A DNA stretch of 64,000 bases from a virus, in IMG/VR virus record IMGVR_UViG_3300020477_000014, positions 32,001 through 96,000 of that record; one strand, given 5' to 3'. The position numbers were made by a program, and so were the translations under genes. How positions within the stretch are numbered: position 1 is the first letter of the stretch; the number at the start of each line of letters is the position of its first letter. This document shows positions 1 to 64,000 of this stretch, one piece after another. A model generated the notes under the pieces. The model saw only the letters and a list, made by a program, of their open reading frames with translations. It did no database searches and was not told the origin of the DNA.

Positions 1-2
1 TC

Positions 3-1208
3 CTAAAAACAGGAAGATATAAATTTGTTTCTTTAGGGGGAGCAATCAAACATCCAGACTACCGCCCGATCATGGTGGAGGGTTATGGAGAAGATTGGGT
101 GATTCACCCCATCGATGGATATGGCAACGAAGAGCAGATCCGTTCTGTGATTCAGCACGAGAGACCAGATGTTCTGTGGTTCATGACAGATCCTCGTTTC
201 TATACTTGGTTGTGGGAAGTGGAAAATGAAGTGCGCCCCAATGTTCCAATGATGTATTATCATGTGTGGGATAATTTTCCCGCTCCACATTATAATGCTC
301 GCTTTTACCGCTCCACCGATTCGGTGGTGTGTATCTCTAAGGTAACTCATGAAATTCTTAAAGAGGTCGCTCCCACCGTGGACTCTTGTTATTTGCCGCA
401 TGCTGTAAACAACAATATATTTAGAAAATTTAAGAAAGTTGATGATAATTATGAAAAAATTGCTGGACTAAAGAACACTATCTTACACGAAGTGGCGCCA
501 GACAAGACGCTGCACAACAAAGATAAGAAAATCTTTTTTTGGAATAATCGAAACGCAAGGCGCAAACAGTCTGGTACACTTATTTGGTGGTTTAAAGAGT
601 GGCTTGACAAAGTGGGACACGACAAAGCTTGTTTAGTGATGCATACTGATGCTCGGGATCCTCATGGGCAAGATTTACCACACATCATCGAACAACTTGG
701 TCTACAAAAGGGACAAGTAATACTTTCCACAGGCAAAGTTTCACCAGAGGAATTGGCAAATTTATATAATATGGCAGACTTTACTATTAATATTTCTGAT
801 GCAGAAGGCTTCGGGCTAGCCACTTTAGAGTCTTTATCTTGTGGTACACCCATTATTGTTAACATGACTGGTGGCTTACAGGAACAAGTTACAGATGGAA
901 AAAATTGGTTTGGGTTCGGAATCGAACCTTCATCGAAAGCCGTTATTGGTTCTCTAGACGTCCCTTATATTTATGAAGATAGGTTATCACAAAAGGATTT
1001 TGAAGTTACTTTAACTAAAGCTCTTAATCTGTCAACCAAAGCATATAATAAAATGTCGATCCAAGGGCGCGAACATGTAAGAAAAAATTATAATTTTGAT
1101 AATTTTGAGAAACAATGGGTCAGTCTCATCGATGAGTTTATAGAAAAGCATGGCTCTTGGGACAACAGAAAAAATTATCAACGATGGCACTTAATGGAGG
1201 TTGCGTGA
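3..1208 (+). CDS. Glycosyltransferase, GT4-like (5'-partial)
   Basis: Frame is open from base 3 into the ATG at 72. GT-B C-terminal motifs NNRNARRK and ISDAEGFGLATLESLSCGTPII. Confidence 0.9.
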   Translation, partial: LKTGRYKFVSLGGAIKHPDYRPIMVEGYGEDWVIHPIDGYGNEEQIRSVIQHERPDVLWFMTDPRFYTWLWEVENEVRPNVPMMYYHVWDNFPAPHYNARFYRSTDSVVCISKVTHEILKEVAPTVDSCYLPHAVNNNIFRKFKKVDDNYEKIAGLKNTILHEVAPDKTLHNKDKKIFFWNNRNARRKQSGTLIWWFKEWLDKVGHDKACLVMHTDARDPHGQDLPHIIEQLGLQKGQVILSTGKVSPEELANLYNMADFTINISDAEGFGLATLESLSCGTPIIVNMTGGLQEQVTDGKNWFGFGIEPSSKAVIGSLDVPYIYEDRLSQKDFEVTLTKALNLSTKAYNKMSIQGREHVRKNYNFDNFEKQWVSLIDEFIEKHGSWDNRKNYQRWHLMEVA

Positions 1209-2458
1209 GAAAAAAAATACTAGTTAAGGGACCGGTCTTAACGCGTTCTGGATATGGAGAGCAATCAAGATTTTTATTGCGATCGTTGCGATCGCGAGAG
1301 GATCTCTTTGATATATACATACAACCAATCGATTGGGGCAAGACGTCTTGGTTGCCGGAATATGATGAAGAGCGCAATTGGATTGATTTTCGGATTAAGG
1401 AGACGATTGCCTATATTCAGTCTCAAAACCCTTTCGACATATCGGTTCAAGTCACCATCCCTAATGAATTTCAAGTTTTGGCTCCCATCAATATAGGATA
1501 TACGGCTGGAATAGAGACTAATAAGATTTCCCATGAATGGATTCAACATACTAATCAAATGGACAAGGTTATTGTTGTTTCTAATCATTCTAAAAAGATT
1601 TTCGAAACAACCACCTACGAGGCTACTCACAACCAAACCAATCAGCCTCTTGTTCTTAAGACTGAGAAACCAGTCGTGGCAGTTAATTATCCAGTAAAAC
1701 AGTATCAGTCTTTACCAGAGATAGAGTTGGATCTCAAGAATGATTTCAATTTTTTGTGTGTTGCTCAAATGGGCCCTCGAAAAAATATTTTCAATACTAT
1801 TCAGTGGTTTGTTCAAGAGTTTCATGATGACGAAGTAGGACTAGTTTTGAAGACAAATAAGGCACGAAATTGTCTTATAGATAGAGAATATATTTTCCAA
1901 GATCTCGTAGGGTTTTTAAATACAAAATTTCCCGATAGAAAATGTTCAGTTTATTTGTTGCATGGAGATATGACTGATGAGGAAATGCATTCTTTGTATA
2001 ATCATTCTAATATATCGGCTTTTGTATGCTTAAGTCATGGTGAGGGCTTCGGTCTCCCGTTTTTTGAAGCTGCTTATACAGGCATTCCTGTTGTTGCGCC
2101 GGGATATTCCGGACAAAATGATTTCTTGTTTGGTGAAACTGGAAAAGAAAATTTCTATAATGTTTCTTTTGATATGGCTCCAATTCCGGAAGAGGTGGTG
2201 TGGGATAAAATCTTAATTAAGGATTCTATGTGGGCAGTGCCCCGCGAACAAAGTGCAAAAGAAATGATGCGCCAATGTTATGAGGACGTCCAAAACAACA
2301 CTGGTATAGCTGCCAATAGCATACAATATTCAACAGAACTGCGTGAGCGATTTAATGCTGAGAAAATGTACGCTCAGATGGTTGATGCAATTGTGGATAA
2401 AGAGTCTGTAGAAAAAATGCAAGCTGACATTGATCAATTGTTGGAAGATTTATTATAA
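1205..2458 (+). CDS. Glycosyltransferase, GT4-like
   Basis: Likely GTG start at 1205 overlapping the upstream TGA (GTGA). Motifs GYGEQSR, GPRKN and SHGEGFGLPFFEAAYTGIPVV. Confidence 0.9.
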   Translation: MRKKILVKGPVLTRSGYGEQSRFLLRSLRSREDLFDIYIQPIDWGKTSWLPEYDEERNWIDFRIKETIAYIQSQNPFDISVQVTIPNEFQVLAPINIGYTAGIETNKISHEWIQHTNQMDKVIVVSNHSKKIFETTTYEATHNQTNQPLVLKTEKPVVAVNYPVKQYQSLPEIELDLKNDFNFLCVAQMGPRKNIFNTIQWFVQEFHDDEVGLVLKTNKARNCLIDREYIFQDLVGFLNTKFPDRKCSVYLLHGDMTDEEMHSLYNHSNISAFVCLSHGEGFGLPFFEAAYTGIPVVAPGYSGQNDFLFGETGKENFYNVSFDMAPIPEEVVWDKILIKDSMWAVPREQSAKEMMRQCYEDVQNNTGIAANSIQYSTELRERFNAEKMYAQMVDAIVDKESVEKMQADIDQLLEDLL

Positions 2459-3316
2459 ATGTCTCAAGTTATATTTTTGTCCGATATGTTTGTGGAACAA
2501 TACGCCGGCGGAGCAGAGCTTACTAGTGAATCTATCATTAAGGCTGCTCCCGAAGGCATTATTATTAAGAAAATTCTTACTTCTACTTTGACGCAGAGGA
2601 TGATCGATCATCATAAAGAGTATTTGTGGGTAATTTGCAATTTTGCTGGCTTATCGGATGAGTTTAAAATATATTTTTGTAAGAATAAGATATCTTATAC
2701 TATTATTGAATATGATTATAAATTTTGTAAATATCGCTCCATGGAGAAACATGAGTATGCAGAGGGAAAAGCATGCGATTGTAATGAACTCCCGTTTGGT
2801 AAAATTAATAAAATATTTTATGGATATGCAAAACAGATTTGGTTTATGAGTGCCAAACAACAAAATATTTTTCACGATAAAGTACAGACTATTAAAGAAG
2901 AAAATACCAGCGTGTTGTCTTCTATTTTTGCCGATGGCGATTTGAGGTTTATTGACAACATTCGTCATAATGAAAAGAATTCTAAATATATTATTTTGCA
3001 ATCTCCTTCTTGGATCAAGGGAACAGGAGAGTGTGTAGAATATGCTAAATCTCATAATTTGGATTTTGATTTGGTCCATAATCTACCGTATCCCGAGTTG
3101 TTGATAAAACTCTCTCAATCCCGCGGACTTATATTTAGACCTTTAGGGGGAGACACATGCCCTCGAATTGTGATTGAGGCAAAGTTGCTGGGTTGCGAAT
3201 TGGTTTTAAATGGAAACGTGCAACACAAAGACGAAAAATGGTTCAATGCCAGCTATGAAGAGATGGTTGCCTATCTTAAAGGTCGTGCTAGTGTTTTTTG
3301 GAAGCATTATGAATAA
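2459..3316 (+). CDS. Divergent GT-B (GT4-like) glycosyltransferase
   Basis: N-terminal GGAELT and C-terminal GGDTCPRIVIEAKLLGCEL, a variant of the E-x-F-G...EA...G motif. Confidence 0.7.
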   Translation: MSQVIFLSDMFVEQYAGGAELTSESIIKAAPEGIIIKKILTSTLTQRMIDHHKEYLWVICNFAGLSDEFKIYFCKNKISYTIIEYDYKFCKYRSMEKHEYAEGKACDCNELPFGKINKIFYGYAKQIWFMSAKQQNIFHDKVQTIKEENTSVLSSIFADGDLRFIDNIRHNEKNSKYIILQSPSWIKGTGECVEYAKSHNLDFDLVHNLPYPELLIKLSQSRGLIFRPLGGDTCPRIVIEAKLLGCELVLNGNVQHKDEKWFNASYEEMVAYLKGRASVFWKHYE

Positions 3317-3998
3317 GAAAACTATAATTTTAATGGGGAACGGTCCATCCCTGAAGGACGTAGACTTTTCGTTGTTAGATGGTTACGATACTTTTGGTCT
3401 CAATTCGGCATATCGCGCATATGAAAGAATGGACTGGTGGCCTACTTATCACGGCTGTTTTGATTATAGAGTTACAGATAATCATAGGAGCAAATTCGAG
3501 GACTTGATAACCAACAGTCCTATTAAGAAATGTTTCTATATTCGTGATTTTGGAACAAATGATGGGTTTCAATATGTAAACTTGCAACAATATGGTACAA
3601 CGCAAAAGTTCAATAATTCGCTAGCTGATTTTGATTCATTTCATGATAATGGAAATTCAGGCGCCAATGCTAGTTCAGCGGCTGTTTGCATGGGTTACAA
3701 TAGGATCATACTTTTGGGCGTAGATTGCAATTATGTAGAATTCGTCGACGGCTCCCAACGAGATGGTCCGGGGCTGAAAATGGAGAAAACGCCCGAACAT
3801 AATCCTAATTATTGGTTTGATGATTACCAGCAAAAGGGCGATGAATACAATATTCCTCGAGGGATGGATTTTCATATGCCTACCTGGAATGCGTTTGCTT
3901 ACAATGCTGCTCATAATAATATAGAAGTCATTAATTGCAGCCCCATTACCACCTTAAGGTGCTTTAAGAGAATGAACATAGAGGAAGCGCTAAGGTGA
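3309..3998 (+). CDS. CstII (GT42)/DUF115 Maf-like sialyltransferase-fold protein
   Basis: ATG at 3309 overlaps the upstream stop. IILMGNGPSLK, FGLN and IILLGVDC match the CstII-type GNGPSL / N / GxD motifs. Confidence 0.7.
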   Translation: MNKKTIILMGNGPSLKDVDFSLLDGYDTFGLNSAYRAYERMDWWPTYHGCFDYRVTDNHRSKFEDLITNSPIKKCFYIRDFGTNDGFQYVNLQQYGTTQKFNNSLADFDSFHDNGNSGANASSAAVCMGYNRIILLGVDCNYVEFVDGSQRDGPGLKMEKTPEHNPNYWFDDYQQKGDEYNIPRGMDFHMPTWNAFAYNAAHNNIEVINCSPITTLRCFKRMNIEEALR

Positions 3999-4405
3999 TA
4001 AGGATTTATTCAAAAATAGAACCAGATTTATTATTACATGTGATCAATAGATTCTCTGAGATTGACGGTCGAACTGAAGTTATTCCGGCAGATAATTTTT
4101 TACAATGCGCTACACTGAAGATGGAGAAGGGTAAAACTTTTGCCCCTCATTATCATATAAAAAAGGAAAGAACCTATACCGAACAAATTGCACAAGAATC
4201 GTGGATTGTAGTAAGGGGTGCTGTCAAATGTATATTGTATGACATAGATCACACTATTGTAGCCACTCCGATATTGTATGCTGGAGATGCAAGCTACACA
4301 TTGCATGGAGGGCACACTTATGAGATTCTGGAACACGATACAATAGTTTATGAATATAAGACGGGACCCTATGAAGGGCAAAAGTTCGATAAGGTGTTGA
4401 TATGA
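3995..4405 (+). CDS. Cupin-fold metalloprotein (sugar isomerase/epimerase-like)
   Basis: PHYH...QESWIVVRG...GGHTY cupin metal ligands, in a sugar cluster. Confidence 0.65.
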   Translation: MIRIYSKIEPDLLLHVINRFSEIDGRTEVIPADNFLQCATLKMEKGKTFAPHYHIKKERTYTEQIAQESWIVVRGAVKCILYDIDHTIVATPILYAGDASYTLHGGHTYEILEHDTIVYEYKTGPYEGQKFDKVLI

Positions 4406-4944
4406 TTAAAATAAATATGGGCTGTGGGTGGAGAAATTTTGGCAATGATTGGACCCATATCGATGCCGGCAACTATGATCATTTGAATTATAAAAGTATA
4501 ATAAACTTAAGTCAATTTCAAGACAATTCTGTTGGTTTAATTTACTCTTCTCATGTTATTGAATATTTTGATCGTACAGAAGTGATCCCTTTATTACAAG
4601 AGTGGAAAAGAATTTTGAACAAGGGTGGCACTCTAAGAATAGCAGTCCCTAATTTTGAAGCTATCGCTACTTTATATTCAAAAGGAAAAATTCCCCTTGA
4701 TAGAGTCTTGGGTCCACTTTACGGAAGAATGCAGATGTCTGATTGCACGATTTATCACAAAACAGTTTATGATTTCGTTTCTTTGAAAGAATTATTAGTG
4801 GAGCTTGGTTTTTCAAAAGTAAAAAAATATAATTGGCGGAAAACGGATCATGCCATATTTGACGATTATTCCCAAGCATATCTTCCCCACATGGATAAAG
4901 AAAATGGAACTTTAATAAGTTTAAATGTTGAGTGTGTTAAATGA
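4402..4944 (+). CDS. Class I SAM-dependent methyltransferase (Methyltransf_11-like)
   Basis: INMGCG motif I, SSHVIEYF, EWKRILNKGGTLRIAVP. Confidence 0.85.
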   Translation: MIKINMGCGWRNFGNDWTHIDAGNYDHLNYKSIINLSQFQDNSVGLIYSSHVIEYFDRTEVIPLLQEWKRILNKGGTLRIAVPNFEAIATLYSKGKIPLDRVLGPLYGRMQMSDCTIYHKTVYDFVSLKELLVELGFSKVKKYNWRKTDHAIFDDYSQAYLPHMDKENGTLISLNVECVK

Positions 4945-5534
4945 GTTTTGAGATAATTCAAAAATTTGAAAAAGAGATTGCTCGTTTTTATGGAGCCCCA
5001 TATGCTGTAGCTGTCGATTGTTGCACTCATGCAATCGAACTTTGCCTAAGACAGCAAAGCATAAAGCACTACACAGTTCCCAAAAGAACTTATATATCTG
5101 TTCCGTTTTTGGCTGATAAATTAGGCATAAACTTTGATTGGCGAAATGAGGAATGGCAAGATTATTATTACCTCGGAGGGACAAATATTATCGATGCTGC
5201 GGTTCTTTGGAGAGAGAATTCTTATATACCAAACACCTTTATGTGTGTTAGTTTTCAATATAGAAAACATTTATCTTTAGGAAGGGGAGGAATTATCTTG
5301 ACAGATAACAAAAAAGATGTTATATTATTAAAAAAGATGTCTTATGATGGTCGCTTGCCTGATGTTCCCTGGCGGGAACAGGACATTGACACAATGGGGT
5401 ATCACTATTACATGACACCGGAAACAGCAAATCTTGGTTTGCAAAAATTACCAAATGCCATAAAAACAAAACCAAAACAATGGATAGTGACAGATTGGCC
5501 AGATTTAACAAAAATGGAGATTTTTAAAAAATGA
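4941..5534 (+). CDS. Short DegT/DnrJ/EryC1/StrS-family PLP aminotransferase
   Basis: FEKEIARFYGAPYAVAVDCCTHAIEL, IIDAA (PLP Asp) and SFQYRKHLSLGRGG (Schiff-base Lys). Only 197 aa. Confidence 0.8.
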   Translation: MSFEIIQKFEKEIARFYGAPYAVAVDCCTHAIELCLRQQSIKHYTVPKRTYISVPFLADKLGINFDWRNEEWQDYYYLGGTNIIDAAVLWRENSYIPNTFMCVSFQYRKHLSLGRGGIILTDNKKDVILLKKMSYDGRLPDVPWREQDIDTMGYHYYMTPETANLGLQKLPNAIKTKPKQWIVTDWPDLTKMEIFKK

Positions 5535-6502
5535 AAAAAGCTTTAATTACCGGTATTGCCGGTCAAGACGGAAGCTATCTAACAGAACACTTGCTTTCCA
5601 TGGGATATGAAGTTCATGGTATAGTTCGACGGCATTCGGTGGCAGAGAATCAAAATTTTCGCTTACACCGATTAGGATCCGAACCTAATGTGTACACTTA
5701 TTATGGTGATTTGCTGGATTACCCTTCACTAGTTAGAATAATTTCGATAGTGAAGCCAGACGAGATTTATAATCTTGGTGCCATGAGTCACGTAAGGGTT
5801 AGTTTCGATATGCCTTCTTTTACAATTCAAACAAACGCCTTGGGTGTTTTAAACATGCTTGAAGTTTACAGAACTCTTTCCCCGGAAGCGAAATTCTATC
5901 AAGCTAGTTCTTCTGAGATGTTCGGAAACTCAGTTGATTCTGACGGTGTTCAGAGGCTTACTACTCCTATGAACCCAGTCAGCCCCTATGGGTGCGCTAA
6001 AGTTATGGGGTATAATTTAGTTAGACACTATCGACATGCTTACAAATTACATGCATGCAATGGAATTCTATTTAATCACGAATCCCCCCGACGAGGCTCT
6101 AACTTTGTGACCAATAAGGTTGTCAAAGGAGCCGTCTCTATCAAGAAGGGACTTCAAGACAAACTTGAGCTTGGCAATATGGACTCATCCCGGGATTGGG
6201 GTCATTCAAAAGATTATGTTAAGGCTATGCACATGATAATAAACCATGACACCCCCGAAGAATTTATTGTTGCAACCGGAGAAACACACTCAGTGAGAGA
6301 TTTGTGCGATGTGGTATTTTCTAAATTGGGAATGAACTATGCAGATTATATTGTTCAAAATCCGAAATATATGAGACCAGAAGAATTGAGATATCTAAAG
6401 GGAGACCCCTCGAAGGCTCATACAGTCTTGGGGTGGAAGCCAGAATATACTTTTGAAACAATGATAGAGGAAATGATCGAAAGATGGGAAAAAGAACTAT
6501 AA
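5531..6502 (+). CDS. gmd: GDP-mannose 4,6-dehydratase
   Basis: KKALITGIAGQDGSYL, YNLGAMSHV, FYQASSSEMFG, SPYGCAK, GILFNHESPRRG, RDWGH. Confidence 0.96.
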   Translation: MKKALITGIAGQDGSYLTEHLLSMGYEVHGIVRRHSVAENQNFRLHRLGSEPNVYTYYGDLLDYPSLVRIISIVKPDEIYNLGAMSHVRVSFDMPSFTIQTNALGVLNMLEVYRTLSPEAKFYQASSSEMFGNSVDSDGVQRLTTPMNPVSPYGCAKVMGYNLVRHYRHAYKLHACNGILFNHESPRRGSNFVTNKVVKGAVSIKKGLQDKLELGNMDSSRDWGHSKDYVKAMHMIINHDTPEEFIVATGETHSVRDLCDVVFSKLGMNYADYIVQNPKYMRPEELRYLKGDPSKAHTVLGWKPEYTFETMIEEMIERWEKEL

Positions 6503-6714
6503 AGAAATTCAACCGCGGCGACTTGGTGAAATGGTATGAGGTATACAATGATGTCTACATTACCAAAGATTATGGAACCGGAATCGTGATGGAGAGAATG
6601 GAACAAAATTACGGCTTCATCGATGGACCGGTTACTACCTACAGGGTATATAGATTAAAATATAGTGATATTGTTTTGTATGGGTCGGACTTAATAGAGG
6701 AAATAAATGAATAA
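6484..6714 (+). CDS. Small hypothetical protein (SH3/KOW-like GDLVKW motif)
   Basis: Fills the gap between gmd and the next gene with overlaps at both ends. FNRGDLVKW...GIV pattern. Start uncertain. Confidence 0.5.
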   Translation: MGKRTIKKFNRGDLVKWYEVYNDVYITKDYGTGIVMERMEQNYGFIDGPVTTYRVYRLKYSDIVLYGSDLIEEINE

Positions 6715-8371
6715 AAGATTATGCGTGTTGCAGGTCACTCCTACCGAACCTAATAGGGATCATATCGAATTATTTCACAATAAAAAAGATTGTGATTTTT
6801 ATTTTGTAACACATGATAGCCAACATGCTGATGCATTAAAATTTTGTCCCAACACTACGTGGACAGATACAAGAAATATATTAGCTGAAATGGTTCCTAA
6901 AAAATATGATTATTATGCTTTTGTGGATTATGATTATCGTTTTCATCCCCAAGGCGATCTTGGGGTACTTGAGCAGATATTGTCTGATTTAGAACATTTC
7001 AATCCAGCAGTTTTGACTTGTTATCCGGGTTCTGGGCTTATAACTCCCTTTGCTTCCGATATGGATTATAAAAACAAACATACCCACTCTGTAATACCTT
7101 TTACGCATTGTGGAATGAAGGTGGTCCACCATAGCCTTATGAATTGGTTTTTCCCAATGGTTACGAAATTTGGTGGTGGAGTGGAAGCATGTCATCTTTT
7201 TAACATAATGGAGCTTCCTTTTTTGCAAAATATTGTTTGCACTCATCAAATTGTATATGATAATGGAGTTACTGACATGAATGCGCCACACAATCGCGAT
7301 GGTGCACAATCTAAATTGAACATGGACAAGATGTGGTCATGGTTGTATCCTTATTTTAACAAAAGAAAAACCCTAAGAGATAAAGAAGTAAAACTCAGGT
7401 GGGGCGACAGTATCCCAACACGTATCGAGGAATACACTTCATATACTAATTCACTAACAATTAAAGAGACGTACGTCGGCTTATTGACTGGAAAAGTGAT
7501 TCCCAGTCCGGCAGAAAAAGAGGTAGATTATTACAGTTTAAAATATAAAGATAAAATTAAGAAGTTTTTCGATATAAATCATGAACATTTTGCTCCCAAA
7601 TTTGGAAATCTAAAATCTAGAAATGATACAATTGTTATTGTAGGAAATGGACCTTCTTTAAAAGAGGAATATTTCGAGATTTTACGACGCGATGATATTG
7701 ATACTTTCGGATTGAACGTTGCATATCGTTTTTTTGAGAAGATGAATTGGTATCCTAAGTTTTATGGATGTTTTGATTACGCTGCCACGAACACCCACAG
7801 ATCCAGTATTGCCTCTTTTATACGAGATAAGGATTGTCCTATAGAAAAGTTTTTCTTATTGGAAAGACCTAGTATCGAGGCAAGACTAAGCAACACTAAG
7901 TTGTATTTCGATGAGGACGTCCGCGGCGATCGTAAATATGTAGAAAGACCCCATAATCAAGACGGAATCGGATGGCCCACGTGGGGCACCAGGAATAATA
8001 AGATATCTTGCACGGGCGCAAATGCAATTCGCACCGCAATGGAATTAGGATACAAAAAGATTATTTTAATTGGTCATGATGCCAGCTACACTCCTTCGAA
8101 AAAAATCGAGGGACATTCTCAAGTATCGTCGGACAGATATGAGGTGACGGAAAAATCTCAAAATCCTAATTATTTTTGGCAAGATTATTACGAGAAGGGA
8201 GATATTTATAATAAGCCGGGGGATGCATTACCTGCATGGAAAAATATGGCTGATTGTGTAAGCCAAACTTATCCACATGTGGATGTAGTTAATTGCTCGA
8301 AGAACTCTAGAGTAACTTTTTTTCGGTTTGGTGAGTTTTTTAAAGAGATTGGGGTAAAAAATGAAGACTAA
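6707..8371 (+). CDS. Two-domain glycosyltransferase: N-terminal GT-A-like plus C-terminal CstII/DUF115-like
   Basis: N-terminal YAFVDYD (DxD). From about 7620, IVIVGNGPSLK, FGLNVAYR and IILIGHD form a clear paralog of 3309-3998. Confidence 0.7.
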   Translation: MNKRLCVLQVTPTEPNRDHIELFHNKKDCDFYFVTHDSQHADALKFCPNTTWTDTRNILAEMVPKKYDYYAFVDYDYRFHPQGDLGVLEQILSDLEHFNPAVLTCYPGSGLITPFASDMDYKNKHTHSVIPFTHCGMKVVHHSLMNWFFPMVTKFGGGVEACHLFNIMELPFLQNIVCTHQIVYDNGVTDMNAPHNRDGAQSKLNMDKMWSWLYPYFNKRKTLRDKEVKLRWGDSIPTRIEEYTSYTNSLTIKETYVGLLTGKVIPSPAEKEVDYYSLKYKDKIKKFFDINHEHFAPKFGNLKSRNDTIVIVGNGPSLKEEYFEILRRDDIDTFGLNVAYRFFEKMNWYPKFYGCFDYAATNTHRSSIASFIRDKDCPIEKFFLLERPSIEARLSNTKLYFDEDVRGDRKYVERPHNQDGIGWPTWGTRNNKISCTGANAIRTAMELGYKKIILIGHDASYTPSKKIEGHSQVSSDRYEVTEKSQNPNYFWQDYYEKGDIYNKPGDALPAWKNMADCVSQTYPHVDVVNCSKNSRVTFFRFGEFFKEIGVKNED

Positions 8372-8795
8372 AAACGATAGTGATCTAAAGAGAGTGCTGG
8401 AAAAGGACGGCGTTCATTGTTTGGAATTAAAGAAATATGAAAATTGTTCTACTATAAATTTAGCTGAATTGAGAGAAGATTTGGGCATGGGGTCTTGGGC
8501 AGTGAGAATTGCTTACAACGATCTTTTTGGTGGAGTAGTCATTCAGCAACAGCCCGGCGAGGGAAATCGAAAACACTTCCATCATGATGCAGACGAGAAT
8601 TGGGTAATTTTAGATGGAGAGTGGGAATGGTGGATTGATGGCATTGGAAAACGCCGAGTGAAACAACATGATATAATAGTAGTGCCCCGAGGCGTTTGGC
8701 ACCAAATAACGTGCATAGGAGATTCGCCAGGAGTACGGTATGCAATTACACGACCGGATGTAGACCATGTATACGAAGACAACAACGATAAATAA
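8361..8795 (+). CDS. Cupin domain protein
   Basis: KHFHHDADENWVILDGE...VVPRGVWHQI cupin_2 motifs. Confidence 0.85.
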   Translation: MKTKNDSDLKRVLEKDGVHCLELKKYENCSTINLAELREDLGMGSWAVRIAYNDLFGGVVIQQQPGEGNRKHFHHDADENWVILDGEWEWWIDGIGKRRVKQHDIIVVPRGVWHQITCIGDSPGVRYAITRPDVDHVYEDNNDK

Positions 8796-9501
8796 TATTA
8801 CTTTTAATTATTCTAACAAGATTGTGGTAGTAGTAGGGGGATCCCGTGGCATTGGCAAGGAAATCTGCAAGCAATTTGTTTTGGCTGGCGCTACGGTCTA
8901 TTGTTTATCACGAACGCCGCTTAATACAAAAGGAGTGACACACATTGTGTGTGATATATCTATCGAGAAAGATATTGACAAAGCTATCGCACAATTGGAG
9001 TCTATTGATTTTTTGATTAATGTAGCCGGCACCAACTTATGTGAGCCGATTGAAAATATAACAACCACAGAATGGGACCGGCTGATGAACACGAATTTGA
9101 AATCGTTTTTTTTGATTTCTAAAAAGGTGATTCCTTTGATGAAGGAGAAGAATTCCGGTCGCATTGTTAATGTCTCTTCTATTGCCGGCAGACATAAGAG
9201 CGTGGTTAGCGGCGTACATTATACATCTAGCAAATATGGTATTGTGGGATTAACTAAGCAGTTGGCACATGAGGTATCTCGATATAATATTTTGGTAAAC
9301 TGCGTGTGCCCAAGCCAAACAAGAACTGAAATGTTGGAAGCTTCCATGACTGAGGAACAGTTGCATAATTTAGAAAAACAAATTCCTGTACGTCGAATTG
9401 CTACCACTGTTGAGCAATCGTTACCTGTGTTGTTTCTTTGTTCTGATGGTGCTTCTTACATTAGTGGCGCTACAATCGATATTAACGGGGGTCAATTCTA
9501 A
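8767..9501 (+). CDS. Classical SDR oxidoreductase
   Basis: GGSRGIG, INVAG, VNVSS, YTSSK (YxxxK), VNCVCP, IDINGG. Confidence 0.92.
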   Translation: MYTKTTTINNITFNYSNKIVVVVGGSRGIGKEICKQFVLAGATVYCLSRTPLNTKGVTHIVCDISIEKDIDKAIAQLESIDFLINVAGTNLCEPIENITTTEWDRLMNTNLKSFFLISKKVIPLMKEKNSGRIVNVSSIAGRHKSVVSGVHYTSSKYGIVGLTKQLAHEVSRYNILVNCVCPSQTRTEMLEASMTEEQLHNLEKQIPVRRIATTVEQSLPVLFLCSDGASYISGATIDINGGQF

Positions 9502-10179
9502 ATGCATAGGGATATAGATATAAACGTTTTGATTGCTGTTAGAGGCGGTTCTAAGCGCATTCCTGGAAAGAATACGAGACCTTTCGGGGGAGCCTCGATG
9601 CTTGAATTGAAAATTCAACAAGCTCTTCGATTAAAAGAAGTATCTGCGGTGGTGGTGACGTCAGAAGATGACTCCATGTTGCAGATAGCAGAAGATCTGG
9701 GAGCAGTTGCTATGAAGAGGGATTCTTATTATGCTAGCGATACGGTTCCAATGGGAGAAGTATATGTTCATCTTGCGTCATCTCTTAGTTGTAAGGATGT
9801 TTTGTGGACGCCGGTCACAAGTCCATTGGTGACCGATAAAACCATACAAGAGTGTATAACTTTTTATAAAACCAGGCCAGAGTTTGATTCTGTAGTAACC
9901 ACCAATCTGGTCAAGGAATATATGTGGTTGGGCGATAAAGCCATCAACTATGATCCACTGAATCATCCCAGATCCCAGGATTTGCCGGATGTTTATGCTT
10001 TGAATTTCGCAGCCAACATTCTTTCCCGCGAGATGATGATCAAAAACAGGAACATTATAGGAGATAAATTTTATCCTTATATGATAGACGATGTTGAATC
10101 TGTGGACGTGGATACTGAATTTGATTTTGTGATAGCAGAGTTTTTATATAATAACAGAGGAAAAGATTGTGACATATAA
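9502..10179 (+). CDS. Acylneuraminate/ulosonate cytidylyltransferase (NeuA/KdsB-like)
   Basis: IAVRGGSKRIPGKNTR, TSED, SPL, SVDVDTEFDF. Confidence 0.9.
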   Translation: MHRDIDINVLIAVRGGSKRIPGKNTRPFGGASMLELKIQQALRLKEVSAVVVTSEDDSMLQIAEDLGAVAMKRDSYYASDTVPMGEVYVHLASSLSCKDVLWTPVTSPLVTDKTIQECITFYKTRPEFDSVVTTNLVKEYMWLGDKAINYDPLNHPRSQDLPDVYALNFAANILSREMMIKNRNIIGDKFYPYMIDDVESVDVDTEFDFVIAEFLYNNRGKDCDI

Positions 10180-10843
10180 GATAGAGGTACCCCCAATGTG
10201 CGAACCGGAAATCTTGCCAAAAGTAATACCATATTTTAAAAACCGATCTAAATTTGTGGATGTTGGGGCATCTGATGGCTGGTATACATATGTTGCCGCC
10301 AAGGAAATGCCATCAGGTTCGACAATAATTGGTTTCGAACCGGTACCATGGATTTTTGACAAATACAAGAATCATTATGTTGCATCTTGGGCGCCAGAGG
10401 ATTGGTTTAAAAACAAAACAATACACTGTTATAACCAAGTGGTTTCGGATCAATCCGGAATAGATACAAAGTTTTATAAAACAAAAAACCATTCAGGAGT
10501 TATGGATCCTCTTTTATTACTAAAAAAACCAGAAGCTTTTGAGGAAAGTTGGGATATTCCAACGACTAAGTTGGATGATTTTTTGGATCCTTCTGAAAAG
10601 GGAGTATTAATAAAAATTGACGTGGAAGGCGGTGAAGATAAGGTTATCAAGGGCGGTAACTATTATTTTTCCAATTGTGTAGAGTGTTATGTGTTTTTAG
10701 AATTGCACAATTCTTATCTCTTAAATAAAGGAGTGCCGCCACAAACCGTTGTGAAATATTTCACAGATCGAGGTTATGAAAAAATTAAATTAGGTGGCCA
10801 CGGGCGAATCGAATGGTATATTTTTAGGAAAGAAATCAAATGA
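10169..10843 (+). CDS. FkbM-family methyltransferase
   Basis: FVDVGASDG, IGFEPVP, LIKIDVEGGEDKVIKG. Confidence 0.9.
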   Translation: MTYKIEVPPMCEPEILPKVIPYFKNRSKFVDVGASDGWYTYVAAKEMPSGSTIIGFEPVPWIFDKYKNHYVASWAPEDWFKNKTIHCYNQVVSDQSGIDTKFYKTKNHSGVMDPLLLLKKPEAFEESWDIPTTKLDDFLDPSEKGVLIKIDVEGGEDKVIKGGNYYFSNCVECYVFLELHNSYLLNKGVPPQTVVKYFTDRGYEKIKLGGHGRIEWYIFRKEIK

Positions 10844-11778
10844 GAAATATCAAGATCTTTATTGTTACATATAAGAGGGGAGATGTCCTAAATAATACTT
10901 TGCAAAAGTTATTCAAAGAAACCGATTTCTCCTTAATACCGAATACCGAAGTTAATATTATTAATAATCATTCAGATTTTTGGATTGATGATGAATTTCG
11001 GGACCAAGTGAATGTTATACACAATTCTACGCGCCCCGATTGGGATGTTGGTAATCTCGCACGTAATTGGAACGAAGCACTTTTGCACGGCTTTAAAGAT
11101 TTAAAAAACCCAGACTCTAAGGTGGTGGTAACGATGCAGAACGACATTGTTTTGCACCCCAATTGGGCCACCAATTTGCTTAAAATGCATAAAAAATATA
11201 ATTTCATAACTGGTTGCGCAGGTGATAATATTATTAGTTATACGGCGGAGGCAGTGAAGAAGATCGGATTATGGGACGAAAGGTTTTGTTCCATATCTCA
11301 CAAAGAAGCCGATTATTATATTAGAGCGCTTATTTATAACAAAGAATATTCCATTATAAATGATCAGTTTCATAAGCGTTATCTAAATGCAGACGCATGG
11401 CTTCCTTTGGATACTGGTGATTACTTAGGCAATGAAAAAGAATGGATGAAGATAAAAGCCACCAACTTGTCTACAGAAGCAATGAACCATAGCACTCAGA
11501 TATTTTACTGGAAATGGAAAAACACATGGAAGACTCAACCTTCTTATAATGGATGGTTCGTTAATTGGTCGTCGGATTTTATAACCGATCCGCCATCTCC
11601 CCCGACCGTTCCGAATTTCATAAAATATTATTATTTTGAAAAAGATCTTGACAATTTGCAAAAAAAGAATTATATTGGTTGGAGAAGTGGCGATCTTTGG
11701 TTGAGATCTACGGGGAACCTGGACATTGATGAACTTCCACCTCCCAGAGAATCAACTACAGGAGAAATTTCGAAATGA
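10840..11778 (+). CDS. GT2-like (GT-A) glycosyltransferase
   Basis: IFIVTYKR...TL, MQNDI, IGLWDERF...EADYYIR. Confidence 0.75.
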   Translation: MRNIKIFIVTYKRGDVLNNTLQKLFKETDFSLIPNTEVNIINNHSDFWIDDEFRDQVNVIHNSTRPDWDVGNLARNWNEALLHGFKDLKNPDSKVVVTMQNDIVLHPNWATNLLKMHKKYNFITGCAGDNIISYTAEAVKKIGLWDERFCSISHKEADYYIRALIYNKEYSIINDQFHKRYLNADAWLPLDTGDYLGNEKEWMKIKATNLSTEAMNHSTQIFYWKWKNTWKTQPSYNGWFVNWSSDFITDPPSPPTVPNFIKYYYFEKDLDNLQKKNYIGWRSGDLWLRSTGNLDIDELPPPRESTTGEISK

Positions 11779-12470
11779 TAACTACTAAAAATTTACAAAT
11801 AATAGACACTGCGCAAACTCTTTATGATGCTTTTAACGATTTTATTTTGAGCGACGATACCAAAGTGTTCGGAAAATTACTCGCAAGAGCCATTTTGCTC
11901 GATCGAGTAAAAGATGTTCCTGGTGATATAATAGAGTGTGGTGTTTTTAAAGGGACCGGTGTTGTTTCTTTTCTAAAAATAAAAAAATATTTATGCCCCA
12001 ATTCTCATAAAAAAGTTATTGGTTTTGATTTTTTTGATACTGACGGATTGTTAAAAAGCCTATCAAACCAAGACCAAGAGGCTATGAGTGCATTATTCAA
12101 AGATAGAGGATTCGAACATGAGCAGGGATTTGTTTCTTATTTAAAGCAGTCAATTGAATCCTTTGGGTTTCAAGAGCACGAATTTGAACTTGTACAAGGA
12201 GATATTTCAAAAACTATAAAAGAATATATATCCGATAAGCCTGGATTGAAAATTTCTCTTTTATATATTGATTTAGATATTGAAAAGCCAACTTATGATG
12301 TTTTGTGCGCCACTTGGGATAGAATGTCGAAGGGGGGCATGATAGTGTTTGATGAATATGCATATCATTGCTGGTCGGAGTCGATTGGTGTGGATAGGTT
12401 TTTCAAAGATAAGAATGTAGTAGTGAGGTCTCTAAATTTCATGGGACCCACAGCATATGTAATAAAATAA
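11775..12470 (+). CDS. TylF/MycF-family O-methyltransferase
   Basis: VPGDIIECGVFKG, GFDFF, LYIDLDIEKPT, GGMIVFDEY. Confidence 0.9.
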   Translation: MITTKNLQIIDTAQTLYDAFNDFILSDDTKVFGKLLARAILLDRVKDVPGDIIECGVFKGTGVVSFLKIKKYLCPNSHKKVIGFDFFDTDGLLKSLSNQDQEAMSALFKDRGFEHEQGFVSYLKQSIESFGFQEHEFELVQGDISKTIKEYISDKPGLKISLLYIDLDIEKPTYDVLCATWDRMSKGGMIVFDEYAYHCWSESIGVDRFFKDKNVVVRSLNFMGPTAYVIK

Positions 12471-12483
12471 AAAGAGAACAAAC

Positions 12484-13215
12484 ATGAATATATTGATACC
12501 AATGGCTGGCGAAGGCAGTCGATTTAAAAAAGAAGGCTTTAAAAAACCAAAACCACTAATAGACGTTAACGGAAAACCTATGATTAAGTGGGTTGTGGAT
12601 AATGTCGGAATTGACGGAAAATATATTTTTATCGTACAAAAGGCACATACAATAAAGTACCCATATTTAGTTGATGAGCTTACAACTATGGCAAAGGACG
12701 TAGAGGTGTTGACGGTAGATGGATTAACAGAAGGCGCCGCATGTACAGCATTGATAGCCAAACACTTGATAGACAATGACGAGCCATTACTAATTTGCAA
12801 TTCAGATCAGTGGGTGGATTGGGTCCCAGAACATTTTTTAAAATTTATAAAGAGAAAAGATTGTGATGGGGCATTATTAACTTTTTTCTCTGATAGTCCA
12901 AAGCATTCTTATTCTCGATACAATTATAATACCAGAGTGGTAACAGAAGTTGCCGAAAAACAAGTTATAAGCAATTTTGCCACTGTGGGAATATATTATT
13001 GGAGAAAGGGTAGCGAATTCGTGGAATGTGTTAATAAAATGATAGACAAGAATCTAAGAGTTAATAATGAATTTTATTTATGCCCAGCCTATAATGAGTT
13101 GATTTTCCACAAAGACGGGAAGGTGGAATTGTATCCTATTTGTGAGATGAGGGGAATGGGTACTCCTATGGAATTAGAAAGGTTTTTACTCTTATTAGAG
13201 AAAGAAGGCGTTTAA
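12484..13215 (+). CDS. Sugar-phosphate nucleotidyltransferase (NTP_transferase family)
   Basis: ILIPMAGEGSRF...KPKPLI, TEGAACT, ICNSDQ, VAEK, ATVGIYYW, EFYLCPAYN, MGTP. Confidence 0.92.
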   Translation: MNILIPMAGEGSRFKKEGFKKPKPLIDVNGKPMIKWVVDNVGIDGKYIFIVQKAHTIKYPYLVDELTTMAKDVEVLTVDGLTEGAACTALIAKHLIDNDEPLLICNSDQWVDWVPEHFLKFIKRKDCDGALLTFFSDSPKHSYSRYNYNTRVVTEVAEKQVISNFATVGIYYWRKGSEFVECVNKMIDKNLRVNNEFYLCPAYNELIFHKDGKVELYPICEMRGMGTPMELERFLLLLEKEGV

Positions 13216-14399
13216 TGAAGTTTTTTCGTCAAAGTGTAGAAAAAGAGAAATACATCATAGTGGAGTATTTTTTAAAAAGCAAGACCACATTGAGAGATGC
13301 TGCATGGTCTTTGGCAATAGGTCAAAGTGTAGGAAACCCCAATGTCAGAAATCATTGGGAAACCGATGAGCTTTTTGAGAACCATTCTTGTTTGATTATG
13401 GGTGATGAAGAGAAGTTAAAACAAATAAGCGAAGGTAAAGTTAAAATAGCCTTTCCAATAGCAAATACAGACTTTAAGACAGATGGAGTGTCTCATTTGC
13501 TTTGTCAATTTATGGGCGGACAAATGGATATAGATATTGTTCAAAAATGCCACATGTTGAATGTAGTACTACCTCAGCATGTTGAAGATAAATATTTTTT
13601 AGGACCAAAATACGGCATTGAAGGTATCAGAGATTTTACTAATAGTCACGATAAGCCTCTTTTTGGAGGGATTGTTAAGCCCAAGATTGGCGTTACAAGT
13701 AGCGTGTTGCTTGAAATGGTACGAGAGATGGTAGAGGGGGGCATCAATTTCATCAAAGAAGATGAGATCATGTCAAACCCTGCTTGTTGCCCAATAGAAG
13801 AAAGAGTACCTTTAATTATGGATTATCTCAAAGGCAAGGATGTGATTTATGCTGTTTGTATTAATTGTGATCCGCTGCATGTTATTGATAGAGTTAAAAG
13901 AGTTCATGAATTAGGAGCCAACGCTGTCCATATCAATTTTTGGAGCGGACTTGGAGTTTATAAATCAATTAGAGAATTGGATTTGCCAATGTTTATTCAC
14001 TTTCAAAAAAGTGGCGACAAAGTATTAACAAACAAGAATCATGATTATCATATTTCTTGGGACGTTGTGTGTGATCTGGCAGGTCTTATGGGTGTGGATT
14101 TTATACACGCTGGAATGTGGGGTGGCTACATGTCAGATAATGAACAGGAATTAAAGAACACTTTATCTGTTTTGCACAACAGGAGTGTAATGCCGGCTCT
14201 AAGTTGCGGAATGCATGCAGGTCTAATTCAAGCAATAAACAAAAGATTTGGAACAAATTATATGGCTAATGTCGGCGGCGCTATACATGGACACCCTAAC
14301 GGCTCTAAAAGTGGCACCATGGCGATAAGACAGAGTGTAGATGGCGAACATGGACAAGAATATGAAATTGCGATAAAAAAATGGGGGATCGTAAAGTGA
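13215..14399 (+). CDS. RuBisCO-like protein (form IV, RLP)
   Basis: GPKYGIEGIR, GGIVKPKIG, NFIKEDE, DFIHAG, LSCGMH, VGGAIHGHP follow the RuBisCO large-subunit barrel motifs. Loop-6 Lys is absent. Confidence 0.92.
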   Translation: MKFFRQSVEKEKYIIVEYFLKSKTTLRDAAWSLAIGQSVGNPNVRNHWETDELFENHSCLIMGDEEKLKQISEGKVKIAFPIANTDFKTDGVSHLLCQFMGGQMDIDIVQKCHMLNVVLPQHVEDKYFLGPKYGIEGIRDFTNSHDKPLFGGIVKPKIGVTSSVLLEMVREMVEGGINFIKEDEIMSNPACCPIEERVPLIMDYLKGKDVIYAVCINCDPLHVIDRVKRVHELGANAVHINFWSGLGVYKSIRELDLPMFIHFQKSGDKVLTNKNHDYHISWDVVCDLAGLMGVDFIHAGMWGGYMSDNEQELKNTLSVLHNRSVMPALSCGMHAGLIQAINKRFGTNYMANVGGAIHGHPNGSKSGTMAIRQSVDGEHGQEYEIAIKKWGIVK

Positions 14400-14423
14400 C
14401 TGACATTTTTTGGAGAACCATTA

Positions 14424-14867
14424 GTGAAAATGATTGCACATAGAGGAAATCTCAGAGGGCCGAACCCGGACCAAGAGAATAAACCAGAGTATATAGAGGC
14501 GGCATTGGCGGAACACTACGATGTGGAAGTGGACGTATGGCGATCTGAAAACAAGTGGTATCTAGGTCACGACGAACCACAATATGAGATAGATTCAGAA
14601 TTTCTCGTAAATGAGAGAATATGGTGTCATGCAAAGAATTTACATGCATTTCAAGATTTGTTGGTATTAGATGCGCATTGTTTTTGGCACCAAAAGGATG
14701 ATTATACCTTGACAAGTAGTAATTTTATTTGGGCGTATCCTGGCCAACCATTGTCGCCGATGTCCATTTGTGTAATGCCTGAATTAACAGCTTATACCAC
14801 AACAGATGTCTTAAGGTGTGCCGGGATCTGTTCCGATTGGATAGAGAAATTTGGGGAAATTTTATGA
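14424..14867 (+). CDS. Small GDPD/PLC-like phosphodiesterase-fold protein
   Basis: MIAHRGN, ENKP, DVEVDVW, LGHD, WCHAKN. GTG start with GGAGA 7 nt upstream. Confidence 0.75.
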   Translation: MKMIAHRGNLRGPNPDQENKPEYIEAALAEHYDVEVDVWRSENKWYLGHDEPQYEIDSEFLVNERIWCHAKNLHAFQDLLVLDAHCFWHQKDDYTLTSSNFIWAYPGQPLSPMSICVMPELTAYTTTDVLRCAGICSDWIEKFGEIL

Positions 14868-15544
14868 TATTGGCTTGGCAGCAAATTCCTTCTCCAATGG
14901 TTTCAGAGATCTTGTGTTGTAATTCTGCTGGCATAGTGTTGGATTTGGAACATGGGTGTTTTAATAATGAGACTCTTTACACTTGTATTCAAATTATTAA
15001 ATCTAAAAATAAAAAATGCATAGTTAGGCTGACAGAAGTTTCCAAAACAATAATTCGCTATTGTTTGGATGCCGGCGCTGATGGATTAATTTTTTCTACA
15101 ATTGAAACAACAGAACAATGTGAAAAAATAATGGAATATAGCTACTATGCTCCCAAGGGCAAGCGAGGCTTGGGGTTGGTCCGCCAAAATCTATGGGGTG
15201 AGAAAAACCTTTTGTCACCAGATCCTATTATTATACCCCAAATCGAAACAAAGGATGCTGTGGATAATTTGGAAAACATCTTAAAATTTAATTTCGATTA
15301 TTATTTAATAGGCCCTTATGATCTGTCTTTAAGTTTAAAAATCCCGGGAAAATTTGACAATCCTCAATTTATATGTTATATTAATAAAGTGAATGAATTG
15401 ATAGAAAGGTCCAGGCTGGCAGTTCATATTCCCAATGACGTTCCTAATCAAATTAGCAAATATAGGGATTATGGAATAAAATGCCTGGGCATGGACACGA
15501 TAGGGCTATTAGAATATATGAAGGAGAACAACAAGCATGCTTAA
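14864..15544 (+). CDS. HpcH/HpaI class II aldolase family protein
   Basis: ATGA-coupled start at 14864. VLDLEHG, IVRL, LDAGADG, YAPKGKRGLG, IPQIET, IGPYDLSLSL. Confidence 0.88.
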   Translation: MILAWQQIPSPMVSEILCCNSAGIVLDLEHGCFNNETLYTCIQIIKSKNKKCIVRLTEVSKTIIRYCLDAGADGLIFSTIETTEQCEKIMEYSYYAPKGKRGLGLVRQNLWGEKNLLSPDPIIIPQIETKDAVDNLENILKFNFDYYLIGPYDLSLSLKIPGKFDNPQFICYINKVNELIERSRLAVHIPNDVPNQISKYRDYGIKCLGMDTIGLLEYMKENNKHA

Positions 15545-16514
15545 TTTCGAAAATTTAGGAGAAAGATTTGTTCAAGTAGTTAACGGATCGGATTGGCTAG
15601 AATTACAAGAAAAATTTAACAAATGTGATGACATATACGTGTTGGGTCATGGAGGAAATTTAGCCGTGGCTGATCATGCTGCTGTAGATATTACTCGCTT
15701 ATCTAACGGACAAAAGAATGCTATTTGCCCCAGTAGTGGTGTTGTAGCCACCTCTTTTATCAATGACACCAATTTTGAGCAGTGGATGGTAAATTGGTTA
15801 TCTTGTCGTACCAATACGAGAACTGAAGCACAAATGAAGAAATCGTTAGTACTGGGAATATCGTCTTCTGGCGCCTCTATCGATGTTTTAAAAGCACTAC
15901 AGTGGGCGAATGACAACGGGATGGAAATAGGGATGATTAGCTCCAAGGATCTTACTTATGATATTTCTAATTTGACTAAAGTTATATTGGGCGCCGAATA
16001 TTACCACACCGCAGAGGTTCTAACACTTCTTTTAACCTACCAACTAACTCATGGATCAGGGAAAGAGTGCCCCCCTATAGGACAAAATACTCCTGATGCA
16101 TTGCGCGCACTAAACTGGAAAGGGGGTCACATCCGGGAACACAGCTATCCGGATGAAAAAATTAATTTAGGAATCGATTTTGATAAAGTGATTCATGGTT
16201 GTTCGCGAGGATATTATGATGGCACTATTTATGATCCCCCTATTCATGGAGCCGCCGAGGCACTTGAAAAATTATCTCAAAGTTATACTTTAATTATTTA
16301 TACCTGTAAAGCCAAGCCAGATCGTGGACTTGTGAATGGAAAAACAGGAACAGCTTTAGTTTGGGAATGGCTAGAAAAAAATAATCTTTCTCAATTTGTA
16401 AGTAAAGTTACAGCAGAAAAGCCACGAGCAGTGTGCTATATTGACGACAAGGCTGTACGATTTATCGATTGGGAATCTTGCATGAAAGAGTTGGAGGAAA
16501 TAGGCATTCTATGA
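15537..16514 (+). CDS. SIS-domain sugar-phosphate isomerase (GmhA-like) fused to a HAD-family phosphatase
   Basis: N-terminal GHGGNLAVADHAAVD and LGISSSG resemble GmhA GNGGS..AQH..E / GISTSG. C-terminal GIDFDKVIH (DxD), IYTC and YIDDKA. Confidence 0.8.
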   Translation: MLNFENLGERFVQVVNGSDWLELQEKFNKCDDIYVLGHGGNLAVADHAAVDITRLSNGQKNAICPSSGVVATSFINDTNFEQWMVNWLSCRTNTRTEAQMKKSLVLGISSSGASIDVLKALQWANDNGMEIGMISSKDLTYDISNLTKVILGAEYYHTAEVLTLLLTYQLTHGSGKECPPIGQNTPDALRALNWKGGHIREHSYPDEKINLGIDFDKVIHGCSRGYYDGTIYDPPIHGAAEALEKLSQSYTLIIYTCKAKPDRGLVNGKTGTALVWEWLEKNNLSQFVSKVTAEKPRAVCYIDDKAVRFIDWESCMKELEEIGIL

Positions 16515-17323
16515 TCTTGATAACAGGACATAAAGGCTATATCGGAAGTCATCTCTATAAGGCTTTAAAATCATTTGACATGGAAGTGTATGGGATTGAT
16601 TTAAAAGACGGTCACGATATCGCTTATTGTTTGCCTGATCGAGATTTCGATTATGTATTCCATCTAGCAGCACTACCACAAGTCGAATATTGCAACAAGC
16701 ACCCTAGTTATGCACTTAAGCAAAATGTGGGTGCAACTTCGATACTTCTCGAGTGGGCTTATGGACACAATGTCAAGAAGGTCATTTTTTCATCTTCAGC
16801 AGCAGTGTATGGCGATGGAGGTGGTCCTAAATCTCCTTATGGTTTACATAAGTTGATGGCAGAAATGGAGTGTAAACTATATTCAGATTTTTATAATATA
16901 GATACGGTTTGTTTGCGATATTTTAATGTATATTCAGAAGATCAACCGTACGGCGGCTCTTATTCTACGGTTATTGCAGCTTGGATGGAGATGATGAGGA
17001 ATGGTCATCCTTTGCGTTTGGATGGCACAGGCAAACAAACGAGAGACTTTGTTCATGTAGAAGATATAGTGGCTGCTAATATATTTTGCATGAAGAGTAA
17101 ATTAAAATTTAATGGAGAGTGTTATGATGTGGGCTCTGGTCAGTCGACTGCGCTTAACACTATAAAATATTATATCGATCATCGATATTCTAATGTGAGT
17201 TGGTTATGGACCCCTGAAAGAGAGGGAGACATCTTTAATTCGGTTGCTGACATATCTAAGTTGGCAGAAATAGGATGGACACCACAAATTGACATAAAGA
17301 CTGGCTTATCTAGATGTTTTTAG
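16511..17323 (+). CDS. NAD-dependent epimerase/dehydratase (extended SDR)
   Basis: ATGA-coupled start. ILITGHKGYIG, HLAA, FSSSAAVYG, SPYGLHK, LRYFNVY, TRDFVHVEDI. Confidence 0.92.
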   Translation: MILITGHKGYIGSHLYKALKSFDMEVYGIDLKDGHDIAYCLPDRDFDYVFHLAALPQVEYCNKHPSYALKQNVGATSILLEWAYGHNVKKVIFSSSAAVYGDGGGPKSPYGLHKLMAEMECKLYSDFYNIDTVCLRYFNVYSEDQPYGGSYSTVIAAWMEMMRNGHPLRLDGTGKQTRDFVHVEDIVAANIFCMKSKLKFNGECYDVGSGQSTALNTIKYYIDHRYSNVSWLWTPEREGDIFNSVADISKLAEIGWTPQIDIKTGLSRCF

Positions 17324-17343
17324 TACTATAAAGGAGAAATATA

Positions 17344-17571
17344 ATGAACACAATCGATACAGATGAATTTAAGCTTTCTAATCAAGCGCTCGGCGCAATT
17401 ATGATGGCCCTTCAAGAGTCGCTCTTGAATGAGTTAGATATTGTTCCTATTTTGCAAGGCTTTGTTTTGAAAGAGGGTGATGACGGCTTAATTGTAATGA
17501 ACCCTCCTACGGTTCGCGTGAGCAACAATGACACCATAACTACGCAAGATTTAGAAAACATGGTAACCTGA
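17344..17571 (+). CDS. Hypothetical protein
   Basis: Strong RBS (AAGGAGA) and a coupled downstream gene. Confidence 0.7.
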   Translation: MNTIDTDEFKLSNQALGAIMMALQESLLNELDIVPILQGFVLKEGDDGLIVMNPPTVRVSNNDTITTQDLENMVT

Positions 17572-17840
17572 TGCCTAGGTATCGCTATCGCTGCGAAATA
17601 TGCGCAAACGAGGTGATGGTTTTTCATTTAATGTCTGAAAGCTACAACAACTGTCAGGTGTGTGATGGTGTTAATAGTATGGAAAAGATGTTAACCACCC
17701 CACTAAAGAAAATAGAAGAACAGGATCTCACTAATGATAGAAACTTAGGAGATCTGACGCACCAATATATTAAGGAAAATAGAGAAATTTTAGAAGAAGA
17801 ACGAAAAAAAGCAAAAAGAGAAACATATGAGCCGTCTTGA
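17571..17840 (+). CDS. FmdB-like zinc-ribbon protein
   Basis: MPRYRYRCEIC...CQVC, the typical MPxYxYxCxxC...CxxC. Confidence 0.8.
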   Translation: MPRYRYRCEICANEVMVFHLMSESYNNCQVCDGVNSMEKMLTTPLKKIEEQDLTNDRNLGDLTHQYIKENREILEEERKKAKRETYEPS

Positions 17841-18186
17841 GATTATTTTATCGGCTATTGTATTTGTGTCTATGTTGTTTAACGTGGGTATCTTTATATA
17901 CGCACGGAATGTTGTGTCAAAATTGCTTTTTGTTGCAGATGAATTAGGTGATTTAAATGAAATGATTAGTTCTTTTGCTCAGCATTTAAAGGATGTTTAT
18001 GAATTAGATATGTTTTATGGCGATGAAACGTTGAGTAATCTGCTTAATCATGCCATATCATTTAATGAACAAATGTCTACTTTTGAAGAAATATACTCTT
18101 TAACTGAGGAAGAAAAAATTGACAACAAAGACCCCACCCCCCAAGAAGCCCAAAGCCAAGAGAATGACGAGGCGCCGGTCTCGTAA
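17827..18186 (+). CDS. Hypothetical membrane-anchored protein
   Basis: N-terminal hydrophobic helix IILSAIVFVSMLFNVGIFIY followed by a helical acidic region. Confidence 0.65.
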   Translation: MSRLEIILSAIVFVSMLFNVGIFIYARNVVSKLLFVADELGDLNEMISSFAQHLKDVYELDMFYGDETLSNLLNHAISFNEQMSTFEEIYSLTEEEKIDNKDPTPQEAQSQENDEAPVS

Positions 18187-18853
18187 AAAAAATCATTATT
18201 TTACACAAGTTCATGAAGATGCCATTATACGATATGCGCGCATCACATGCTCTAAAGAGCGTACTGAGCTTTATATAAAATATATTGGTCCGGCGTTTAA
18301 TGAAATGGTAGACAAAATTGTTTTTACCTATAAATTTACTACGTTACCTAACATTGATCATTTGCGCGATGAGTGTAAAATATGGCTGATGACTATCTTG
18401 GATAAATATGATCCGAGTAAGGGCTCCAAGGCATTTTCCTATTTTAGTGTTATAACTAAAAATTGGTTTATACACAAGGTAAAGCGTCAACAAAAACGTA
18501 ATCTGCGGGAAGTTGATTATGAAAACATATCTAAAACTTACGAAGAAGAATATTTATCCACAACAGACTCTTATGTGAGTGATAGGATTGAACAAGAATT
18601 CTGGGAAAGTTTTTATAAAGAACTGAATTCTTGGGATGTAGAGAGCATGAAAGATAACGACGTTAAAGTTTACGAAGCTATTAAAGTACTTTTTGAGTCC
18701 AAGGAAGATATTGAAATTTTTAATAAAAAAGCTATTTATTTGTATCTAAGAGAAATCACTGGTTTAAACACCAAGCAAATAGTAAATTCTCTTAAGAAAT
18801 TTAGAAAAAAATATTCAATATTTAAAGAAGATTGGGAGAAAACAGGGCTATGA
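18119..18853 (+). CDS. Phage sigma-factor-like protein (possible late sigma)
   Basis: DKYDPSKGSKAFSYFSVITKNW resembles sigma70 region 2. C-terminal LREITGLNTKQIVNSLKKFR is HTH-like. Start could be ATG 18164. Confidence 0.55.
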   Translation: MTTKTPPPKKPKAKRMTRRRSRKKNHYFTQVHEDAIIRYARITCSKERTELYIKYIGPAFNEMVDKIVFTYKFTTLPNIDHLRDECKIWLMTILDKYDPSKGSKAFSYFSVITKNWFIHKVKRQQKRNLREVDYENISKTYEEEYLSTTDSYVSDRIEQEFWESFYKELNSWDVESMKDNDVKVYEAIKVLFESKEDIEIFNKKAIYLYLREITGLNTKQIVNSLKKFRKKYSIFKEDWEKTGL

Positions 18854-19152
18854 AGAAAAAAGATTTAGATACCTTAATGGATGAAGCCCTTCAAAATATT
18901 CGAGATGATCGTAAGATTGCCCGTGAATTTTTAAATGAAATCGCAAATCAAATAGCGCACGATCCTGACAAAAACAGATCACTCTCCCCAGTAGCTGCTA
19001 AACACGTAGAGACAATGCAACGCTCGAACGAGCAATTAGTTAAGTTAATATCTCTACGACAAAAAGATAAATCTAAGAATATAGAATTGAGCGACGAAGA
19101 TAAAAGCAACATTTTTGATATGATTCAACATGGAGCCTCTATTAATGGCTAA
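18850..19152 (+). CDS. Hypothetical helical protein
   Basis: ATGA-coupled start at 18850; coiled-coil character. Confidence 0.65.
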   Translation: MKKKDLDTLMDEALQNIRDDRKIAREFLNEIANQIAHDPDKNRSLSPVAAKHVETMQRSNEQLVKLISLRQKDKSKNIELSDEDKSNIFDMIQHGASING

Positions 19153-20326
19153 CAACCGCCCTAAGACATCAGCAGAACAGATTCTGGCGGTACCGCCTGA
19201 CGAATTAGGGTTTCAGGGTACCCGCACCGCATTTAATTATGATACTTTCGGTGTGGATTCTAATTTTTTCGTAAGAGTTTTGACAATCCCCCTTCCAATT
19301 AATAATTTTAGTATTAATTCATGGCGCGCCGGTACGGCTCAAGCGTCGACCGCTGGAAATTCATCGCAAGATCAATTGGGGCGAGAAAGACTGCGCACTC
19401 CTTCCTACCAATTCATGGGAAGAATAGTCGGATCTGATGATAGGCCGTCTCCCCATCAAATGATCCCCGATCCCAACAATAGTAGTCTTTTTAAGTGCGA
19501 CAAAGCTATCGCTCAAGCTATTATGCAACACACTCTTTTTGTTTCTCAAAATGGACACCAGGGGAAGATTCCCAAGGTGGGAGATATTTGCAAGGTAAAG
19601 CTGTTGCCTGGAGATTTTAAATTTAATCTTCAAAATGCTTTTTTTGATGAGTTGACTGTGGTCAATGATGGCACCAACACGTACAACACATACGCTAGAA
19701 CTAATTCCAAGTCTGTGTTTAATAATCATCAAAAAAAGGCTCAACAATTAGGCGCGCCACAAACCGCCACTTATCATGGCGAAATGAATGAACATGGAGT
19801 ATCCCAAGATCTAGAAATAATAAACGGCAAACTTCCTCAGAGTATTTTACGTACTGTTGGTCATCGTCCATCGGCAGATCCCAAAGATCAGATTTATTCT
19901 AAACCCGCGACAATATTGGTGGACATGATGGGGGATTATAAGAAGCTTACGGATGCATTCTATAATGATTCCGCAGAAATCTACGGTCAGCCAACTCTAT
20001 TTCCTGTAAAACGAGTTTATCGGTCTTATGAGAGACAAGTTCAGGTGAAAGCACTGGAATTGTCTGGCGAAGGAGCCCATGCGGCTACTCCGGGAACGTC
20101 TATTCATGGTTGGGGATTTGCTATCGATATGCATACAACAGACGGAGATGGAGTAAGTAGTTTCCGCGGAAAGGTATACCTTTGGATGGATAAAAATGCT
20201 GGAAGGTATAATTTTGTTAACCCATCTTGGGCGCGCGAGGGCAAAAAGAAAGCAGAAGCATGGCACTGGGAATGGACTAAAGGCTGCGAAATACTAAAAT
20301 CTGATCAGATTAAGTGCGAAAAATAA
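19145..20326 (+). CDS. Baseplate hub gp5-like protein with C-terminal M15 (VanY-like) zinc peptidase
   Basis: Likely ATG 19145 after GGAG. IPKVGDICKVKLLPGD is gp5/VgrG OB-fold-like. YRSYERQ, TSIHGWGFAID (SxHxxGxAxD) and EAWHW (ExxH) are M15 motifs. Confidence 0.75.
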   Translation: MANNRPKTSAEQILAVPPDELGFQGTRTAFNYDTFGVDSNFFVRVLTIPLPINNFSINSWRAGTAQASTAGNSSQDQLGRERLRTPSYQFMGRIVGSDDRPSPHQMIPDPNNSSLFKCDKAIAQAIMQHTLFVSQNGHQGKIPKVGDICKVKLLPGDFKFNLQNAFFDELTVVNDGTNTYNTYARTNSKSVFNNHQKKAQQLGAPQTATYHGEMNEHGVSQDLEIINGKLPQSILRTVGHRPSADPKDQIYSKPATILVDMMGDYKKLTDAFYNDSAEIYGQPTLFPVKRVYRSYERQVQVKALELSGEGAHAATPGTSIHGWGFAIDMHTTDGDGVSSFRGKVYLWMDKNAGRYNFVNPSWAREGKKKAEAWHWEWTKGCEILKSDQIKCEK

Positions 20327-20345
20327 GAATAGAGGATGAAATTAA

Positions 20346-21296
20346 ATGAGTGGTCCTAAAAAACCAATTTATACTACTGAAGCTTTCGGGGAATCAACCC
20401 GCGACGAGATCCCCCCCACACTTGGCGAGAGACTTAAGACGAGCGAGCCTGTAGATGGCGTAGGCGACAATGATGGTATAATGAATACCAATGTTTGTGA
20501 GCCTATTTATAATTACATACCGGCTCAAAACGATGCCTTGGTAGGAAAGCACGATGGAAGTTGCCAGATTGTTTTCGGTAGGGATAGACCGGCTTCGTTG
20601 GCGTCTGGTTATGGAGGAAAAGGCGCCCAAGGCGCTGGCGCCATCGATATTGTTGTCGGAAGAGCGTCATCTCAAGCTTTGCCTGACGGAAGTCAAGTAC
20701 ACCCTAATTTTGCTGCGGATGCCGGCAGAATCTATATTAGCCAGATGACAGATATAGATACAAATTTTGGTATTATCGAAGGCAAAGGGGGCAGCGTCAT
20801 CGGAAAATCTGGGATTGGCATTAAAGCAGACACAGTTCGTGTTATTGGTCGTCGTGGTGTAAAGATTGTGAGCGGCAAGACTTCTGCCTTTAAAGGCGTA
20901 GGCATGGAGGGCGAAAAGGATGCATTTAGTTCAAATATATCCCAACCAGCACCTCCCATTGAGTTGATTGCTGGAAATAATGAAAAAAATCTACAAGGTG
21001 TTGCAATGGGAAAGAATACCAGAGATACTTTGATGGAACTTGCGATGATTGTGAGCGATCTGACATCTGCGGTCCAAAATATTGCACTATTGCAAACAAC
21101 TTATAATTCTATCAATGCTCTGGATCCTGGTCGACCTTGGATGGTGGCAGTTGGGTGTTATACCGCACAAGCTTACGTTGAGTATATTCTTTCATCAGTA
21201 TGGCAAATAAGAGCCAATCAATGGGTGTGGGAAAGAACCTATATGGATCCATATTCGCCTCACGGACCTGAAAGCCGGAATGTCTTCACAACATAA
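20346..21296 (+). CDS. Putative baseplate spike/hub-associated protein
   Basis: Gly-rich short beta-strand repeats (SGIGIKADTVRVIGRRGVKIVSG), located between the gp5-like gene and the wedge genes. Confidence 0.45.
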   Translation: MSGPKKPIYTTEAFGESTRDEIPPTLGERLKTSEPVDGVGDNDGIMNTNVCEPIYNYIPAQNDALVGKHDGSCQIVFGRDRPASLASGYGGKGAQGAGAIDIVVGRASSQALPDGSQVHPNFAADAGRIYISQMTDIDTNFGIIEGKGGSVIGKSGIGIKADTVRVIGRRGVKIVSGKTSAFKGVGMEGEKDAFSSNISQPAPPIELIAGNNEKNLQGVAMGKNTRDTLMELAMIVSDLTSAVQNIALLQTTYNSINALDPGRPWMVAVGCYTAQAYVEYILSSVWQIRANQWVWERTYMDPYSPHGPESRNVFTT

Positions 21297-21326
21297 GATG
21301 AAGAATGAAGAGAAAGAGGAATAATC

Positions 21327-24300
21327 ATGGCGGAATCTAAATTTTTAAAATGGCAAGATCAGAACGGCGACGGCTTGATAGATGTCTGTAAAGTAGATGT
21401 TCCTTCTAAAGAACTTCCAGATTGCCCAGAATGCAAGCCGGATCCGGCTTACGTAGCTCCGGATTGGAAAGAGCGCAACCAAAATCAGCCTTGGTATGAT
21501 GCGAAGCGCTTAGAATATCATATTACGGTGGTGTGCGAAGAGACGTCTATTACTCCTTTTGAAAATGCCAGCGACGAAGAGGCAGCGGATTATGTCAAGT
21601 CGCTATTTAGAAAGTATCAAGAAGAAGCAATTGAAAATTTATTGTTACATTTCAATAAGTTAGATTCTGAACTGATTCGCAATATGGTTCGAGAACACTT
21701 GAATTATCATCGGCATTACTTGGACGCACGTCCAGGATCGAAAGTTCGATTATTATACGGAATAGCTTGCGAGAATTTCATCAATCTTCCGGAAAGAATA
21801 GAAGACGAGGGTGACGAACCAGAAGAAACCGGCCCAACTGTGGTTTTATACCGCGGCGATGATATATTTCCAAAATTAATGAAATTTAGAAAAGCAATGA
21901 ATTTGTATGCGAGGTATTATCGAGTATACCAAGCTTTAAACAGGGGCACTCTTGTTGAAGTAGAGAGTGGTAAAATATTTTCTCCTAAACAATTGCAAGA
22001 ATTCGGAGACAATGGCTTCCATAAAAGTATCATGCGAGATATGATTTATGGTTTGGATGGGTGGCTTAATCAGAAAGGATTAAATTTGCCCGGCTTCGGG
22101 GGCTTGGGTGGGCTTTTTGACGACAAGGTTACCAAAATTGAATTCACTTTTAGTAAAACTTATATTCTTAAAAAAATCCGAGCATGGTCGGTCAAGTGTG
22201 GTGATGTCCCGGCGGTATTCTCCCGGAAGCAATTGAGATTGTTGAAATCTCAAAGAGGCTGGAATTCCCCCCGAGCATGTGCTTATTTTGCCAAACTCGA
22301 TGAAATAGAACAAGATCTTACAGCTAGAGAGCCGGCACCATGGCTGGAGTTCATTGAGAAATATACATATCCGGCAGTAGTGGGTAATGAAAATTATGGG
22401 ATCGATGGAACATCTTGTATCGGCGATATGTTACGCCAAGAAGCTAAAGCTTTAGGGCAAGATATTTTAGATGATGTCTTCAGTCTCGGGGACGCAATCG
22501 CCTATGCTTTTAATAAAAGTATGTGTGAACCAGATTTGCACGACATTGAAGTGATGAGAGAGAAGTTGGGGCTTGTGCCGGAACCCGGTGAACCAAAGGG
22601 GCTTAAAGCTATTAATGCTCATAATGTTTTTGGTGTGGCAATGGAGCAGGCTTTCAAGCAAATGGAGGCGCGAGACACTGTTTTTGTTGAATTTTGTCAA
22701 CTTATTGCTAGCGGATTTGGAACATCAAGTGCCGCGGCAGGTCAGGCGGAAGGCGGAGGCGGAAGTGTTGACGATGCCACCGGCGTGAGTGATGTGAAGG
22801 AAGTAGCTAGTTCGGCTATTTCCGGAAATATGACTAATGTGTTGTGGAGCGCCTTGGATCGTATTAAGATTTGTGGGCTAAAGAGTATAGCTTTAGATGT
22901 GTTGCGTTGTTTGTTAAATGGCGTGAGCCTCGAGCAAGCGTTGGGGAGGATTGTCAAGAGCGCCCTCAAGGCACTCTCGATAGACAATTTTGGTAAATTG
23001 TTTATTGGTTTGCCTCCGGAGAAACAACAAGAGCTTGATGCGCTCGTAAGAAAGAAGATAGAAGAAGGAAATATAGCCAAGGACGGCGCACCATTATCGA
23101 GGGTGTCGATCGAAATTAACAGGCCGTGGGATAATCAAGCCACACAAATGAATCCAGATGCCACAGTGGGAGATATGGTGTCTCCTGGCGACGTTAGTGC
23201 GCTAAATAATGAAAAATCACAACCTACGGATCGCACTCTAGCTCAGCGGTTCGACCCGCAGGCTAATACTGAAGGGCTGGATCCGAACATTGTTTTAGAA
23301 GCATATGTTATTGCTCTCATTGAAGTGTATAGTGATGACTTGTTGTCATTAGTTGATAAATTAAATGATTTTCCAGGATATCCGCTGCTTGCACGAACAA
23401 TTGCCAATTGGGACTGCCCTGTGCCTCCTATGTTTGATCCTAATTTTTTAGACTTTATTAGGAGCGTGGATACTCCGTTTTGTACTGGCGTTGATGATAT
23501 TGTGCTTCCGAAGCTAATTAATCCTTTTGCGTGGATTCCCAAGTATAATGATTTATATGCGGCTGGGTTTGAAATGCTCAGAGTGGCAGTACAAAGAATT
23601 ATTGTGGCTATTATCATTAAATTGATAGTTAAGATTTGTGAGACTTTAGGAAAACTTTTGTGCAAAGGTCTGGGAGCCATTGGACAAATAGGTAAGGGAA
23701 ATATTTTAGATATTTTGAAAGAAGGCTTGTGTGGGCCAGGCATGTCTCAGCAACAAGTAGAAGATACACTAGCCGAAATGTTTGCTAAATTTGGTGTCGG
23801 CGGTGCTGCATTTGCCAACCAAGAAGCTACACTTTCTTATTTTGCAGACCTTTCCCAAGCAGTAACGCGCGCAGAATTATTGAGCGCCTTCCAGGGGGAG
23901 ATGTCTCCCCAAATGGCGATGATTGCCGATAATTTAATTGAATTTGAATATGGAGAATTTCGAGAGGGGCTGCCAACACCCGAGTCGATTGCTACCATGT
24001 TTGCAGACGCAGGCACTTTATTCCCCGCAGACGTCCGTAACGCGATGCAAAACTTCTTAAATGATCTTCCTCCGGATGATTTTGCTCCGGCGAATCCTAC
24101 ATTATGTGCCACTCCCGAACAGCTTGAGCAATTTTGTCAAATTCGTGAAGAAATGTTGATGGGAAGAGCGACGTCCAACCAGTCTCGAGAAATGTGCGAA
24201 GAATTACAAGAAGATTTGCTAGACGAACTCGAAGCTATTGCAGACATCCTTCAAGAACCCAGAGGGCCCTTGGCGAACGCACTACCCCCACTTATGACCG

Positions 24301-27300
24301 GTCCGGGCGCCAGTGGCGATGACTGTGTTCCCTCTTTGCTCCCATTTGAACCAGATGCCAACAAGAAAGCGGCAGCAACAGTTCAGAAAGGGAATTTAAG
24401 CCAATTGGAATTAGCATTTACTAAAGATATGCTAGGTAATGGTCCCGGAGAAAAGAACTGGGGAATGTTGAACATGGTATTGTCAGATACGATGGGGCAG
24501 CCATTAACTGCTCATTGGCGCAAAGCTAACAATCGCACAGCTTATGTTGATTTTATTACAGATAGCGAAAACGATCCGGACGCCGGTGACGACAAGAAGT
24601 GGCTGTTTTTTACAGATCCGGCGCCCACACCTAGACAATATGGGGCTCATCCTGAAAAAGTAGCCGACTGGCTTCAAAGTCAGTTATTGGAGTTGAACAC
24701 CTCATTTAATTTAAACAACTCTTGGTCACCCGCATATTTAGGATATCCTAAGACTTTCGAAGAATTAGGAATAGATAGAGGCAACACCAAAGATCCGGAT
24801 ACGACCGGTTTGGGCGACCTGGGCTATGGCGTAGACTTTAGGGTTGATGGAGAGAACCGAACTGTACGCTTTACTGTTAATGGTCGGAAGGATCTTCCAG
24901 ATTGCACATACCGATTTCGCGATAACAATAAGGGGAGAAAAGAACATCTGGGTACCGAGTATTTGTACGGATTCGACGTCGAGTTATATGTGGCAGACTT
25001 ACACAAGAACAACGGAGAAGTATCCAACGTTGGTGATGCTTTTAAGCGCGGGAATTCACGACGTACTCCAGGAGATGTGTCGCGCATAAAGGTCATGGAA
25101 TACTTTAATTTCGGAGAAGCAGACGACTCACATCTTACTGATATGATGACAGAGGACCAGAAAAAAGAATATGAAAAGAGCAAGGAAAAGACCCCTCAAA
25201 TAATTACCTCCCCGCTTTATGAATTTAGATGTAGCGATGATACGTTTTCTACTATCAACGAAAGAGACTCCATTACTTTGAGGTCCTACACTGACTTTAA
25301 TGAATGTTTTTCATCTTTAAAACCATATTCCCCAGGAGTATATCTTTTATATGATATCATTAAGCGTAATCAGAGTGTCTCCACTTTATCACTTCCAACT
25401 ATCGAATCTCACATTGACAGCGTGATGAATGAGATAAACATTGAGATGGCGTCAGTAATTAGTTCCAATCCCACACCTTTTCAATATGGTGCGAAATATG
25501 ATAATATTGGTACCAAAATGTACGATTATGTTATTGGACCTAACACTTTAGGATATCCCGAAGACACTCTTTATAGCGATGTTGAAATAGACGGAGAGCC
25601 GATCAAGGAAGCAGATGCGGTCATGGGGATTAGTTATGATCAGTATGAAAATGGAAACGAGGCTCGCGTTTTTTATTTGAACCCTGCCACTTATGGCGGA
25701 AAATATACGCGCCCGGCGGCTTACGTAAAACCAGTTAAGCTTGAAGGGTGGATGGGAATGGTTACAGTTATGTTTCCTGACTTTACGCCATGCAAGCCCC
25801 GAACTACTGATATTATAGATTTTCAAGGGATCCAAGAAGAAGTCCAAGAAATATATTATAAAATCCCAGACGACCAGCGGCTTCGATCAGATCCGGATTG
25901 TATAGTAGAAAAGCCATATAATCGTATTTTGCAGCGAGCTAGTAAAGCGGGGCTTTTGGGTCTGATCAAAGCATCTTGCCGGATATATGCCACAACACAT
26001 TTCTTAAAATCATTTGCGGCTTTTGCAACTTTTTCTCCCAAATTCCCACAGAACTATAGCGATATTTATGCGGCTTATATTGTAGAGGACATGGAAAAAT
26101 CTTTTAAAGATGCTCAAGGGGCTGGATGGGAATTTTTTAATCCTTTTAAAGATGGCGAGTTTTGGTATGGTTTTTTAGAACAATCAGTTCAGGCTTATAA
26201 TTTATTATTAGATTCTGGTGAAATTACTGATCCTCCCAAGCAAGTATTAGAAGCCATGTTTGCACTGAATGATATTCAGGCTGCTTTTGAATATCCGTTT
26301 CGTAGGGATTTACGAAAAGCAAAGAAATTACGAGAAGTGAGACTGATTAAGACTCTCAAAAATTACAGAATGGAGAAAAATCTCGAAGCCGTTCAGGCTT
26401 CCGAAGAAGCAGCAAAAGTAATTTTAAAGGAATTTGTGAAGATGGAACTTAATATAATGGGTGAGAAATTTCTTTCTAATTTGGAAGAAAGTTTAGCTCC
26501 CGTTTCAGGTCCATATGCCACCGGTACCGTTGGGAAATTTAGACCCACATACACAGAGATCGATTACTATTTTTTGCAAAACCATGTATATGGCGCCGGC
26601 AATCTGGATTTAGATAAAGAAATCAAAGAAACAGTTGATACTCACCATTTAGAGGAATCTGGAAGCGATCATTATACTGCTGGCGGCGCGTTGGCTAAGC
26701 CGGATGGTACCGAGTATTCTGGTTTTTATCACGTACACACAACAGCAGATAATGAAGATGTTTACATGGCTGGCGCGTACCATAGTGAAGACACTCATGA
26801 TGTTTTGACTATCCTAGCAAATGTAATAAAAGTCCCCATCGGTGACGTCCAAAATTTTGGAGACTCTATTGATTTAAATAGCAAGTTTGTATTGGAAAAA
26901 TATACTTCTATAAATGGAATCAAATATTCCCCAAGCGATGCCTATTCGGAGATTATGAGTGCTGCCAATCCACCAGAAAAAAACCTTTCAGATATTTATC
27001 CGGGCACCCTTCAAGAGGTCACGAATCTTGAAACCGGCGCTGTCACAGGAATCACTGGCGAACTAGGCGTACGCCACGGATTAAGATTTTCTACTATAAT
27101 AAATGGAGTTGTGTATGAACTGACAACGGTTGAAGTCGATGCTTTAGATGTCAAGATAGCCAATTACTCCCCACTGACAGGCGATAGCAAGTTGTTGTTA
27201 TGTCTCCTTAATCATTTGCGAGATGACTTTATTTTTAAAATGTGTGTTCAATATATCTTTCCAATGAAAAAGATCTTATCAACGTTGGCCATTTACACTG

Positions 27301-27779
27301 ATTTGGGGTTTTTAAATTCTATTGGCGAAGTTACCGTAGAAGATGGAATGACACAGCCTAATTTTGAGAATCCCAAACCAAGCTTTGACGAAAAGCCTGG
27401 AATGAAAGTGAAATTTCACAATTGGGAACAAACACCACCAGATTTTACTCCAAGCTACGAATCCACTGCTGGCTGGTCAAGCTATAGCGACAGAAATCAG
27501 CCGTTTACTCCATTTGTGTTAGATTGGGATGATTGGGATAGAGAGATTTTACGAAACTCTAAAAGCAAAATTAAGCGTCTTTTTCGTGTGTATTATACTT
27601 CACGAAAATTTGAACCCTTTGATGACGATAAGGGCGCCGGCACCGTAAAATCTGCCACTCGCAATTTACGAGAGGCTTTTCGAAGACCATCGTCAGCACG
27701 GATGCCTTGGTTTTGGCGTCGTCGATTGCGTCCTAATGTTTTTGATCGGAATGGAAAATTGTGCGATAAAAATGAATAA
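21327..27779 (+). CDS. 2150-aa putative virion structural protein
   Basis: Uninterrupted ORF with RBS (GAGGA) inside the baseplate module. No recognisable catalytic motif. Confidence 0.6.
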   Translation: MAESKFLKWQDQNGDGLIDVCKVDVPSKELPDCPECKPDPAYVAPDWKERNQNQPWYDAKRLEYHITVVCEETSITPFENASDEEAADYVKSLFRKYQEEAIENLLLHFNKLDSELIRNMVREHLNYHRHYLDARPGSKVRLLYGIACENFINLPERIEDEGDEPEETGPTVVLYRGDDIFPKLMKFRKAMNLYARYYRVYQALNRGTLVEVESGKIFSPKQLQEFGDNGFHKSIMRDMIYGLDGWLNQKGLNLPGFGGLGGLFDDKVTKIEFTFSKTYILKKIRAWSVKCGDVPAVFSRKQLRLLKSQRGWNSPRACAYFAKLDEIEQDLTAREPAPWLEFIEKYTYPAVVGNENYGIDGTSCIGDMLRQEAKALGQDILDDVFSLGDAIAYAFNKSMCEPDLHDIEVMREKLGLVPEPGEPKGLKAINAHNVFGVAMEQAFKQMEARDTVFVEFCQLIASGFGTSSAAAGQAEGGGGSVDDATGVSDVKEVASSAISGNMTNVLWSALDRIKICGLKSIALDVLRCLLNGVSLEQALGRIVKSALKALSIDNFGKLFIGLPPEKQQELDALVRKKIEEGNIAKDGAPLSRVSIEINRPWDNQATQMNPDATVGDMVSPGDVSALNNEKSQPTDRTLAQRFDPQANTEGLDPNIVLEAYVIALIEVYSDDLLSLVDKLNDFPGYPLLARTIANWDCPVPPMFDPNFLDFIRSVDTPFCTGVDDIVLPKLINPFAWIPKYNDLYAAGFEMLRVAVQRIIVAIIIKLIVKICETLGKLLCKGLGAIGQIGKGNILDILKEGLCGPGMSQQQVEDTLAEMFAKFGVGGAAFANQEATLSYFADLSQAVTRAELLSAFQGEMSPQMAMIADNLIEFEYGEFREGLPTPESIATMFADAGTLFPADVRNAMQNFLNDLPPDDFAPANPTLCATPEQLEQFCQIREEMLMGRATSNQSREMCEELQEDLLDELEAIADILQEPRGPLANALPPLMTGPGASGDDCVPSLLPFEPDANKKAAATVQKGNLSQLELAFTKDMLGNGPGEKNWGMLNMVLSDTMGQPLTAHWRKANNRTAYVDFITDSENDPDAGDDKKWLFFTDPAPTPRQYGAHPEKVADWLQSQLLELNTSFNLNNSWSPAYLGYPKTFEELGIDRGNTKDPDTTGLGDLGYGVDFRVDGENRTVRFTVNGRKDLPDCTYRFRDNNKGRKEHLGTEYLYGFDVELYVADLHKNNGEVSNVGDAFKRGNSRRTPGDVSRIKVMEYFNFGEADDSHLTDMMTEDQKKEYEKSKEKTPQIITSPLYEFRCSDDTFSTINERDSITLRSYTDFNECFSSLKPYSPGVYLLYDIIKRNQSVSTLSLPTIESHIDSVMNEINIEMASVISSNPTPFQYGAKYDNIGTKMYDYVIGPNTLGYPEDTLYSDVEIDGEPIKEADAVMGISYDQYENGNEARVFYLNPATYGGKYTRPAAYVKPVKLEGWMGMVTVMFPDFTPCKPRTTDIIDFQGIQEEVQEIYYKIPDDQRLRSDPDCIVEKPYNRILQRASKAGLLGLIKASCRIYATTHFLKSFAAFATFSPKFPQNYSDIYAAYIVEDMEKSFKDAQGAGWEFFNPFKDGEFWYGFLEQSVQAYNLLLDSGEITDPPKQVLEAMFALNDIQAAFEYPFRRDLRKAKKLREVRLIKTLKNYRMEKNLEAVQASEEAAKVILKEFVKMELNIMGEKFLSNLEESLAPVSGPYATGTVGKFRPTYTEIDYYFLQNHVYGAGNLDLDKEIKETVDTHHLEESGSDHYTAGGALAKPDGTEYSGFYHVHTTADNEDVYMAGAYHSEDTHDVLTILANVIKVPIGDVQNFGDSIDLNSKFVLEKYTSINGIKYSPSDAYSEIMSAANPPEKNLSDIYPGTLQEVTNLETGAVTGITGELGVRHGLRFSTIINGVVYELTTVEVDALDVKIANYSPLTGDSKLLLCLLNHLRDDFIFKMCVQYIFPMKKILSTLAIYTDLGFLNSIGEVTVEDGMTQPNFENPKPSFDEKPGMKVKFHNWEQTPPDFTPSYESTAGWSSYSDRNQPFTPFVLDWDDWDREILRNSKSKIKRLFRVYYTSRKFEPFDDDKGAGTVKSATRNLREAFRRPSSARMPWFWRRRLRPNVFDRNGKLCDKNE

Positions 27780-27807
27780 CTAGGATAATTATGGAGAGGT
27801 TTATTAT

Positions 27808-28176
27808 ATGACATCATTCGGAATAAAACTGCCCATCACCAGAGATGATATAAGTGGCTTTACGACATTGACTTCTTTTAAACAAACGATCAAGCAGAAT
27901 TTTAAAATGTTGTTGTTGACAAATCCCGGTGAAAGAGTCATGATCCCAGATTATGGAGTGGGGGTGAAGAGATATATTTTTGAAAATTATGGTTCAGGTA
28001 TAGAAGGAGAACTTAAGGCTAAAATAATGGAACAAGCGTCGTTTTTTATGCCTGTGATTCAAATTATGGACATCGACATTAACGCGTCAAGAATGGATGT
28101 GAATGAGTTGTCAATGAATATTTCTTATATTATCCCAGACACAGGGATACGGGATTTGCTAAAATTTACTATTTAA
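27808..28176 (+). CDS. Baseplate wedge subunit, gp25/GpW-like
   Basis: IKQNFKMLLLTNPGERVMIPDYGVGVKRYIFE is the gp25 family signature. Confidence 0.92.
   Translation: MTSFGIKLPITRDDISGFTTLTSFKQTIKQNFKMLLLTNPGERVMIPDYGVGVKRYIFENYGSGIEGELKAKIMEQASFFMPVIQIMDIDINASRMDVNELSMNISYIIPDTGIRDLLKFTI
28168..28175 (+). promoter_or_regulatory. Candidate late-promoter motif ACTA-N-TTA
   Basis: ACTATTTA 16 nt before the gp6-like ATG; the same motif precedes 48520 and 54387. Confidence 0.4.
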
Positions 28177-28191
28177 AAATGAGGATTTATT

Positions 28192-29994
28192 ATGGCAAAT
28201 GATCAAAATCAAAAGAAACTTGTACCTATTAACTACACTAGCCGCGAATTCGAAAGTATTCGGGAAGACCTGATCGATCTGGCAGAAAGATTTTATCCTG
28301 ACACTTTTCAAGATTTTAGTGAGGGATCTTTTGGCGCCATGATGATAGATTCGGTGGCATATGTGGGTGATCAGTTGTCTCTTTATTTAGATTACAATGT
28401 TAACGAATCTTTTTTAGATACAGCCTATCAATATTCCAATATATTACGTCATGGTCGCGTGTTGGGATATAAAGATTTGGGCCGGCCATCTACTTTTGGA
28501 ACGGTGGCACTTTATATAATGATTCCCGCATATTCAGTAGCGATGGGTCCTGATAGTAAATATTTGCCTATTTTAAAAAGAGGTGCTCAGTTTGTTTCTC
28601 AGGCTGGTTTAAATTTTATTTTGACTGAGAACGTAGATTTTTCCAATCCCAAGAATTCGGTGGTAGTTGCGAGAGTTGATGAATCAACTGGTGCCCCAAC
28701 TCATTATGCAATTAAAGCCTACGGCAATGTTGTTTCGGGGCAGATGGGAAGCGAAAAAAGAAATATAGGATCCTTTGAGAGATTTTTAAAAGTTACTTTA
28801 ACTGATCCTAATATATCGGAGATTATTTCTGTTTTCGATTCAGAAGGGAACGAGTATTATGAAGTAGATTATCTTTCTCAGGATATGATTTTTAAAGAGG
28901 TTACTAATAATAATTTTAAACAAGATAATGTACCGTCTATTTTAAAGCCCATGTTGGTTTCGAGAAAGTTTGTGGTAGAGAGGGAGGGCGGCTCAGTTTC
29001 TTTACAGTTTGGAAGTGGCGAGTTGGGTGCGACAAATGTGGTTGCGATTCCTCAAGCGGTGGCATTGTCTACTTTTGGGAAACGATATGTTACTAGCACC
29101 GCTTTTGACCCCACAAGGTTGTCGCAAGAAAAGAGCATGGGAATTTGCCCCGCCAATACTACATTGTATATTTCGTATCGTTCGATTAGTCCTACAAATT
29201 CTAACTCTGCGGTGGGATCCGTTAACCAAACTAAAACATTTGAATTGGAATATTCTGATCGAGAATCATTAGCTGAAGCTTCCTTGCGGCAAATAGCGGC
29301 TTCATTAGAAGTTTCGAATGAGACTCCTATCGTAGGAGATGTAAGTAACCCGGGCTCTTCTGAATTGAAGCGTCGAATATATGATACTTTTCCTACTCAA
29401 AACAGAGCAGTCACACAGGCAGATTATGAAAATGTTGCCTATAGAATGCCTTCAAAGTTTGGATCCATAAAGCGTGTATCCACACAAAAAGATCAAGATT
29501 CACTGAAGAGAAATCTTAATATGTATGTCATTTCTGAAGACGAACAGGGACATTTAGTCAACTCTAATCAAACTATTAAAAATAATTTAAAGACATGGCT
29601 TAATAATTATCGCATGATCAACGACACTATTGACTTGTTGGATCCTTATATTATTAATGTCGGGCTTGAATTTGTTATTAGAGCCTCGGTGGGAGAAAAC
29701 AAAACTAGTCTTTTGGGAAAATGCGTTAGTGTTTTGGGTGATAAGTTTTCTGAGAAATTCTTTATTGGAGAGCCCATTTTTGTGAGCGATATCTATTCGG
29801 AATTAAAGAATATAACTGGCGTATTGGATGTAGTAAAAGTTAAGATTATCAACAAAACAGGGAGCACTTATTCCGGGATTATTTTTGATATTAATAGAAA
29901 CATGTCTCCCGATGGGACATATGTTGTAGCGCCTGCGAACGCTATTTTTGAATTGAAATATCCCGCAGTCGACATTAAAGGAAAAATTAGATAA
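28192..29994 (+). CDS. Baseplate wedge subunit, T4 gp6/baseplate J-like
   Basis: INYTSREFESIREDL...FQDFSEGSFG...AYVGDQLSLYLD...ESFLDTA and QNRAVTQADYE. Confidence 0.92.
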   Translation: MANDQNQKKLVPINYTSREFESIREDLIDLAERFYPDTFQDFSEGSFGAMMIDSVAYVGDQLSLYLDYNVNESFLDTAYQYSNILRHGRVLGYKDLGRPSTFGTVALYIMIPAYSVAMGPDSKYLPILKRGAQFVSQAGLNFILTENVDFSNPKNSVVVARVDESTGAPTHYAIKAYGNVVSGQMGSEKRNIGSFERFLKVTLTDPNISEIISVFDSEGNEYYEVDYLSQDMIFKEVTNNNFKQDNVPSILKPMLVSRKFVVEREGGSVSLQFGSGELGATNVVAIPQAVALSTFGKRYVTSTAFDPTRLSQEKSMGICPANTTLYISYRSISPTNSNSAVGSVNQTKTFELEYSDRESLAEASLRQIAASLEVSNETPIVGDVSNPGSSELKRRIYDTFPTQNRAVTQADYENVAYRMPSKFGSIKRVSTQKDQDSLKRNLNMYVISEDEQGHLVNSNQTIKNNLKTWLNNYRMINDTIDLLDPYIINVGLEFVIRASVGENKTSLLGKCVSVLGDKFSEKFFIGEPIFVSDIYSELKNITGVLDVVKVKIINKTGSTYSGIIFDINRNMSPDGTYVVAPANAIFELKYPAVDIKGKIR

Positions 29995-31532
29995 TGTTAT
30001 TGAGATTCACCGCTAGCGCTGACAACACGATTGTCAATGCTTATCAACAAAATCTGAGAATCCGCGGAACCGGTTCAAATGCGGGAATGGCAGATGTAGT
30101 AGAGGTGTTTTCTATATATGGTAGACAAACCCCGCAAACCCCTACCCAGAGTGGCTCACAGGAGCTATCGAGATATTTGGTTAAGTTTCCTATTAGTGAG
30201 ATTTCTGCATCTCGTATGTCGGGGATGCTTCCGGAAGCCGGTAAGGTTAGTTTTTATTTGCGTATGTTTAATGCTCAAACATCTAAGACGGTACCGATAG
30301 ACTACAAGCTCGGAATTCATAAAATTACTCAAGAATGGCAAGAGGGAATCGGTTTAGATTTGGAAGGATACAAGGATCTTGTTAAGGGAAACATCGGATC
30401 AGACTGGATCCAAAGGAAAAAGGGCGCCAATTGGACAACTGTTGGCGGTGCTTATGCTAGTGTTCCTGGAGTCGATTATTTTGAACAATACTTTGAGAAC
30501 GGGCTAGAAGATATGGAGGTGGACGTAACTCCACTAGTGGAACAATGGCTAGATCCAGATCCCACTTCTTCTTATCCAAACTTTGGTCTTCTTGTAAAAT
30601 TAACATCTAGTCAAGAAGCTTATTTCTCTAGCTCAACTGGCTTGAATTCAGGCAGCGTTATTCACAACCCTGATGGGGCAACGACTTCTTATTACACGAA
30701 ACGATTTTTTGCTAGAGGAAGTCAGTATTATTTTAAGCGTCCAACGTTGGAGGCGCGCTGGGATAGCGCGCTAAGAGACGATAGGGGTAGTTTTTATTTT
30801 AGTAGTTCTAGAGCCCCAGCAGCAGATAATTTGAACACTCTTTATTTTTATAATATAGTAAGAGGAAGACTTGTTAATTTGCCGGCTGTTGGTACCGGCT
30901 CAATTTTGGTTAGTTTTTATTCTGGATCTGTGACAAACGAATATCCATCAGGCTCTAAACTTATTGTTAACTCCACCCAGTGGAATGTGACGGGCGGATA
31001 CGTGTCTCCGGGTATTTATTCTTGTTCGGTGGCTATAGCCTCTTCTTCAATTAAGACTCTTTATGATGTTTGGCACAGCGGCTCGGTTCAATATTACACT
31101 GGCAGCATTGTTCCACAATCTATTGATACGGGAGATTCACAAGCTACAGACGTTTATTATATGAATATAACGAATTTACAAGAACAATATTCTCACAAAG
31201 ACACAGTTCGTTTGAACTTATACGTAAGAAATAAAGATTGGCAGCCAACTATTTATACAGTGGCTAACAACACTCCCATGGCGGTGCCGATTGTTAGCGC
31301 ATCTTATCGAGTGTATAGGTTGTTGGATGGATATAGTGCAATTCCCTATGGTACTGGCTCAGACAAGCACACCGTGTTATCATATGATACTAATGGAAAC
31401 TACTTTAAATGTGATATGCGCTTATTGGAGCCCGGTTACGATTATGGGTTTAAGTTTGCATTTTATGATGAGGTCCTTAAATCCTGGGTTGAACAAGCGC
31501 CGGTTTTTAAATTTAAAGTAGTAGAGTTATAG
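29994..31532 (+). CDS. Virion protein with DNRLRE/CBM96-like beta-sandwich domain
   Basis: ASADNTI...SRYLVKFPI...SFYLRM...ITQEWQEG...DVTPLVEQWL...NFGLLVK pattern. Confidence 0.65.
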   Translation: MLLRFTASADNTIVNAYQQNLRIRGTGSNAGMADVVEVFSIYGRQTPQTPTQSGSQELSRYLVKFPISEISASRMSGMLPEAGKVSFYLRMFNAQTSKTVPIDYKLGIHKITQEWQEGIGLDLEGYKDLVKGNIGSDWIQRKKGANWTTVGGAYASVPGVDYFEQYFENGLEDMEVDVTPLVEQWLDPDPTSSYPNFGLLVKLTSSQEAYFSSSTGLNSGSVIHNPDGATTSYYTKRFFARGSQYYFKRPTLEARWDSALRDDRGSFYFSSSRAPAADNLNTLYFYNIVRGRLVNLPAVGTGSILVSFYSGSVTNEYPSGSKLIVNSTQWNVTGGYVSPGIYSCSVAIASSSIKTLYDVWHSGSVQYYTGSIVPQSIDTGDSQATDVYYMNITNLQEQYSHKDTVRLNLYVRNKDWQPTIYTVANNTPMAVPIVSASYRVYRLLDGYSAIPYGTGSDKHTVLSYDTNGNYFKCDMRLLEPGYDYGFKFAFYDEVLKSWVEQAPVFKFKVVEL

Positions 31533-31533
31533 C

Positions 31534-34500
31534 ATGAGCATCAAAGATCTATTCAATAGTTCGGGAAAAAGTGTAATTTACAGCGATTATAAGACTCAAA
31601 AAGAAGCTTTTGAGCCCATTGAGTCTGTACGTAATGCTGAACAAATCGAAATTAAGGACAAAGCCTTTGTTCCCTCAGTTGATTATTCCAATCCTGTTGA
31701 GTTTGCGCGCTATGGATCCGCCGAGTTATACTATAAAGGTGCTCTAGAAAAGATTATTGGCTATTATCCTTATGATGGCTCTAAAGCTGAACAGAATAAA
31801 TTTTATAACGGTCTTCTGGAGATTGAAAAATATGTTTTTGATGATTTGTATCCTACTTCATTGGGATATGTCACGATATCTGAAAACGCATATGATTCAT
31901 CTGGAACGACTCTTACTGGTTATGGACAATTTACGGCACCTAACGAAGAATATATTACCTTTTATGGCGGGCCAGGAACAGGCTCGTTGGCAGAAGGATC
32001 CACATTAAGCCAACAAAGTCCCAATCCTTATTCGAGTGCTTTTAACTATTCAAACATCTATGATGAAAATATTTATACCACCGAAGGGCTTCCTTATGAT
32101 TACGGCAAAGGAACACGTCTTTCGAATTTGAGAGCCAATTTTGACGATGGCGTGACAATAGAAACATGGCTAACCACTGGTTCTCTTCATCCCAAAGCCG
32201 ATGCTAGCAAACAAGTGCTTTTGGATTGGTGGAACAATAACATTCTTGCTTCTAGCGATTACGGGCGCCTTCGGGTTGAATTGACGTCTTCTAAAAATGC
32301 AGCCGGATTTGGTATAAGACCATTTGTAATAACGGTGAATTCGGGCTCTCAATCCTCGATGAACAAGGCAGCCAATAGTTTTTTTCTGGGCAAAGTGACA
32401 CTACATGATGATTTGGGTTCCCTATGGAAACACTATGCCATAACCCTTTATAACACTTCCTCTGCATACAACCAAGAGGGCACAACAATCAGGGCAGATC
32501 TCTATGTAGATGGGATTTTGAACGATACATATCCACGCGACGGCGGTATGAGCCTAGTTCGCGAGATCCCTGGAATTCAAGCGTGGTATCGATTGAGTGA
32601 GGATTATGATTCTTTAAGCTCGGTAACCGATCACAGCGGAAAAGGACACAATGGAAGCTTTGGAACTTATTCGAAACCCTCCAAATCTCAGACTACCCCC
32701 GGAACCTATCTCCAATCAGCATCAAATCTCTTTGATAATAGCGGTACCGACGGAATTAACATTGGGACCCCCGCGACGTGGGACGCGCTCATAGGAGCCG
32801 ATACTGGCGGAGGATCTACAGAGAAATTGACATTTGCAGCATGGGTGCGACGAACAGGCGCCGGCGCCGGCGGTAAAGGAAAAATTCTTGATTTTGGATT
32901 AGCGGATTTTGGTTTCTATATAGATTCCACAAATCACTTGTGTTTAGAGGCAAAGTGGGATTCTGGAACCCCCTCTTTATTTACCTACCGCTCAGATGAT
33001 GCAGTTTGCCCAACTACAGCTAGTGGTGAGTGGGTTCATGTGGCTGTAACTTATGATCTGTCTAGTGCGGCAAACGATCCTATTTTGTATGTGAATGGGA
33101 AATCTGTTCCAGGATCCTGGGATGGCGCCGTGGCTGGAACATTTGATGGAATTATTGGTGCCGACTGTTTCATAGGAAACAATTCTTCTAAGACACGGCA
33201 TTTTAATGGGTATATAGCTGAGGTGATCATATGTAACTCCGTGCTTCTGCCGCGAAAGATTTATGCTCTTTATGCGGATCGTGGACATACAGTGGGCGAA
33301 CTTCCGTCACAAAAGGCAATGGGAAGAATTGGCGCCCTTTTAACATCCCCGGGTTGGGGAGACACAGCAGCCGTATCTGGTGATGGCAAATTATCTGGCT
33401 CATTAGATGAGTTCAGATTTTGGAAAGTAAAAAGAACACAAAAACAAATAGCTGAAAACTTTTTCACTCAAGTGGGCGGAGGTGCGAATACTGATATCGC
33501 TAACGCCGATTTGGGGGTATATTATAAGTTTAATGAAGGGAAGACGGGTAATGCGACAACGGATCAAGTTGTGTTGGATTACGCAGGTCGAGTTTGCAAT
33601 GGAGTGTGGACAAATTATACGGCAAATTCTCGATTTACGGGTTCGGCTATTCTGTTGGCTAAAGCAGCACTAAGGGAAACCCCAGACCCAATTGTTCGTG
33701 CTAATAATCCGAGATATGCCGCACTTCAAACTTCTTTATTGGAAAAAGGCAGAGTTCATGATTTAAATAACAATTCAATGTTTATTAATTATTCTCCTTC
33801 TTGGGTTATAGATCTGCATGACACTCTCCAAGGTGCCTCACAGTATGATAATACTAATTTAGAAATGATTTCCCACTTGATGGGGGCTTATTTTGATAAA
33901 TTATATAACCTCATACATGAAGTTCCAAAACTCAAACACTACAATTACCCGAGCGCTAGCGCCACGCCATTGCCGTTTTCGATGCATTTGCCGCAATCAA
34001 TGGGGTTGTATGCACCAGATCTCTTTGTCGATGCTAGTGTGCTGGAGCATTTTGAAAACAGAACAGAGACAGAACAATTCGCCGGAAGAGTTGTTGATAT
34101 TAAGAATTTAATTTATCAAAATCTTTACAATAATATAGCCAATATTTACAAATCCAAAGGAACCGAGACAGCCATAAGAAACGTGTTGCGTTGTTTCAAT
34201 ATTGATGATTCGTTGGTGAGATTCAAAACTTATTCTCGTAATAACGTTTATGATTTAAAAAATAATTTACGACAAATAGCCCGAACTAATGCGCGCCTTA
34301 ATTATAATAACTTAGCACAATCACATGGCGTGGTATATCAAGCGAACAACTCATTAAGTTACCCAAGCACAGGATATATCCACGGCACTAGAGACGGCGC
34401 CGGTTTTGGAACGTGGGCAAGAGAAGAGGTTTGCGGTGCCACCATTGAAGCCGATATTGTGTTTCCAAAATTTGATCAAAATGAACACGTATTTCCAAGA

Positions 34501-37500
34501 TACTTTCACACTTCGTCTTTGTTTGGGATGTATACCGTTAATACGGCTAGCGCGGGATCCCTAAGTGGACACAATACAGCGTATGTATCTCAAGATGATT
34601 GGACCAATTTTCAGGTTTATGCAATTCGGGATTCTTTGGGCTCTAAAAATGTCCGCTTTATGCTTACGTCTGATCGCAGCCCTTATCCCATTCCAGAAAT
34701 TACCAGCAGTACGTTTTTGGATGTTTATGATGACAACCGTTGGAATTTATCAGTTCGCGTTAAGTCTAAAAACTATCCTTTAGGGGGAATCGTTTCGGGC
34801 TCTGGGCCCCCTTCTTTTGATGGGCAACCATTTGAAGTAATTTTTCGAGGTGTCAATACAGTATTGGGCACTGTCGTCGATCAGTTTGAGCTTACATCAG
34901 CTTTGAGTTACACCACTGCTTCTTATTTTTTAGGAAGCACAAAAAGGCTGTATTGCGGAGCAAAGCGCTTTAATATAACTTCGTCGATACAGCACCCAGC
35001 GGATACTTATATATCCGATTTGAAGTATTGGGCTCATTATATTGATAATTCCGATCTGGATCAGCATTTATATGATTTAGAAAATGCCGGCATTTCACAA
35101 ACCTATCAACCACTTCTGGCACAAACAAATAGTGAGATTTTACGTCGGAGTACGTTAGGTCTACATTGGTCTTTTGAAGATGTCACCTCTTCTAATTCAT
35201 TGGGGCAATTTAGAGTTATAGATTATAGCTCTGGATCTCGTCAGATGATTACAGCCTCGGGCTGGTTGGGAGAGGTTACTCAATATAGACATCCCGGGTT
35301 GGGCTATGGGTTTGTCACATCTTCTGGCGCCGCAATTAGTAGAACCTTAGAAAACTCTTTTAAGTTTACCGATCCCGAAGAAACGATATCTAGTAATATG
35401 ATATCCATCCTTTCAGAAGATGATAAGCTTTTTAAGATAGTGGAAACTGTTCCTAATTATGTTTTTACTATTGAAAAAAGCATGTATCAGGCAATATCGG
35501 AAGAGATGATGATATTTTTAGCTGGTGTGACAGATTTCCATAATCTAATTGGAAACCCCCTTAATCGTTACCGAGATCGATATAAAAACATAGAAAAATT
35601 GCGAGAGTTATTTTTTCAACGTGTTACTGAAATAAGTGATGTTGAAAAATATATTAAATATTACAAATGGTTTGATGATGCATTGGGCATTATTTTATCG
35701 CAATTGGTGCCTGCGTCTGCCGATTTGGTACCGGATGTATTAAATATTGTCGAGAGTCACACATTAGAGAGAAACAAATACGAAACCCAGTTCCCTACGA
35801 TAGAAAACTTTTCTCCTGTTGTTGGTTCATCTATCAAGGGATTTGGAGATCGTTCGTATCCTGGTTTTTTAGGTCAAACAACGCAGCCAACTTCTCCGCG
35901 TGATACAACTCGTCATATACCTTTTTGGAAAAAACGCGCCCTTAGAGACGCTCCAGAAATTACTTCTGGCGATGCGACGATTGATAGCCAACGAGAAACT
36001 TATCGCATCGTCATCAATTCTCATCCGCGCCTTAGTCAGAGTATTCCTTTTGTTGTTGATATGGCGACTAACCAAAAGTATTTTTATCGACCTTTTTTCC
36101 AAAGAGGGAGAAAATTAACTGGATTCAAATTTGATTCGCCAGTAACCAAGGCGCCCAGCAATGCGAAAGTATTAAAGGGTGGCACCAACTTTTCACCTAG
36201 CAAAGATATTGATTTTACGTATACAGCATTACGCCCTGCTGGTCCTGTTTATACAAGTGGGGGCGTGTATGTCCCACAAAACGTTCTTTTGTCTTTAGAG
36301 GAAGATTTTGCACAAATTCCAGTAAACAACGATCCCCCGTCGGATCCAAGCGAAAAAGAATATCGAGTTGTTAAAGTGCAACACGGTCGCGATTATCAAT
36401 TAGGTTTGGGTTATAGTAATGTAAAATCGACATTGGCATATCCTTTTAATATGGTGAGTTCTTCATTGACTACTGGTTACCAGAAAGATGTGACCAACCA
36501 GGTTAAAGGTATCAACATAGTCAATCTACACAATGATGTGTATGGTCCCCATATGGAGAAGCCGATTCAAGGACCCTTTACTGAGCATAACGTTGGCGGT
36601 CATCAGTCGCGCCACGTTCCTCTTAATAGGGGCGACGATTCATGGCGAACTAGACCGGAAGCATGGATGTTGATGCTCGGTAGATGTAGCGGAAATCTTG
36701 GCGCCATTGGTATGGTGGGTCCAGATTACCCATGGCCTGACGAAAATAGCCTTGAAAGACCAGATCCGTACCCGGCTATATTGTCTCAAAAGGCTTGGTT
36801 ATATCGCGACTTTACTGCGAAAAGTCCTGTAAATATAAAAAACATACATAGATCAGGAGCGATAGGTCCTGTTTTGGGCAACTACCGCCAGCCTTACGAT
36901 ATCGTGACAACTTTTGGAAAGCATAGTAATCCGAGTCACTTAGTAAAAAATGAGAATTGGGTAGTTTATCCTCCTGATACTTTTCCGTCATATGCCACCG
37001 GAACAACGGTTGTGAACACATTGTTGGATATTCGTAGTCGGGAACATGGAAAACTTTTTATTCCCGCCGGCGGTCCTGGGCCCGGAGATCGTCATCCGAG
37101 ATTTAACGGAGAGTATGCCACCTATTATCTTCAAGGAAGAGCAAACCGGTCAGTTATTTCAAACAGGTTTGGCGCACCTGGAGGGATGGACACCACCCAA
37201 CCCGGACTTAAAGATTTTAGATCTGGCGAGTTTTCTGCATATAATGCGTTGCCATTTAGAAATTTGATGGTTATTCGACCTAACCAAGGACCTAGCGGCA
37301 CCATTGGTGCTACCGAGGGCATGAGAATATCAGATCTTCACGGTAAGGATTTCGGCATGCGCGCATTACTCGCGCGACATTGTGGAAAATTTGGTAGAGA
37401 TTCTTTATGGGTCCAAAACCCCGGCGCAACTTATAATCAGCTTCCTAGTTTCCAAAAAACCAACCGCAATCGTTTAACTATGGTTGATCGAGAAGTAGTT

Positions 37501-40500
37501 TATCATCACGCCACTGTGACTGCTAGTTGTCTTTCTCAGCCCCCCGCGGACACCAAGGGTTTGGTGGTGGGAGTGTTGCCGCACATTGTAGTACCTGGAA
37601 ATCAATTTGAAGTAAAGGTTCCGTACGGATGGGAAGCTCCCACAGCACCACCGAGAATTTATACTTTTAATTATCAGACAATTCTTGGTAATCCAGGCTC
37701 TTCCGATCTCATAAATGTTCAAATTGGTGGCACTAATGATATTACGATTGCCAACACTATAGATGCCATTAACGGATTGGCAATATCGACGCAAGCGCGC
37801 TATTATGATAATAATCCGATCCATCGACCGCTTCGTATTACTGCCGCGGCATCTCCCGCGATGGGCGCCAAGGGAATCGATCTTTTCGCCACCATGATGG
37901 GAGATCTTGGTAATCTATTGGTTTATTATTCTTCCACCTCTTCATTGACGCACCCCACCAAAACCGGCATAAATCAGAATTTTTCGGGGGGAGTGACTGT
38001 TTACAATTCAGTTCCGGGTGTTCAATATAAATATGATAATGCTTTTGTCCAGCATGCGATCCCCAGATCAACTAGTCAGTATTTGTGGATTAGTGCGTCC
38101 GCGGTTAATTTAAACGCTGCCCACACCCCGGCTTATACACCTTTCAATTTTTTAGTATCCAGCGGCACCACTCTTATCAATGCTTATGATTTTGTGAGCG
38201 CGAGTGATTTTGGTGCATTTTCTTCATCCACCGGCTTTTATTATGGTAGAGATAAGAAGGATTCATGGTTAGTTGGAAAAGACTTTCTTCCGGTTGATTT
38301 TGTAGGATCGAATACGATTATAAACGAAAATGTGGACATGTCCACCAACACTGTTGGCAACGCAAATAGTTATTATGATTATTTGAATACGAACATCATA
38401 GATAAAGGGTTTGCCCCTTCGTCTCCGACTCCTTCCGCAGTCATACTAAACAGTTTGCTTTTGAATCGCGGCGGAGCATACGGCTGGTCAGGTAGACAAC
38501 CTTTATATCAAAACAACAATATCGTGTTGCGCAATGAAAGACAGAGCAACATGTTGAGTCTTAAAAACTCCGATAACTCTCTTACGAAATATAATAATCC
38601 ACCCATCACAATGGACGGACGGCCCGTATATGTGAATTTGGACTTTATGTTAACTTCGACATTGCCTTCGACCAATGTTACTTTGGAAATGCCGCTTGGT
38701 GTTTATCAGTATTTTAATACGAATGACTTAAATAATAGATTTAGTTTTGATCAATATTCTTATATCACACAATTTGAACAATTGATGCAATTGGCGAGAG
38801 ATTACAATTACAAATTAAATTGGGTATTGTATTCAGAATGTATTTTCCCTGCTGATCGTAATGAATTTTTGTCATATTCGCGAGGGAGAATAGGATATAC
38901 CAACGATTTTTGGAGAAACAACCGCCAACAGAGAAACACTCTTGGCAGCACTCTGCCAACGACATTTGATTATACGGGATATTCTCAATCGGCATGGGTT
39001 TTGGATGCGCCTATAGATTTCTTGACACGCACTGGTCCTCAAATTCTTAGTCATTGGTGGACCGGCTCTAATCGATCGGATTTATTAAAAATTTCAGGTG
39101 CTGCCGGCGAATTACAAAATATATATAGCACCTATACTTATGTGCCTTCAGCGTATGATTTCAATTCAAAATTTGAAACCTTTGGTGGCGCCGTTCCTTG
39201 GCCCGGGGTTTTAGTTGTTGGGCAACCAGTTTCTTCTGGGGGTGCCTATAAGGTTGATTGGAAATCTAAGGCTTTAACTCCGGGACCTTTATATGCGCGC
39301 AAATCCACATTGTCGAGCCAACTTTCTGTAGTTTCCCCTCATGGTATATCAAACCCTCCTGTGTATAGGATTAATTCCATATTCAGCGCCTGGGCTACTG
39401 GAAGTAATCATGGCGGTGGTCCGACTACTCATCAATTTCGAGTTTTGGATCCCCTTAAGGCTCAAAATACAGGCAGTCTTCGACGAAGTGATGCCGGCTA
39501 CATGTCTCAAAAGAATCAACGATTAGCAGGGGAGGCAAAATGGGAAGCCAACACCCTGGCGGGAATAGTTGTACAAAGCGGAACCACCTCCCAGTTTGTG
39601 TCGCACCCAAGTGAGCCATGGTTTGATGAGTATGGCGACTTTAAATACGAATTGCAAAAAATGGCGAAAGATTATGCCATTGTGCCTGAATTCAGAATCA
39701 GTGAACATATTAAATCTTATAAACAAAATGGCTTGCTGAATGAAGGAAAAACAAATACTTTTGAAATTGTGGGAACTTCTTTTGACAGTTCTCAGGACAT
39801 GTTCTATAGAGACTATTCAAATTCAGACTTTCTTAAAGAATTTGCAAATGTGAAAGCAAATTCGCTTTTAAATGCATCAGAGATTCGATTGGTTTGCGAC
39901 GCAGCCATCCGGTTCAATCCCTATAAAGGATTTTACCCAGCCCAGCGCAGCGCACAATTGGTAGATCAATTAAAAGATAGTTATAATCGATGTTATGAAG
40001 CGCGCGCCTATTATATTGGCACGGATGGCGTTGTGCCCTTTGAGTCTTCGGTGGGGCTATCTGGGCTTGGCAGTACCACCGCACGTACTATGGTCACGGG
40101 CGCCCAGGCAACGAATTTGTTTGAAGGACAATTCCCCGGCGCCACGAGACACCTAAACAAGACCCTCTTTGCTCCTGGTATTCTGTATAATAGCATCAAA
40201 GCAGGTGTTGCGGTCGATTATCCAATTGTTTCGGATGCTCGAAAAATTGCTCGAGCCTACCCGTTTCCTTCTTTTCTCCAGGCTGGAGATGGCTATGCCT
40301 CTAATGGTTTTCCGGCCGGCGCTAACCCTAGACACAATACTGATATTTCCATGTCTTACGAGAATGCTATGGCATATTGTCAGCCTCCGATGGCTTATGA
40401 CGCCGTAGACGGTACTGCATCTTTGCTTAATACGCCTGAGTGGAATCCGTGGTACGATGAGGGTGATGAAGTTGGCATCTACAAGGACTTTTTTGATATT

Positions 40501-43026
40501 CGATTACCTTTTGAAACAATTATTAAGCCCGAAAACCATCTTCAAAACGTGACAGTTTGCGATCTAGAGACAGACTATGCCTTGCGAGACGGTGGTACTT
40601 ATGGACTCATGTTGAATACTTTCCGAGGTCAGCCAGCAGACAACATTTATACATCTATGGCGCGAAACTTCTTTGGCGCAATTCCATCGTTTTTCTTGAA
40701 AGACAGTTCTTTCACAACTTTGAGATCGAAAACATTTGCCGGTACGCGACAGTTTGCTTCTGGCGCCGTTTACATGGCAAGAGTAAAAATGCTGTCTTCT
40801 TATAGCGGTTCACGAAATTATACTAACGAATATATGGCATCTGTGGGCGGAACTTCACAAAATTCAGCTTCAGTGTGGCTGGAGGCGGGACCCAGAGCGG
40901 TGACTGCCTCGATCGATCCTTCCGGAACCATTACACAGCTTCAATATTTATCCGGAAATGTGTGGTTCCCCATACCTCAGCATCCACGGAACAAGATTTA
41001 TGATCCTTCTCGTGGCATAGACCTGACTTTCCCGGACGGTAGGAATCTATCTTTTCAGGAAAGCTTCACAATGTACAGCCGGACCGATGCTTTTGGTCCT
41101 CCTTTGGCTGGTACATATGCCGGACCCGGCGCCGAAATGAGAAGACTTCTCCCCACTGTTCAAAGATGGCTCAGTGCGTCATATGCATATGCGGGGTGGG
41201 GCTATTTTCAGCCTTACTACACTTCCGGTCCACAAATTGGAACAGCTTCATATAACAACGTGGGGAATACCGCGCCAGCAGCGCCTCGATATTTAGAATA
41301 TACTATGGCGCCATGGGATAGAGAGGCTAATAGAGAATATCCAAACATGACCCCTCTTCCTGTTTTTGATAGCTTGACAGGGTACAACTGGGCATACACG
41401 CCGCCTTATTATGATGGCGAGGCTTGGGCAGATCTGATTTTTAGACCAGATCCCACCAAACATTACGATTTACAAACGATATTAGATGAAGTTGATGTTT
41501 ACCAATGGCGCGTCGATCCTGGCTATGTTAATCCTAATCCCCGGGTTAATATATTTAATAGTACCGAATTTGTTATCAACATAACGGGCACCATCTTCAG
41601 TAGCTCTAAGGGCATCGGTGGTGCGTATCCGCAGCCATTTTCTTATGGCAACAAAGTGTTTGATTATCCAAGCTCACCATACGCCGGAAAAATGATCAAC
41701 AAGAGTGCCATGCAGCTTAATGCGTCTGTTGATTTATTTGGTGTGGAAAATGTTGGATTTGTGCAAGAATCTACAACAGGCGAAAAGTCCACTCGAAACC
41801 AATCAATCGGACAGAGGTGGGTCATACAGCCCAAATTTGAGACTCCGCATGCAAACTTTAGTGATATCGGGACGCGCCCCTTGCGCAAGTCATTCATGGG
41901 GGTAACCGGTACGGTACCCGGAAATATCACGTTGCCTTTATATGCATCGTCGGCTGTGCCTCAAGGAATGTGGCACCAATTTGGAATTATCGATCCAGAT
42001 CCTCAAAAGGGAATCTTTTTAGAGATAGGGGCTATTCCTTCGAATTGGCTGAAGTATCACTACAATGTTACTCTAGAATCTAGCCCCTACAACAACTATA
42101 ATGTGCATGACGGACCAAATGTGCACAAGAATGTCCAAAGTTTGGCTCATTTGGCTGGGTTTGATAAGAGCCGTGCTCGCTTAGGAGAACTAAAAGAGTC
42201 TATGATAGTTAAAGAAGCTGTTGTGGCTGTTCCTTATATTACAACCATCCCTGTTCCTTTAGGAAGCAAAACTAAAAAGTATTTTGAAGGAAAGCGCTTC
42301 ATTACTATTCCTCGAGAGCGAATAGATGCAGCGCAAAGCTCCTTGCGAGGAACACCCTTGGGTCAGTCGCTGGACGCGGCAGGGATTTCTATTAGAGATC
42401 AGCTAGCTAAAATGGAGAATTATATTTTCCCACCACAATTTAATTTTATAGAAAATAGCAATCTTGATCCGATGGCTATGTATATTTTTGAGTTCACCTA
42501 TGAATTCGATAAGGATGATTTAAATTATATTTGGCAAAACCTCGCACCGAGAAACTATCAAAGAGTTCACATGCAGAGCGATTCGGTATCTCACGCATTG
42601 CTAAATAGTGAACTTCTTTCTGAACATAATTTGGCGGATAATGAAAATCTGAGATGGATGATTTTTAAAGTTAAACAACGCGGACAAGATGACTACTATG
42701 ATCATGTTAAACCTCAAGGCAGTATTGCGTCGGATGATGTATTCGAGGACGACACATTGACACCCGAAGAGAAATATTTACAGTATAATTGGCCCTATGA
42801 CTACCTTTCATTTGTGGAACTAATAAAGATGGACGTTCAAGTGAAATTTGATTCACCAACGTTGGCACTTACAGGATCAGAATTAGTTGAAATAGACATT
42901 CCTATCACGGCAGAGTTTCAAGATCCAAATAGTGTTAGTTCGCTTTCCTCTTTAGAGCAACAAGTTCCAGTTAATATAGCCAATAACGCCCCTTCTAACA
43001 TGAACAAGGGCGAAGGAGAGTATTAA
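31534..43026 (+). CDS. 3830-aa virion/baseplate protein with LamG (concanavalin A-like) domains
   Basis: LamG motifs LTFAAWVR...WVHVAVTYD...LYVNG...IGNN...FNGYIAEV at about 32.8-33.25 kb, plus further W-x-H/LYVDG/DEFRFW motifs. Follows the gp25/gp6 genes. Confidence 0.75.
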   Translation: MSIKDLFNSSGKSVIYSDYKTQKEAFEPIESVRNAEQIEIKDKAFVPSVDYSNPVEFARYGSAELYYKGALEKIIGYYPYDGSKAEQNKFYNGLLEIEKYVFDDLYPTSLGYVTISENAYDSSGTTLTGYGQFTAPNEEYITFYGGPGTGSLAEGSTLSQQSPNPYSSAFNYSNIYDENIYTTEGLPYDYGKGTRLSNLRANFDDGVTIETWLTTGSLHPKADASKQVLLDWWNNNILASSDYGRLRVELTSSKNAAGFGIRPFVITVNSGSQSSMNKAANSFFLGKVTLHDDLGSLWKHYAITLYNTSSAYNQEGTTIRADLYVDGILNDTYPRDGGMSLVREIPGIQAWYRLSEDYDSLSSVTDHSGKGHNGSFGTYSKPSKSQTTPGTYLQSASNLFDNSGTDGINIGTPATWDALIGADTGGGSTEKLTFAAWVRRTGAGAGGKGKILDFGLADFGFYIDSTNHLCLEAKWDSGTPSLFTYRSDDAVCPTTASGEWVHVAVTYDLSSAANDPILYVNGKSVPGSWDGAVAGTFDGIIGADCFIGNNSSKTRHFNGYIAEVIICNSVLLPRKIYALYADRGHTVGELPSQKAMGRIGALLTSPGWGDTAAVSGDGKLSGSLDEFRFWKVKRTQKQIAENFFTQVGGGANTDIANADLGVYYKFNEGKTGNATTDQVVLDYAGRVCNGVWTNYTANSRFTGSAILLAKAALRETPDPIVRANNPRYAALQTSLLEKGRVHDLNNNSMFINYSPSWVIDLHDTLQGASQYDNTNLEMISHLMGAYFDKLYNLIHEVPKLKHYNYPSASATPLPFSMHLPQSMGLYAPDLFVDASVLEHFENRTETEQFAGRVVDIKNLIYQNLYNNIANIYKSKGTETAIRNVLRCFNIDDSLVRFKTYSRNNVYDLKNNLRQIARTNARLNYNNLAQSHGVVYQANNSLSYPSTGYIHGTRDGAGFGTWAREEVCGATIEADIVFPKFDQNEHVFPRYFHTSSLFGMYTVNTASAGSLSGHNTAYVSQDDWTNFQVYAIRDSLGSKNVRFMLTSDRSPYPIPEITSSTFLDVYDDNRWNLSVRVKSKNYPLGGIVSGSGPPSFDGQPFEVIFRGVNTVLGTVVDQFELTSALSYTTASYFLGSTKRLYCGAKRFNITSSIQHPADTYISDLKYWAHYIDNSDLDQHLYDLENAGISQTYQPLLAQTNSEILRRSTLGLHWSFEDVTSSNSLGQFRVIDYSSGSRQMITASGWLGEVTQYRHPGLGYGFVTSSGAAISRTLENSFKFTDPEETISSNMISILSEDDKLFKIVETVPNYVFTIEKSMYQAISEEMMIFLAGVTDFHNLIGNPLNRYRDRYKNIEKLRELFFQRVTEISDVEKYIKYYKWFDDALGIILSQLVPASADLVPDVLNIVESHTLERNKYETQFPTIENFSPVVGSSIKGFGDRSYPGFLGQTTQPTSPRDTTRHIPFWKKRALRDAPEITSGDATIDSQRETYRIVINSHPRLSQSIPFVVDMATNQKYFYRPFFQRGRKLTGFKFDSPVTKAPSNAKVLKGGTNFSPSKDIDFTYTALRPAGPVYTSGGVYVPQNVLLSLEEDFAQIPVNNDPPSDPSEKEYRVVKVQHGRDYQLGLGYSNVKSTLAYPFNMVSSSLTTGYQKDVTNQVKGINIVNLHNDVYGPHMEKPIQGPFTEHNVGGHQSRHVPLNRGDDSWRTRPEAWMLMLGRCSGNLGAIGMVGPDYPWPDENSLERPDPYPAILSQKAWLYRDFTAKSPVNIKNIHRSGAIGPVLGNYRQPYDIVTTFGKHSNPSHLVKNENWVVYPPDTFPSYATGTTVVNTLLDIRSREHGKLFIPAGGPGPGDRHPRFNGEYATYYLQGRANRSVISNRFGAPGGMDTTQPGLKDFRSGEFSAYNALPFRNLMVIRPNQGPSGTIGATEGMRISDLHGKDFGMRALLARHCGKFGRDSLWVQNPGATYNQLPSFQKTNRNRLTMVDREVVYHHATVTASCLSQPPADTKGLVVGVLPHIVVPGNQFEVKVPYGWEAPTAPPRIYTFNYQTILGNPGSSDLINVQIGGTNDITIANTIDAINGLAISTQARYYDNNPIHRPLRITAAASPAMGAKGIDLFATMMGDLGNLLVYYSSTSSLTHPTKTGINQNFSGGVTVYNSVPGVQYKYDNAFVQHAIPRSTSQYLWISASAVNLNAAHTPAYTPFNFLVSSGTTLINAYDFVSASDFGAFSSSTGFYYGRDKKDSWLVGKDFLPVDFVGSNTIINENVDMSTNTVGNANSYYDYLNTNIIDKGFAPSSPTPSAVILNSLLLNRGGAYGWSGRQPLYQNNNIVLRNERQSNMLSLKNSDNSLTKYNNPPITMDGRPVYVNLDFMLTSTLPSTNVTLEMPLGVYQYFNTNDLNNRFSFDQYSYITQFEQLMQLARDYNYKLNWVLYSECIFPADRNEFLSYSRGRIGYTNDFWRNNRQQRNTLGSTLPTTFDYTGYSQSAWVLDAPIDFLTRTGPQILSHWWTGSNRSDLLKISGAAGELQNIYSTYTYVPSAYDFNSKFETFGGAVPWPGVLVVGQPVSSGGAYKVDWKSKALTPGPLYARKSTLSSQLSVVSPHGISNPPVYRINSIFSAWATGSNHGGGPTTHQFRVLDPLKAQNTGSLRRSDAGYMSQKNQRLAGEAKWEANTLAGIVVQSGTTSQFVSHPSEPWFDEYGDFKYELQKMAKDYAIVPEFRISEHIKSYKQNGLLNEGKTNTFEIVGTSFDSSQDMFYRDYSNSDFLKEFANVKANSLLNASEIRLVCDAAIRFNPYKGFYPAQRSAQLVDQLKDSYNRCYEARAYYIGTDGVVPFESSVGLSGLGSTTARTMVTGAQATNLFEGQFPGATRHLNKTLFAPGILYNSIKAGVAVDYPIVSDARKIARAYPFPSFLQAGDGYASNGFPAGANPRHNTDISMSYENAMAYCQPPMAYDAVDGTASLLNTPEWNPWYDEGDEVGIYKDFFDIRLPFETIIKPENHLQNVTVCDLETDYALRDGGTYGLMLNTFRGQPADNIYTSMARNFFGAIPSFFLKDSSFTTLRSKTFAGTRQFASGAVYMARVKMLSSYSGSRNYTNEYMASVGGTSQNSASVWLEAGPRAVTASIDPSGTITQLQYLSGNVWFPIPQHPRNKIYDPSRGIDLTFPDGRNLSFQESFTMYSRTDAFGPPLAGTYAGPGAEMRRLLPTVQRWLSASYAYAGWGYFQPYYTSGPQIGTASYNNVGNTAPAAPRYLEYTMAPWDREANREYPNMTPLPVFDSLTGYNWAYTPPYYDGEAWADLIFRPDPTKHYDLQTILDEVDVYQWRVDPGYVNPNPRVNIFNSTEFVINITGTIFSSSKGIGGAYPQPFSYGNKVFDYPSSPYAGKMINKSAMQLNASVDLFGVENVGFVQESTTGEKSTRNQSIGQRWVIQPKFETPHANFSDIGTRPLRKSFMGVTGTVPGNITLPLYASSAVPQGMWHQFGIIDPDPQKGIFLEIGAIPSNWLKYHYNVTLESSPYNNYNVHDGPNVHKNVQSLAHLAGFDKSRARLGELKESMIVKEAVVAVPYITTIPVPLGSKTKKYFEGKRFITIPRERIDAAQSSLRGTPLGQSLDAAGISIRDQLAKMENYIFPPQFNFIENSNLDPMAMYIFEFTYEFDKDDLNYIWQNLAPRNYQRVHMQSDSVSHALLNSELLSEHNLADNENLRWMIFKVKQRGQDDYYDHVKPQGSIASDDVFEDDTLTPEEKYLQYNWPYDYLSFVELIKMDVQVKFDSPTLALTGSELVEIDIPITAEFQDPNSVSSLSSLEQQVPVNIANNAPSNMNKGEGEY
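37516..37995 (+). repeat. Shared ~155-aa inserted module, copy 1
   Basis: VTAS...GNQFEV...NTIDAINGLAISTQARYYDN...GDLGN...FSGG matches the module at 43902-44385. Confidence 0.7.
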
Positions 43027-44744
43027 TGGCAAAATTTTTAAATCGCAAAGAACAAGTTTATGATTTGAAGCTAACGAATTATGGTAAATATTTATTATCT
43101 GTCGGAGAATTAGAGCCGGTTTATTATGGATTTTTAGATGATAATATTATCTATGATGGTAAATATGCCGGCGTTGTCGAGGTTCAAAATGGGGTTATCG
43201 AGAGAATGAGACAAGATTCTCAATATATTGAGAGTTTAACAACCTTTGAAGATCCAGAAAACCAACAATTAAAACTAGGTGTCGCGCCGTCAAGTGAATA
43301 TCTGGTTAAGACCCTGAATTTGATAACAGACATGTACCCTACTCTAGGGGGGAGCGGCATATATCCATTGCTTGATACCATGGGAACAAGTTTTTCTGGT
43401 GTCTCAAATAATTATTTCGGTTCACTATTAGTAAATGCACTGTATAGTCATTACGACGTCGATGTAAGCCCGCAGAGAATTGAAGCGCGCGCAGATTCGT
43501 ATCCTTTTACTGCGTTAATAGGGGATGCTTATCTAGATGGAGACACACAAAATGCCCCCGCATGGAAAGTGGTTGCTTTAGAGGGGCGTATAAGTTCATC
43601 GACAAAAATAGATTCTAAAAATTCTATTTCTATTCCGCAAATAAACATAGATGTGACATATACGAAAGAGATACAAGATTATGACGCCGCCACGGTGTTG
43701 AGTGATCAGGATTTTCGTGATATTGTGAGCACTACGGAGCCTTTTGTTGATAATGCTGTAATAAAATTGGTCCCCGAGGATCTTTTGATTTATGGAGAAG
43801 AGATGAATACTCAGTTGTTAACGGAGAATTTTGAGATAGAAGTTTTTGAAGTAGTAAAAGATGCATATCCTAATAGTGCTGCTTTATATTGTGTGACGCC
43901 GGTAACGGCAAGCCTTACGGCATCTGGTGGAAGCGGGCTCCAACTTAGCTCCCCTGCTGATGGGGATGTATTTCAGATTGGAGTACCCCCGGGGTATTAC
44001 GGAAAATCCTGGAACCTTTTTGCTGCTGACGAGGATTTGCCGGCGCTCGAGACTGTTTATAAATATCAATTTCAAACCACTTTGACTTCCCCTGCCAATG
44101 AACTTCAAATTAATATTCAACGTGGCCCGAGTGAAGTTCAGAACACTATTGCTGCGATTAACGGCAATGCTAATTCCACCCAGGCGCGTTATTATAACAA
44201 TGAGAAAACAAACCGCGCGCGGCGAGTTTTAGCAACACAAATAGGATCATCCACAGAAATTAATTTAGGATCTTTAAACTCAGGAACGAAAGGCAATGGT
44301 GCTTGGTTTTCTTCGGACTTTAACAGTGCAACTCCGAATCCGGCGGTTGGGATCAAGCAAGAACTTCTTGGTGGCATCGACGGCATTTTTTGTCCCAGAA
44401 AAGATTTGCTAAAAAGAAAGTATTTTTATGATCCTCAAACTAAAATTGAAGGACAAAACATGACCACCGCAGAAGACATAGAGGGGCAAAAGATAGCGAT
44501 CGCGACTCAAAAAGGCAATCCTTCCATTTCGGCTGCTCCTTCTACTCCTAGTCATGTAGGTTATTTCTTCGACTTATTGGTGGATGAAAATGTATCAGAG
44601 AAAACTGCTTGCAAGGCAGCTTCCGCATTCAATAAAGAATCTTATTATGTGGATCTAGATTTTGATTGCGATGAGGCGGAAGAGATGGAAATTACTAATG
44701 TGGATATTTATGGAAAAGTAACGGAGCCTGAGATATGCCTGTAA
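43026..44744 (+). CDS. Virion structural protein, tail-collar-like N-terminus
   Basis: KLTNYGKYLLS...YYGFLDDNIIY resembles the N-termini at 53328 and 54387. Confidence 0.55.
   Translation: MAKFLNRKEQVYDLKLTNYGKYLLSVGELEPVYYGFLDDNIIYDGKYAGVVEVQNGVIERMRQDSQYIESLTTFEDPENQQLKLGVAPSSEYLVKTLNLITDMYPTLGGSGIYPLLDTMGTSFSGVSNNYFGSLLVNALYSHYDVDVSPQRIEARADSYPFTALIGDAYLDGDTQNAPAWKVVALEGRISSSTKIDSKNSISIPQINIDVTYTKEIQDYDAATVLSDQDFRDIVSTTEPFVDNAVIKLVPEDLLIYGEEMNTQLLTENFEIEVFEVVKDAYPNSAALYCVTPVTASLTASGGSGLQLSSPADGDVFQIGVPPGYYGKSWNLFAADEDLPALETVYKYQFQTTLTSPANELQINIQRGPSEVQNTIAAINGNANSTQARYYNNEKTNRARRVLATQIGSSTEINLGSLNSGTKGNGAWFSSDFNSATPNPAVGIKQELLGGIDGIFCPRKDLLKRKYFYDPQTKIEGQNMTTAEDIEGQKIAIATQKGNPSISAAPSTPSHVGYFFDLLVDENVSEKTACKAASAFNKESYYVDLDFDCDEAEEMEITNVDIYGKVTEPEICL
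43902..44385 (+). repeat. Shared ~155-aa inserted module, copy 2
   Basis: VTAS...GDVFQI...NTIAAINGNANSTQARYYNN...GTKGN...LLGG. Confidence 0.7.
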
Positions 44745-47700
44745 ATCAATTTACTGGAGACTTAAATGACAAATTTGGGAATATACTGCCTATTCCTTTT
44801 ATTGATAAAGTAGAATTATTTGTTGGCAAGCTTGTTGTATATTATAGCCTATATTTGGATATGGATTATTATGGGAGAGACAACATTGAGTCATATTTGG
44901 AACATTTACATAATGAGGGTTTAAAATTTGGACTTGTAATGGGAATAGATATAGAAGATCCAGATGGGGAACAAAAACAGAGAACCTCTTATACAGATGT
45001 TATTGAAGGTAAAAAGGGCGCCCTAAGCGCCATTATTAGTACTTTCCGCCAACGATATGATCCGAACAATTCGAGCAATTCGTCGACGAATTTTCGATAT
45101 GGAACATTCTATCAAAGTAACAGCCAGAAGAGTAGTTTCTGGCACATGCCGACACTTGCAACCGTTTTGGCTGCACACAATGCGGCTCCAAATTCTGGTA
45201 TAATTACGACCACATATAGCACCGAGGACTCACCGATAGTTAAAGTTTCATTTCAAATGGATGTACAAATATCAAGCCAGGTTTCACCTTCAGCCCACTA
45301 TTACTACACGGACTCCATAGGCTGTCCTGACGCCCCAATGGGTCAACAGGGACCACCACTCACTTTCACTGACGCAACCAAATTGCCGGACATTCTTTCA
45401 TCGTTTCTGCAACCGGGGTATGTCGATTCGGTCACTGGCTTCGAATATGTACAGCCGGTTACTAAAATGGGGTTGATAAGCTTTTCTTATGTTGCTGATA
45501 AAAGGCAGTATGGATATGCAGAATTATTAGATAAAATTTTTACCCATGGCTGTCAACAGGTTGCAGTTGACAATTATCCTGAGATCGAGACCGAGGGACA
45601 CTTAGGAGATGCACCTCTTGTGAACTCTTCGATATCTGATATATCTTATTTGACTGTGGTAGAGAATGCGGCTTTGGATATTAAACCAGAGGTAGTGTTT
45701 TTAGATTCAAATGATAACCTAGTTCAAGAAGTTATGCAGACTATTGATGGTTCTTATTATAAAGTATCTCCGAATTTACATGTCCAAATTCAAGAAGATG
45801 TATTAAGTTTAGTATCAAATCCCACTAACGATGAGCCTTTACAAGCTTTGTTTAATAGTGTGGCGACAACTACGTCTATCTATGCTAATTTGGCTGCATT
45901 GGTGCCAGAATTAAACAATTTAAGGCAAACGATAGTAGACAAAAGCAGCGTGACTGCTATTGGAAAATTTTATAATAATCTTAAGTTAAAGATTTTGCGC
46001 GCAAATGAGGCAATTGGTCGCGGCGAAAAAGTTCGAAAACAATTGATGAACAATCCACGTCTTTTCAATTTTCGATCCGGTATCGACGGGAGCGCGTCAC
46101 CGCCCCTCGAGGGTTCCGAGACCCACAATTTGTCTTCTTGGGATGATTGGGAGATGCGCCTAGACCCCCAGTTAGAGCAAGTGTACCCTGGTTTCGAAGT
46201 TTCTTTTAAAGGTTGGCCAACGCCGACTTCTTTTAATGGCACTCAGCCAACATTTGCAAACAAAGATGCTTATATTTATCCTGGTGCCACTAGATTTCGA
46301 ACGGAAGAATTTCAATGGTATATTTATGGATCCAACAATCCCGACTATAAACGATTACTGCAATGTTATGTAGATCACGGATATTGGTATTTTGATTACG
46401 AAAAGGCTCTTAAAACGAGAAGCGCACTTTCTCAATTGGTTAATGTAGAAAAATTTGAAACTTTATTTGGGACTGGGATGACAGGAGCAGAATTTCGTTT
46501 AGCCGACACATATGTGCACTACAAAAGACTTAAGACGGCAGAGGACAGAGACGCAGAAGACAAAGAAGAGAGTGGACCCTTCGTATTGAACACTCCACTT
46601 CCACAATATGTAACGGGAGATTCTATTCCAAAAGAACACTTTGCGTTTGAATTTAGTATGAAAAATACGTGGTTTTTTCCACCCGAGCGCCAAAACTCGC
46701 CGCATCTTCCCGACGGCATGACGTTCGATCTCGAGGATTATTGGTACGGATCCCGCGAGATTGATCCCCACGGTTGTATTATTAATTACTATTATGGATC
46801 CCGACACCCAGATCTCGGTGGTAATGAGCAAGATGAATTTGAACGCGATCACAATAATTCGTATTTAATGTTCGATGACCCTATGCAAACACCAAGGGAT
46901 CCAAATGGGCGCCCCCTCAAGCCCTGGAATGCCCTACGAGCGGAAAACCCTAGAGACATAGATGGTTTTCATGAACTGTTTGGGGAAACACAAGAATCCA
47001 GGCGATATCGTTTAATGACATTTGAATTTGAAAAATATAAGACATTTATGACCCCTTGGGAACTCGACCAGCAAGATTGCAAATTTGATTCCTCAACGAA
47101 GGACGACAAAAAGAGATTTCATGAAACTCGAAGATTTATGTTTTGGGAGTTCAATGTTTATATACAAGACGGTACCCACCGACTTTATCAGGAACTAATG
47201 GAGATATATCGCATCATCGATGAGTTGTTGGAATTATATTCGTTAGCAGCCGCAGAGCCGTGCGCTTTCGATGAGGCATCTGGATTTTTTACGTCAATTT
47301 TTATAAATGGTGTTAATGAAATGTATTTATCAGCGGAATCACCAATGGATCCGCCGTGGGTTTCGGCGCCTTTTTACTATGAATTTATGTTAGATTTGTT
47401 GTTCAACACTCACGATGGAGAGATGGCGTTAATTGAGAAAGCCGCGGCAGACCAATCAGCGTTGATTGGTCCAACAACCGGATCTCCAACCGCGATCGCG
47501 CGGTTTCTTGATGGATGGAAAATCTTGTGGGAGTATTACATTGGGAACCAGACCCCAGATCGGTTTTATCCACCGGCTGACATGTATTCCCCCGGCGCTA
47601 AATTTTTTCATCATTACTACGGACAGAGGGGTGTTAATTATTGTCGAAAATTTGGTCCCGATCTCCAAACTTCCGGTTTCCACGACTTTCCAAGTGGGAT

Positions 47701-48460
47701 TAATCATCCGGACGTAAGCACTCGCACGAGTAAATATACATACTTACATTATAAGATTGATGATGAATCTTACGAGCTTGAGGATCCATGGTGGATTGAT
47801 CAAGAGCCGGAGTTTAGTGCTTTCGGCGGAGAAAAAGAAGAAGCGGGACTAGTTGCAACCCCGGGCCCTTGGAGTACAGAGTTTGCTGACGTGTCTGGCG
47901 AAGAGCCAATTTGGGTCTGGTCGCAAGAAAATGCGGCGTGGTCCAAACGCCAACACGACATCATTAATATGGCAGTTAATCAGTATCAAGACATGTCTCA
48001 ATATTATTCTTCTTATGATCTTTATACGGAGGGGCGCACGTGGAACATCTTCTCGATGTTGCCAACTTGGGTGACAGAAGACATGTCTAAAGAACAAATT
48101 GCAGAAATGGAACTAATGAGAGAAGCGCAAAAAGATCAACTAGCCTCACTCCTTGATCAAATGGTTAACACTGCCATTGCTGAGCAAAGTTCTACCTCCC
48201 AGGAGGATTTAGTTAAATCTTTAAAATCTCAGTCGGAGCTTTTGTCGGAAGCTGTGATTCATTTAACAAAACTGATGGAAATCGCCTTGGGGGGCCAATC
48301 AAATGACAATCAGACCGCCGCGGGCGATCCTATTTATATACAAGAAAATCGGAGACTAACCGAAGAAGAAAAATATGCACTAACCGATTCCGAACGAAAG
48401 GAATATAATGCATGGCTGACAACATTTGAGCCCGGAAACACGATCCATGAGAACTCATAG
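44735..48460 (+). CDS. 1241-aa hypothetical (probable virion) protein
   Basis: Long ORF overlapping the upstream stop; C-terminal coiled-coil-like segment. Confidence 0.55.
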   Translation: MPVNQFTGDLNDKFGNILPIPFIDKVELFVGKLVVYYSLYLDMDYYGRDNIESYLEHLHNEGLKFGLVMGIDIEDPDGEQKQRTSYTDVIEGKKGALSAIISTFRQRYDPNNSSNSSTNFRYGTFYQSNSQKSSFWHMPTLATVLAAHNAAPNSGIITTTYSTEDSPIVKVSFQMDVQISSQVSPSAHYYYTDSIGCPDAPMGQQGPPLTFTDATKLPDILSSFLQPGYVDSVTGFEYVQPVTKMGLISFSYVADKRQYGYAELLDKIFTHGCQQVAVDNYPEIETEGHLGDAPLVNSSISDISYLTVVENAALDIKPEVVFLDSNDNLVQEVMQTIDGSYYKVSPNLHVQIQEDVLSLVSNPTNDEPLQALFNSVATTTSIYANLAALVPELNNLRQTIVDKSSVTAIGKFYNNLKLKILRANEAIGRGEKVRKQLMNNPRLFNFRSGIDGSASPPLEGSETHNLSSWDDWEMRLDPQLEQVYPGFEVSFKGWPTPTSFNGTQPTFANKDAYIYPGATRFRTEEFQWYIYGSNNPDYKRLLQCYVDHGYWYFDYEKALKTRSALSQLVNVEKFETLFGTGMTGAEFRLADTYVHYKRLKTAEDRDAEDKEESGPFVLNTPLPQYVTGDSIPKEHFAFEFSMKNTWFFPPERQNSPHLPDGMTFDLEDYWYGSREIDPHGCIINYYYGSRHPDLGGNEQDEFERDHNNSYLMFDDPMQTPRDPNGRPLKPWNALRAENPRDIDGFHELFGETQESRRYRLMTFEFEKYKTFMTPWELDQQDCKFDSSTKDDKKRFHETRRFMFWEFNVYIQDGTHRLYQELMEIYRIIDELLELYSLAAAEPCAFDEASGFFTSIFINGVNEMYLSAESPMDPPWVSAPFYYEFMLDLLFNTHDGEMALIEKAAADQSALIGPTTGSPTAIARFLDGWKILWEYYIGNQTPDRFYPPADMYSPGAKFFHHYYGQRGVNYCRKFGPDLQTSGFHDFPSGINHPDVSTRTSKYTYLHYKIDDESYELEDPWWIDQEPEFSAFGGEKEEAGLVATPGPWSTEFADVSGEEPIWVWSQENAAWSKRQHDIINMAVNQYQDMSQYYSSYDLYTEGRTWNIFSMLPTWVTEDMSKEQIAEMELMREAQKDQLASLLDQMVNTAIAEQSSTSQEDLVKSLKSQSELLSEAVIHLTKLMEIALGGQSNDNQTAAGDPIYIQENRRLTEEEKYALTDSERKEYNAWLTTFEPGNTIHENS

Positions 48461-48493
48461 GGGCAGTACTTTAATTATAAAATCTGCAAATAG

Positions 48494-48501
48494 ACTAGTT
48501 A
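48494..48501 (+). promoter_or_regulatory. Candidate late-promoter motif ACTA-N-TTA
   Basis: ACTAGTTA in an intergenic gap, 18 nt before ATG 48520. Confidence 0.4.
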
Positions 48502-48519
48502 CACCAAGAGAGATAAAAC

Positions 48520-49101
48520 ATGGCCTTTTTAATAAGAAAAGTAAGTAATAATCCACGCAAAGCTTCAGACAAACAGAAAGTCCAAGCACTCAAAAAGCAA
48601 AACAAATTTCAAGTTACTATTGGAAATTATACCGTTCCGAGCACCCCAGAAGACATTGGAACTTTAGTGGGGACATTGCGGCTAGTGGACGCAAGAACTT
48701 TAAATGAACTTTCTTATAATATTAATTCCAAACAGATGGCCACAATGATGCTGGGGGCTCTCGATATGGTTGTGCGAAATGATATGGGAAAAAACTACAG
48801 CATCGTAGGGGACCAAAACAATCCTTATATGATAGATAATCCCAATATTGTTCCCTCTTCTATTGGGGATATTTCTAATTCTCTAAGTGATCCATCAAAG
48901 CAATCATTTAAGTCCCACTCTGATCCTTTTTATGAGTTAGATGAGGGCGCCCCAGAATATTATAAAGAACAGCAGAATCTCCTGAAAACCTTTAATGAAA
49001 AGGATTTGACTCAACTTGCGGCTGCTTTTAATCGATTGAATAATAATATTTCCTCCCCTGGAACTAAAAATCTCAAACAATTTAACGTTTTGCAGAAATA
49101 A
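48520..49101 (+). CDS. Hypothetical protein
   Basis: ORF with purine-rich upstream sequence and an ACTAGTTA motif. Confidence 0.6.
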   Translation: MAFLIRKVSNNPRKASDKQKVQALKKQNKFQVTIGNYTVPSTPEDIGTLVGTLRLVDARTLNELSYNINSKQMATMMLGALDMVVRNDMGKNYSIVGDQNNPYMIDNPNIVPSSIGDISNSLSDPSKQSFKSHSDPFYELDEGAPEYYKEQQNLLKTFNEKDLTQLAAAFNRLNNNISSPGTKNLKQFNVLQK

Positions 49102-49123
49102 ACATTATCGGAAAAACACACAC

Positions 49124-50173
49124 ATGCCTTCAAATGAAATCTTCGACTCTAGTCACATACACAAAGAATATGTAATTACGCAATTCAAGACCGGCATCAT
49201 CTCTGCTATGGACTACAACTGGGTGCAAGGAAAGCAAAAGTTTATTAGTGTCAACAAGCAGGCACAAAAACTTTTCGAGGAACAGTTTTATTATTCCATA
49301 AAATATTACCTCTTTGTTTCGACAGCTTTTTCGGTCGACCCAGGAACCGCCCGCAGGGCTGGCGAACTAGAAACCGTCACGACGGGGCAGAGCCTTTTGG
49401 ATCCGCCAACAGGCGGCGGTACCGGCATTGTGACGATAGACACCGGCGGAAATTCACAGCCAGTGATGCTCGATGGGCTGAGCACACCTGAGACCCTTAC
49501 AGAGCCTTTTATTACAACCGCTAAGGGAACTTTTACTGCTCTGAGAATGATAGAGATAGATCTGGATACCGGTGTAGGTGGAGGATCTTATCATGCGAAT
49601 GTTCAACGGGATCCCGTAACCAACACATATCATCAGCCAAGCACTCATGGCTACACGGGCTGGACCCACTTGGACCGCGAAGACTACGTTCCCGCCATAA
49701 AGACAGAAATCCATCAATATGTAACCAGCACCGGCACTGCTACACTGCGTTGGATAAAATATGTACAGAGATATATCTCTTTCGTGGAGGACACATCCAA
49801 TCCCAACTGGATGGATCTGCCACCTGATGGAAACATTGATAATCATACTCCCGAAGCATGGGTGTTGCGATATTGGTTCGGAAGCGGCTGGTTCCGCGAG
49901 TTGATCGAGGGACAAGATCTTAGTGGTCTTGGACCATTCCCAGATATCCTCGGTACCGGTCGCCCCACTGTGCCTCATAGTCCTCAAAATGCAATGAGAT
50001 ATTTTTTCCTTCGCCGCGGCGAGCAAAATGAGAAATTAAAGCTTAATCGAAAAGCTTTAATATCCAAGCGCACACCTAATCGTCTAAAAGCAAAAAACTT
50101 TAGTGCCCTGGACCCATCCGAAATAGTTCCACGAACACGAACGGGTAATGAAAACTCAGCGGGAGGATATTAA
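49124..50173 (+). CDS. Hypothetical protein (Thr/Gly-rich centre)
   Basis: Co-directional ORF tiling the module. Confidence 0.55.
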   Translation: MPSNEIFDSSHIHKEYVITQFKTGIISAMDYNWVQGKQKFISVNKQAQKLFEEQFYYSIKYYLFVSTAFSVDPGTARRAGELETVTTGQSLLDPPTGGGTGIVTIDTGGNSQPVMLDGLSTPETLTEPFITTAKGTFTALRMIEIDLDTGVGGGSYHANVQRDPVTNTYHQPSTHGYTGWTHLDREDYVPAIKTEIHQYVTSTGTATLRWIKYVQRYISFVEDTSNPNWMDLPPDGNIDNHTPEAWVLRYWFGSGWFRELIEGQDLSGLGPFPDILGTGRPTVPHSPQNAMRYFFLRRGEQNEKLKLNRKALISKRTPNRLKAKNFSALDPSEIVPRTRTGNENSAGGY

Positions 50174-50175
50174 AT

Positions 50176-53100
50176 ATGCCAGCACCAACACTCTCGTATG
50201 TGACGCCACTGTCTCCCCCAACAACTACGACTTATTGCAGATCTCGACGTGTTATGTATAGATCATCCAACTTTCTTTATGGAAGCGAGGATAAGGTGCG
50301 CAACGCATTTGGGGGTAGCTATGCCTACTTTAACATAAGTAAGTATTTTGAATCTTACAGTGAAGACCCTTATATTAGCGTCTTGTCTACGGCTTTAAAA
50401 AGCTTGGGATCGATGATTAGCGATGATGTAATCGGCACAACATGGATAGATACCCAAGGGGCAAACACGGCTAATTATTGGGCTGTTTCTGCATTGGATT
50501 TGATAGGAAGCATGGGTCAGTTTCCACCCGCCGATATGCCGGCAGTTGATATATTTTCAGAATATGATCCTGTTACTGAAACATACAATACAACCCCTTT
50601 TGTTCAAGAGGTATATGTAAAGCCTCAAGAATGGGTAGGAGAGATCTCGGATGATTTAATATATCCGAGTTTATCTGCGCCTGTTTTATTGATTGGCAAT
50701 GAATTCTCTATTGTTGATGATCTCCATTGGAAGAAAATCATCGCCGGCGGTCTCTATAATCAGAGAGAATACGCAGGGATCAACACTCACGATCAGGTAT
50801 TCCCAGGACTTAACACTTCAATAACACTGCCTTATGAGAAGTTGGAGTCCCGCCTATATGCGGCTGAACATGATAAAGATTATATAACCTATGAATATCT
50901 TCAGATTGAAAGCAAATATAACATATATGTACCGGAACTACAGAACAAAGAGTGTACCATATATGAGCTTCCGAATCTTTATCTTTTGACGTATTATTCA
51001 TCTTATCCGGCCCTCAGTAATCAGCCGATAGCTTATTCGGACGAATTAAAGGAATTTTGTAGTCTTAATGGTTATTATACCTCGGGTATACTTGAAACGA
51101 ATCTTGGATTAAACGGAAGGCAGTATCCTTTTCCTCCCCCTGTACCGGCTAAAGGTACAATGATGCATGGTGGTGATTTTTTAGATGATCAATATTATAT
51201 GCGAGAATACTATTGGAAATGGGCACAAACAGACTTTAGTGAGAAGACACTTGATGCAGTTAGTGAGCAAATGAAAAACATCTTTCTAGAACCTAAAGCC
51301 ACTAAGGGCGTCGCTCTCGGGGTGTTAAATTCAGAAGAAAACATTCCTTTGGGAGTAGATATTCAGATCCCTCGAGAAAAACAATCTACTGGCTGTGGAC
51401 TCATCCATTCGATTTTTAATGATCAGTTCCAGCATGTTTTGATGTTTCACATCAAGGATAAGTTCGTCAACAATACGCCTCTTCAATTGGATGTTTTAGA
51501 GGTAGCCAAAAGCGAAGAGGAAGAACAAACTGGAGCGGGCATTTCGCAACAAGAGACATATGACAGATTGCGCGCCACGATGGGCGGAGATGCAATGATT
51601 CGATATATGGTAGAACGAGGTACTATGCTGGACGGAAAGGGTGGCGAAACAAAATTAAATTATGTTGATTTTAGTAAAATTTTATTAGAAGAAGTCAATA
51701 ATCCTAAATTTGGAATTAAAGATTTTATATACATCGGCGGCAGTACTGGTTTTAATATTGAAATGATTAAAGATAATGAAAACGCAGCTAATTATCGCTA
51801 TCTTCGAACTAGTTTAGCCAACACAATGATTCTTAATACTCAAGATTATCTCAAGGGGATAATGGACACGCAAGGTGATGATATCTTTCCTGTTAATCAT
51901 CGTCATGATGGCTCCAACTGGACTGCCGGACCAGATCCCTGGTCTTTAAATGATTTTTTGTGGCAGCCAGAAATGATAGATGAATCCTTATATGGTGGGT
52001 GTGTCGGCTTTCGAATTGAAAAAACAATGATCGCCCCTTCTCAAAACAATACAGCAAAGTCGGCAGTAGTTCAAAATATTTATATACCGTCGGATCCCAA
52101 CCAGGCTGACATTCTGCGTTATTTTGACACCCAAGTACATTATGGAGAAACGTATAAGTATAAAATTTATCGTTACGAATTGGCAGTGTCGTATAGATAC
52201 TCTTATAAAGATCTAAAGATTTCAGAACAAATAGCCATAAATAATAAAAAATATTGTTTAAGTTTTTATGATCCAGTTACCAATCAAAGTAAAAATTTGG
52301 CATGGTATATTAATCCCGAAGATCCGTCATGGGTACCGGGATCTCCCATAGAAAATGTGGCTGCCCACGCAATTACCACAGGCGCACCAACTTTTGCATC
52401 GGACGCCGAGGCAATATCTGGGCACCCATATATAGCAGAAATGGTTCTACAAATAGAACCCAATATTGCGATATATGAAATTCCTACTCATGAGAAAGAA
52501 ATAACAATTTTAGATAATCCCCCTCAAAGCGTCGACATAACCCCCTTTCAGCGTAAGGATGATTCTCAGATAATTGGATTTTTGGTAAGAAAAGAAGAGT
52601 TTTATAAAGCTCTCTATCCGTCACCTTTGAACTCCAAAGAAACCAAGCTGGGTCAATCTTATTTAGAGTCAAATAATTTGTTACCTTCTGAAGAAATAAT
52701 AAAGCCTTCGATTTCTGCATTAAGATATTTACAAGTTTTCCGATTAGACAGAAAACCAAAAAGCATTAAAGATTTTGACAACTTTATGATAGAAGAGAAA
52801 GACTTAAAGATAATGCCTGACAACGCATTTGAAGAAGAAGCAAACACTTCCTACCCTTTCTATCATACTACGCAGGCTTCCCCGATTTGTTTTTATGAAG
52901 AAAAGATTCAATCTAATAAAACTTATTATTATTTATTTAGATTTTTGAATGAACACCGCATGCCCGGGAGAGTCGGTCCGATCTATGCAATAACTTTGAT
53001 GGATGATGGTGGGTATAAATATTTACAATCTGAAGTGATACAAGAATCAGATTTAAGTCACAATTCTGATGTTTATAGCGCAAGCAAAGATTTTAAAAAA

Positions 53101-53319
53101 ATATTTCAATTTCTCCCCACCATTGAACAGATTCAATTAGAAACAAAAGCTGTTGACCATGAAGCCACAGCTTTGAGTCAGCTTGACAAAATAGAAATAG
53201 GAGACCCTACATTGAAAGAGTCCATCTGGGGAAAAACATTCAAGATTCGACTAACCTCTAAGAAAACAGCGAAAAAAGTTGACTTGAATGTTACTTATAA
53301 TTTAAAAGACAGGTATTAA
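50176..53319 (+). CDS. 1047-aa probable virion protein with FN3-like C-terminal strands
   Basis: YFDTQVHYGETYKYKIYRYE and YEEKIQSNKTYYYLFRFLN resemble fibronectin-III terminal strands. Confidence 0.5.
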   Translation: MPAPTLSYVTPLSPPTTTTYCRSRRVMYRSSNFLYGSEDKVRNAFGGSYAYFNISKYFESYSEDPYISVLSTALKSLGSMISDDVIGTTWIDTQGANTANYWAVSALDLIGSMGQFPPADMPAVDIFSEYDPVTETYNTTPFVQEVYVKPQEWVGEISDDLIYPSLSAPVLLIGNEFSIVDDLHWKKIIAGGLYNQREYAGINTHDQVFPGLNTSITLPYEKLESRLYAAEHDKDYITYEYLQIESKYNIYVPELQNKECTIYELPNLYLLTYYSSYPALSNQPIAYSDELKEFCSLNGYYTSGILETNLGLNGRQYPFPPPVPAKGTMMHGGDFLDDQYYMREYYWKWAQTDFSEKTLDAVSEQMKNIFLEPKATKGVALGVLNSEENIPLGVDIQIPREKQSTGCGLIHSIFNDQFQHVLMFHIKDKFVNNTPLQLDVLEVAKSEEEEQTGAGISQQETYDRLRATMGGDAMIRYMVERGTMLDGKGGETKLNYVDFSKILLEEVNNPKFGIKDFIYIGGSTGFNIEMIKDNENAANYRYLRTSLANTMILNTQDYLKGIMDTQGDDIFPVNHRHDGSNWTAGPDPWSLNDFLWQPEMIDESLYGGCVGFRIEKTMIAPSQNNTAKSAVVQNIYIPSDPNQADILRYFDTQVHYGETYKYKIYRYELAVSYRYSYKDLKISEQIAINNKKYCLSFYDPVTNQSKNLAWYINPEDPSWVPGSPIENVAAHAITTGAPTFASDAEAISGHPYIAEMVLQIEPNIAIYEIPTHEKEITILDNPPQSVDITPFQRKDDSQIIGFLVRKEEFYKALYPSPLNSKETKLGQSYLESNNLLPSEEIIKPSISALRYLQVFRLDRKPKSIKDFDNFMIEEKDLKIMPDNAFEEEANTSYPFYHTTQASPICFYEEKIQSNKTYYYLFRFLNEHRMPGRVGPIYAITLMDDGGYKYLQSEVIQESDLSHNSDVYSASKDFKKIFQFLPTIEQIQLETKAVDHEATALSQLDKIEIGDPTLKESIWGKTFKIRLTSKKTAKKVDLNVTYNLKDRY

Positions 53320-53327
53320 TTAAACTT

Positions 53328-54317
53328 ATGGCATTACAGAAAGATTGCGGCACCATTATTATAGACGCCTTGCTGACCGACGTCGGCCGCCAAAAATTGG
53401 CGCGCGGTGATTTTCAAATTACTGCCTTTGGCTTAGGTGATGATGAAATAAATTATGAAATAGGAAATTCTAGCACCGGAACATGGATGCTTACATACGA
53501 TGCTCCTATTTTTGAAGCGACCGGCAAAGGGGCTCCGAGTATTCGTTATGGGTTGATGAATTTAAACAACCGATCTGATATTTTATATTTGCCTCGTCTC
53601 TATACTAATGAAAAAATTCCTGGTGCTGTAAATTTAGTTACTGGTAGTATGAAATATTGGATAGCTGCCAACAGTGAAACAACTCTCAAACTACAACAGC
53701 AATCCGGAAGCAATTACGTATTAGAAAACAATGAAAGCTTACGGAACTTTATATTGGTGGAGTCCATGATATTACAATCTCCTACGTCCACCTTGGTGGA
53801 TGACACAGCAGCATACAAAGAAAGATATTTAACTAATCTTGATTTATTGGATGAATATATGTTTATTTATGCCGATGGTCGCTTTATTGATAATTTGCTG
53901 ATCAATGGAAAAGACGCTGTTCTTAAAAATGATATAGGAAACAATCTTTATTCAACGATTTTGCCTCTCGAAAAAGCTGTCAAAGTTTCTATAGATTCTG
54001 GTTTGGAATATTACGAAACATATAAAGCCCGGGCTATTGATAATGATATTTTTAATGATAACGATTTGTCTCATACGGATCACGTTGGGTGTCACGGATC
54101 GGCTCTAGCGTTTAATTTTCAATTAAACCAGCGCCTAGGAGAAAGCTCATCTTCATTGCCTGATGAGAGGTATACTTCGTTTGGTACGACAGGCGCGCCT
54201 CTTTTCGGCTCTGATGATAAATATGACTATATTGACACTAATGTATTATTAGAAGGGGCATCCAGCGCAGCACAGTTAGTTGTGCCGCTACGCATTGTTC
54301 GTTATGCGGGTAAGTGA
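53328..54317 (+). CDS. Virion structural protein (tail-collar/DUF3751-like N-terminal motif)
   Basis: DALLTDVGRQKLARGDFQITAFGLGDDEINY; paralog of 54387. Confidence 0.65.
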   Translation: MALQKDCGTIIIDALLTDVGRQKLARGDFQITAFGLGDDEINYEIGNSSTGTWMLTYDAPIFEATGKGAPSIRYGLMNLNNRSDILYLPRLYTNEKIPGAVNLVTGSMKYWIAANSETTLKLQQQSGSNYVLENNESLRNFILVESMILQSPTSTLVDDTAAYKERYLTNLDLLDEYMFIYADGRFIDNLLINGKDAVLKNDIGNNLYSTILPLEKAVKVSIDSGLEYYETYKARAIDNDIFNDNDLSHTDHVGCHGSALAFNFQLNQRLGESSSSLPDERYTSFGTTGAPLFGSDDKYDYIDTNVLLEGASSAAQLVVPLRIVRYAGK

Positions 54318-54358
54318 GTTATTTTCTTTTTTATAAAAGGAATACAAATAAAATATGA

Positions 54359-54366
54359 ACTATTTA
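54359..54366 (+). promoter_or_regulatory. Candidate late-promoter motif ACTA-N-TTA
   Basis: ACTATTTA in an intergenic gap, 20 nt before ATG 54387. Confidence 0.4.
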
Positions 54367-54386
54367 TGTAAAGAGAGGAAGAATAT

Positions 54387-55454
54387 ATGGCTTTTTTAGA
54401 CAACTCAGGAGATATCATTTTAGATGCAGTTCTTACTGACACAGGCAGGCGCAGATTAGCCGAAGCCGCCAATGGGCTTGGATCTGCTGGCGCCGCCCGG
54501 ATTTCTCATTTTGCTTTGGGCGATGATGATATTAATTATTCCCAATATGATCTTAATAATCCTAGTGGATCCAACTATGCTGATTTATCCATTTTGCAAA
54601 CACCGGTACTAGAGGCATTTACACAAGATAACGCCAACATAAATTATGGACTGTTAAGTTTGCCCAATCCGTCAATTTTATATTTGCCGGCGCTTGTTGT
54701 TAATGAAAAACAGTCGGGAACTACTTTTCCGGCTATGCAATCAAAGAGCGGAGTTTTCTATTTGGCAGTAAACACTACGACCTGGGACACCCTTGTCAAC
54801 ACTGAAGCTGGTATTGGAGCAACACAAGTGATGGCTGGCGATCCAACTTCGGGCGGCAGCAGAAGCCCCTTTGTGTTTGTTGAGGGAGGAATAGATTCTG
54901 CACTAGTGGCAAAAACAACTGCTAATCGAAATTCCTATATAACGAACATGGGAACCTCAAACACAACTTATGTACTAGGGGTTGATAGTCGCCTAGGCGG
55001 AAGTGTTTATACTCTAAATAATGGTATATTTGCAAATAATGCATCAAATGCTGACAGTCGGACGTCCTTTAGTGTAAAGATCACTAATCCTAATTCTGCC
55101 GGCTATATGGGATTGGAGAATTATAATTTTTACTCATGTGCTTCTGTTGTGAATGGTGTTCTAGAACCACAAAGCGGAGGTTCTGCTACACAGTATTCTG
55201 CAATAGGGGGAGTAGGCGACACAGTTACGTGTTTTAAATTTTTGGTACCTACTCCGCTTTCGTCAGATGGAACCGCCGGCGGCTTGAGAGACGTCTTGTA
55301 TGATCAGTTGGGTCAAGTAGGAGTTAGTAGTGCTGTGTTGTTTGGCTCAGCAGGTCGCACATATGATTATATAGACACTATGGTATATTTATTTGGTACC
55401 ACTACCGGCGCAATGATTTCTATCCCGATCAGAATTATTAGAAGAGCAACATAA
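54387..55454 (+). CDS. Virion structural protein (tail-collar/DUF3751-like N-terminal motif)
   Basis: DAVLTDTGRRRLA...ISHFALGDDDINY; shares C-terminal YDYIDT...IPIRI with 53328. Confidence 0.65.
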   Translation: MAFLDNSGDIILDAVLTDTGRRRLAEAANGLGSAGAARISHFALGDDDINYSQYDLNNPSGSNYADLSILQTPVLEAFTQDNANINYGLLSLPNPSILYLPALVVNEKQSGTTFPAMQSKSGVFYLAVNTTTWDTLVNTEAGIGATQVMAGDPTSGGSRSPFVFVEGGIDSALVAKTTANRNSYITNMGTSNTTYVLGVDSRLGGSVYTLNNGIFANNASNADSRTSFSVKITNPNSAGYMGLENYNFYSCASVVNGVLEPQSGGSATQYSAIGGVGDTVTCFKFLVPTPLSSDGTAGGLRDVLYDQLGQVGVSSAVLFGSAGRTYDYIDTMVYLFGTTTGAMISIPIRIIRRAT

Positions 55455-55468
55455 AACGGAGAATATAG

Positions 55469-56521
55469 ATGCCAGTAATAAACTTACAACAAATCAACCC
55501 CCTGACCGACATAACCACAACCAACACATTGTTACACGAGGTTATACCGATTACGGGTACTATTTTGGCGGGAACCTATGGAGGATTCCCCAACGAGAAT
55601 AACGTAAAGAATTATATACACGGAATGTTTCAGTCCATATATGACTATCCTTATTTGAGTTCTTCTGCTAATCACCTAATGGATTTGACCATGGGATATG
55701 ATGAGCAGTCGGCGTTATATAATCCCTCACACGTTCAGAATTCCAAGAAAACGAACATGTACAACCAGATGGCTCAAATTCTTTTGGGATACACTTCGTC
55801 TACTGCCGATTCTATCAGAAAATTTGAGAAAGATTTACAACTGGATGGATCTGGAGCAATGCAAAATGTGTTCTTTATGTCTTTATCGCGTTTGTTGACT
55901 AAAGATGAGATTAAGAGAAATTCTTTTAGTATCACACTGGGAAAAGGAAACTGGGCAACCCCATGGTCCAGTTTAATGACGCTAGCCGACATGTCTGCCT
56001 CCTATGGAAGCAACGGAGGTGTGGGATCGAGTGTTGGTGGTGATTATGGCGTATTGTATGATGTTACAAGCAGTGGAGTAACACACGGCGTGGTGTTTTA
56101 TCAGGCTGGAATTGTTGCCTTAAGTTCTTCGATTTTTCGTGGAGTTGCGCAATTTAATCAGAAGGGAGCCAGTTATGATTCCGTCGCTGCTTCTTTTACG
56201 GGTTCTAGCATGACTAGCTCATGTAATGCTTTTCGCCGACGAATTAAAACGATGTCCTTCAACAATACAACAGAAATCAATTCTACCATTTATTTTTGTC
56301 GCATTCCTCATAATCAATTTAACTATAGTTCTAATCCTACATATGTGACCGGGAGCAAAATTAGAGTTAAGAACGTCGCATCCGATCCGCCAGTATCTTA
56401 TCTGACAACAGTGGGTCTCTATAATGCTGCCGGAGAAATGTTGGCAGTTGCTAAAGTTTCAGAACCTCTCAGAAAAGATAATGCCAACGATATTACCATT
56501 AGAGTAAGACTGGACTACTAA
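55469..56521 (+). CDS. Virion structural protein (tail-collar/DUF3751-like C-terminal motif)
   Basis: FNYSSNPTY...YLTTVGLYNAAGEMLAVAKVSEPLRK...IRVRLDY. Confidence 0.65.
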   Translation: MPVINLQQINPLTDITTTNTLLHEVIPITGTILAGTYGGFPNENNVKNYIHGMFQSIYDYPYLSSSANHLMDLTMGYDEQSALYNPSHVQNSKKTNMYNQMAQILLGYTSSTADSIRKFEKDLQLDGSGAMQNVFFMSLSRLLTKDEIKRNSFSITLGKGNWATPWSSLMTLADMSASYGSNGGVGSSVGGDYGVLYDVTSSGVTHGVVFYQAGIVALSSSIFRGVAQFNQKGASYDSVAASFTGSSMTSSCNAFRRRIKTMSFNNTTEINSTIYFCRIPHNQFNYSSNPTYVTGSKIRVKNVASDPPVSYLTTVGLYNAAGEMLAVAKVSEPLRKDNANDITIRVRLDY

Positions 56522-56522
56522 A

Positions 56523-57824
56523 ATGTCTTTAAAAAAGTTCGGTGACAAAGATGTCTTTGTTAACACGATGCGAGCCCATCCGACTAGTCAATTTATTATT
56601 TTTGATGGAAAAGTAATATACAATCATATACCTGAATTGAGCGGATCCCGAAACGATCAAGTATATAATGTGGACTCCGGAAAAGGATTTGTAAGTCTTT
56701 ACGAATATAATATTGATCGTCCATCATCTTCGGCGAATTCTCCTGTACAATTTGTGGGCTCCAAGGTATTTGGGGAATCTTTGGTTGACTACGGCCGTAT
56801 ATATCCTTGGATTGCGAAAGATAGCGCACGTGCTAGTTTTAAGTCTATTAGTCAAACATCTTATGATAACGAGTTTATTTATGGGGATATACTCACAGGC
56901 TCTTATCCTCTTTCGGCGTCTATAATCCGCGATTATCTAGCACTAAACTCCTATCTTGGACCGGGTTATGCTTATCCGCCTTATGTATCATTAAGGAATC
57001 AATTAAATTTTTATAGTGTTTTATCGGATCACTATAAAGTATCTTCATCATACGGAGATAAAGATAGGCAACCTCTTAATCTTGTTTCGGTGCCGTCTAT
57101 TTTTTATGGATCCAGAATTAAAAAAGGATCTATTTCGTTGAAGTGGTATTTTACGGGCTCTTTAATAGGAGAACTACAAGATGTCCGACAGAATGGCGAA
57201 CTTATCCAAGTTGGACCGCACGGATCCCCGGGTTCTGGTTCGGTAGCTGGGGTAGTTCTGTATAATGAAGGCATATTTGTATTAACTGGATCTTGGGAAC
57301 TTAATCAAGAAACGATAGCTATGAGGTACTCGTCCACGATGCTCGCGTCGGAAATAAATGCTAAACCAAAATGGATTTATTTTGCCGCCGGCTGCAATGA
57401 TGTCATCAGTGATAACAAAAATAATGCCACGTGGCAAAGTACGTACAATCCAACCTTTGTGTCTGCTTCTTTTGATATGTCTTTCAAGGGAGAATCACAG
57501 ACACAGGTAATGACAATGTTCGCACACGCCAAACGAGGTGAGGTGAACTATTCCAACAATCCTACGTATATCGAACATGGTCAATCCGACCGGCTGTTTT
57601 TTACTTCGTCGCACGTCTATGAGGAAAAGAAAGATATAAAATTGAAAAATTTTGTTAGCTCTTCTCATTCACACTATTCTGCATCTTTTGAGAGACAAGT
57701 TGTGATATCTCGCGTTGCCATCTATGATAAAAACAAGAATTTGATTGGAATTGCTACATTGGCGAATCCGGTAATAAAAAAAGAATCAGAAGATATTTCT
57801 TTTAAATTAAAACTTGACATTTAA
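56523..57824 (+). CDS. Virion structural protein, paralog of 55469
   Basis: GVVLYNEGIFVL, VNYSNNPTY, ISRVAIYDKNKNLIGIATLANPVIK...FKLKLDI. Confidence 0.65.
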   Translation: MSLKKFGDKDVFVNTMRAHPTSQFIIFDGKVIYNHIPELSGSRNDQVYNVDSGKGFVSLYEYNIDRPSSSANSPVQFVGSKVFGESLVDYGRIYPWIAKDSARASFKSISQTSYDNEFIYGDILTGSYPLSASIIRDYLALNSYLGPGYAYPPYVSLRNQLNFYSVLSDHYKVSSSYGDKDRQPLNLVSVPSIFYGSRIKKGSISLKWYFTGSLIGELQDVRQNGELIQVGPHGSPGSGSVAGVVLYNEGIFVLTGSWELNQETIAMRYSSTMLASEINAKPKWIYFAAGCNDVISDNKNNATWQSTYNPTFVSASFDMSFKGESQTQVMTMFAHAKRGEVNYSNNPTYIEHGQSDRLFFTSSHVYEEKKDIKLKNFVSSSHSHYSASFERQVVISRVAIYDKNKNLIGIATLANPVIKKESEDISFKLKLDI

Positions 57825-57842
57825 TAATAAATATGTTATATT
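57814..57842 (+). promoter_or_regulatory. Sigma70-type promoter for the RuvC-like gene
   Basis: TTGACA (57814-19), 17 nt spacer, TG-t-TATATT (57837-42). Confidence 0.8.
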
Positions 57843-57848
57843 ATAATA

Positions 57849-58397
57849 ATGATTTTAGGCGTTGATGTATCCACTAGCATAACAGGATTTGCGGTTATCG
57901 ATGATGATGGCAAATTGATAGAAGCGTCGGCTTGCGATCTTCGAAAGCACAAAGATTTCTTCGAAAAATGTTTACATTTTCGTGAGTGCTCTTTAGATTT
58001 AGCTGACAAGCACTGTAAGCTTTTTAATAGAGTAGGGGTGTCTCACATCTACATTGAACAACCTTTTACGTTCTTTAACTCCGGAGGTTCGAGTGCCAAG
58101 ACCATGGCAGCCCTACAGCGGTTTAACGGCGTGGTCTCTTGGATGTTGTATGAGATATTCGAAATAGTACCACAGTATGTGGGCGCCACACAAGCTCGCA
58201 AGAAAGTCGGGATCAAGGTCCCACGAGGGCAGAAAGCCAAGAAGGTCGTGATGGAACACCTTCTTAAGGATGATGAAGACTTTAAAATTGAATACACTTA
58301 TCGCGGAAATCCAAAACCACAATACTATGATATGGCAGACGCACTCGTAATCGCACGTGCTGGACGAATTATAGAAAAAGAGAAAGAATCTTCTTGA
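57849..58397 (+). CDS. RuvC-like Holliday junction resolvase
   Basis: ILGVDVSTSITGFAVI (Asp), IYIEQP (Glu), DMADALVIA (Asp pair). Confidence 0.85.
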   Translation: MILGVDVSTSITGFAVIDDDGKLIEASACDLRKHKDFFEKCLHFRECSLDLADKHCKLFNRVGVSHIYIEQPFTFFNSGGSSAKTMAALQRFNGVVSWMLYEIFEIVPQYVGATQARKKVGIKVPRGQKAKKVVMEHLLKDDEDFKIEYTYRGNPKPQYYDMADALVIARAGRIIEKEKESS

Positions 58398-58422
58398 CAT
58401 ATATACTAATACATGATATATT
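58394..58422 (+). promoter_or_regulatory. Sigma70-type promoter for primase
   Basis: TTGACA (58394-99), 17 nt spacer, TG-a-TATATT (58417-22). Confidence 0.8.
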
Positions 58423-58438
58423 TTCTTTATGAGGAAGT

Positions 58439-59377
58439 ATGAATAGACAACAAGCTAAGAAGATTTTACATGAAACTTTTGGATACTACAGCGACAAAGG
58501 AAACGAGCTTCTTTTCGCGTGTCCGGCATGCGATCATCACAAGCGCAAACTCTCTGTTAATTTGGACAAAAATGCTTTTAAGTGTTGGGTATGTGATTAT
58601 CGCGGTCGTAATATTAGGCATCTTGTTAGGCGTTTTGGCTCGTATCGACAGCTACAAAAGTGGGACGAGATTTCAGGTCGGGCCGATCTTAGCGGCTTTG
58701 ATTCTTTATTCATGGTTTCGAGTGAGCGAAATGAAAAGCAGAAGCTCGACTTGCCAGAAGAATTTGAAACACTGACATCAACAAAAATTCCAGCCACAGG
58801 GACATATGCTCATAAATATTTGATGTCTCGTGGTCTTAGCCGGTCAGATATTGTCCGGTGGAAAATTGGCTATTGCTTTAGCGGAGAATATAGAAATAGG
58901 ATAATTGTGCCGTCGTTCGATGAAGACGGTGATGTAAACTATTTTATGGCTCGTTCATACAATGGTGACTCTTATAAATATAAGAATCCTAAAGCATCTA
59001 AAGATGTTGTCTTCAATGAGCTTTATGTGGATTGGGATACCGACTTGGTATTGGTAGAAGGAATATTCGACGCAATAATTGCGGGGAATGGAGTGCCTAT
59101 TCTCGGCAGCACTCTTCGTTCTGATTCCAGGCTCATACAAAAGATTGTCCGCAATGATACACCAGTGTATGTAGCCCTTGATTCTGACGCAGCCGACAAA
59201 GAAAGAAAGATTATTCAGACTCTTTTAAAGTATGATGTAGAGCTTTATAAAATTGATGTTTCTGGATATGAAGATGTGGGGTCGATGTCTAAAGAAATAT
59301 TCACAGAGCGCAAAAGGGATGCTGCGTTCGTGGATCGAGAAGATTATCTTCTGCGAGATTTGCTTTCTGCAATTTAG
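58439..59377 (+). CDS. DNA primase (zinc-binding domain + Toprim)
   Basis: CPACDH...FKCWVC, RIIVP, LVEGIFDAI, VALDSDA. Confidence 0.9.
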   Translation: MNRQQAKKILHETFGYYSDKGNELLFACPACDHHKRKLSVNLDKNAFKCWVCDYRGRNIRHLVRRFGSYRQLQKWDEISGRADLSGFDSLFMVSSERNEKQKLDLPEEFETLTSTKIPATGTYAHKYLMSRGLSRSDIVRWKIGYCFSGEYRNRIIVPSFDEDGDVNYFMARSYNGDSYKYKNPKASKDVVFNELYVDWDTDLVLVEGIFDAIIAGNGVPILGSTLRSDSRLIQKIVRNDTPVYVALDSDAADKERKIIQTLLKYDVELYKIDVSGYEDVGSMSKEIFTERKRDAAFVDREDYLLRDLLSAI

Positions 59378-59380
59378 TCC

Positions 59381-59409
59381 TTGACAGGTCTACCACAACA
59401 TGTTATAAT
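59381..59409 (+). promoter_or_regulatory. Consensus sigma70-type promoter for the SbcD-SbcC fusion
   Basis: TTGACA (59381-86), 17 nt spacer, TG-t-TATAAT (59404-09). Confidence 0.9.
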
Positions 59410-59440
59410 ATGTTAACGGACAGATCCGTTTGGAGGGAAA

Positions 59441-62400
59441 TTGAAGTTTGCGCATATTAGCGATACTCATATTAAGAATTTAAAATATCACTTTGAGTAT
59501 CGTGAGGTCTTCCGTCAGCTTTATGAGCGATTAAGACAAGAAGAAGTAGATTATATCATTCACTGTGGAGACATTGCTCACACAAAAACTCAGATCTCAC
59601 CTGAGTTCGTAGAAATGTGTTCGCAGTTCTTTCGTAGCTTAGCGGCGATTGCACCCACTTATATCATCTTGGGTAACCATGATGGCAACTTGAAGAACAG
59701 CAGCCGTCAGGACGCATTAACGCCCATTGTAGAGGCACTTAATCTACCAGATCTGCATCTACTGAAGAATTCGGGTGAGACTCATATTGATGACACGTTT
59801 TGCCTGAATGTGTTGTCTGTATTTGACCGGGGAAATTGGACAAATCCAACCAATCCCGATAAGATCAATATCGCTCTCTATCACGGATCTATTTCACGTT
59901 CCAGAACCGATATGAACTGGGTAATGGAGATTGGCGAAGACACACTAGACATATTTAAGCCTTTCGATTTTGCAATGTTGGGCGACATTCATCGTCGCCA
60001 ATTCTTAGATGAAGAAGGTCGCATCTGGTATGCCGGCTCTACCGTTCAACAGAATCACGGCGAGACGAACGACAAGGGCATTCTCATCTGGGACATCACA
60101 TCTAAAGACGACTGGGATATTGAGCCTATAGTTCTAAGGAACCCTAAGCCATTTACAACCATTCAACTTACTCCCACCGGTCGAATGCCACCGCGAGTAA
60201 ATATTCCAACCGGCGCTCGATTGCGGCTAGTTAGCAACAACAATCTTCCTTTGGGAACGATGCGTCGAGCGATGGAGATAGCCAAACACCGCTTTAAGCC
60301 CGAAAGTATTTCGTTTCTTAATCGTGCCGCTGGCCAGCGTGGTAATGTGGAAGAGATAGCGGACACACTAAAGACCGAGAATCTTCGCGATCCTAAAATT
60401 CAAGAACAATTAATAAGAGAATATCTTAAAGAATATCAAGCACCAGAAGATATGTTAGAAAAAGTATTTGAAATTAATCGTCATTACAATAAGCTAGCCG
60501 AGAACAGCGAAGATATATCGAGAAACATAAATTGGAAGTTACGGTCTTTTAAGTGGGATAATCTCTTTAATTATGGTACTCAGAATTCTATTAATTTTGA
60601 TAACTTAAATGGCATTATTGGCATATTTGGTAAAAACTTTTCAGGCAAAAGTTCGATTGTTGATGCTGCGCTCTATACCTTGTTTAACACAACCTCCAAA
60701 AACGAAAGAAAAAATCTCAATGTTATTAACCAGACTGCCAACAAGTGTTGTGGTGAGCTTGTAATTGAGGTTGGTGAAAAAGTGTACACTATCCATAGAC
60801 AGTCGGAGAAATATACAAAACGCCTCAAAGGCGAAGAAACTCTTGAAGCGAAGACAGATTTGAATTTTGAAGTCTATGATAACATTACAGGAGAAACTAC
60901 CTCATTAAACGGCAATACTCGCAATCTAACGGACGCTAACATCAGAAAGCACTTTGGGTCCCTTGAAGACTTTTCAGTGTCTTCTCTGGCGTCTCAGCAC
61001 GGTTCTCTGGCATTTATTGATGAAGGGTCAACAAGACGTAAAGAAATCATCGCCAAATTCTTAGATTTGGAGGTTTTTGATAAGAAATTTAAGCTAGCAA
61101 AAGAAGATTCGGTTGATATGAAAGTTTTGTTGAAAAAACACCAAGATCGCAATTTCGATGAAGAGATAGAAGAGATAGACGATCGCCTTCGTGGCTATCG
61201 ACAAAGTGTGGAAGAAAACCGAGCGATGTGTTTGCAGTTGAGGGCTGAGCTTAAAAAGATTGATGCCTCTATAGCGACTATAGATGAGACTATTGGTGCG
61301 ATTCCGAATGAATACATAGATATTGCTCGTTTAATTAAACTACAACAACAGAAAGAGAATACGATAGCTTCCCTACATCAGAAAATTGTTGAAGACTCTA
61401 AGGTTATTGATCTTAAAAAACAGGAGATTAGAGCCTCTAAGGAATTGTTATCTGATATCGATTTTGAAGAACTACAATCTCAACAATTACAGATTGAAGA
61501 GTTGAGACAGAAAGAAAAAGAATACATTCAAGAGCTTCAAGATATCGAAAAGAAACGGAAACTTCTAGATGGGATCCCATGCGGAGACTCCTATCCTACA
61601 TGCAAGTTTATTCGAGATGCAAATATTGCTGTTGTATCGAAAGACTTGGTGGAGGGCGATCTTAATTATGTCGGCACACAATTGGAAAAATTGGCTCCCG
61701 ATGATGTGCCTGGTCGTATTGAAGAATATATCAATATCCAGGCTGTGATCGATGAAGCCCACAAGATGGTTGCTGATTTAAGTTTGCGGAGAGAAAGAAA
61801 CAAGGGACTTAAACTTTCTCATGAAGCAAAATTGCATGCTACTGAGGCTAAGATAGAAGAATATAACTCAAATAAGGAGGCAATAGAAAATTTGGAAAGA
61901 CTCTTACAGATGAAAGTTGATCATGATTTGATGGCTGTGACTAAAGAAGAAAAGATATGCGAGTGTGACGAGCAAACCTTAGAGTTGGTTAAATTGGTAG
62001 GATCTTGCGAGCAACAAATAGAAGACCTTGCGAATCAAAAAAATGAACATAAAGAGTTGCAAGAATCCTTTTCGGCTTATGATCTGTTTATGCGTTGCAT
62101 GCATCCTAATGGGATAGCTTATGACATTATTAAGAAGAAGATTCCAGTGATTAACCAAGAGATTGCTAAGATTTTGACCAACATTGTTGAATTTGAGGTG
62201 ATTTTTGAAAGCAATGGTAATAAATTTGACATTTTTATTAAGCATCCAAAATACGAAGCAAGACCAATTGAGATGGCGTCCGGATCTGAGAAAACCATGG
62301 CAGCCATGGCAATTCGTCTTGCGTTGCTTAGTGTGTCATCGCTTCCTAAAGGCGACTTGTTTATTCTTGATGAGCCCGGTACCGCATTGGATGAGGAAAA

Positions 62401-62548
62401 TTTAGAGGGTTTTATTCGTATTTTGACACTAATTAAGATGTATTTTAAGAACGTTCTTCTCATCTCTCATCTTGATTCGCTTAAAGATTGTGTTGATCAG
62501 CAGATTGTTATAGAGAAATACAAAGATCAAGCAAGGGTTAATCAATGA
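59441..62548 (+). CDS. Fused SbcD/Mre11 nuclease - SbcC/Rad50 ATPase
   Basis: N-terminal DTH, GDIAH, GNHD, YHG and GDIH metallophosphoesterase motifs, then Walker A GKNFSGKSS, coiled coil, ASGSE, ILDEPGTALD and LISH. TTG start after GGAGG. Confidence 0.92.
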   Translation: MKFAHISDTHIKNLKYHFEYREVFRQLYERLRQEEVDYIIHCGDIAHTKTQISPEFVEMCSQFFRSLAAIAPTYIILGNHDGNLKNSSRQDALTPIVEALNLPDLHLLKNSGETHIDDTFCLNVLSVFDRGNWTNPTNPDKINIALYHGSISRSRTDMNWVMEIGEDTLDIFKPFDFAMLGDIHRRQFLDEEGRIWYAGSTVQQNHGETNDKGILIWDITSKDDWDIEPIVLRNPKPFTTIQLTPTGRMPPRVNIPTGARLRLVSNNNLPLGTMRRAMEIAKHRFKPESISFLNRAAGQRGNVEEIADTLKTENLRDPKIQEQLIREYLKEYQAPEDMLEKVFEINRHYNKLAENSEDISRNINWKLRSFKWDNLFNYGTQNSINFDNLNGIIGIFGKNFSGKSSIVDAALYTLFNTTSKNERKNLNVINQTANKCCGELVIEVGEKVYTIHRQSEKYTKRLKGEETLEAKTDLNFEVYDNITGETTSLNGNTRNLTDANIRKHFGSLEDFSVSSLASQHGSLAFIDEGSTRRKEIIAKFLDLEVFDKKFKLAKEDSVDMKVLLKKHQDRNFDEEIEEIDDRLRGYRQSVEENRAMCLQLRAELKKIDASIATIDETIGAIPNEYIDIARLIKLQQQKENTIASLHQKIVEDSKVIDLKKQEIRASKELLSDIDFEELQSQQLQIEELRQKEKEYIQELQDIEKKRKLLDGIPCGDSYPTCKFIRDANIAVVSKDLVEGDLNYVGTQLEKLAPDDVPGRIEEYINIQAVIDEAHKMVADLSLRRERNKGLKLSHEAKLHATEAKIEEYNSNKEAIENLERLLQMKVDHDLMAVTKEEKICECDEQTLELVKLVGSCEQQIEDLANQKNEHKELQESFSAYDLFMRCMHPNGIAYDIIKKKIPVINQEIAKILTNIVEFEVIFESNGNKFDIFIKHPKYEARPIEMASGSEKTMAAMAIRLALLSVSSLPKGDLFILDEPGTALDEENLEGFIRILTLIKMYFKNVLLISHLDSLKDCVDQQIVIEKYKDQARVNQ

Positions 62549-63696
62549 GCAAAAAGAAAAAAGAAGCTAAGAACGAGTTTGATTTTCTGCCACCGGCAGA
62601 GCCACCACCATCTTTCGTACAAGAGAAAGACACATACCACGAAAAAGTGGAAGCTGAAGACTTTGGAATGGTGGAAGATTTTGGACTCCAAATGGAATAT
62701 GCAGATGAAGATCTCCTTCCAGATAATACCGCGCCATCTTCGCTAAATATCGGATTTGTGGGTGTCGGCGGTGGTGGCAACAAAATGGCCAATGCATTTT
62801 TGCAGCTTGGTTTTAATAAAACGCTTTTGGTTAATTCTACAGGAAAAGACATCCCTAAGAATGTAGCTGAAGAACACGTATGTCTTATTCCCGATTCAGA
62901 TGGGATCGGCAAGAATATTGAATATGGTAAAGAAATACTTTCTCAGAACGGCGCAGTCGTAGAAGACGCATTGCGAATTAGGTTTGGGAAAGTCGATTGG
63001 TTATTTGTTTTTGCTGGCGGTGGTGGTGGCACCGGATCGTCAGTTGCAGCACTTCATAATGTTTTTGAGCGATATATGCAGTCGGTTCAGTCGACCGGTA
63101 AGGTCGTTTATATAGTTTCATGGCCGACTGCCCAAGAGGCACTAAACCCTACTATTGCCAAAAACGCACTCACCCTCCTTAATGATGTGTCTGTCTATCC
63201 TCACTTTGTATTGGATAATGAAAGAGCTACGCGGCTTCTGCGTGGTAGGATCGGGATGCTTGGTTTATATCCCGTTGCTAACACACAATTTGCCAAGTCA
63301 CTAGCTCAGGTGCTCAAACTCTCAGATGAAGATTCGCCGATCCAGTCTTTCGACTCAAAAGATTTGGAAACGTGTCTCGGAAACAACGGCCGAGGCTTTG
63401 TGGGATCGACAATGATTAAAGATCCGAACACTGCAAAGCTTGGGTCGGTGATTCTTCACAACTGTATGAACCGCTCTCCTTGTCCTCCGCCGAAAGGAAA
63501 GGCAGCAGCCGGCTCTCTCGTATTGGTGGCTTCCGAAGAAATGGTTGCAGATCCTCGCATCAGCAAACATTTGGAATCTGCGATCGCATACGTAGGTGGT
63601 CGATGTGAAACACTCTTTTCGGGAGTATATGTTCGGCAGAACGTACCTGGGTTGATTGCTATACTAGGTATGAATGGATTACCTAGTGGAGAATAA
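62545..63696 (+). CDS. Tubulin/FtsZ-family GTPase (phage PhuZ/TubZ/CetZ-like)
   Basis: IGFVGVGGGGNKMA, DGIGKN, GGGGGTGSS signature, LDNE, SFDSKDL (T7-loop-like). Confidence 0.88.
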   Translation: MSKKKKEAKNEFDFLPPAEPPPSFVQEKDTYHEKVEAEDFGMVEDFGLQMEYADEDLLPDNTAPSSLNIGFVGVGGGGNKMANAFLQLGFNKTLLVNSTGKDIPKNVAEEHVCLIPDSDGIGKNIEYGKEILSQNGAVVEDALRIRFGKVDWLFVFAGGGGGTGSSVAALHNVFERYMQSVQSTGKVVYIVSWPTAQEALNPTIAKNALTLLNDVSVYPHFVLDNERATRLLRGRIGMLGLYPVANTQFAKSLAQVLKLSDEDSPIQSFDSKDLETCLGNNGRGFVGSTMIKDPNTAKLGSVILHNCMNRSPCPPPKGKAAAGSLVLVASEEMVADPRISKHLESAIAYVGGRCETLFSGVYVRQNVPGLIAILGMNGLPSGE

Positions 63697-63698
63697 CA

Positions 63699-64000
63699 AT
63701 GAAACTAATAATGGAAAATTGGAACAAGTTCGTGACCGAGGAAGAAGCCGAAGATCCGTCGACTAATCTGATCGAATTGCTTAAACAAGCATGGGAGAAT
63801 ACTTCTGAGGCACACCTTGCCAAAGGTTTTGGACAACGGTCTCCCGGTGGTGCAGGTAGCACTTTTGATGAAGGAACAACTTTGGATACGCTTAAGGACG
63901 CCTCATGGCAGCCTTTTGAGCATAAATATGTAAGACAAAATCCTGAAAACGGGTACCCAAAAGCATTTAAAGCAGATATTGGCGGAGTTTTGGGGATGCT
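63699..64000 (+). CDS. Hypothetical protein (3'-partial) with MKLIMENW N-terminus
   Basis: ATG at 63699 after GGAGA; frame open to the window end (MKLIMENWNKFVTEEEAEDP...). Not in the ORF track. Confidence 0.7.
   Translation, partial: MKLIMENWNKFVTEEEAEDPSTNLIELLKQAWENTSEAHLAKGFGQRSPGGAGSTFDEGTTLDTLKDASWQPFEHKYVRQNPENGYPKAFKADIGGVLGM

What the first reader, a model, noticed from the sequence alone, without database searches (positions are those of the whole stretch)
13215..14399. Phage-encoded form IV RuBisCO-like protein with an unusual active site
Seen in sequence: a complete 394-aa RuBisCO-fold protein inside a phage glycan island. By-eye alignment to spinach RbcL numbering suggests K175/K177 (VKPK), carbamylation K201 with D203/E204 (KEDE), H327 (FIHAG), S379 and G403/G404 are kept. 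E60 appears to be G (IGQSVGNP), H294/R295 appear to be Q/K (HFQKSG), and loop-6 K334 appears to be Y (GGYM). Established: without K334 it cannot be a CO2-fixing RuBisCO, and characterised RLPs act in methionine salvage or acid/branched-sugar catabolism. Inference: this residue set and a biosynthetic, viral context suggest a different enolase/tautomerase/transcarboxylase-type reaction on a sugar phosphate.
Basis: partly seen in the sequence, partly recalled or inferred. Interest (0 to 1): 0.88.

Follow-up and report, generated by a model that had tools for sequence, protein, structure and literature searches.

The report
Phage RuBisCO-like enzyme, sugar-activation cassette
A large marine T4-like phage carries an intact RuBisCO relative that cannot fix CO2; its gene overlaps, and in relatives is fused to, a sugar-activating enzyme gene, so it probably helps build an unusual activated unit for a surface glycan, a role never tested for this enzyme family.

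Summary
Window 13215-14399 (+) encodes a complete 394-aa RuBisCO large-subunit homologue (AlphaFold pLDDT 96).

It is not MtnW, OiaX or a carboxylase. It belongs to a separate, fully supported clade whose 24-position active-site signature is essentially unchanged from phages to Pelagibacter, CPR bacteria, DPANN archaea and Legionella.

This clade matches the phage/Beckwithbacteria 'form IV-like' group of Jaffe et al. 2019 (function unknown), so a phage RLP is not new in itself. This scan has also met it before on other DNA (35 notes, at least 27 genomes).

What I could not find in the searched literature is the context:
- A specific nucleotidyltransferase lies beside the RLP in 79/80 viral and 45/49 cellular loci, and is fused to it in both orders.
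- A 147-aa minimal GDPD-fold phosphodiesterase (73/80 viral loci) and a 107-aa cupin (65/80, absent here) usually accompany them.

Best reading: an enolising isomerase-type enzyme in a nucleotide-activated glycan-precursor pathway. The substrate is unknown.

The parts
12484..13215 (+). Nucleotidyltransferase (243 aa), the constant partner of the RLP
   Evidence: Pfam NTP_transferase 1.1e-07. Best PDB hit is 4evw, an uncharacterised NDP-sugar pyrophosphorylase, at 4.7e-12. Its stop overlaps the RLP start as TAATG. A homologue lies near the RLP in 79/80 viral and 45/49 cellular loci. It is fused to the RLP in both orders: P0041 NTPtr-RLP, P0122 RLP-NTPtr.
13215..14399 (+). RuBisCO-like protein (394 aa) of the 'form IV-like' clade. 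The Mg/carbamate enolisation core is kept; the carboxylation and cleavage residues are replaced.
14424..14867 (+). Minimal GDPD-fold phosphodiesterase (147 aa). Homologues begin MIL/MII, so the true start is probably the ATG at 14430.
   Evidence: Motifs HRGN, EN, E-x-D and HD are invariant in 35 homologues. Profile against PDB: GDPD 7e0v, E=0.0064. AF2 pLDDT 97. In VIA-align the top 22 chains are all GDPD/PLD-type, Z 7.7-10.6, with 137-143 of 147 residues aligned, and then a drop to Z 6.3. Present in 73/80 viral loci and about 22/49 cellular loci.
14816..15544 (+). HpcH/HpaI-type class II aldolase (242 aa); an accessory gene specific to this window
   Evidence: Pfam HpcH_HpaI 7.3e-15 and NCBIfam HpaI 9e-22, below cut-off. 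No homologue in any of the 129 other RLP loci.
15537..16514 (+). Fusion of a GmhA-like SIS domain with a small HAD-like phosphatase half (325 aa); accessory
   Evidence: NCBIfam gmhA 1.4e-06 and PDB 1tk9 0.004 over residues 23-138. The C-terminal HAD motifs IDFDKV, IIYTCKA and YIDDK were read by eye. Shared only with L003/L004 and one or two viral loci.
16469..17323 (+). NAD-dependent sugar epimerase/dehydratase (284 aa); accessory
   Evidence: Pfam Epimerase 2.1e-45; NCBIfam galE/heptose-epimerase-like, below cut-offs. Homologues are sporadic near the RLP: 21/80 viral loci, rarely adjacent.
72..12470 (+). Remainder of the glycan island: GT4 x2, MptE-like x2, methyltransferases, DegT fragment, GDP-mannose 4,6-dehydratase, 144-aa cupin, SDR, PseF/KdsB-like CMP-transferase, FkbM methyltransferase, GT2, TylF methyltransferase

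Best explanation
The protein is an active, non-carboxylating member of the RuBisCO superfamily. It works as one step of a small biosynthetic cassette (nucleotidyltransferase, RLP, mini-GDPD phosphodiesterase, and usually a 107-aa cupin). The cassette makes a nucleotide-activated sugar-like or polyol-phosphate unit for a surface glycan.

Shown: the carbamylated-Lys/Mg2+ core that enolises a phosphorylated 2-ketose is intact (K175, K177, K201, D203, E204). Both phosphate-site remnants are kept (G381/G403/G404, and K/R295 with H327).

Inferred: because the residues for CO2 addition, hydration and C-C cleavage are replaced (E60G, N123G, H294Q, K334Y), the enediolate is simply reprotonated. That gives an isomerase, epimerase or tautomerase outcome on a ketose phosphate whose distal group is polar or anionic, possibly a bisphosphate. 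The product is passed to, or received from, the coupled nucleotidyltransferase. In Legionellaceae a LicD-type transferase would then install the unit as a phosphodiester-linked decoration. The phage uses the cassette inside its glycan island, presumably to remodel a host or virion glycan during infection.
For: (1) The catalytic core is kept and the carboxylase residues are replaced, by pairwise and multiple alignment.
(2) The 24-position signature is essentially identical in 23 cellular genomes down to 36% overall identity, including Pelagibacter, Beckwithbacteria, DPANN archaea, Nonomuraea and Legionella. It is also conserved in all 30 clade representatives. dN/dS is 0.08-0.14. Together these indicate one specific, selected reaction.
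(3) The clade forms one side of a branch with support 100, apart from true MtnW, OiaX-like and form III-like clades.
(4) Coupling to the nucleotidyltransferase: it is adjacent in 79/80 viral and 45/49 cellular loci; fusions exist in both domain orders; the stop and start overlap in the window. As a control for the fusion logic, form III RuBisCO is found fused to its substrate-supplying ribose-1,5-bisphosphate isomerase (P0159, P0204).
(5) Partners: the mini-GDPD in 73/80 viral loci and the cupin in 65/80, with the dominant order NTPtr-cupin-RLP-miniGDPD. The mini-GDPD fold and motifs are confirmed. The cupin's closest solved relative is a 113-aa mannose-6-phosphate isomerase.
(6) Glycan context everywhere: a GT2 recurs in 13 cellular loci; LicD is present in all 4 Legionellaceae loci; in Pelagibacter the gene sits in a heptose/GT9/CMP-transferase region.
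(7) Precedent for an RLP-plus-cupin operon in which the RLP is a 1,3-isomerase: R. rubrum and R. palustris (PMC5893883).
Against: - There are no biochemical data for any member. The substrate, the product, the nucleotide used and the order of steps are all unknown.
- The nucleotidyltransferase/mini-GDPD pair also occurs without any RLP in 17 cultured Synechococcus myoviruses, with HAD or class II aldolase partners. So the RLP is a replaceable feeder step rather than the heart of the system, and could serve a side branch.
- This window lacks the 107-aa cupin found in most cassettes.
- One 17-kb cellular locus (L005) shows no nucleotidyltransferase.
- A decarboxylase or hydrolase outcome, as in OiaX or OiaT, is not excluded by sequence.
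Confidence: 0.68

Rival explanations
1. It is an MtnW/YkrW-type 2,3-diketo-5-methylthiopentyl-1-phosphate enolase, or a DeepYkr-type 5-methylthioribulose-1-P isomerase, giving the phage a methionine/MTA-salvage function.
For: The best PDB sequence hit is G. kaustophilus MtnW (2oej, 1.9e-34). An RLP-plus-cupin pairing exists in the MTA-isoprenoid shunt. The partner families (RLP or HAD, class II aldolase, cupin) mirror the MtnB/W/X/C/D set.
Against: NCBIfam MtnW models score 159 and 126 bits against cut-offs of 409 and 514. It lies outside the true MtnW clade. The position of the MtnW general base (K98, as I recall from the literature) is G/Q here. The hydrophobic methylthio pocket of the MtnW and DeepYkr representatives (P295, S/A298, L/V327) is K/R295, D298, H327 here, which is polar. 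No mtn genes are nearby. The constant partner is a nucleotidyltransferase.
Confidence: 0.05
2. It runs methionine-salvage-like chemistry on a non-thio 5-substituted ribulose-1-phosphate (5-hydroxy, 5-deoxy or 5-phospho). In this version the RLP enolises a diketone, the mini-GDPD removes or rearranges the phosphate, and the cupin acts as an acireductone-type oxygenase or an isomerase. The product is an unusual keto-acid or deoxy-sugar unit that is then nucleotide-activated.
For: The enzyme families match: RLP, or alternatively HAD plus class II aldolase in RLP-less cassettes, plus a cupin. RLP and class II aldolase never co-occur in the 129 RLP loci examined, which fits non-orthologous replacement as seen for MtnW+MtnX versus MtnC.
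Against: This rests purely on analogy. No dehydratase accompanies the RLP cassette. The cupin's nearest solved relative is an isomerase, not a dioxygenase. It does not explain why a nucleotidyltransferase is the most constant partner.
Confidence: 0.12
3. It is a catabolic RLP of the OiaT/OiaX type (decarboxylase or transcarboxylase/hydrolase on a 3-oxo acid-sugar phosphate), or an auxiliary gene that redirects host central carbon metabolism.
For: Jaffe et al. raise the possibility that phage RLPs augment host metabolism. Weak similarity to the OiaX model, 3.5e-35. An HpcH-type aldolase sits two genes downstream in this window.
Against: OiaX scores 122 bits against a 700 cut-off, and the protein lies outside the OiaX-related clade. 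K334, which the OiaX-like representatives keep, is an invariant Y here. No kinase, dehydrogenase or transporter of a catabolic route is conserved. The HpcH aldolase is unique to this window (0 of 129 loci). All conserved neighbours are biosynthetic.
Confidence: 0.07
4. It is a catalytically dead or purely structural RuBisCO-fold protein, for example a scaffold for the nucleotidyltransferase.
For: Several canonical catalytic residues are replaced.
Against: The metal/carbamate triad, K175 and the phosphate-binding glycines are invariant across domains of life, and the replacements themselves (Q294, Y334, C380, H239, N241) are invariant too. That pattern is typical of a re-tooled active site, not a decayed one.
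Confidence: 0.04

Closest known systems
'Form IV-like' RuBisCO-related proteins of phages and Beckwithbacteria (Jaffe, Castelle, Dupont & Banfield 2019, Mol Biol Evol; PMC6389311)
   Same: Phage-borne (some Myoviridae, genomes of about 200 kb, IMG/VR contigs), highly divergent from other RLPs, grouping with Beckwithbacteria, with key residues differing from known form IV. The window's protein is 57% identical to a Beckwithbacteria MAG protein that has the same signature.
   Different: The paper leaves the function 'unclear' and frames the genes as possible carbon-metabolism or gene-transfer vehicles. It does not report the nucleotidyltransferase fusions, the mini-GDPD and cupin partners, or the presence in SAR11, DPANN archaea and Legionella. 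I could not compare directly with their sequences, which are not held.
MtnW / YkrW DK-MTP-1-P enolase (G. kaustophilus, PDB 2oej/2oem)
   Same: Same fold (TM 0.85), about 26% identity, same Mg/carbamate core; a non-carboxylating enolising enzyme.
   Different: Separate clade, far below the equivalog cut-offs, no K98-type base, a polar rather than hydrophobic distal pocket, and a biosynthetic glycan context instead of methionine salvage.
DeepYkr RLP (5-methylthioribulose-1-P 1,3-isomerase) with its adjacent cupin (MTXu-5-P methylsulfurylase) in R. rubrum / R. palustris
   Same: The RLP is encoded next to a small cupin that processes its product, and the RLP acts as an enolisation-based isomerase. 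This is the best mechanistic analogue.
   Different: Different clade and pocket residues. No nucleotidyltransferase or GDPD in that pathway. Homology between the two cupins was not tested. This window lacks the cupin.
Form III RuBisCO (T. kodakarensis 3a12, P. horikoshii 2cwx)
   Same: Best structural matches (TM 0.87-0.89). K175, K177, K201, D203, E204, H327, S379, G403 and G404 are shared.
   Different: E60, N123, H294 and K334 are replaced, so carboxylation is not expected. NCBIfam form III scores 161 bits against a 497 cut-off.
Type II phosphomannose isomerase / GDP-mannose pyrophosphorylase (NTP_transferase plus cupin isomerase; from my own knowledge)
   Same: The cassette's nucleotidyltransferase and small cupin resemble a split version. 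The transferase hits mannose-1-P guanylyltransferases weakly (4e-05), and the cupin hits a cupin-type mannose-6-P isomerase.
   Different: Weak similarity only. No phosphomutase; instead an RLP and a GDPD-fold enzyme.

Membership tests
RuBisCO large-subunit superfamily | N-terminal alpha+beta domain plus C-terminal TIM barrel; match to Pfam PF00016 | tested here: met
   PF00016 at 120 bits against a 30.1 cut-off. AF2 pLDDT 96.2. TM 0.85-0.89 to RuBisCO and RLP structures.
RuBisCO large-subunit superfamily | Carbamylatable Lys and Mg ligands (K201, D203, E204) and K175 | tested here: met
   KEDE and VKPK motifs align. They are invariant in the clade. Carbamylation itself is not testable here.
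Bona fide RuBisCO (forms I-III) | E60, N123, H294 and loop-6 K334, needed for carboxylation and cleavage | tested here: not met
   G, G, Q and Y at these positions. The form III model scores 161 bits against 497, and form II 86 against 489.
MtnW (DK-MTP-1-P enolase) | Score above the NCBIfam equivalog cut-offs; placement in the MtnW clade | tested here: not met
   159 against 409 and 126 against 514 bits. A true MtnW control (P0221) scores 652 and 641 and sits in a different clade.
MtnW (DK-MTP-1-P enolase) | Lys at the N123-equivalent position as general base; hydrophobic methylthio pocket | tested here: not met
   G102/Q103 in place of K. K295, D298 and H327 in place of P, S and L. The role of K98 is recalled from the literature.
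OiaX / OiaT (3-oxo-isoapionate-4-P enzymes) | Score above the NCBIfam OiaX cut-off; clade membership | tested here: not met
   122 against 700 bits. The OiaX-related representative P0227 lies in another clade.
'Form IV-like' phage/Beckwithbacteria clade (Jaffe et al. 2019) | Groups with phage and Beckwithbacteria sequences, apart from other RLPs | tested here: met
   The clade split has support 100. A Beckwithbacteria MAG protein (L013) is 57% identical with an identical signature. 380 IMG/VR stretches encode relatives.
IV-GOS clade (Tabita et al. 2007) | Identity with the GOS-derived RLP clade | not testable with these tools
   The paper is not held. The GOS paper mentions new RuBisCO-homologue branches but gives no sequences.
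GDPD / PLC-like phosphodiesterase superfamily (the 147-aa partner) | TIM-barrel GDPD fold with HRG, E-x-D and HD catalytic/metal motifs | tested here: met
   The motifs are invariant. Profile hit to GDPD 7e0v at E=0.0064. VIA-align Z 7.7-10.6 to 22 GDPD/PLD chains over 137-143 of 147 residues. There is no Pfam hit, and it is far shorter than any characterised GDPD.

The most novel reading that the evidence does not exclude
This RLP clade catalyses a reaction new to the RuBisCO superfamily, and it would be the superfamily's first anabolic role. It would isomerise, by enolisation, a ketose (bis)phosphate whose product is nucleotide-activated by a dedicated transferase. With a miniature GDPD and a small cupin, the product would be installed as a previously undescribed decoration on surface glycans of SAR11, Legionella, CPR bacteria and DPANN archaea. 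Hundreds of large phages would carry the same pathway to rewrite those glycans during infection.
Probability: 0.45. Interest if true: 0.8.

Novelty: new member of a known kind. Interest (0 to 1): 0.6.

Why it matters
RuBisCO-like proteins are a classic case of functional divergence, yet only a handful of their reactions are known (from my own knowledge), and all of those are catabolic or salvage reactions. Here an entire clade with a frozen, re-tooled active site is tied to a sugar-activating enzyme in surface-glycan clusters. The tie rests on adjacency in about 95% of loci, fusions in both orders, and overlapping stop and start codons. The clade is present in at least 380 IMG/VR viral contigs, in the ocean's most abundant bacteria (SAR11), in cultured Legionella and in tiny CPR and DPANN cells.

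If confirmed, this would add a biosynthetic branch to the RuBisCO superfamily and define a new activated glycan building block. It would also help explain part of the hypervariable surface-glycan regions that phages and SAR11 share. The question is directly testable, because cultured carriers exist and the proteins are small and predicted to fold well.

Tried and rejected
- Megablast of the island and tblastn of two clade RLPs against 50,697 deposited phage genomes found nothing. No cultured or GenBank phage record in that collection carries this RLP; the window's own record may be hidden.
- PHROGs has no family for the RLP.
- Tabita 2007 could not be read, so the IV-GOS identity stays a recollection.
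- Literature searches for an RLP with a nucleotidyltransferase, or for viral form IV auxiliary genes, gave nothing relevant.
- Looking up the Legionella maceachernii RLP by exact sequence failed.
- Pfam and single-sequence PDB searches gave nothing for the 147-aa protein, and Foldseek was weak (E about 0.02, TM about 0.4). The profile search and VIA-align settled it.
- An HMM of the 107-aa cupin finds no copy anywhere in the window. The window's other cupin (8361-8795) has no counterpart in other RLP loci.
- I did not run complex prediction, because I make no claim that the proteins bind each other.
- I considered and rejected the idea that HpcH, SIS-HAD and the epimerase are core parts: they are absent from nearly all other loci.
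- Host assignment was not resolved. The phage lacks psbA, the GC content is 37-43%, and the nearest cellular RLPs are at 61-63% identity.
Full report
**1. The observation**

Window 13215-14399 (+) is a single ATG-initiated ORF of 394 aa. The complementary strand is riddled with stops. The protein matches Pfam RuBisCO_large (1.4e-34). Its top matches among solved structures are RuBisCO or RLP chains, the best being G. kaustophilus MtnW (2oej, 1.9e-34) and P. horikoshii form III RuBisCO (2cwx, 3.7e-33). An AlphaFold2 model from a 60-sequence alignment has pLDDT 96.2 and superposes on form III RuBisCO (TM 0.87-0.89) and MtnW (0.85), at about 25% identity to each. The fold is certain, but structure alone does not place it in any characterised subgroup.

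- Kept: K175, K177, K201, D203, E204, H327, S379, G381, G403, G404.
- Changed: E60G, T65N, W66P (with a one-residue insertion, 'GNP'), N123G, H294Q, R295K, H298D, K334Y, G380C.

**2. The genome**

The window is bases 32001-96000 of a 189,712-bp IMG/VR virus that CheckV rates 100% complete. The genome encodes a T4-type Gp23 capsid protein, a baseplate wedge subunit and a primase. All genes in the window lie on one strand, including giant structural ORFs. It has no psbA, so it is probably not a typical cyanomyovirus; the host is unresolved. Window positions 72-17323 form a dense glycan island.

**3. Which RLP it is**

All NCBIfam equivalog models score far below their cut-offs: form III 161 against 497, MtnW 159 against 409 and 126 against 514, OiaX 122 against 700.

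An exhaustive search of 1.84 billion representatives shows a gradient. About 25 full-length representatives are 30-57% identical to the query, and identity then sits at about 30% for generic RuBisCO/RLP sequences.

In a tree of 106 sequences, the 30 that share the signature form one side of a branch with support 100 (FastTree). The other side holds clades that I labelled with NCBIfam: true MtnW (P0221, 652 bits), OiaX-related (P0227), form III-like (P0185) and several unnamed RLP groups.

The signature covers G60-Q-S, N65-P66, G123-Q, K175, K177, K201, D203, E204, H239-x-N241 at the end of strand beta-4, Q294, K/R295, H327, Y334, S379, C380, G381, G403 and G404. It is essentially invariant in the clade. 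It is virtually letter-for-letter identical in 23 cellular genomes down to 36% overall identity.

Synonymous sites between phage copies are saturated while dN is 0.13-0.35, giving dN/dS of 0.08-0.14 where computable. This is a re-tooled, selected active site, not a decaying one.

**4. What is already known**

Jaffe et al. 2019 (PMC6389311) found about 80 phage RLP-related sequences. They came from IMG/VR and groundwater, and some were on Myoviridae, including one curated phage of about 200 kb. These grouped with two Beckwithbacteria sequences as a 'form IV-like' outgroup to other RLPs, with 'possible functionality unclear'. The window's protein is 57% identical to a Beckwithbacteria MAG protein with the same signature, so I assign it to that clade by proxy.

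The existence of phage RLPs is therefore not new. I found no paper in the searched library that links an RLP to a nucleotidyltransferase or to glycan synthesis. This scan has met the same cassette before on other DNA (35 notes in at least 27 genomes). My tests were run independently and agree with those notes.

**5. Context: the main evidence for function**

- *In the window.* The upstream 243-aa nucleotidyltransferase ends in a TAATG overlap with the RLP start. A 147-aa ORF follows 25 nt downstream.
- *Fusions.* Among the close homologues listed, several are 634-651-aa fusions of NTP_transferase with the RLP. A representative with the opposite order (RLP then NTP_transferase, 667 aa) also exists. 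The logic that fusion indicates consecutive steps is illustrated within the same superfamily: form III RuBisCO is found fused to IF-2B-type ribose-1,5-bisphosphate isomerase, which makes its substrate (P0159, P0204).
- *Cellular loci.* In 49 cellular loci, a homologue of the window's transferase lies within about 1.5 kb of the RLP in 45. Three of the four exceptions are short contigs. The loci come from a complete Pelagibacter chromosome, SAR11 single-cell genomes, Patescibacteria, Beckwithbacteria, Saccharibacteria, Verrucomicrobia, Planctomycetes, Woese-, Nano- and Micrarchaeota, Elusimicrobia, Nonomuraea rosea, Azospirillum oleiclasticum, three Legionella species, Tatlockia, Francisellaceae and Turneriella.
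- *Viral loci.* IMG/VR holds 380 stretches encoding relatives, on contigs up to 294 kb. In the best 80, the transferase is present in 79, the 147-aa protein in 73, and a 107-aa cupin in 65. The dominant order is transferase-cupin-RLP-147aa.
- *Accessory genes.* The window's HpcH aldolase (0 of 129 loci), SIS-HAD fusion and epimerase are accessories specific to this window. The window belongs to the cupin-less minority.

**6. The partners**

- *147-aa protein.* It keeps the HRG, EN, E-x-D and HD motifs invariantly. As a profile it hits a GDPD at E=0.0064. Its model (pLDDT 97) aligns over 137-143 of 147 residues to 22 GDPD/PLD-type chains at Z 7.7-10.6, before a drop to Z 6.3 for unrelated barrels. 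It is a stripped-down but complete GDPD-fold enzyme with intact catalytic residues.
- *Cupin.* It has an H-Y-H...E metal motif, and its nearest solved relative is a 113-aa cupin annotated as mannose-6-phosphate isomerase (E=0.0014).
- *Transferase.* It is closest to an uncharacterised NDP-sugar pyrophosphorylase (4evw) and hits mannose-1-P guanylyltransferases only weakly.
- *Other recurrent neighbours.* GT2 glycosyltransferases recur in 13 cellular loci. A LicD-family phosphotransferase is present in all four Legionellaceae loci. From my own knowledge, LicD enzymes transfer a phospho-alcohol from CDP-X to a glycan.
- *Cellular settings.* In Pelagibacter the genes sit among GmhA-, HldE- and HldD-like genes, a GT9 and a CMP-transferase. 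In Nonomuraea they form a small island flanked by integrases, with a GT2 and a 2-hydroxyacid dehydrogenase.

**7. A related RLP-less cassette**

No deposited phage genome carries the RLP. However, 17 cultured Synechococcus myoviruses carry the mini-GDPD. In S-CAM9 and B23 it sits near, or directly beside, a HAD-NTP_transferase fusion. In S-SM2 it sits with an NTP_transferase, a class II aldolase/adducin-family protein, a small HAD-like protein and a cupin.

The window's transferase is 47-49% identical to the transferase domain of those fusions, and 53% identical to a HAD-NTP_transferase fusion in Pelagibacter. The class II aldolase was never found in the 129 RLP-bearing loci.

So the transferase and the mini-GDPD are the constant pair. 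The RLP (with a cupin), or HAD and class II aldolase enzymes (with a cupin), look like alternative feeder steps. All of these are enzymes that work on phosphorylated ketoses or their enediolates. They are the same families used, in alternative combinations, in methionine salvage (MtnB, MtnW+MtnX or MtnC, MtnD; abstract and my own knowledge). That is an analogy, not evidence of the same chemistry.

**8. Mechanism**

- *Shown.* The enolisation machinery and both phosphate-site remnants are conserved. The residues for CO2 addition, hydration and C2-C3 cleavage are replaced by other invariant residues.
- *Inferred.* The enzyme forms a metal-stabilised enediolate of a phosphorylated 2-ketose and reprotonates it, giving an isomerase, epimerase or tautomerase outcome like the DeepYkr 1,3-isomerase. 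The distal pocket is polar and cationic (K/R295, H327, D298), not hydrophobic as in the methylthio-binding RLPs. The substrate's far end is therefore probably a phosphate, carboxylate or hydroxyl. The invariant Y334, Q294, C380 and H239/N241 are candidates for the new acid/base and binding roles.
- *Unknown.* Whether the RLP acts before the transferase (on a sugar phosphate) or after it (on an NDP-linked ketose), which nucleotide is used, and what the mini-GDPD does (hydrolysing a cyclic or diester phosphate, or transferring the phospho-unit).

**9. Verdict**

The interpretation points in the right direction but overstates the novelty of a phage RLP. The gene is a new member of the published 'form IV-like' clade. 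Its real interest lies in the well-supported but biochemically untested link to nucleotide activation of a glycan precursor.

Noticed in passing
P0176 (metagenomic protein, 583 aa): A TIR domain fused to the N-terminus of a divergent RuBisCO-like protein of a different RLP clade. This is an odd pairing of a defence/signalling NADase-type domain with an RLP.
   Followed up: no
P0159 and P0204 (726 and 742 aa): Fusions of IF-2B-type ribose-1,5-bisphosphate isomerase with form III-like RuBisCO that has a full carboxylase residue set, i.e. a single-chain version of two steps of the AMP/nucleotide-salvage CO2-fixing pathway.
   Followed up: partly
L138-L140 (Synechococcus phages S-SM2, S-CAM9, B23) and 14 further records: Cultured cyanomyoviruses carry the mini-GDPD without any RLP. 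It sits with a HAD-NTP_transferase fusion, or with an NTP_transferase, a class II aldolase-family protein and a cupin. Most are annotated 'hypothetical protein', and flanking small HAD-like genes are annotated 'phosphoheptose isomerase'. These are culturable systems for testing the shared half of the pathway.
   Followed up: partly
window 4941-5534 (+): A 197-aa ORF matches only pieces of the 360-position DegT/DnrJ/EryC1 aminotransferase model (best stretch residues 6-54, two stretches). It looks like a truncated or split aminotransferase gene.
   Followed up: no
window 15537-16514 (+): A 325-aa protein that appears to fuse a GmhA-like SIS isomerase domain to a small HAD phosphatase half (motifs IDFDKV, IIYTCKA, YIDDK). 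A 69%-identical copy lies upstream of the RLP in a 193-kb relative (L003).
   Followed up: partly
window 21327-27779, 31534-43026, 44735-48460, 50176-53319, 59441-62548 (+): Giant ORFs of 2150, 3830, 1241, 1047 and 1035 aa downstream of the island, next to a baseplate wedge gene. Presumably virion, fibre or baseplate proteins; not examined.
   Followed up: no
window 19130-20326 (+): A 398-aa protein with a C-terminal VanY D-Ala-D-Ala carboxypeptidase domain and a weak tape-measure PHROG hit, probably a virion-associated cell-wall hydrolase.
   Followed up: no
L080, L090, L091, L096, L100, L112, L113 (IMG/VR contigs named GVMAG): Several contigs binned as giant-virus MAGs carry the same RLP at 60-61% identity. 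Either nucleocytoviruses also have the cassette, or large phages were binned as giant viruses.
   Followed up: no
L054 (Nonomuraea rosea): In this actinomycete the cassette (mini-GDPD, RLP, cupin, NTP_transf_3, GT2, 2-hydroxyacid dehydrogenase) sits between integrase and transposase genes, which suggests it moves as a mobile island.
   Followed up: no

What the first reader, a model, noticed from the sequence alone, without database searches (positions are those of the whole stretch)
12484..17323. Coupled six-gene unit (nucleotidyltransferase, RLP, GDPD-like, HpcH aldolase, SIS-HAD, epimerase): candidate new nucleotide-sugar pathway
Seen: the six genes are overlapping or nearly abutting (TAATG at 13213-13217, ATGA at 14864 and 16511, 8-nt overlap at 15537, 24-nt gap before 14424). 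Established: SIS isomerase + HAD phosphatase + nucleotidyltransferase + SDR epimerase is the skeleton of GmhA/GmhB/HddC-type heptose pathways, but those also need a sugar kinase, and none is in this window. Inference: the RLP and aldolase may build or rearrange the carbon skeleton (a branched or higher-carbon sugar) in place of the usual steps, giving an NDP-sugar for the neighbouring glycosyltransferases. I know of no described pathway with this gene set, which makes it the best candidate for an undescribed system here.
Basis: partly seen in the sequence, partly recalled or inferred. Interest (0 to 1): 0.85.

Follow-up and report, generated by a model that had tools for sequence, protein, structure and literature searches.

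The report
Phage RuBisCO-like and aldolase sugar cassettes
The six tightly packed phage genes are real, but they belong to two separate, recurring sugar-building cassettes rather than one new six-step pathway: one pairs a RuBisCO relative that lacks the residues needed for CO2 fixation with a sugar-activating enzyme, and the other probably uses a pyruvate aldolase to make a sialic-acid- or Kdo-like sugar.

Summary
The six ORFs, their start/stop overlaps and their family assignments are confirmed, and other marine metagenomes carry the same junctions. Tight coupling is normal in this 190-kb marine T4-like phage: 26 of 45 junctions in the window overlap or abut. Gene-neighbourhood surveys split the "unit" in two.

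(A) Nucleotidyltransferase + RuBisCO-like protein (RLP), with a 147-aa mini-GDPD. RLP homologues sit beside this transferase in 78/80 viral and 14/16 cellular loci, and several metagenomic proteins fuse the two. None of the 80 viral loci has the aldolase and one has the SIS-HAD. In syntenic sister phages the same slot (GT2, TylF, mini-GDPD context) holds a beta-phosphoglucomutase-type HAD-nucleotidyltransferase fusion instead.

(B) HpcH pyruvate aldolase + GmhA-like SIS-HAD phosphatase, with an SDR. In 10/10 further phage contigs the aldolase and SIS-HAD stay adjacent. Sialyltransferase-like genes accompany them in 10/10 and a CMP-sugar synthetase in 9/10, never an RLP. The phage has no NeuB or KdsA.

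Best reading: one cassette makes an NDP-activated phosphosugar with help from a non-carboxylating RLP; the other makes a NeuB-independent CMP-ulosonic acid. The chemistry is inferred, not tested. This scan has reported both cassettes before on other DNA.

The parts
12484..13215 (+). Cassette A: 243-aa sugar-phosphate nucleotidyltransferase (short, single-domain)
   Evidence: PF00483 E 1e-7 and phrog_3980 E 3e-64. The best solved relative is 4EVW, an uncharacterised Vibrio NDP-sugar pyrophosphorylase, E 5e-12. It lies next to the RLP in 78/80 viral and 14/16 cellular loci. In the tree it sits in a 6-row RLP-linked clade with 96% support.
13215..14399 (+). Cassette A: 394-aa form-IV-like RuBisCO-like protein, non-carboxylating
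   Evidence: PF00016 E 1.4e-34; it falls far below every NCBIfam cut-off (form III, MtnW, OiaX). Kept: K155-P-K157, K181/D183/E184, H298, S330/G332, G354-G355. Changed: Q264 for H294, K265 for R295, Y305 for K334, Q103 for N123, G36 for E60, N41 for T65. More than 2,500 homologues were found, some fused to PF00483.
14424..14867 (+). Shared by both cassette types: 147-aa miniature GDPD-fold phosphodiesterase-like protein
   Evidence: Invariant H6-R7-G8, E18-N19, E35/D37 and H49 (D50 in at least 90%) across 26 homologues. Profile hit to GDPD 7E0V, E 2e-4. AF2 model pLDDT 97. The top 22 VIA matches are GDPD/PLD-type barrels, Z 7.8-10.6 over about 140 residues. In other metagenomes it is fused to HAD, NTP-transferase, RLP, methyltransferases and transferase-like domains.
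14864..15544 (+). Cassette B: 226-aa HpcH/HpaI class II pyruvate aldolase (ATG 14864 start favoured)
   Evidence: PF03328 E 7e-15; HpaI/RhmA/GarL models E 1e-17 to 1e-22. Best solved relative YfaU 2VWS, E 3e-18, with R55/E128/D153 aligned to YfaU R74/E153/D179. Homologues are 226-228 aa.
15537..16514 (+). Cassette B: 325-aa fusion of a GmhA-like SIS isomerase domain (1-180) and a capless HAD phosphatase domain (205-325)
   Evidence: No Pfam hit. Profile hit to GmhA 5I01, E 4e-7. AF2 model pLDDT 78. N-domain Z 19.0 to GmhA 1X92; C-domain Z 10.8 to HAD 2OBB. HAD motifs at D214-x-D216-x-V218, T256, K295, D303-D304. It immediately follows the aldolase in 10/10 extra contigs.
16511..17323 (+). Cassette B (variable member): 270-aa extended SDR, NDP-sugar epimerase/dehydratase type
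   Evidence: PF01370 E 2e-45; GalE, TviC and heptose-epimerase models all below cut-off. It follows the SIS-HAD in L122 (57% id) and in 4 of 10 extra contigs. SDR hits in RLP loci are only 21-32% identical.
9502..10179 (+). Cassette B partner outside the given coordinates: CMP-ulosonic-acid synthetase-like cytidylyltransferase
   Evidence: PF02348 E 5e-14; PseF model E 9e-24, KdsB models E 1e-6 to 1e-8, all below cut-off. A CTP_transf_3 gene lies directly or closely upstream of the aldolase in 9/10 extra contigs and in 15/27 viral loci.
3210..3998 (+). Cassette B partner: MptE-like/CST-I-like putative ulosonic-acid transferase
   Evidence: PF01973 E 1.7e-7 (31.6 bits, below the 34.6-bit cut-off); PF06002 CST-I E 1e-3. 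The same pair of families lies next to CTP_transf_3 and the aldolase in L198, and next to the aldolase in L197.
6707..8371 (+). Cassette B partner: 554-aa protein with an MptE-like (Maf-type) domain
   Evidence: PF01973 E 1e-8. Homologues are present in 8/27 aldolase loci. The corresponding position in relatives holds 636-638-aa proteins with weak GT29 hits.
10840..12470 (+). Context genes kept on both sides of the swap: GT2 glycosyltransferase (10840-11778) and TylF-type methyltransferase (11775-12470)
   Evidence: Pfam. They are 60-69% identical to the GT2 and TylF genes that flank the HAD-nucleotidyltransferase in syntenic sister phages such as L126.
8361..9501 (+). Cupin_2 protein (8361-8795) and classical SDR (8767-9501) that travel with the CTP_transf_3 gene
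   Evidence: Pfam. The same trio is 65-76% identical in L124/L125 and appears in the same order in L201.

Best explanation
The six genes lie where two independent, recurring glycan-precursor cassettes meet, inside an island of at least 17 kb just upstream of the virion genes of a marine T4-like phage. Cassette A (12484-14867) is a nucleotidyltransferase plus a form-IV-like RuBisCO-like protein, followed by a miniature GDPD-fold phosphodiesterase. The RLP keeps the carbamyl-lysine/Mg site and one phosphate site but lacks the carboxylation residues. It is therefore inferred to enolise or isomerise a phosphorylated keto-sugar that the transferase then joins to a nucleotide. NTP+RLP behaves as one exchangeable unit: in syntenic sister phages the same slot, between orthologous GT2, TylF and mini-GDPD genes, holds a beta-phosphoglucomutase-type HAD domain fused to a paralogous nucleotidyltransferase. 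The RLP therefore probably supplies the transferase with its phosphosugar by a different chemical route. Cassette B (14864-17323 plus 9502-10179 and the MptE-like genes upstream) is inferred to make a CMP-activated 3-deoxy-2-ulosonic (Kdo/Kdn/sialic-like) acid without NeuB or KdsA. The proposed steps are: the SIS domain turns a ketose phosphate into an aldose phosphate; the HpcH aldolase adds pyruvate; the fused HAD domain removes the phosphate; the CTP_transf_3 enzyme makes the CMP-sugar; MptE-like/sialyltransferase-like enzymes transfer it; the SDR is an optional tailoring step. Shown here: gene content, residues, folds, co-occurrence and fusions. Inferred: every substrate, product and reaction order.
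For: Split of the unit (table unless stated). RLP-centred viral loci: NTP 78/80, mini-GDPD 69/80, aldolase 0/80, SIS-HAD 1/80. Aldolase-centred viral loci: RLP 0/27, SIS-HAD 11/27, CTP_transf_3 15/27. In ten further contigs the aldolase is directly followed by the 325-aa SIS-HAD in 10/10. CTP_transf_3 is upstream in 9/10, sialyltransferase-like genes in 10/10, RLP in 0/10. The minimal block in L198 reads GT7, MptE-like, CTP_transf_3, HpcH, SIS-HAD, then structural genes.

NTP-RLP coupling. Eight NTP-RLP fusion clusters of 634-651 aa. The pairing holds in cellular genomes down to 37% RLP identity: a complete Pelagibacter chromosome, SAR11 SAGs, Verrucomicrobiae, Bacteroidota, CPR, Nanoarchaeota. 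Mini-GDPD-RLP and mini-GDPD-NTP fusions also exist.

Swap. L126 and its relatives read GT2 (69%), HAD-NTP, TylF (60%), mini-GDPD (52%), HpcH (56%), SIS-HAD (66%), then the same structural genes. The HAD domain is beta-PGM type, E 1e-22 to 1e-30, below the subfamily cut-off. Over 155 viral loci: RLP only 73, HAD only 60, both 10. HAD-fused transferases form one nested clade, and the window's transferase lies in an RLP-linked clade.

Active sites. RLP residues; aldolase R55/E128/D153; HAD motifs and folds.

The phage genome has no NeuB or KdsA. The junctions are confirmed in other samples.
Against: No substrate or product is known for any of the enzymes. The RLP, the transferase, the SIS domain and the cytidylyltransferase all score below every curated equivalog cut-off. 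The mini-GDPD lies between the two cassettes and co-occurs with both (69/80 and 19/27), so some cross-talk cannot be excluded. In this phage all six genes are translationally coupled. Counts are of loci fetched by similarity, include near-duplicates, and rest on tblastn with the window's proteins, so divergent homologues may be missed. The RLP/HAD contrast is partly a sampling effect. The key nodes of the transferase tree have only 84-85% SH-aLRT support in a quick search. GmhA is the closest fold for the SIS domain, which fits a heptose route as well as an ulosonic one. The host could supply NeuB or KdsA products.
Confidence: 0.6

Rival explanations
1. One reading: all six genes form one pathway in which the RLP and the aldolase together build or rearrange the carbon skeleton of a new branched or higher-carbon NDP-sugar.
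For: All six genes are translationally coupled. There is no GHMP kinase, NeuB or KdsA in the genome. The mini-GDPD co-occurs with both halves.
Against: RLP and aldolase never co-occur in the 80 + 27 + 10 other loci examined. Coupling of this kind is the norm across the window. Sister phages keep the aldolase half with no RLP, and RLP-type relatives such as L002-L005 keep the RLP half with no aldolase.
Confidence: 0.08
2. Heptose-type reading: the GmhA-like SIS domain, the GmhB-like HAD domain, the nucleotidyltransferase (HddC-like) and the SDR (HldD-like) make an NDP-heptose. The kinase is borrowed from the host or bypassed by a mutase. The aldolase and RLP are accessory.
For: The best fold match of the SIS domain is GmhA, Z 19. 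PHROG 1238 'phosphoheptose isomerase' hits the C-terminal part (residues 207-321), E 5e-13. The SDR hits the heptose-epimerase model at E 9e-29. Sister phages carry a beta-PGM-type HAD fused to the transferase, which could replace kinase plus phosphatase. The Pelagibacter locus has a GT9 heptosyltransferase nearby.
Against: The SIS-HAD is tied to the aldolase (10/10 adjacent) and occurs with CTP_transf_3 but without any NTP_transferase in L198. It is present in only 1/80 RLP loci and 0/48 transferase-centred loci. hhalign of the SIS-HAD profile against E. coli GmhB found nothing. All heptose models are far below cut-off. No kinase was found.
Confidence: 0.15
3. Cassette A makes not a glycosyl donor but a donor of a phosphodiester-linked substituent (an NDP-activated polyol or keto-sugar phosphate, as with CDP-ribitol, CDP-glycerol or the MeOPN cofactor). 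The mini-GDPD would be the enzyme that forms or trims the phosphodiester on the glycan.
For: The mini-GDPD keeps a full phosphodiesterase motif. Elsewhere it is fused to late-acting domains (GT61, WavE, DUF7796, methyltransferases) and once to an APS-kinase domain, as in 3'-phospho-nucleotide cofactors. O-methyltransferases accompany the cassette. The HAD subfamily includes polyol phosphatases.
Against: No such transfer reaction is known to me for GDPD enzymes. The APS-kinase fusions (two clusters, P0134 and P0136) are rare, and no APS kinase was found in the 195 loci. A GT2 glycosyltransferase accompanies the cassette in this synteny group, in the window and in 18/27 aldolase loci, though in only 5/80 RLP loci.
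Confidence: 0.12
4. The RLP is an auxiliary metabolic gene for host sulfur or nucleoside salvage (an MtnW-like enolase or an MTRu-1-P isomerase) and lies in the glycan island by accident.
For: MtnW and form III models are its best named hits, E 1e-46 to 1e-47. A small cupin accompanies it in 58/83 RLP loci, which recalls the RLP-cupin pair of the Rhodospirillum rubrum MTA shunt (the shunt is from my own knowledge).
Against: Scores are a third of the curated cut-offs. No other salvage gene was seen in the loci. The constant partner is a nucleotidyltransferase, to which it is sometimes fused. The cellular loci are glycan islands.
Confidence: 0.05

Closest known systems
'Form IV-like' RuBisCO-related proteins of phages and Beckwithbacteria (Jaffe, Castelle, Dupont & Banfield 2019, PMC6389311)
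   Same: A phage (myovirus)-borne, highly divergent RLP with only part of the RuBisCO active site. Beckwithbacteria and Patescibacteria relatives were also recovered here (L083, L090).
   Different: In the passages read, that paper left the function open and reported no gene-context analysis for the phage RLPs. Here the clade is tied to a nucleotidyltransferase (adjacent or fused), a small cupin and a mini-GDPD in glycan islands. Membership of that exact clade was not tested by a joint tree.
Characterised RLPs: DK-MTP-1-P enolase MtnW (2OEJ), the R. rubrum MTRu-1-P 1,3-isomerase, apiose-pathway OiaX
   Same: Same fold, with the carbamyl-Lys/Mg triad kept (K181, D183, E184). These enzymes use enolisation-type chemistry on a phosphorylated keto-sugar and lack the loop-6 lysine.
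   Different: Similarity is only distant (best PDB E-value 2e-34; NCBIfam scores about a third of the cut-offs). The KPK motif is kept as in true RuBisCO, but Q103 sits where MtnW has its catalytic lysine. The context is biosynthetic (nucleotide activation), not salvage or catabolism.
Kdo and Kdn pathways (KdsD-KdsA-KdsC-KdsB; Kdn-9-P synthase, phosphatase, CMP-Kdn synthetase)
   Same: The same logic is inferred for cassette B: SIS isomerase, C-C bond-forming enzyme, capless HAD phosphatase, CTP_transf_3 activation, then sialyltransferase-like transfer.
   Different: The condensing enzyme is a pyruvate-dependent class II HpcH aldolase instead of a PEP-dependent KdsA or NeuB, both absent from the genome. 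The isomerase is GmhA-like rather than KdsD-like and is fused to the phosphatase. The sugar is unknown.
NDP-heptose pathways (GmhA, HddA/HldE, GmhB, HddC/HldC, HldD)
   Same: A GmhA-like fold, a HAD phosphatase, a short NTP_transferase and an extended SDR are all present.
   Different: No kinase was found. The four genes do not co-occur outside this synteny group. All heptose-specific models are below cut-off.
Isomerase-mutase-pyrophosphorylase routes to NDP-sugars (e.g. PMI/PMM/ManC for GDP-mannose; beta-phosphoglucomutase)
   Same: Sister phages carry a beta-PGM-type HAD fused to the transferase, the layout expected for mutase followed by pyrophosphorylase. Some relatives add a PMI-like cupin.
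   Different: In this window the HAD domain is absent and an RLP takes its place. No RLP is known to feed a nucleotidyltransferase.

Membership tests
Carboxylating RuBisCO (forms I-III) | Carbamylated Lys201 with Asp203 and Glu204 as Mg ligands, and the Lys175/Lys177 pair | tested here: met
   K181, D183, E184 and K155-P-K157 are aligned and invariant in 17 homologues.
Carboxylating RuBisCO (forms I-III) | Loop-6 Lys334, His294, Asn123, Glu60 and Thr65, needed for CO2 addition and RuBP binding | tested here: not met
   Y305 (invariant), Q264 (invariant), Q103, G36 and N41 occupy these positions.
DK-MTP-1-P enolase (MtnW) | Score above the NCBIfam equivalog cut-off, and a catalytic Lys at the Asn123 position | tested here: not met
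   158.6 bits against a cut-off of 409, and 125.8 against 513.6. The position holds Q103 where 2OEJ has K.
'Form IV-like' phage RLP clade (Jaffe et al. 2019) | Placement in that clade in a joint RuBisCO/RLP tree | not tested
   No reference sequences of that study were at hand. Support is indirect only: myovirus origin, and Beckwithbacteria/Patescibacteria relatives at 57-61% identity.
Glycerophosphodiester phosphodiesterase (GDPD) superfamily | N-terminal HR(G/A)...EN...ExD...HD catalytic/metal motif | tested here: met
   H6-R7-G8, E18-N19, E35/D37 and H49 are invariant and D50 is in at least 90% of 26 homologues. Profile hit to 7E0V over these motifs, E 2e-4.
Glycerophosphodiester phosphodiesterase (GDPD) superfamily | GDPD-type barrel fold | tested here: met
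   AF2 pLDDT 97. The top 22 VIA rows are GDPD/PLD enzymes, Z 7.8-10.6, about 140 of 147 residues, rmsd 3.3-3.9. Unrelated TIM barrels score Z 6.5 or less. Foldseek alone was weak (best E 0.016).
Glycerophosphodiester phosphodiesterase (GDPD) superfamily | Pfam GDPD model hit and full-length (about 220-250 aa) barrel | tested here: not met
   No Pfam family at E 0.01 or better. The protein is 147 aa. It is best called GDPD-like, not a GDPD.
HpcH/HpaI class II pyruvate aldolases | Pfam score above gathering cut-off, and the catalytic Arg and two metal carboxylates | tested here: met
   55.3 bits against a cut-off of 25. R55/E128/D153 align with YfaU R74/E153/D179 (the roles of these residues are from my own knowledge).
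Phosphoheptose isomerase GmhA | SIS_2 fold with GmhA as closest structure, and a score above the equivalog cut-off | tested here: inconclusive
   Fold Z 19.0 to 1X92, profile E 4e-7 to 5I01. But TIGR00441 gives 28.5 bits against a cut-off of 209, and other SIS enzymes (PHI, KdsD) score Z 15-16.
HAD phosphatases (GmhB/KdsC-type, capless) | DxDxT/V nucleophile motif, Thr/Ser, Lys and DD motifs, and the Rossmannoid HAD fold | tested here: met
   D214-F-D216-K-V218, T256, K295, D303-D304. Residues 205-325 match HAD structures at Z 9-10.8. Equivalence to GmhB in particular is inconclusive, because hhalign found no match.
NDP-heptose pathway | Heptose-7-P kinase (HddA or HldE) | tested here: not met
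   No GHMP kinase domain in the whole phage record. PfkB-type kinases were not searched.
Kdo/sialic-acid-type CMP-ulosonic acid pathway | PEP-dependent synthase (KdsA or NeuB) | tested here: not met
   PF00793 and PF03102 are absent from the whole phage record, while the control genomes were detected.
Kdo/sialic-acid-type CMP-ulosonic acid pathway | CMP-sugar synthetase (CTP_transf_3) and sialyl/ulosonyl-transferase-like genes in the cluster | tested here: met
   9502-10179: PF02348 52.9 bits against a cut-off of 22.6, PseF model E 9e-24. MptE-like proteins lie at 6707-8371 (35.5 bits against a cut-off of 34.6) and 3210-3998 (31.6 bits, below cut-off, with a weak CST-I hit).

The most novel reading that the evidence does not exclude
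The RLP acts as a 'pseudo-mutase'. By a 1,3-ketol (enediol) shift of the kind known for the Rhodospirillum rubrum RLP, it would convert a pentose-phosphate-pathway ketose 5-phosphate (Xu5P or Ru5P) into the 1-phospho isomer, which the adjacent or fused nucleotidyltransferase then activates. The net result would match what the beta-phosphoglucomutase-type HAD domain achieves by phosphoryl transfer in sister phages. This would be the first biosynthetic, glycan-building role for the RuBisCO superfamily, and a case of non-homologous replacement of a phosphomutase by an enolising enzyme. Weak pointers: the HAD/RLP swap in an otherwise orthologous cassette, retention of one phosphate site, and a mini-GDPD fused to ribulose-phosphate 3-epimerase in one metagenomic protein.
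Probability: 0.15. Interest if true: 0.85.

Novelty: new variant of a known kind. Interest (0 to 1): 0.62.

Why it matters
Phage RuBisCO-like proteins have been known since 2019 without a function. Here the clade is tied to a specific partner, a nucleotidyltransferase. A natural swap with a beta-phosphoglucomutase-type domain gives a concrete hypothesis that can be tested with a few purified proteins. If it holds, the RuBisCO fold gains a role in building surface sugars.

The second cassette would be a route to sialic-acid- or Kdo-like sugars that uses a pyruvate aldolase instead of the near-universal PEP-dependent synthases. Homology searches for NeuB or KdsA would then undercount such sugars in the ocean.

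Both cassettes are abundant in marine T4-like phage contigs: more than 2,500 RLP and about 800 aldolase homologues were found. They are only sporadic in cells. One of 151 sampled genomes of the Pelagibacter order has the RLP. They lie at a fixed spot just upstream of the virion genes. That placement suggests a hot spot where phages exchange glycan-building cassettes, whether to decorate virions or to remodel the host surface.

Tried and rejected
- blastn of the 4.8-kb stretch against 50,697 GenBank phage records gave no match.
The transferase was used instead.
- hhalign of the SIS-HAD profile against E. coli GmhB found no meaningful match. Foldseek on the whole SIS-HAD model listed only SIS hits. 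The HAD domain appeared only in the Foldseek-independent search.
- Foldseek on the mini-GDPD model gave no match at E 0.001 or better. The ESM Atlas structure search returned only unnamed viral clusters.
- Ribulose-phosphate 3-epimerase and APS-kinase domains, each fused to the mini-GDPD in rare metagenomic proteins, were not found in any of the 195 loci held. They are treated as weak pointers only.
- Sequencing runs: no RNA holder is listed, so nothing can be said about expression.
- Literature: no paper was found that links RLPs to nucleotide sugars, or HpcH aldolases to cytidylyltransferases. 'IV-GOS' gave one review. The Tabita 2007 review is not held. Searches for CDP-2-glycerol and nonulosonic acid gave nothing useful.
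- The careful tree search did not finish in time, so the quick IQ-TREE result was used.
- No complex prediction was run, because I do not claim that the proteins bind.
- I considered whether the window's Cupin_2 gene (8361-8795) is the RLP-linked 106-aa cupin and rejected it: tblastn finds it in no RLP locus, and it travels with CTP_transf_3 instead.

Full report
WHAT IS THERE. The window is bases 32001-96000 of a 189,712-bp IMG/VR virus record that CheckV rates complete. All genes run on the + strand. Baseplate and tail genes follow downstream. There is no psbA, so it is a marine T4-like myovirus but not a typical cyanophage.

Short contigs identical to the window, from runs of two other studies, bridge each of the five internal junctions and the junction after the SDR. 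The order is therefore not an assembly artefact.

The coupling is not distinctive. Of 45 consecutive junctions in the window, 26 overlap or abut. The gaps flanking the six genes (13 and 20 nt) are no larger than the 24-nt gap inside them.

THE SIX PROTEINS.
- 12484-13215 is a short single-domain NTP_transferase. Its best solved relative is an uncharacterised Vibrio pyrophosphorylase.
- 13215-14399 is a RuBisCO-like protein. It keeps K155-P-K157, the K181/D183/E184 carbamate-Mg site, H298, S330/G332 and G354-G355. It has Q264, K265, Y305, Q103, G36 and N41 where a carboxylase needs H294, R295, K334, N123, E60 and T65. It scores about a third of the cut-offs of the form III, MtnW and OiaX models.
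- 14424-14867 has no Pfam hit, but it carries an invariant HRG...EN...ExD...HD motif and hits a GDPD by profile. It folds with pLDDT 97 into a stripped-down barrel whose 22 best structural matches are GDPD/PLD enzymes, Z 7.8-10.6.
- 14864-15544 is an HpcH/HpaI pyruvate aldolase. Its Arg and two carboxylates align with those of YfaU.
- 15537-16514 has no Pfam hit. Its model has a GmhA-like SIS domain (Z 19) and a capless HAD domain (Z 10.8), with the DxDxV, T, K and DD motifs.
- 16511-17323 is an extended SDR of the NDP-sugar epimerase/dehydratase type.

DO THE SIX BELONG TOGETHER?

Eighty viral loci were fetched with the RLP (55-82% identity) and probed with all window proteins:
- transferase 78/80
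- mini-GDPD 69/80
- aldolase 0/80
- SIS-HAD 1/80
- SDR 14-15/80, at only 21-32% identity

Other recurrent partners are a 106-aa cupin-like ORF (56/80; sometimes fused to the transferase) and O-methyltransferases.

The RLP-transferase pairing also holds in cellular genomes. These include a complete Pelagibacter chromosome, SAR11 single-cell genomes, a Verrucomicrobiae chromosome, Bacteroidota at only 37% RLP identity, CPR bacteria and a Nanoarchaeote. In Pelagibacter it lies among LPS-type genes. It is rare there: only 1 of 151 sampled genomes of that order has it.

Fusions give independent support. There are eight clusters of transferase-RLP fusions, plus mini-GDPD-RLP, mini-GDPD-transferase and cupin-transferase-mini-GDPD fusions.

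THE OTHER HALF. Twenty-seven viral loci fetched with the aldolase contain no RLP. Ten further places on contigs that carry five different aldolase homologues gave a consistent picture:
- the aldolase is immediately followed by a 325/326-aa SIS-HAD in 10/10
- a CTP_transf_3 gene lies upstream in 9/10
- sialyltransferase-like genes (MptE-like with CST-I, or weak GT29) in 10/10
- an SDR follows the SIS-HAD in 4/10
- an RLP in 0/10

The smallest version, L198, reads GT7, MptE-like, CTP_transf_3, aldolase, SIS-HAD, and then the same small structural genes that follow 17323 in the window.

The window has the matching partners upstream: a PseF/KdsB-like cytidylyltransferase at 9502-10179 and MptE-like proteins at 3210-3998 and 6707-8371. 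The whole phage lacks NeuB and KdsA. The aldolase is therefore the only visible C-C bond-forming candidate.

A NATURAL SWAP. Syntenic sister phages (L121, L124-L128, L130, L146, L200-L205) read GT2, HAD-transferase fusion, TylF, mini-GDPD, aldolase, SIS-HAD, with or without an SDR, then structural genes. Identities to the window are GT2 64-69%, TylF 60-62%, mini-GDPD 49-52%, aldolase 56-68% and SIS-HAD 66-71%. The window has TylF, transferase, RLP in place of HAD-transferase, TylF.

The HAD domain is of the beta-phosphoglucomutase type. Of the 48 closest viral relatives of the window's transferase, 46 or 47, depending on the tblastn settings, carry this HAD domain. Over 155 viral loci, RLP and HAD rarely occur together: 73 have RLP only, 60 HAD only, 10 both. 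The small cupin goes with the RLP (58/83 against 1/72).

In a quick maximum-likelihood tree, the HAD-fused transferases form one nested clade (43 of 44). The window's transferase lies in a well-supported RLP-linked clade with L002-L004, L022 and L148. Transferase + RLP thus came in as a two-gene unit, replacing a paralogous HAD-transferase in a cassette whose other members stayed the same.

MECHANISM (inferred). Cassette A: the RLP most likely enolises or isomerises a phosphorylated keto-sugar, and the transferase links the result to a nucleotide. The swap suggests that the RLP does the job of a mutase-type domain by other chemistry. The mini-GDPD, with an intact phosphodiesterase motif and many fusions to late-acting domains, either releases a phospho-alcohol or works on a phosphodiester at the transfer stage. 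I cannot tell which.

Cassette B: by analogy with KdsD-KdsA-KdsC-KdsB and the Kdn route, the steps would be ketose-P to aldose-P (SIS), pyruvate addition (HpcH), dephosphorylation (HAD), CMP activation (CTP_transf_3), and transfer (MptE-like/GT29-like). The starting sugar is unknown: Ru5P, F6P and S7P are all candidates. A heptose-type reading of the SIS-HAD, transferase and SDR remains possible, but the co-occurrence data fit it less well.

WHAT IS KNOWN. Jaffe et al. (PMC6389311) reported about 80 'form IV-like' RLPs on phage contigs and left the function open. I found no paper that links an RLP to a nucleotidyltransferase, or an HpcH aldolase to CMP-sugar synthesis.

This scan's own notes, which I read after forming the reading above, describe the RLP-transferase(-cupin-GDPD) cassette in at least 41 other genomes. 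They describe an aldolase-based CMP-acid-sugar cassette in at least 8. They agree with the results here. Notes on this same genome had raised the NeuB-less CMP route.

What this window adds is that the two cassettes lie side by side and were mistaken for one unit. It also shows the HAD/RLP exchange within an otherwise orthologous frame.

LIMITS. All chemistry is inferred. Counts are of similarity-fetched loci that include near-duplicates. Detection used tblastn with the window's proteins. The key nodes of the tree are weakly supported. No expression data could be obtained.

VERDICT. Each cassette is an undescribed variant of a known kind of pathway and can be tested with a few purified proteins.

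Noticed in passing
window 1-17323 and 17344-18853; L121-L147, L197-L205: The glycan island always ends at the same small conserved genes (a 75-aa ORF, a Zn_ribbon_8 protein at 17571-17840, a 244-aa protein at 18119-18853) that open the virion module. Island content differs from phage to phage. This looks like a fixed hot spot for exchange of glycan cassettes.
   Followed up: partly
window 4941-5534: This ORF hits the DegT/DnrJ/EryC1 aminotransferase family but is only 197 aa, about half the usual length. It may be truncated, split or mis-started. It lies next to a full GDP-mannose 4,6-dehydratase (5531-6502, E 2e-116).
   Followed up: no
window 21327-27779 and 31534-43026: Two giant ORFs of 2,150 and 3,830 aa lie in the structural module, around baseplate-wedge-like genes. 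They were not examined.
   Followed up: no
metagenomic proteins P0134, P0136, P0155: In rare metagenomic proteins the mini-GDPD is fused to a full APS-kinase domain (E 2e-41) or to a full ribulose-phosphate 3-epimerase (E 9e-66). Neither partner occurs in the 195 loci held. They may hint at a 3'-phospho-nucleotide cofactor or at a pentulose-phosphate entry point.
   Followed up: partly
L015:8206-9276; P0220, P0239: Multi-domain proteins join the mini-GDPD to a DUF7796-like domain. P0220 (837 aa) and P0239 (1,162 aa) add HAD and nucleotidyltransferase domains. DUF7796/WavE-like proteins of about 240 aa (e.g. L019:9173-9910, L002:6529-7272) are frequent neighbours and may be the transferases of the activated unit.
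   Followed up: partly
L084 (Ca. Pelagibacter sp. Uisw_094 chromosome), 758-9194: A complete SAR11 chromosome carries both a HAD-transferase fusion and the transferase + RLP + mini-GDPD set a few kb apart, next to a GT9 heptosyltransferase and a D-2-hydroxyacid dehydrogenase. Only 1 of 151 sampled genomes of that order has the RLP.
   Followed up: partly
window 12432-12800 (- strand): A 122-aa antisense ORF inside the transferase gene recurs in 7 loci. It is most likely a shadow of the conserved sense gene rather than a gene.
   Followed up: no
If real, the phage does encode a mutase elsewhere. I did not check it.
   Followed up: no
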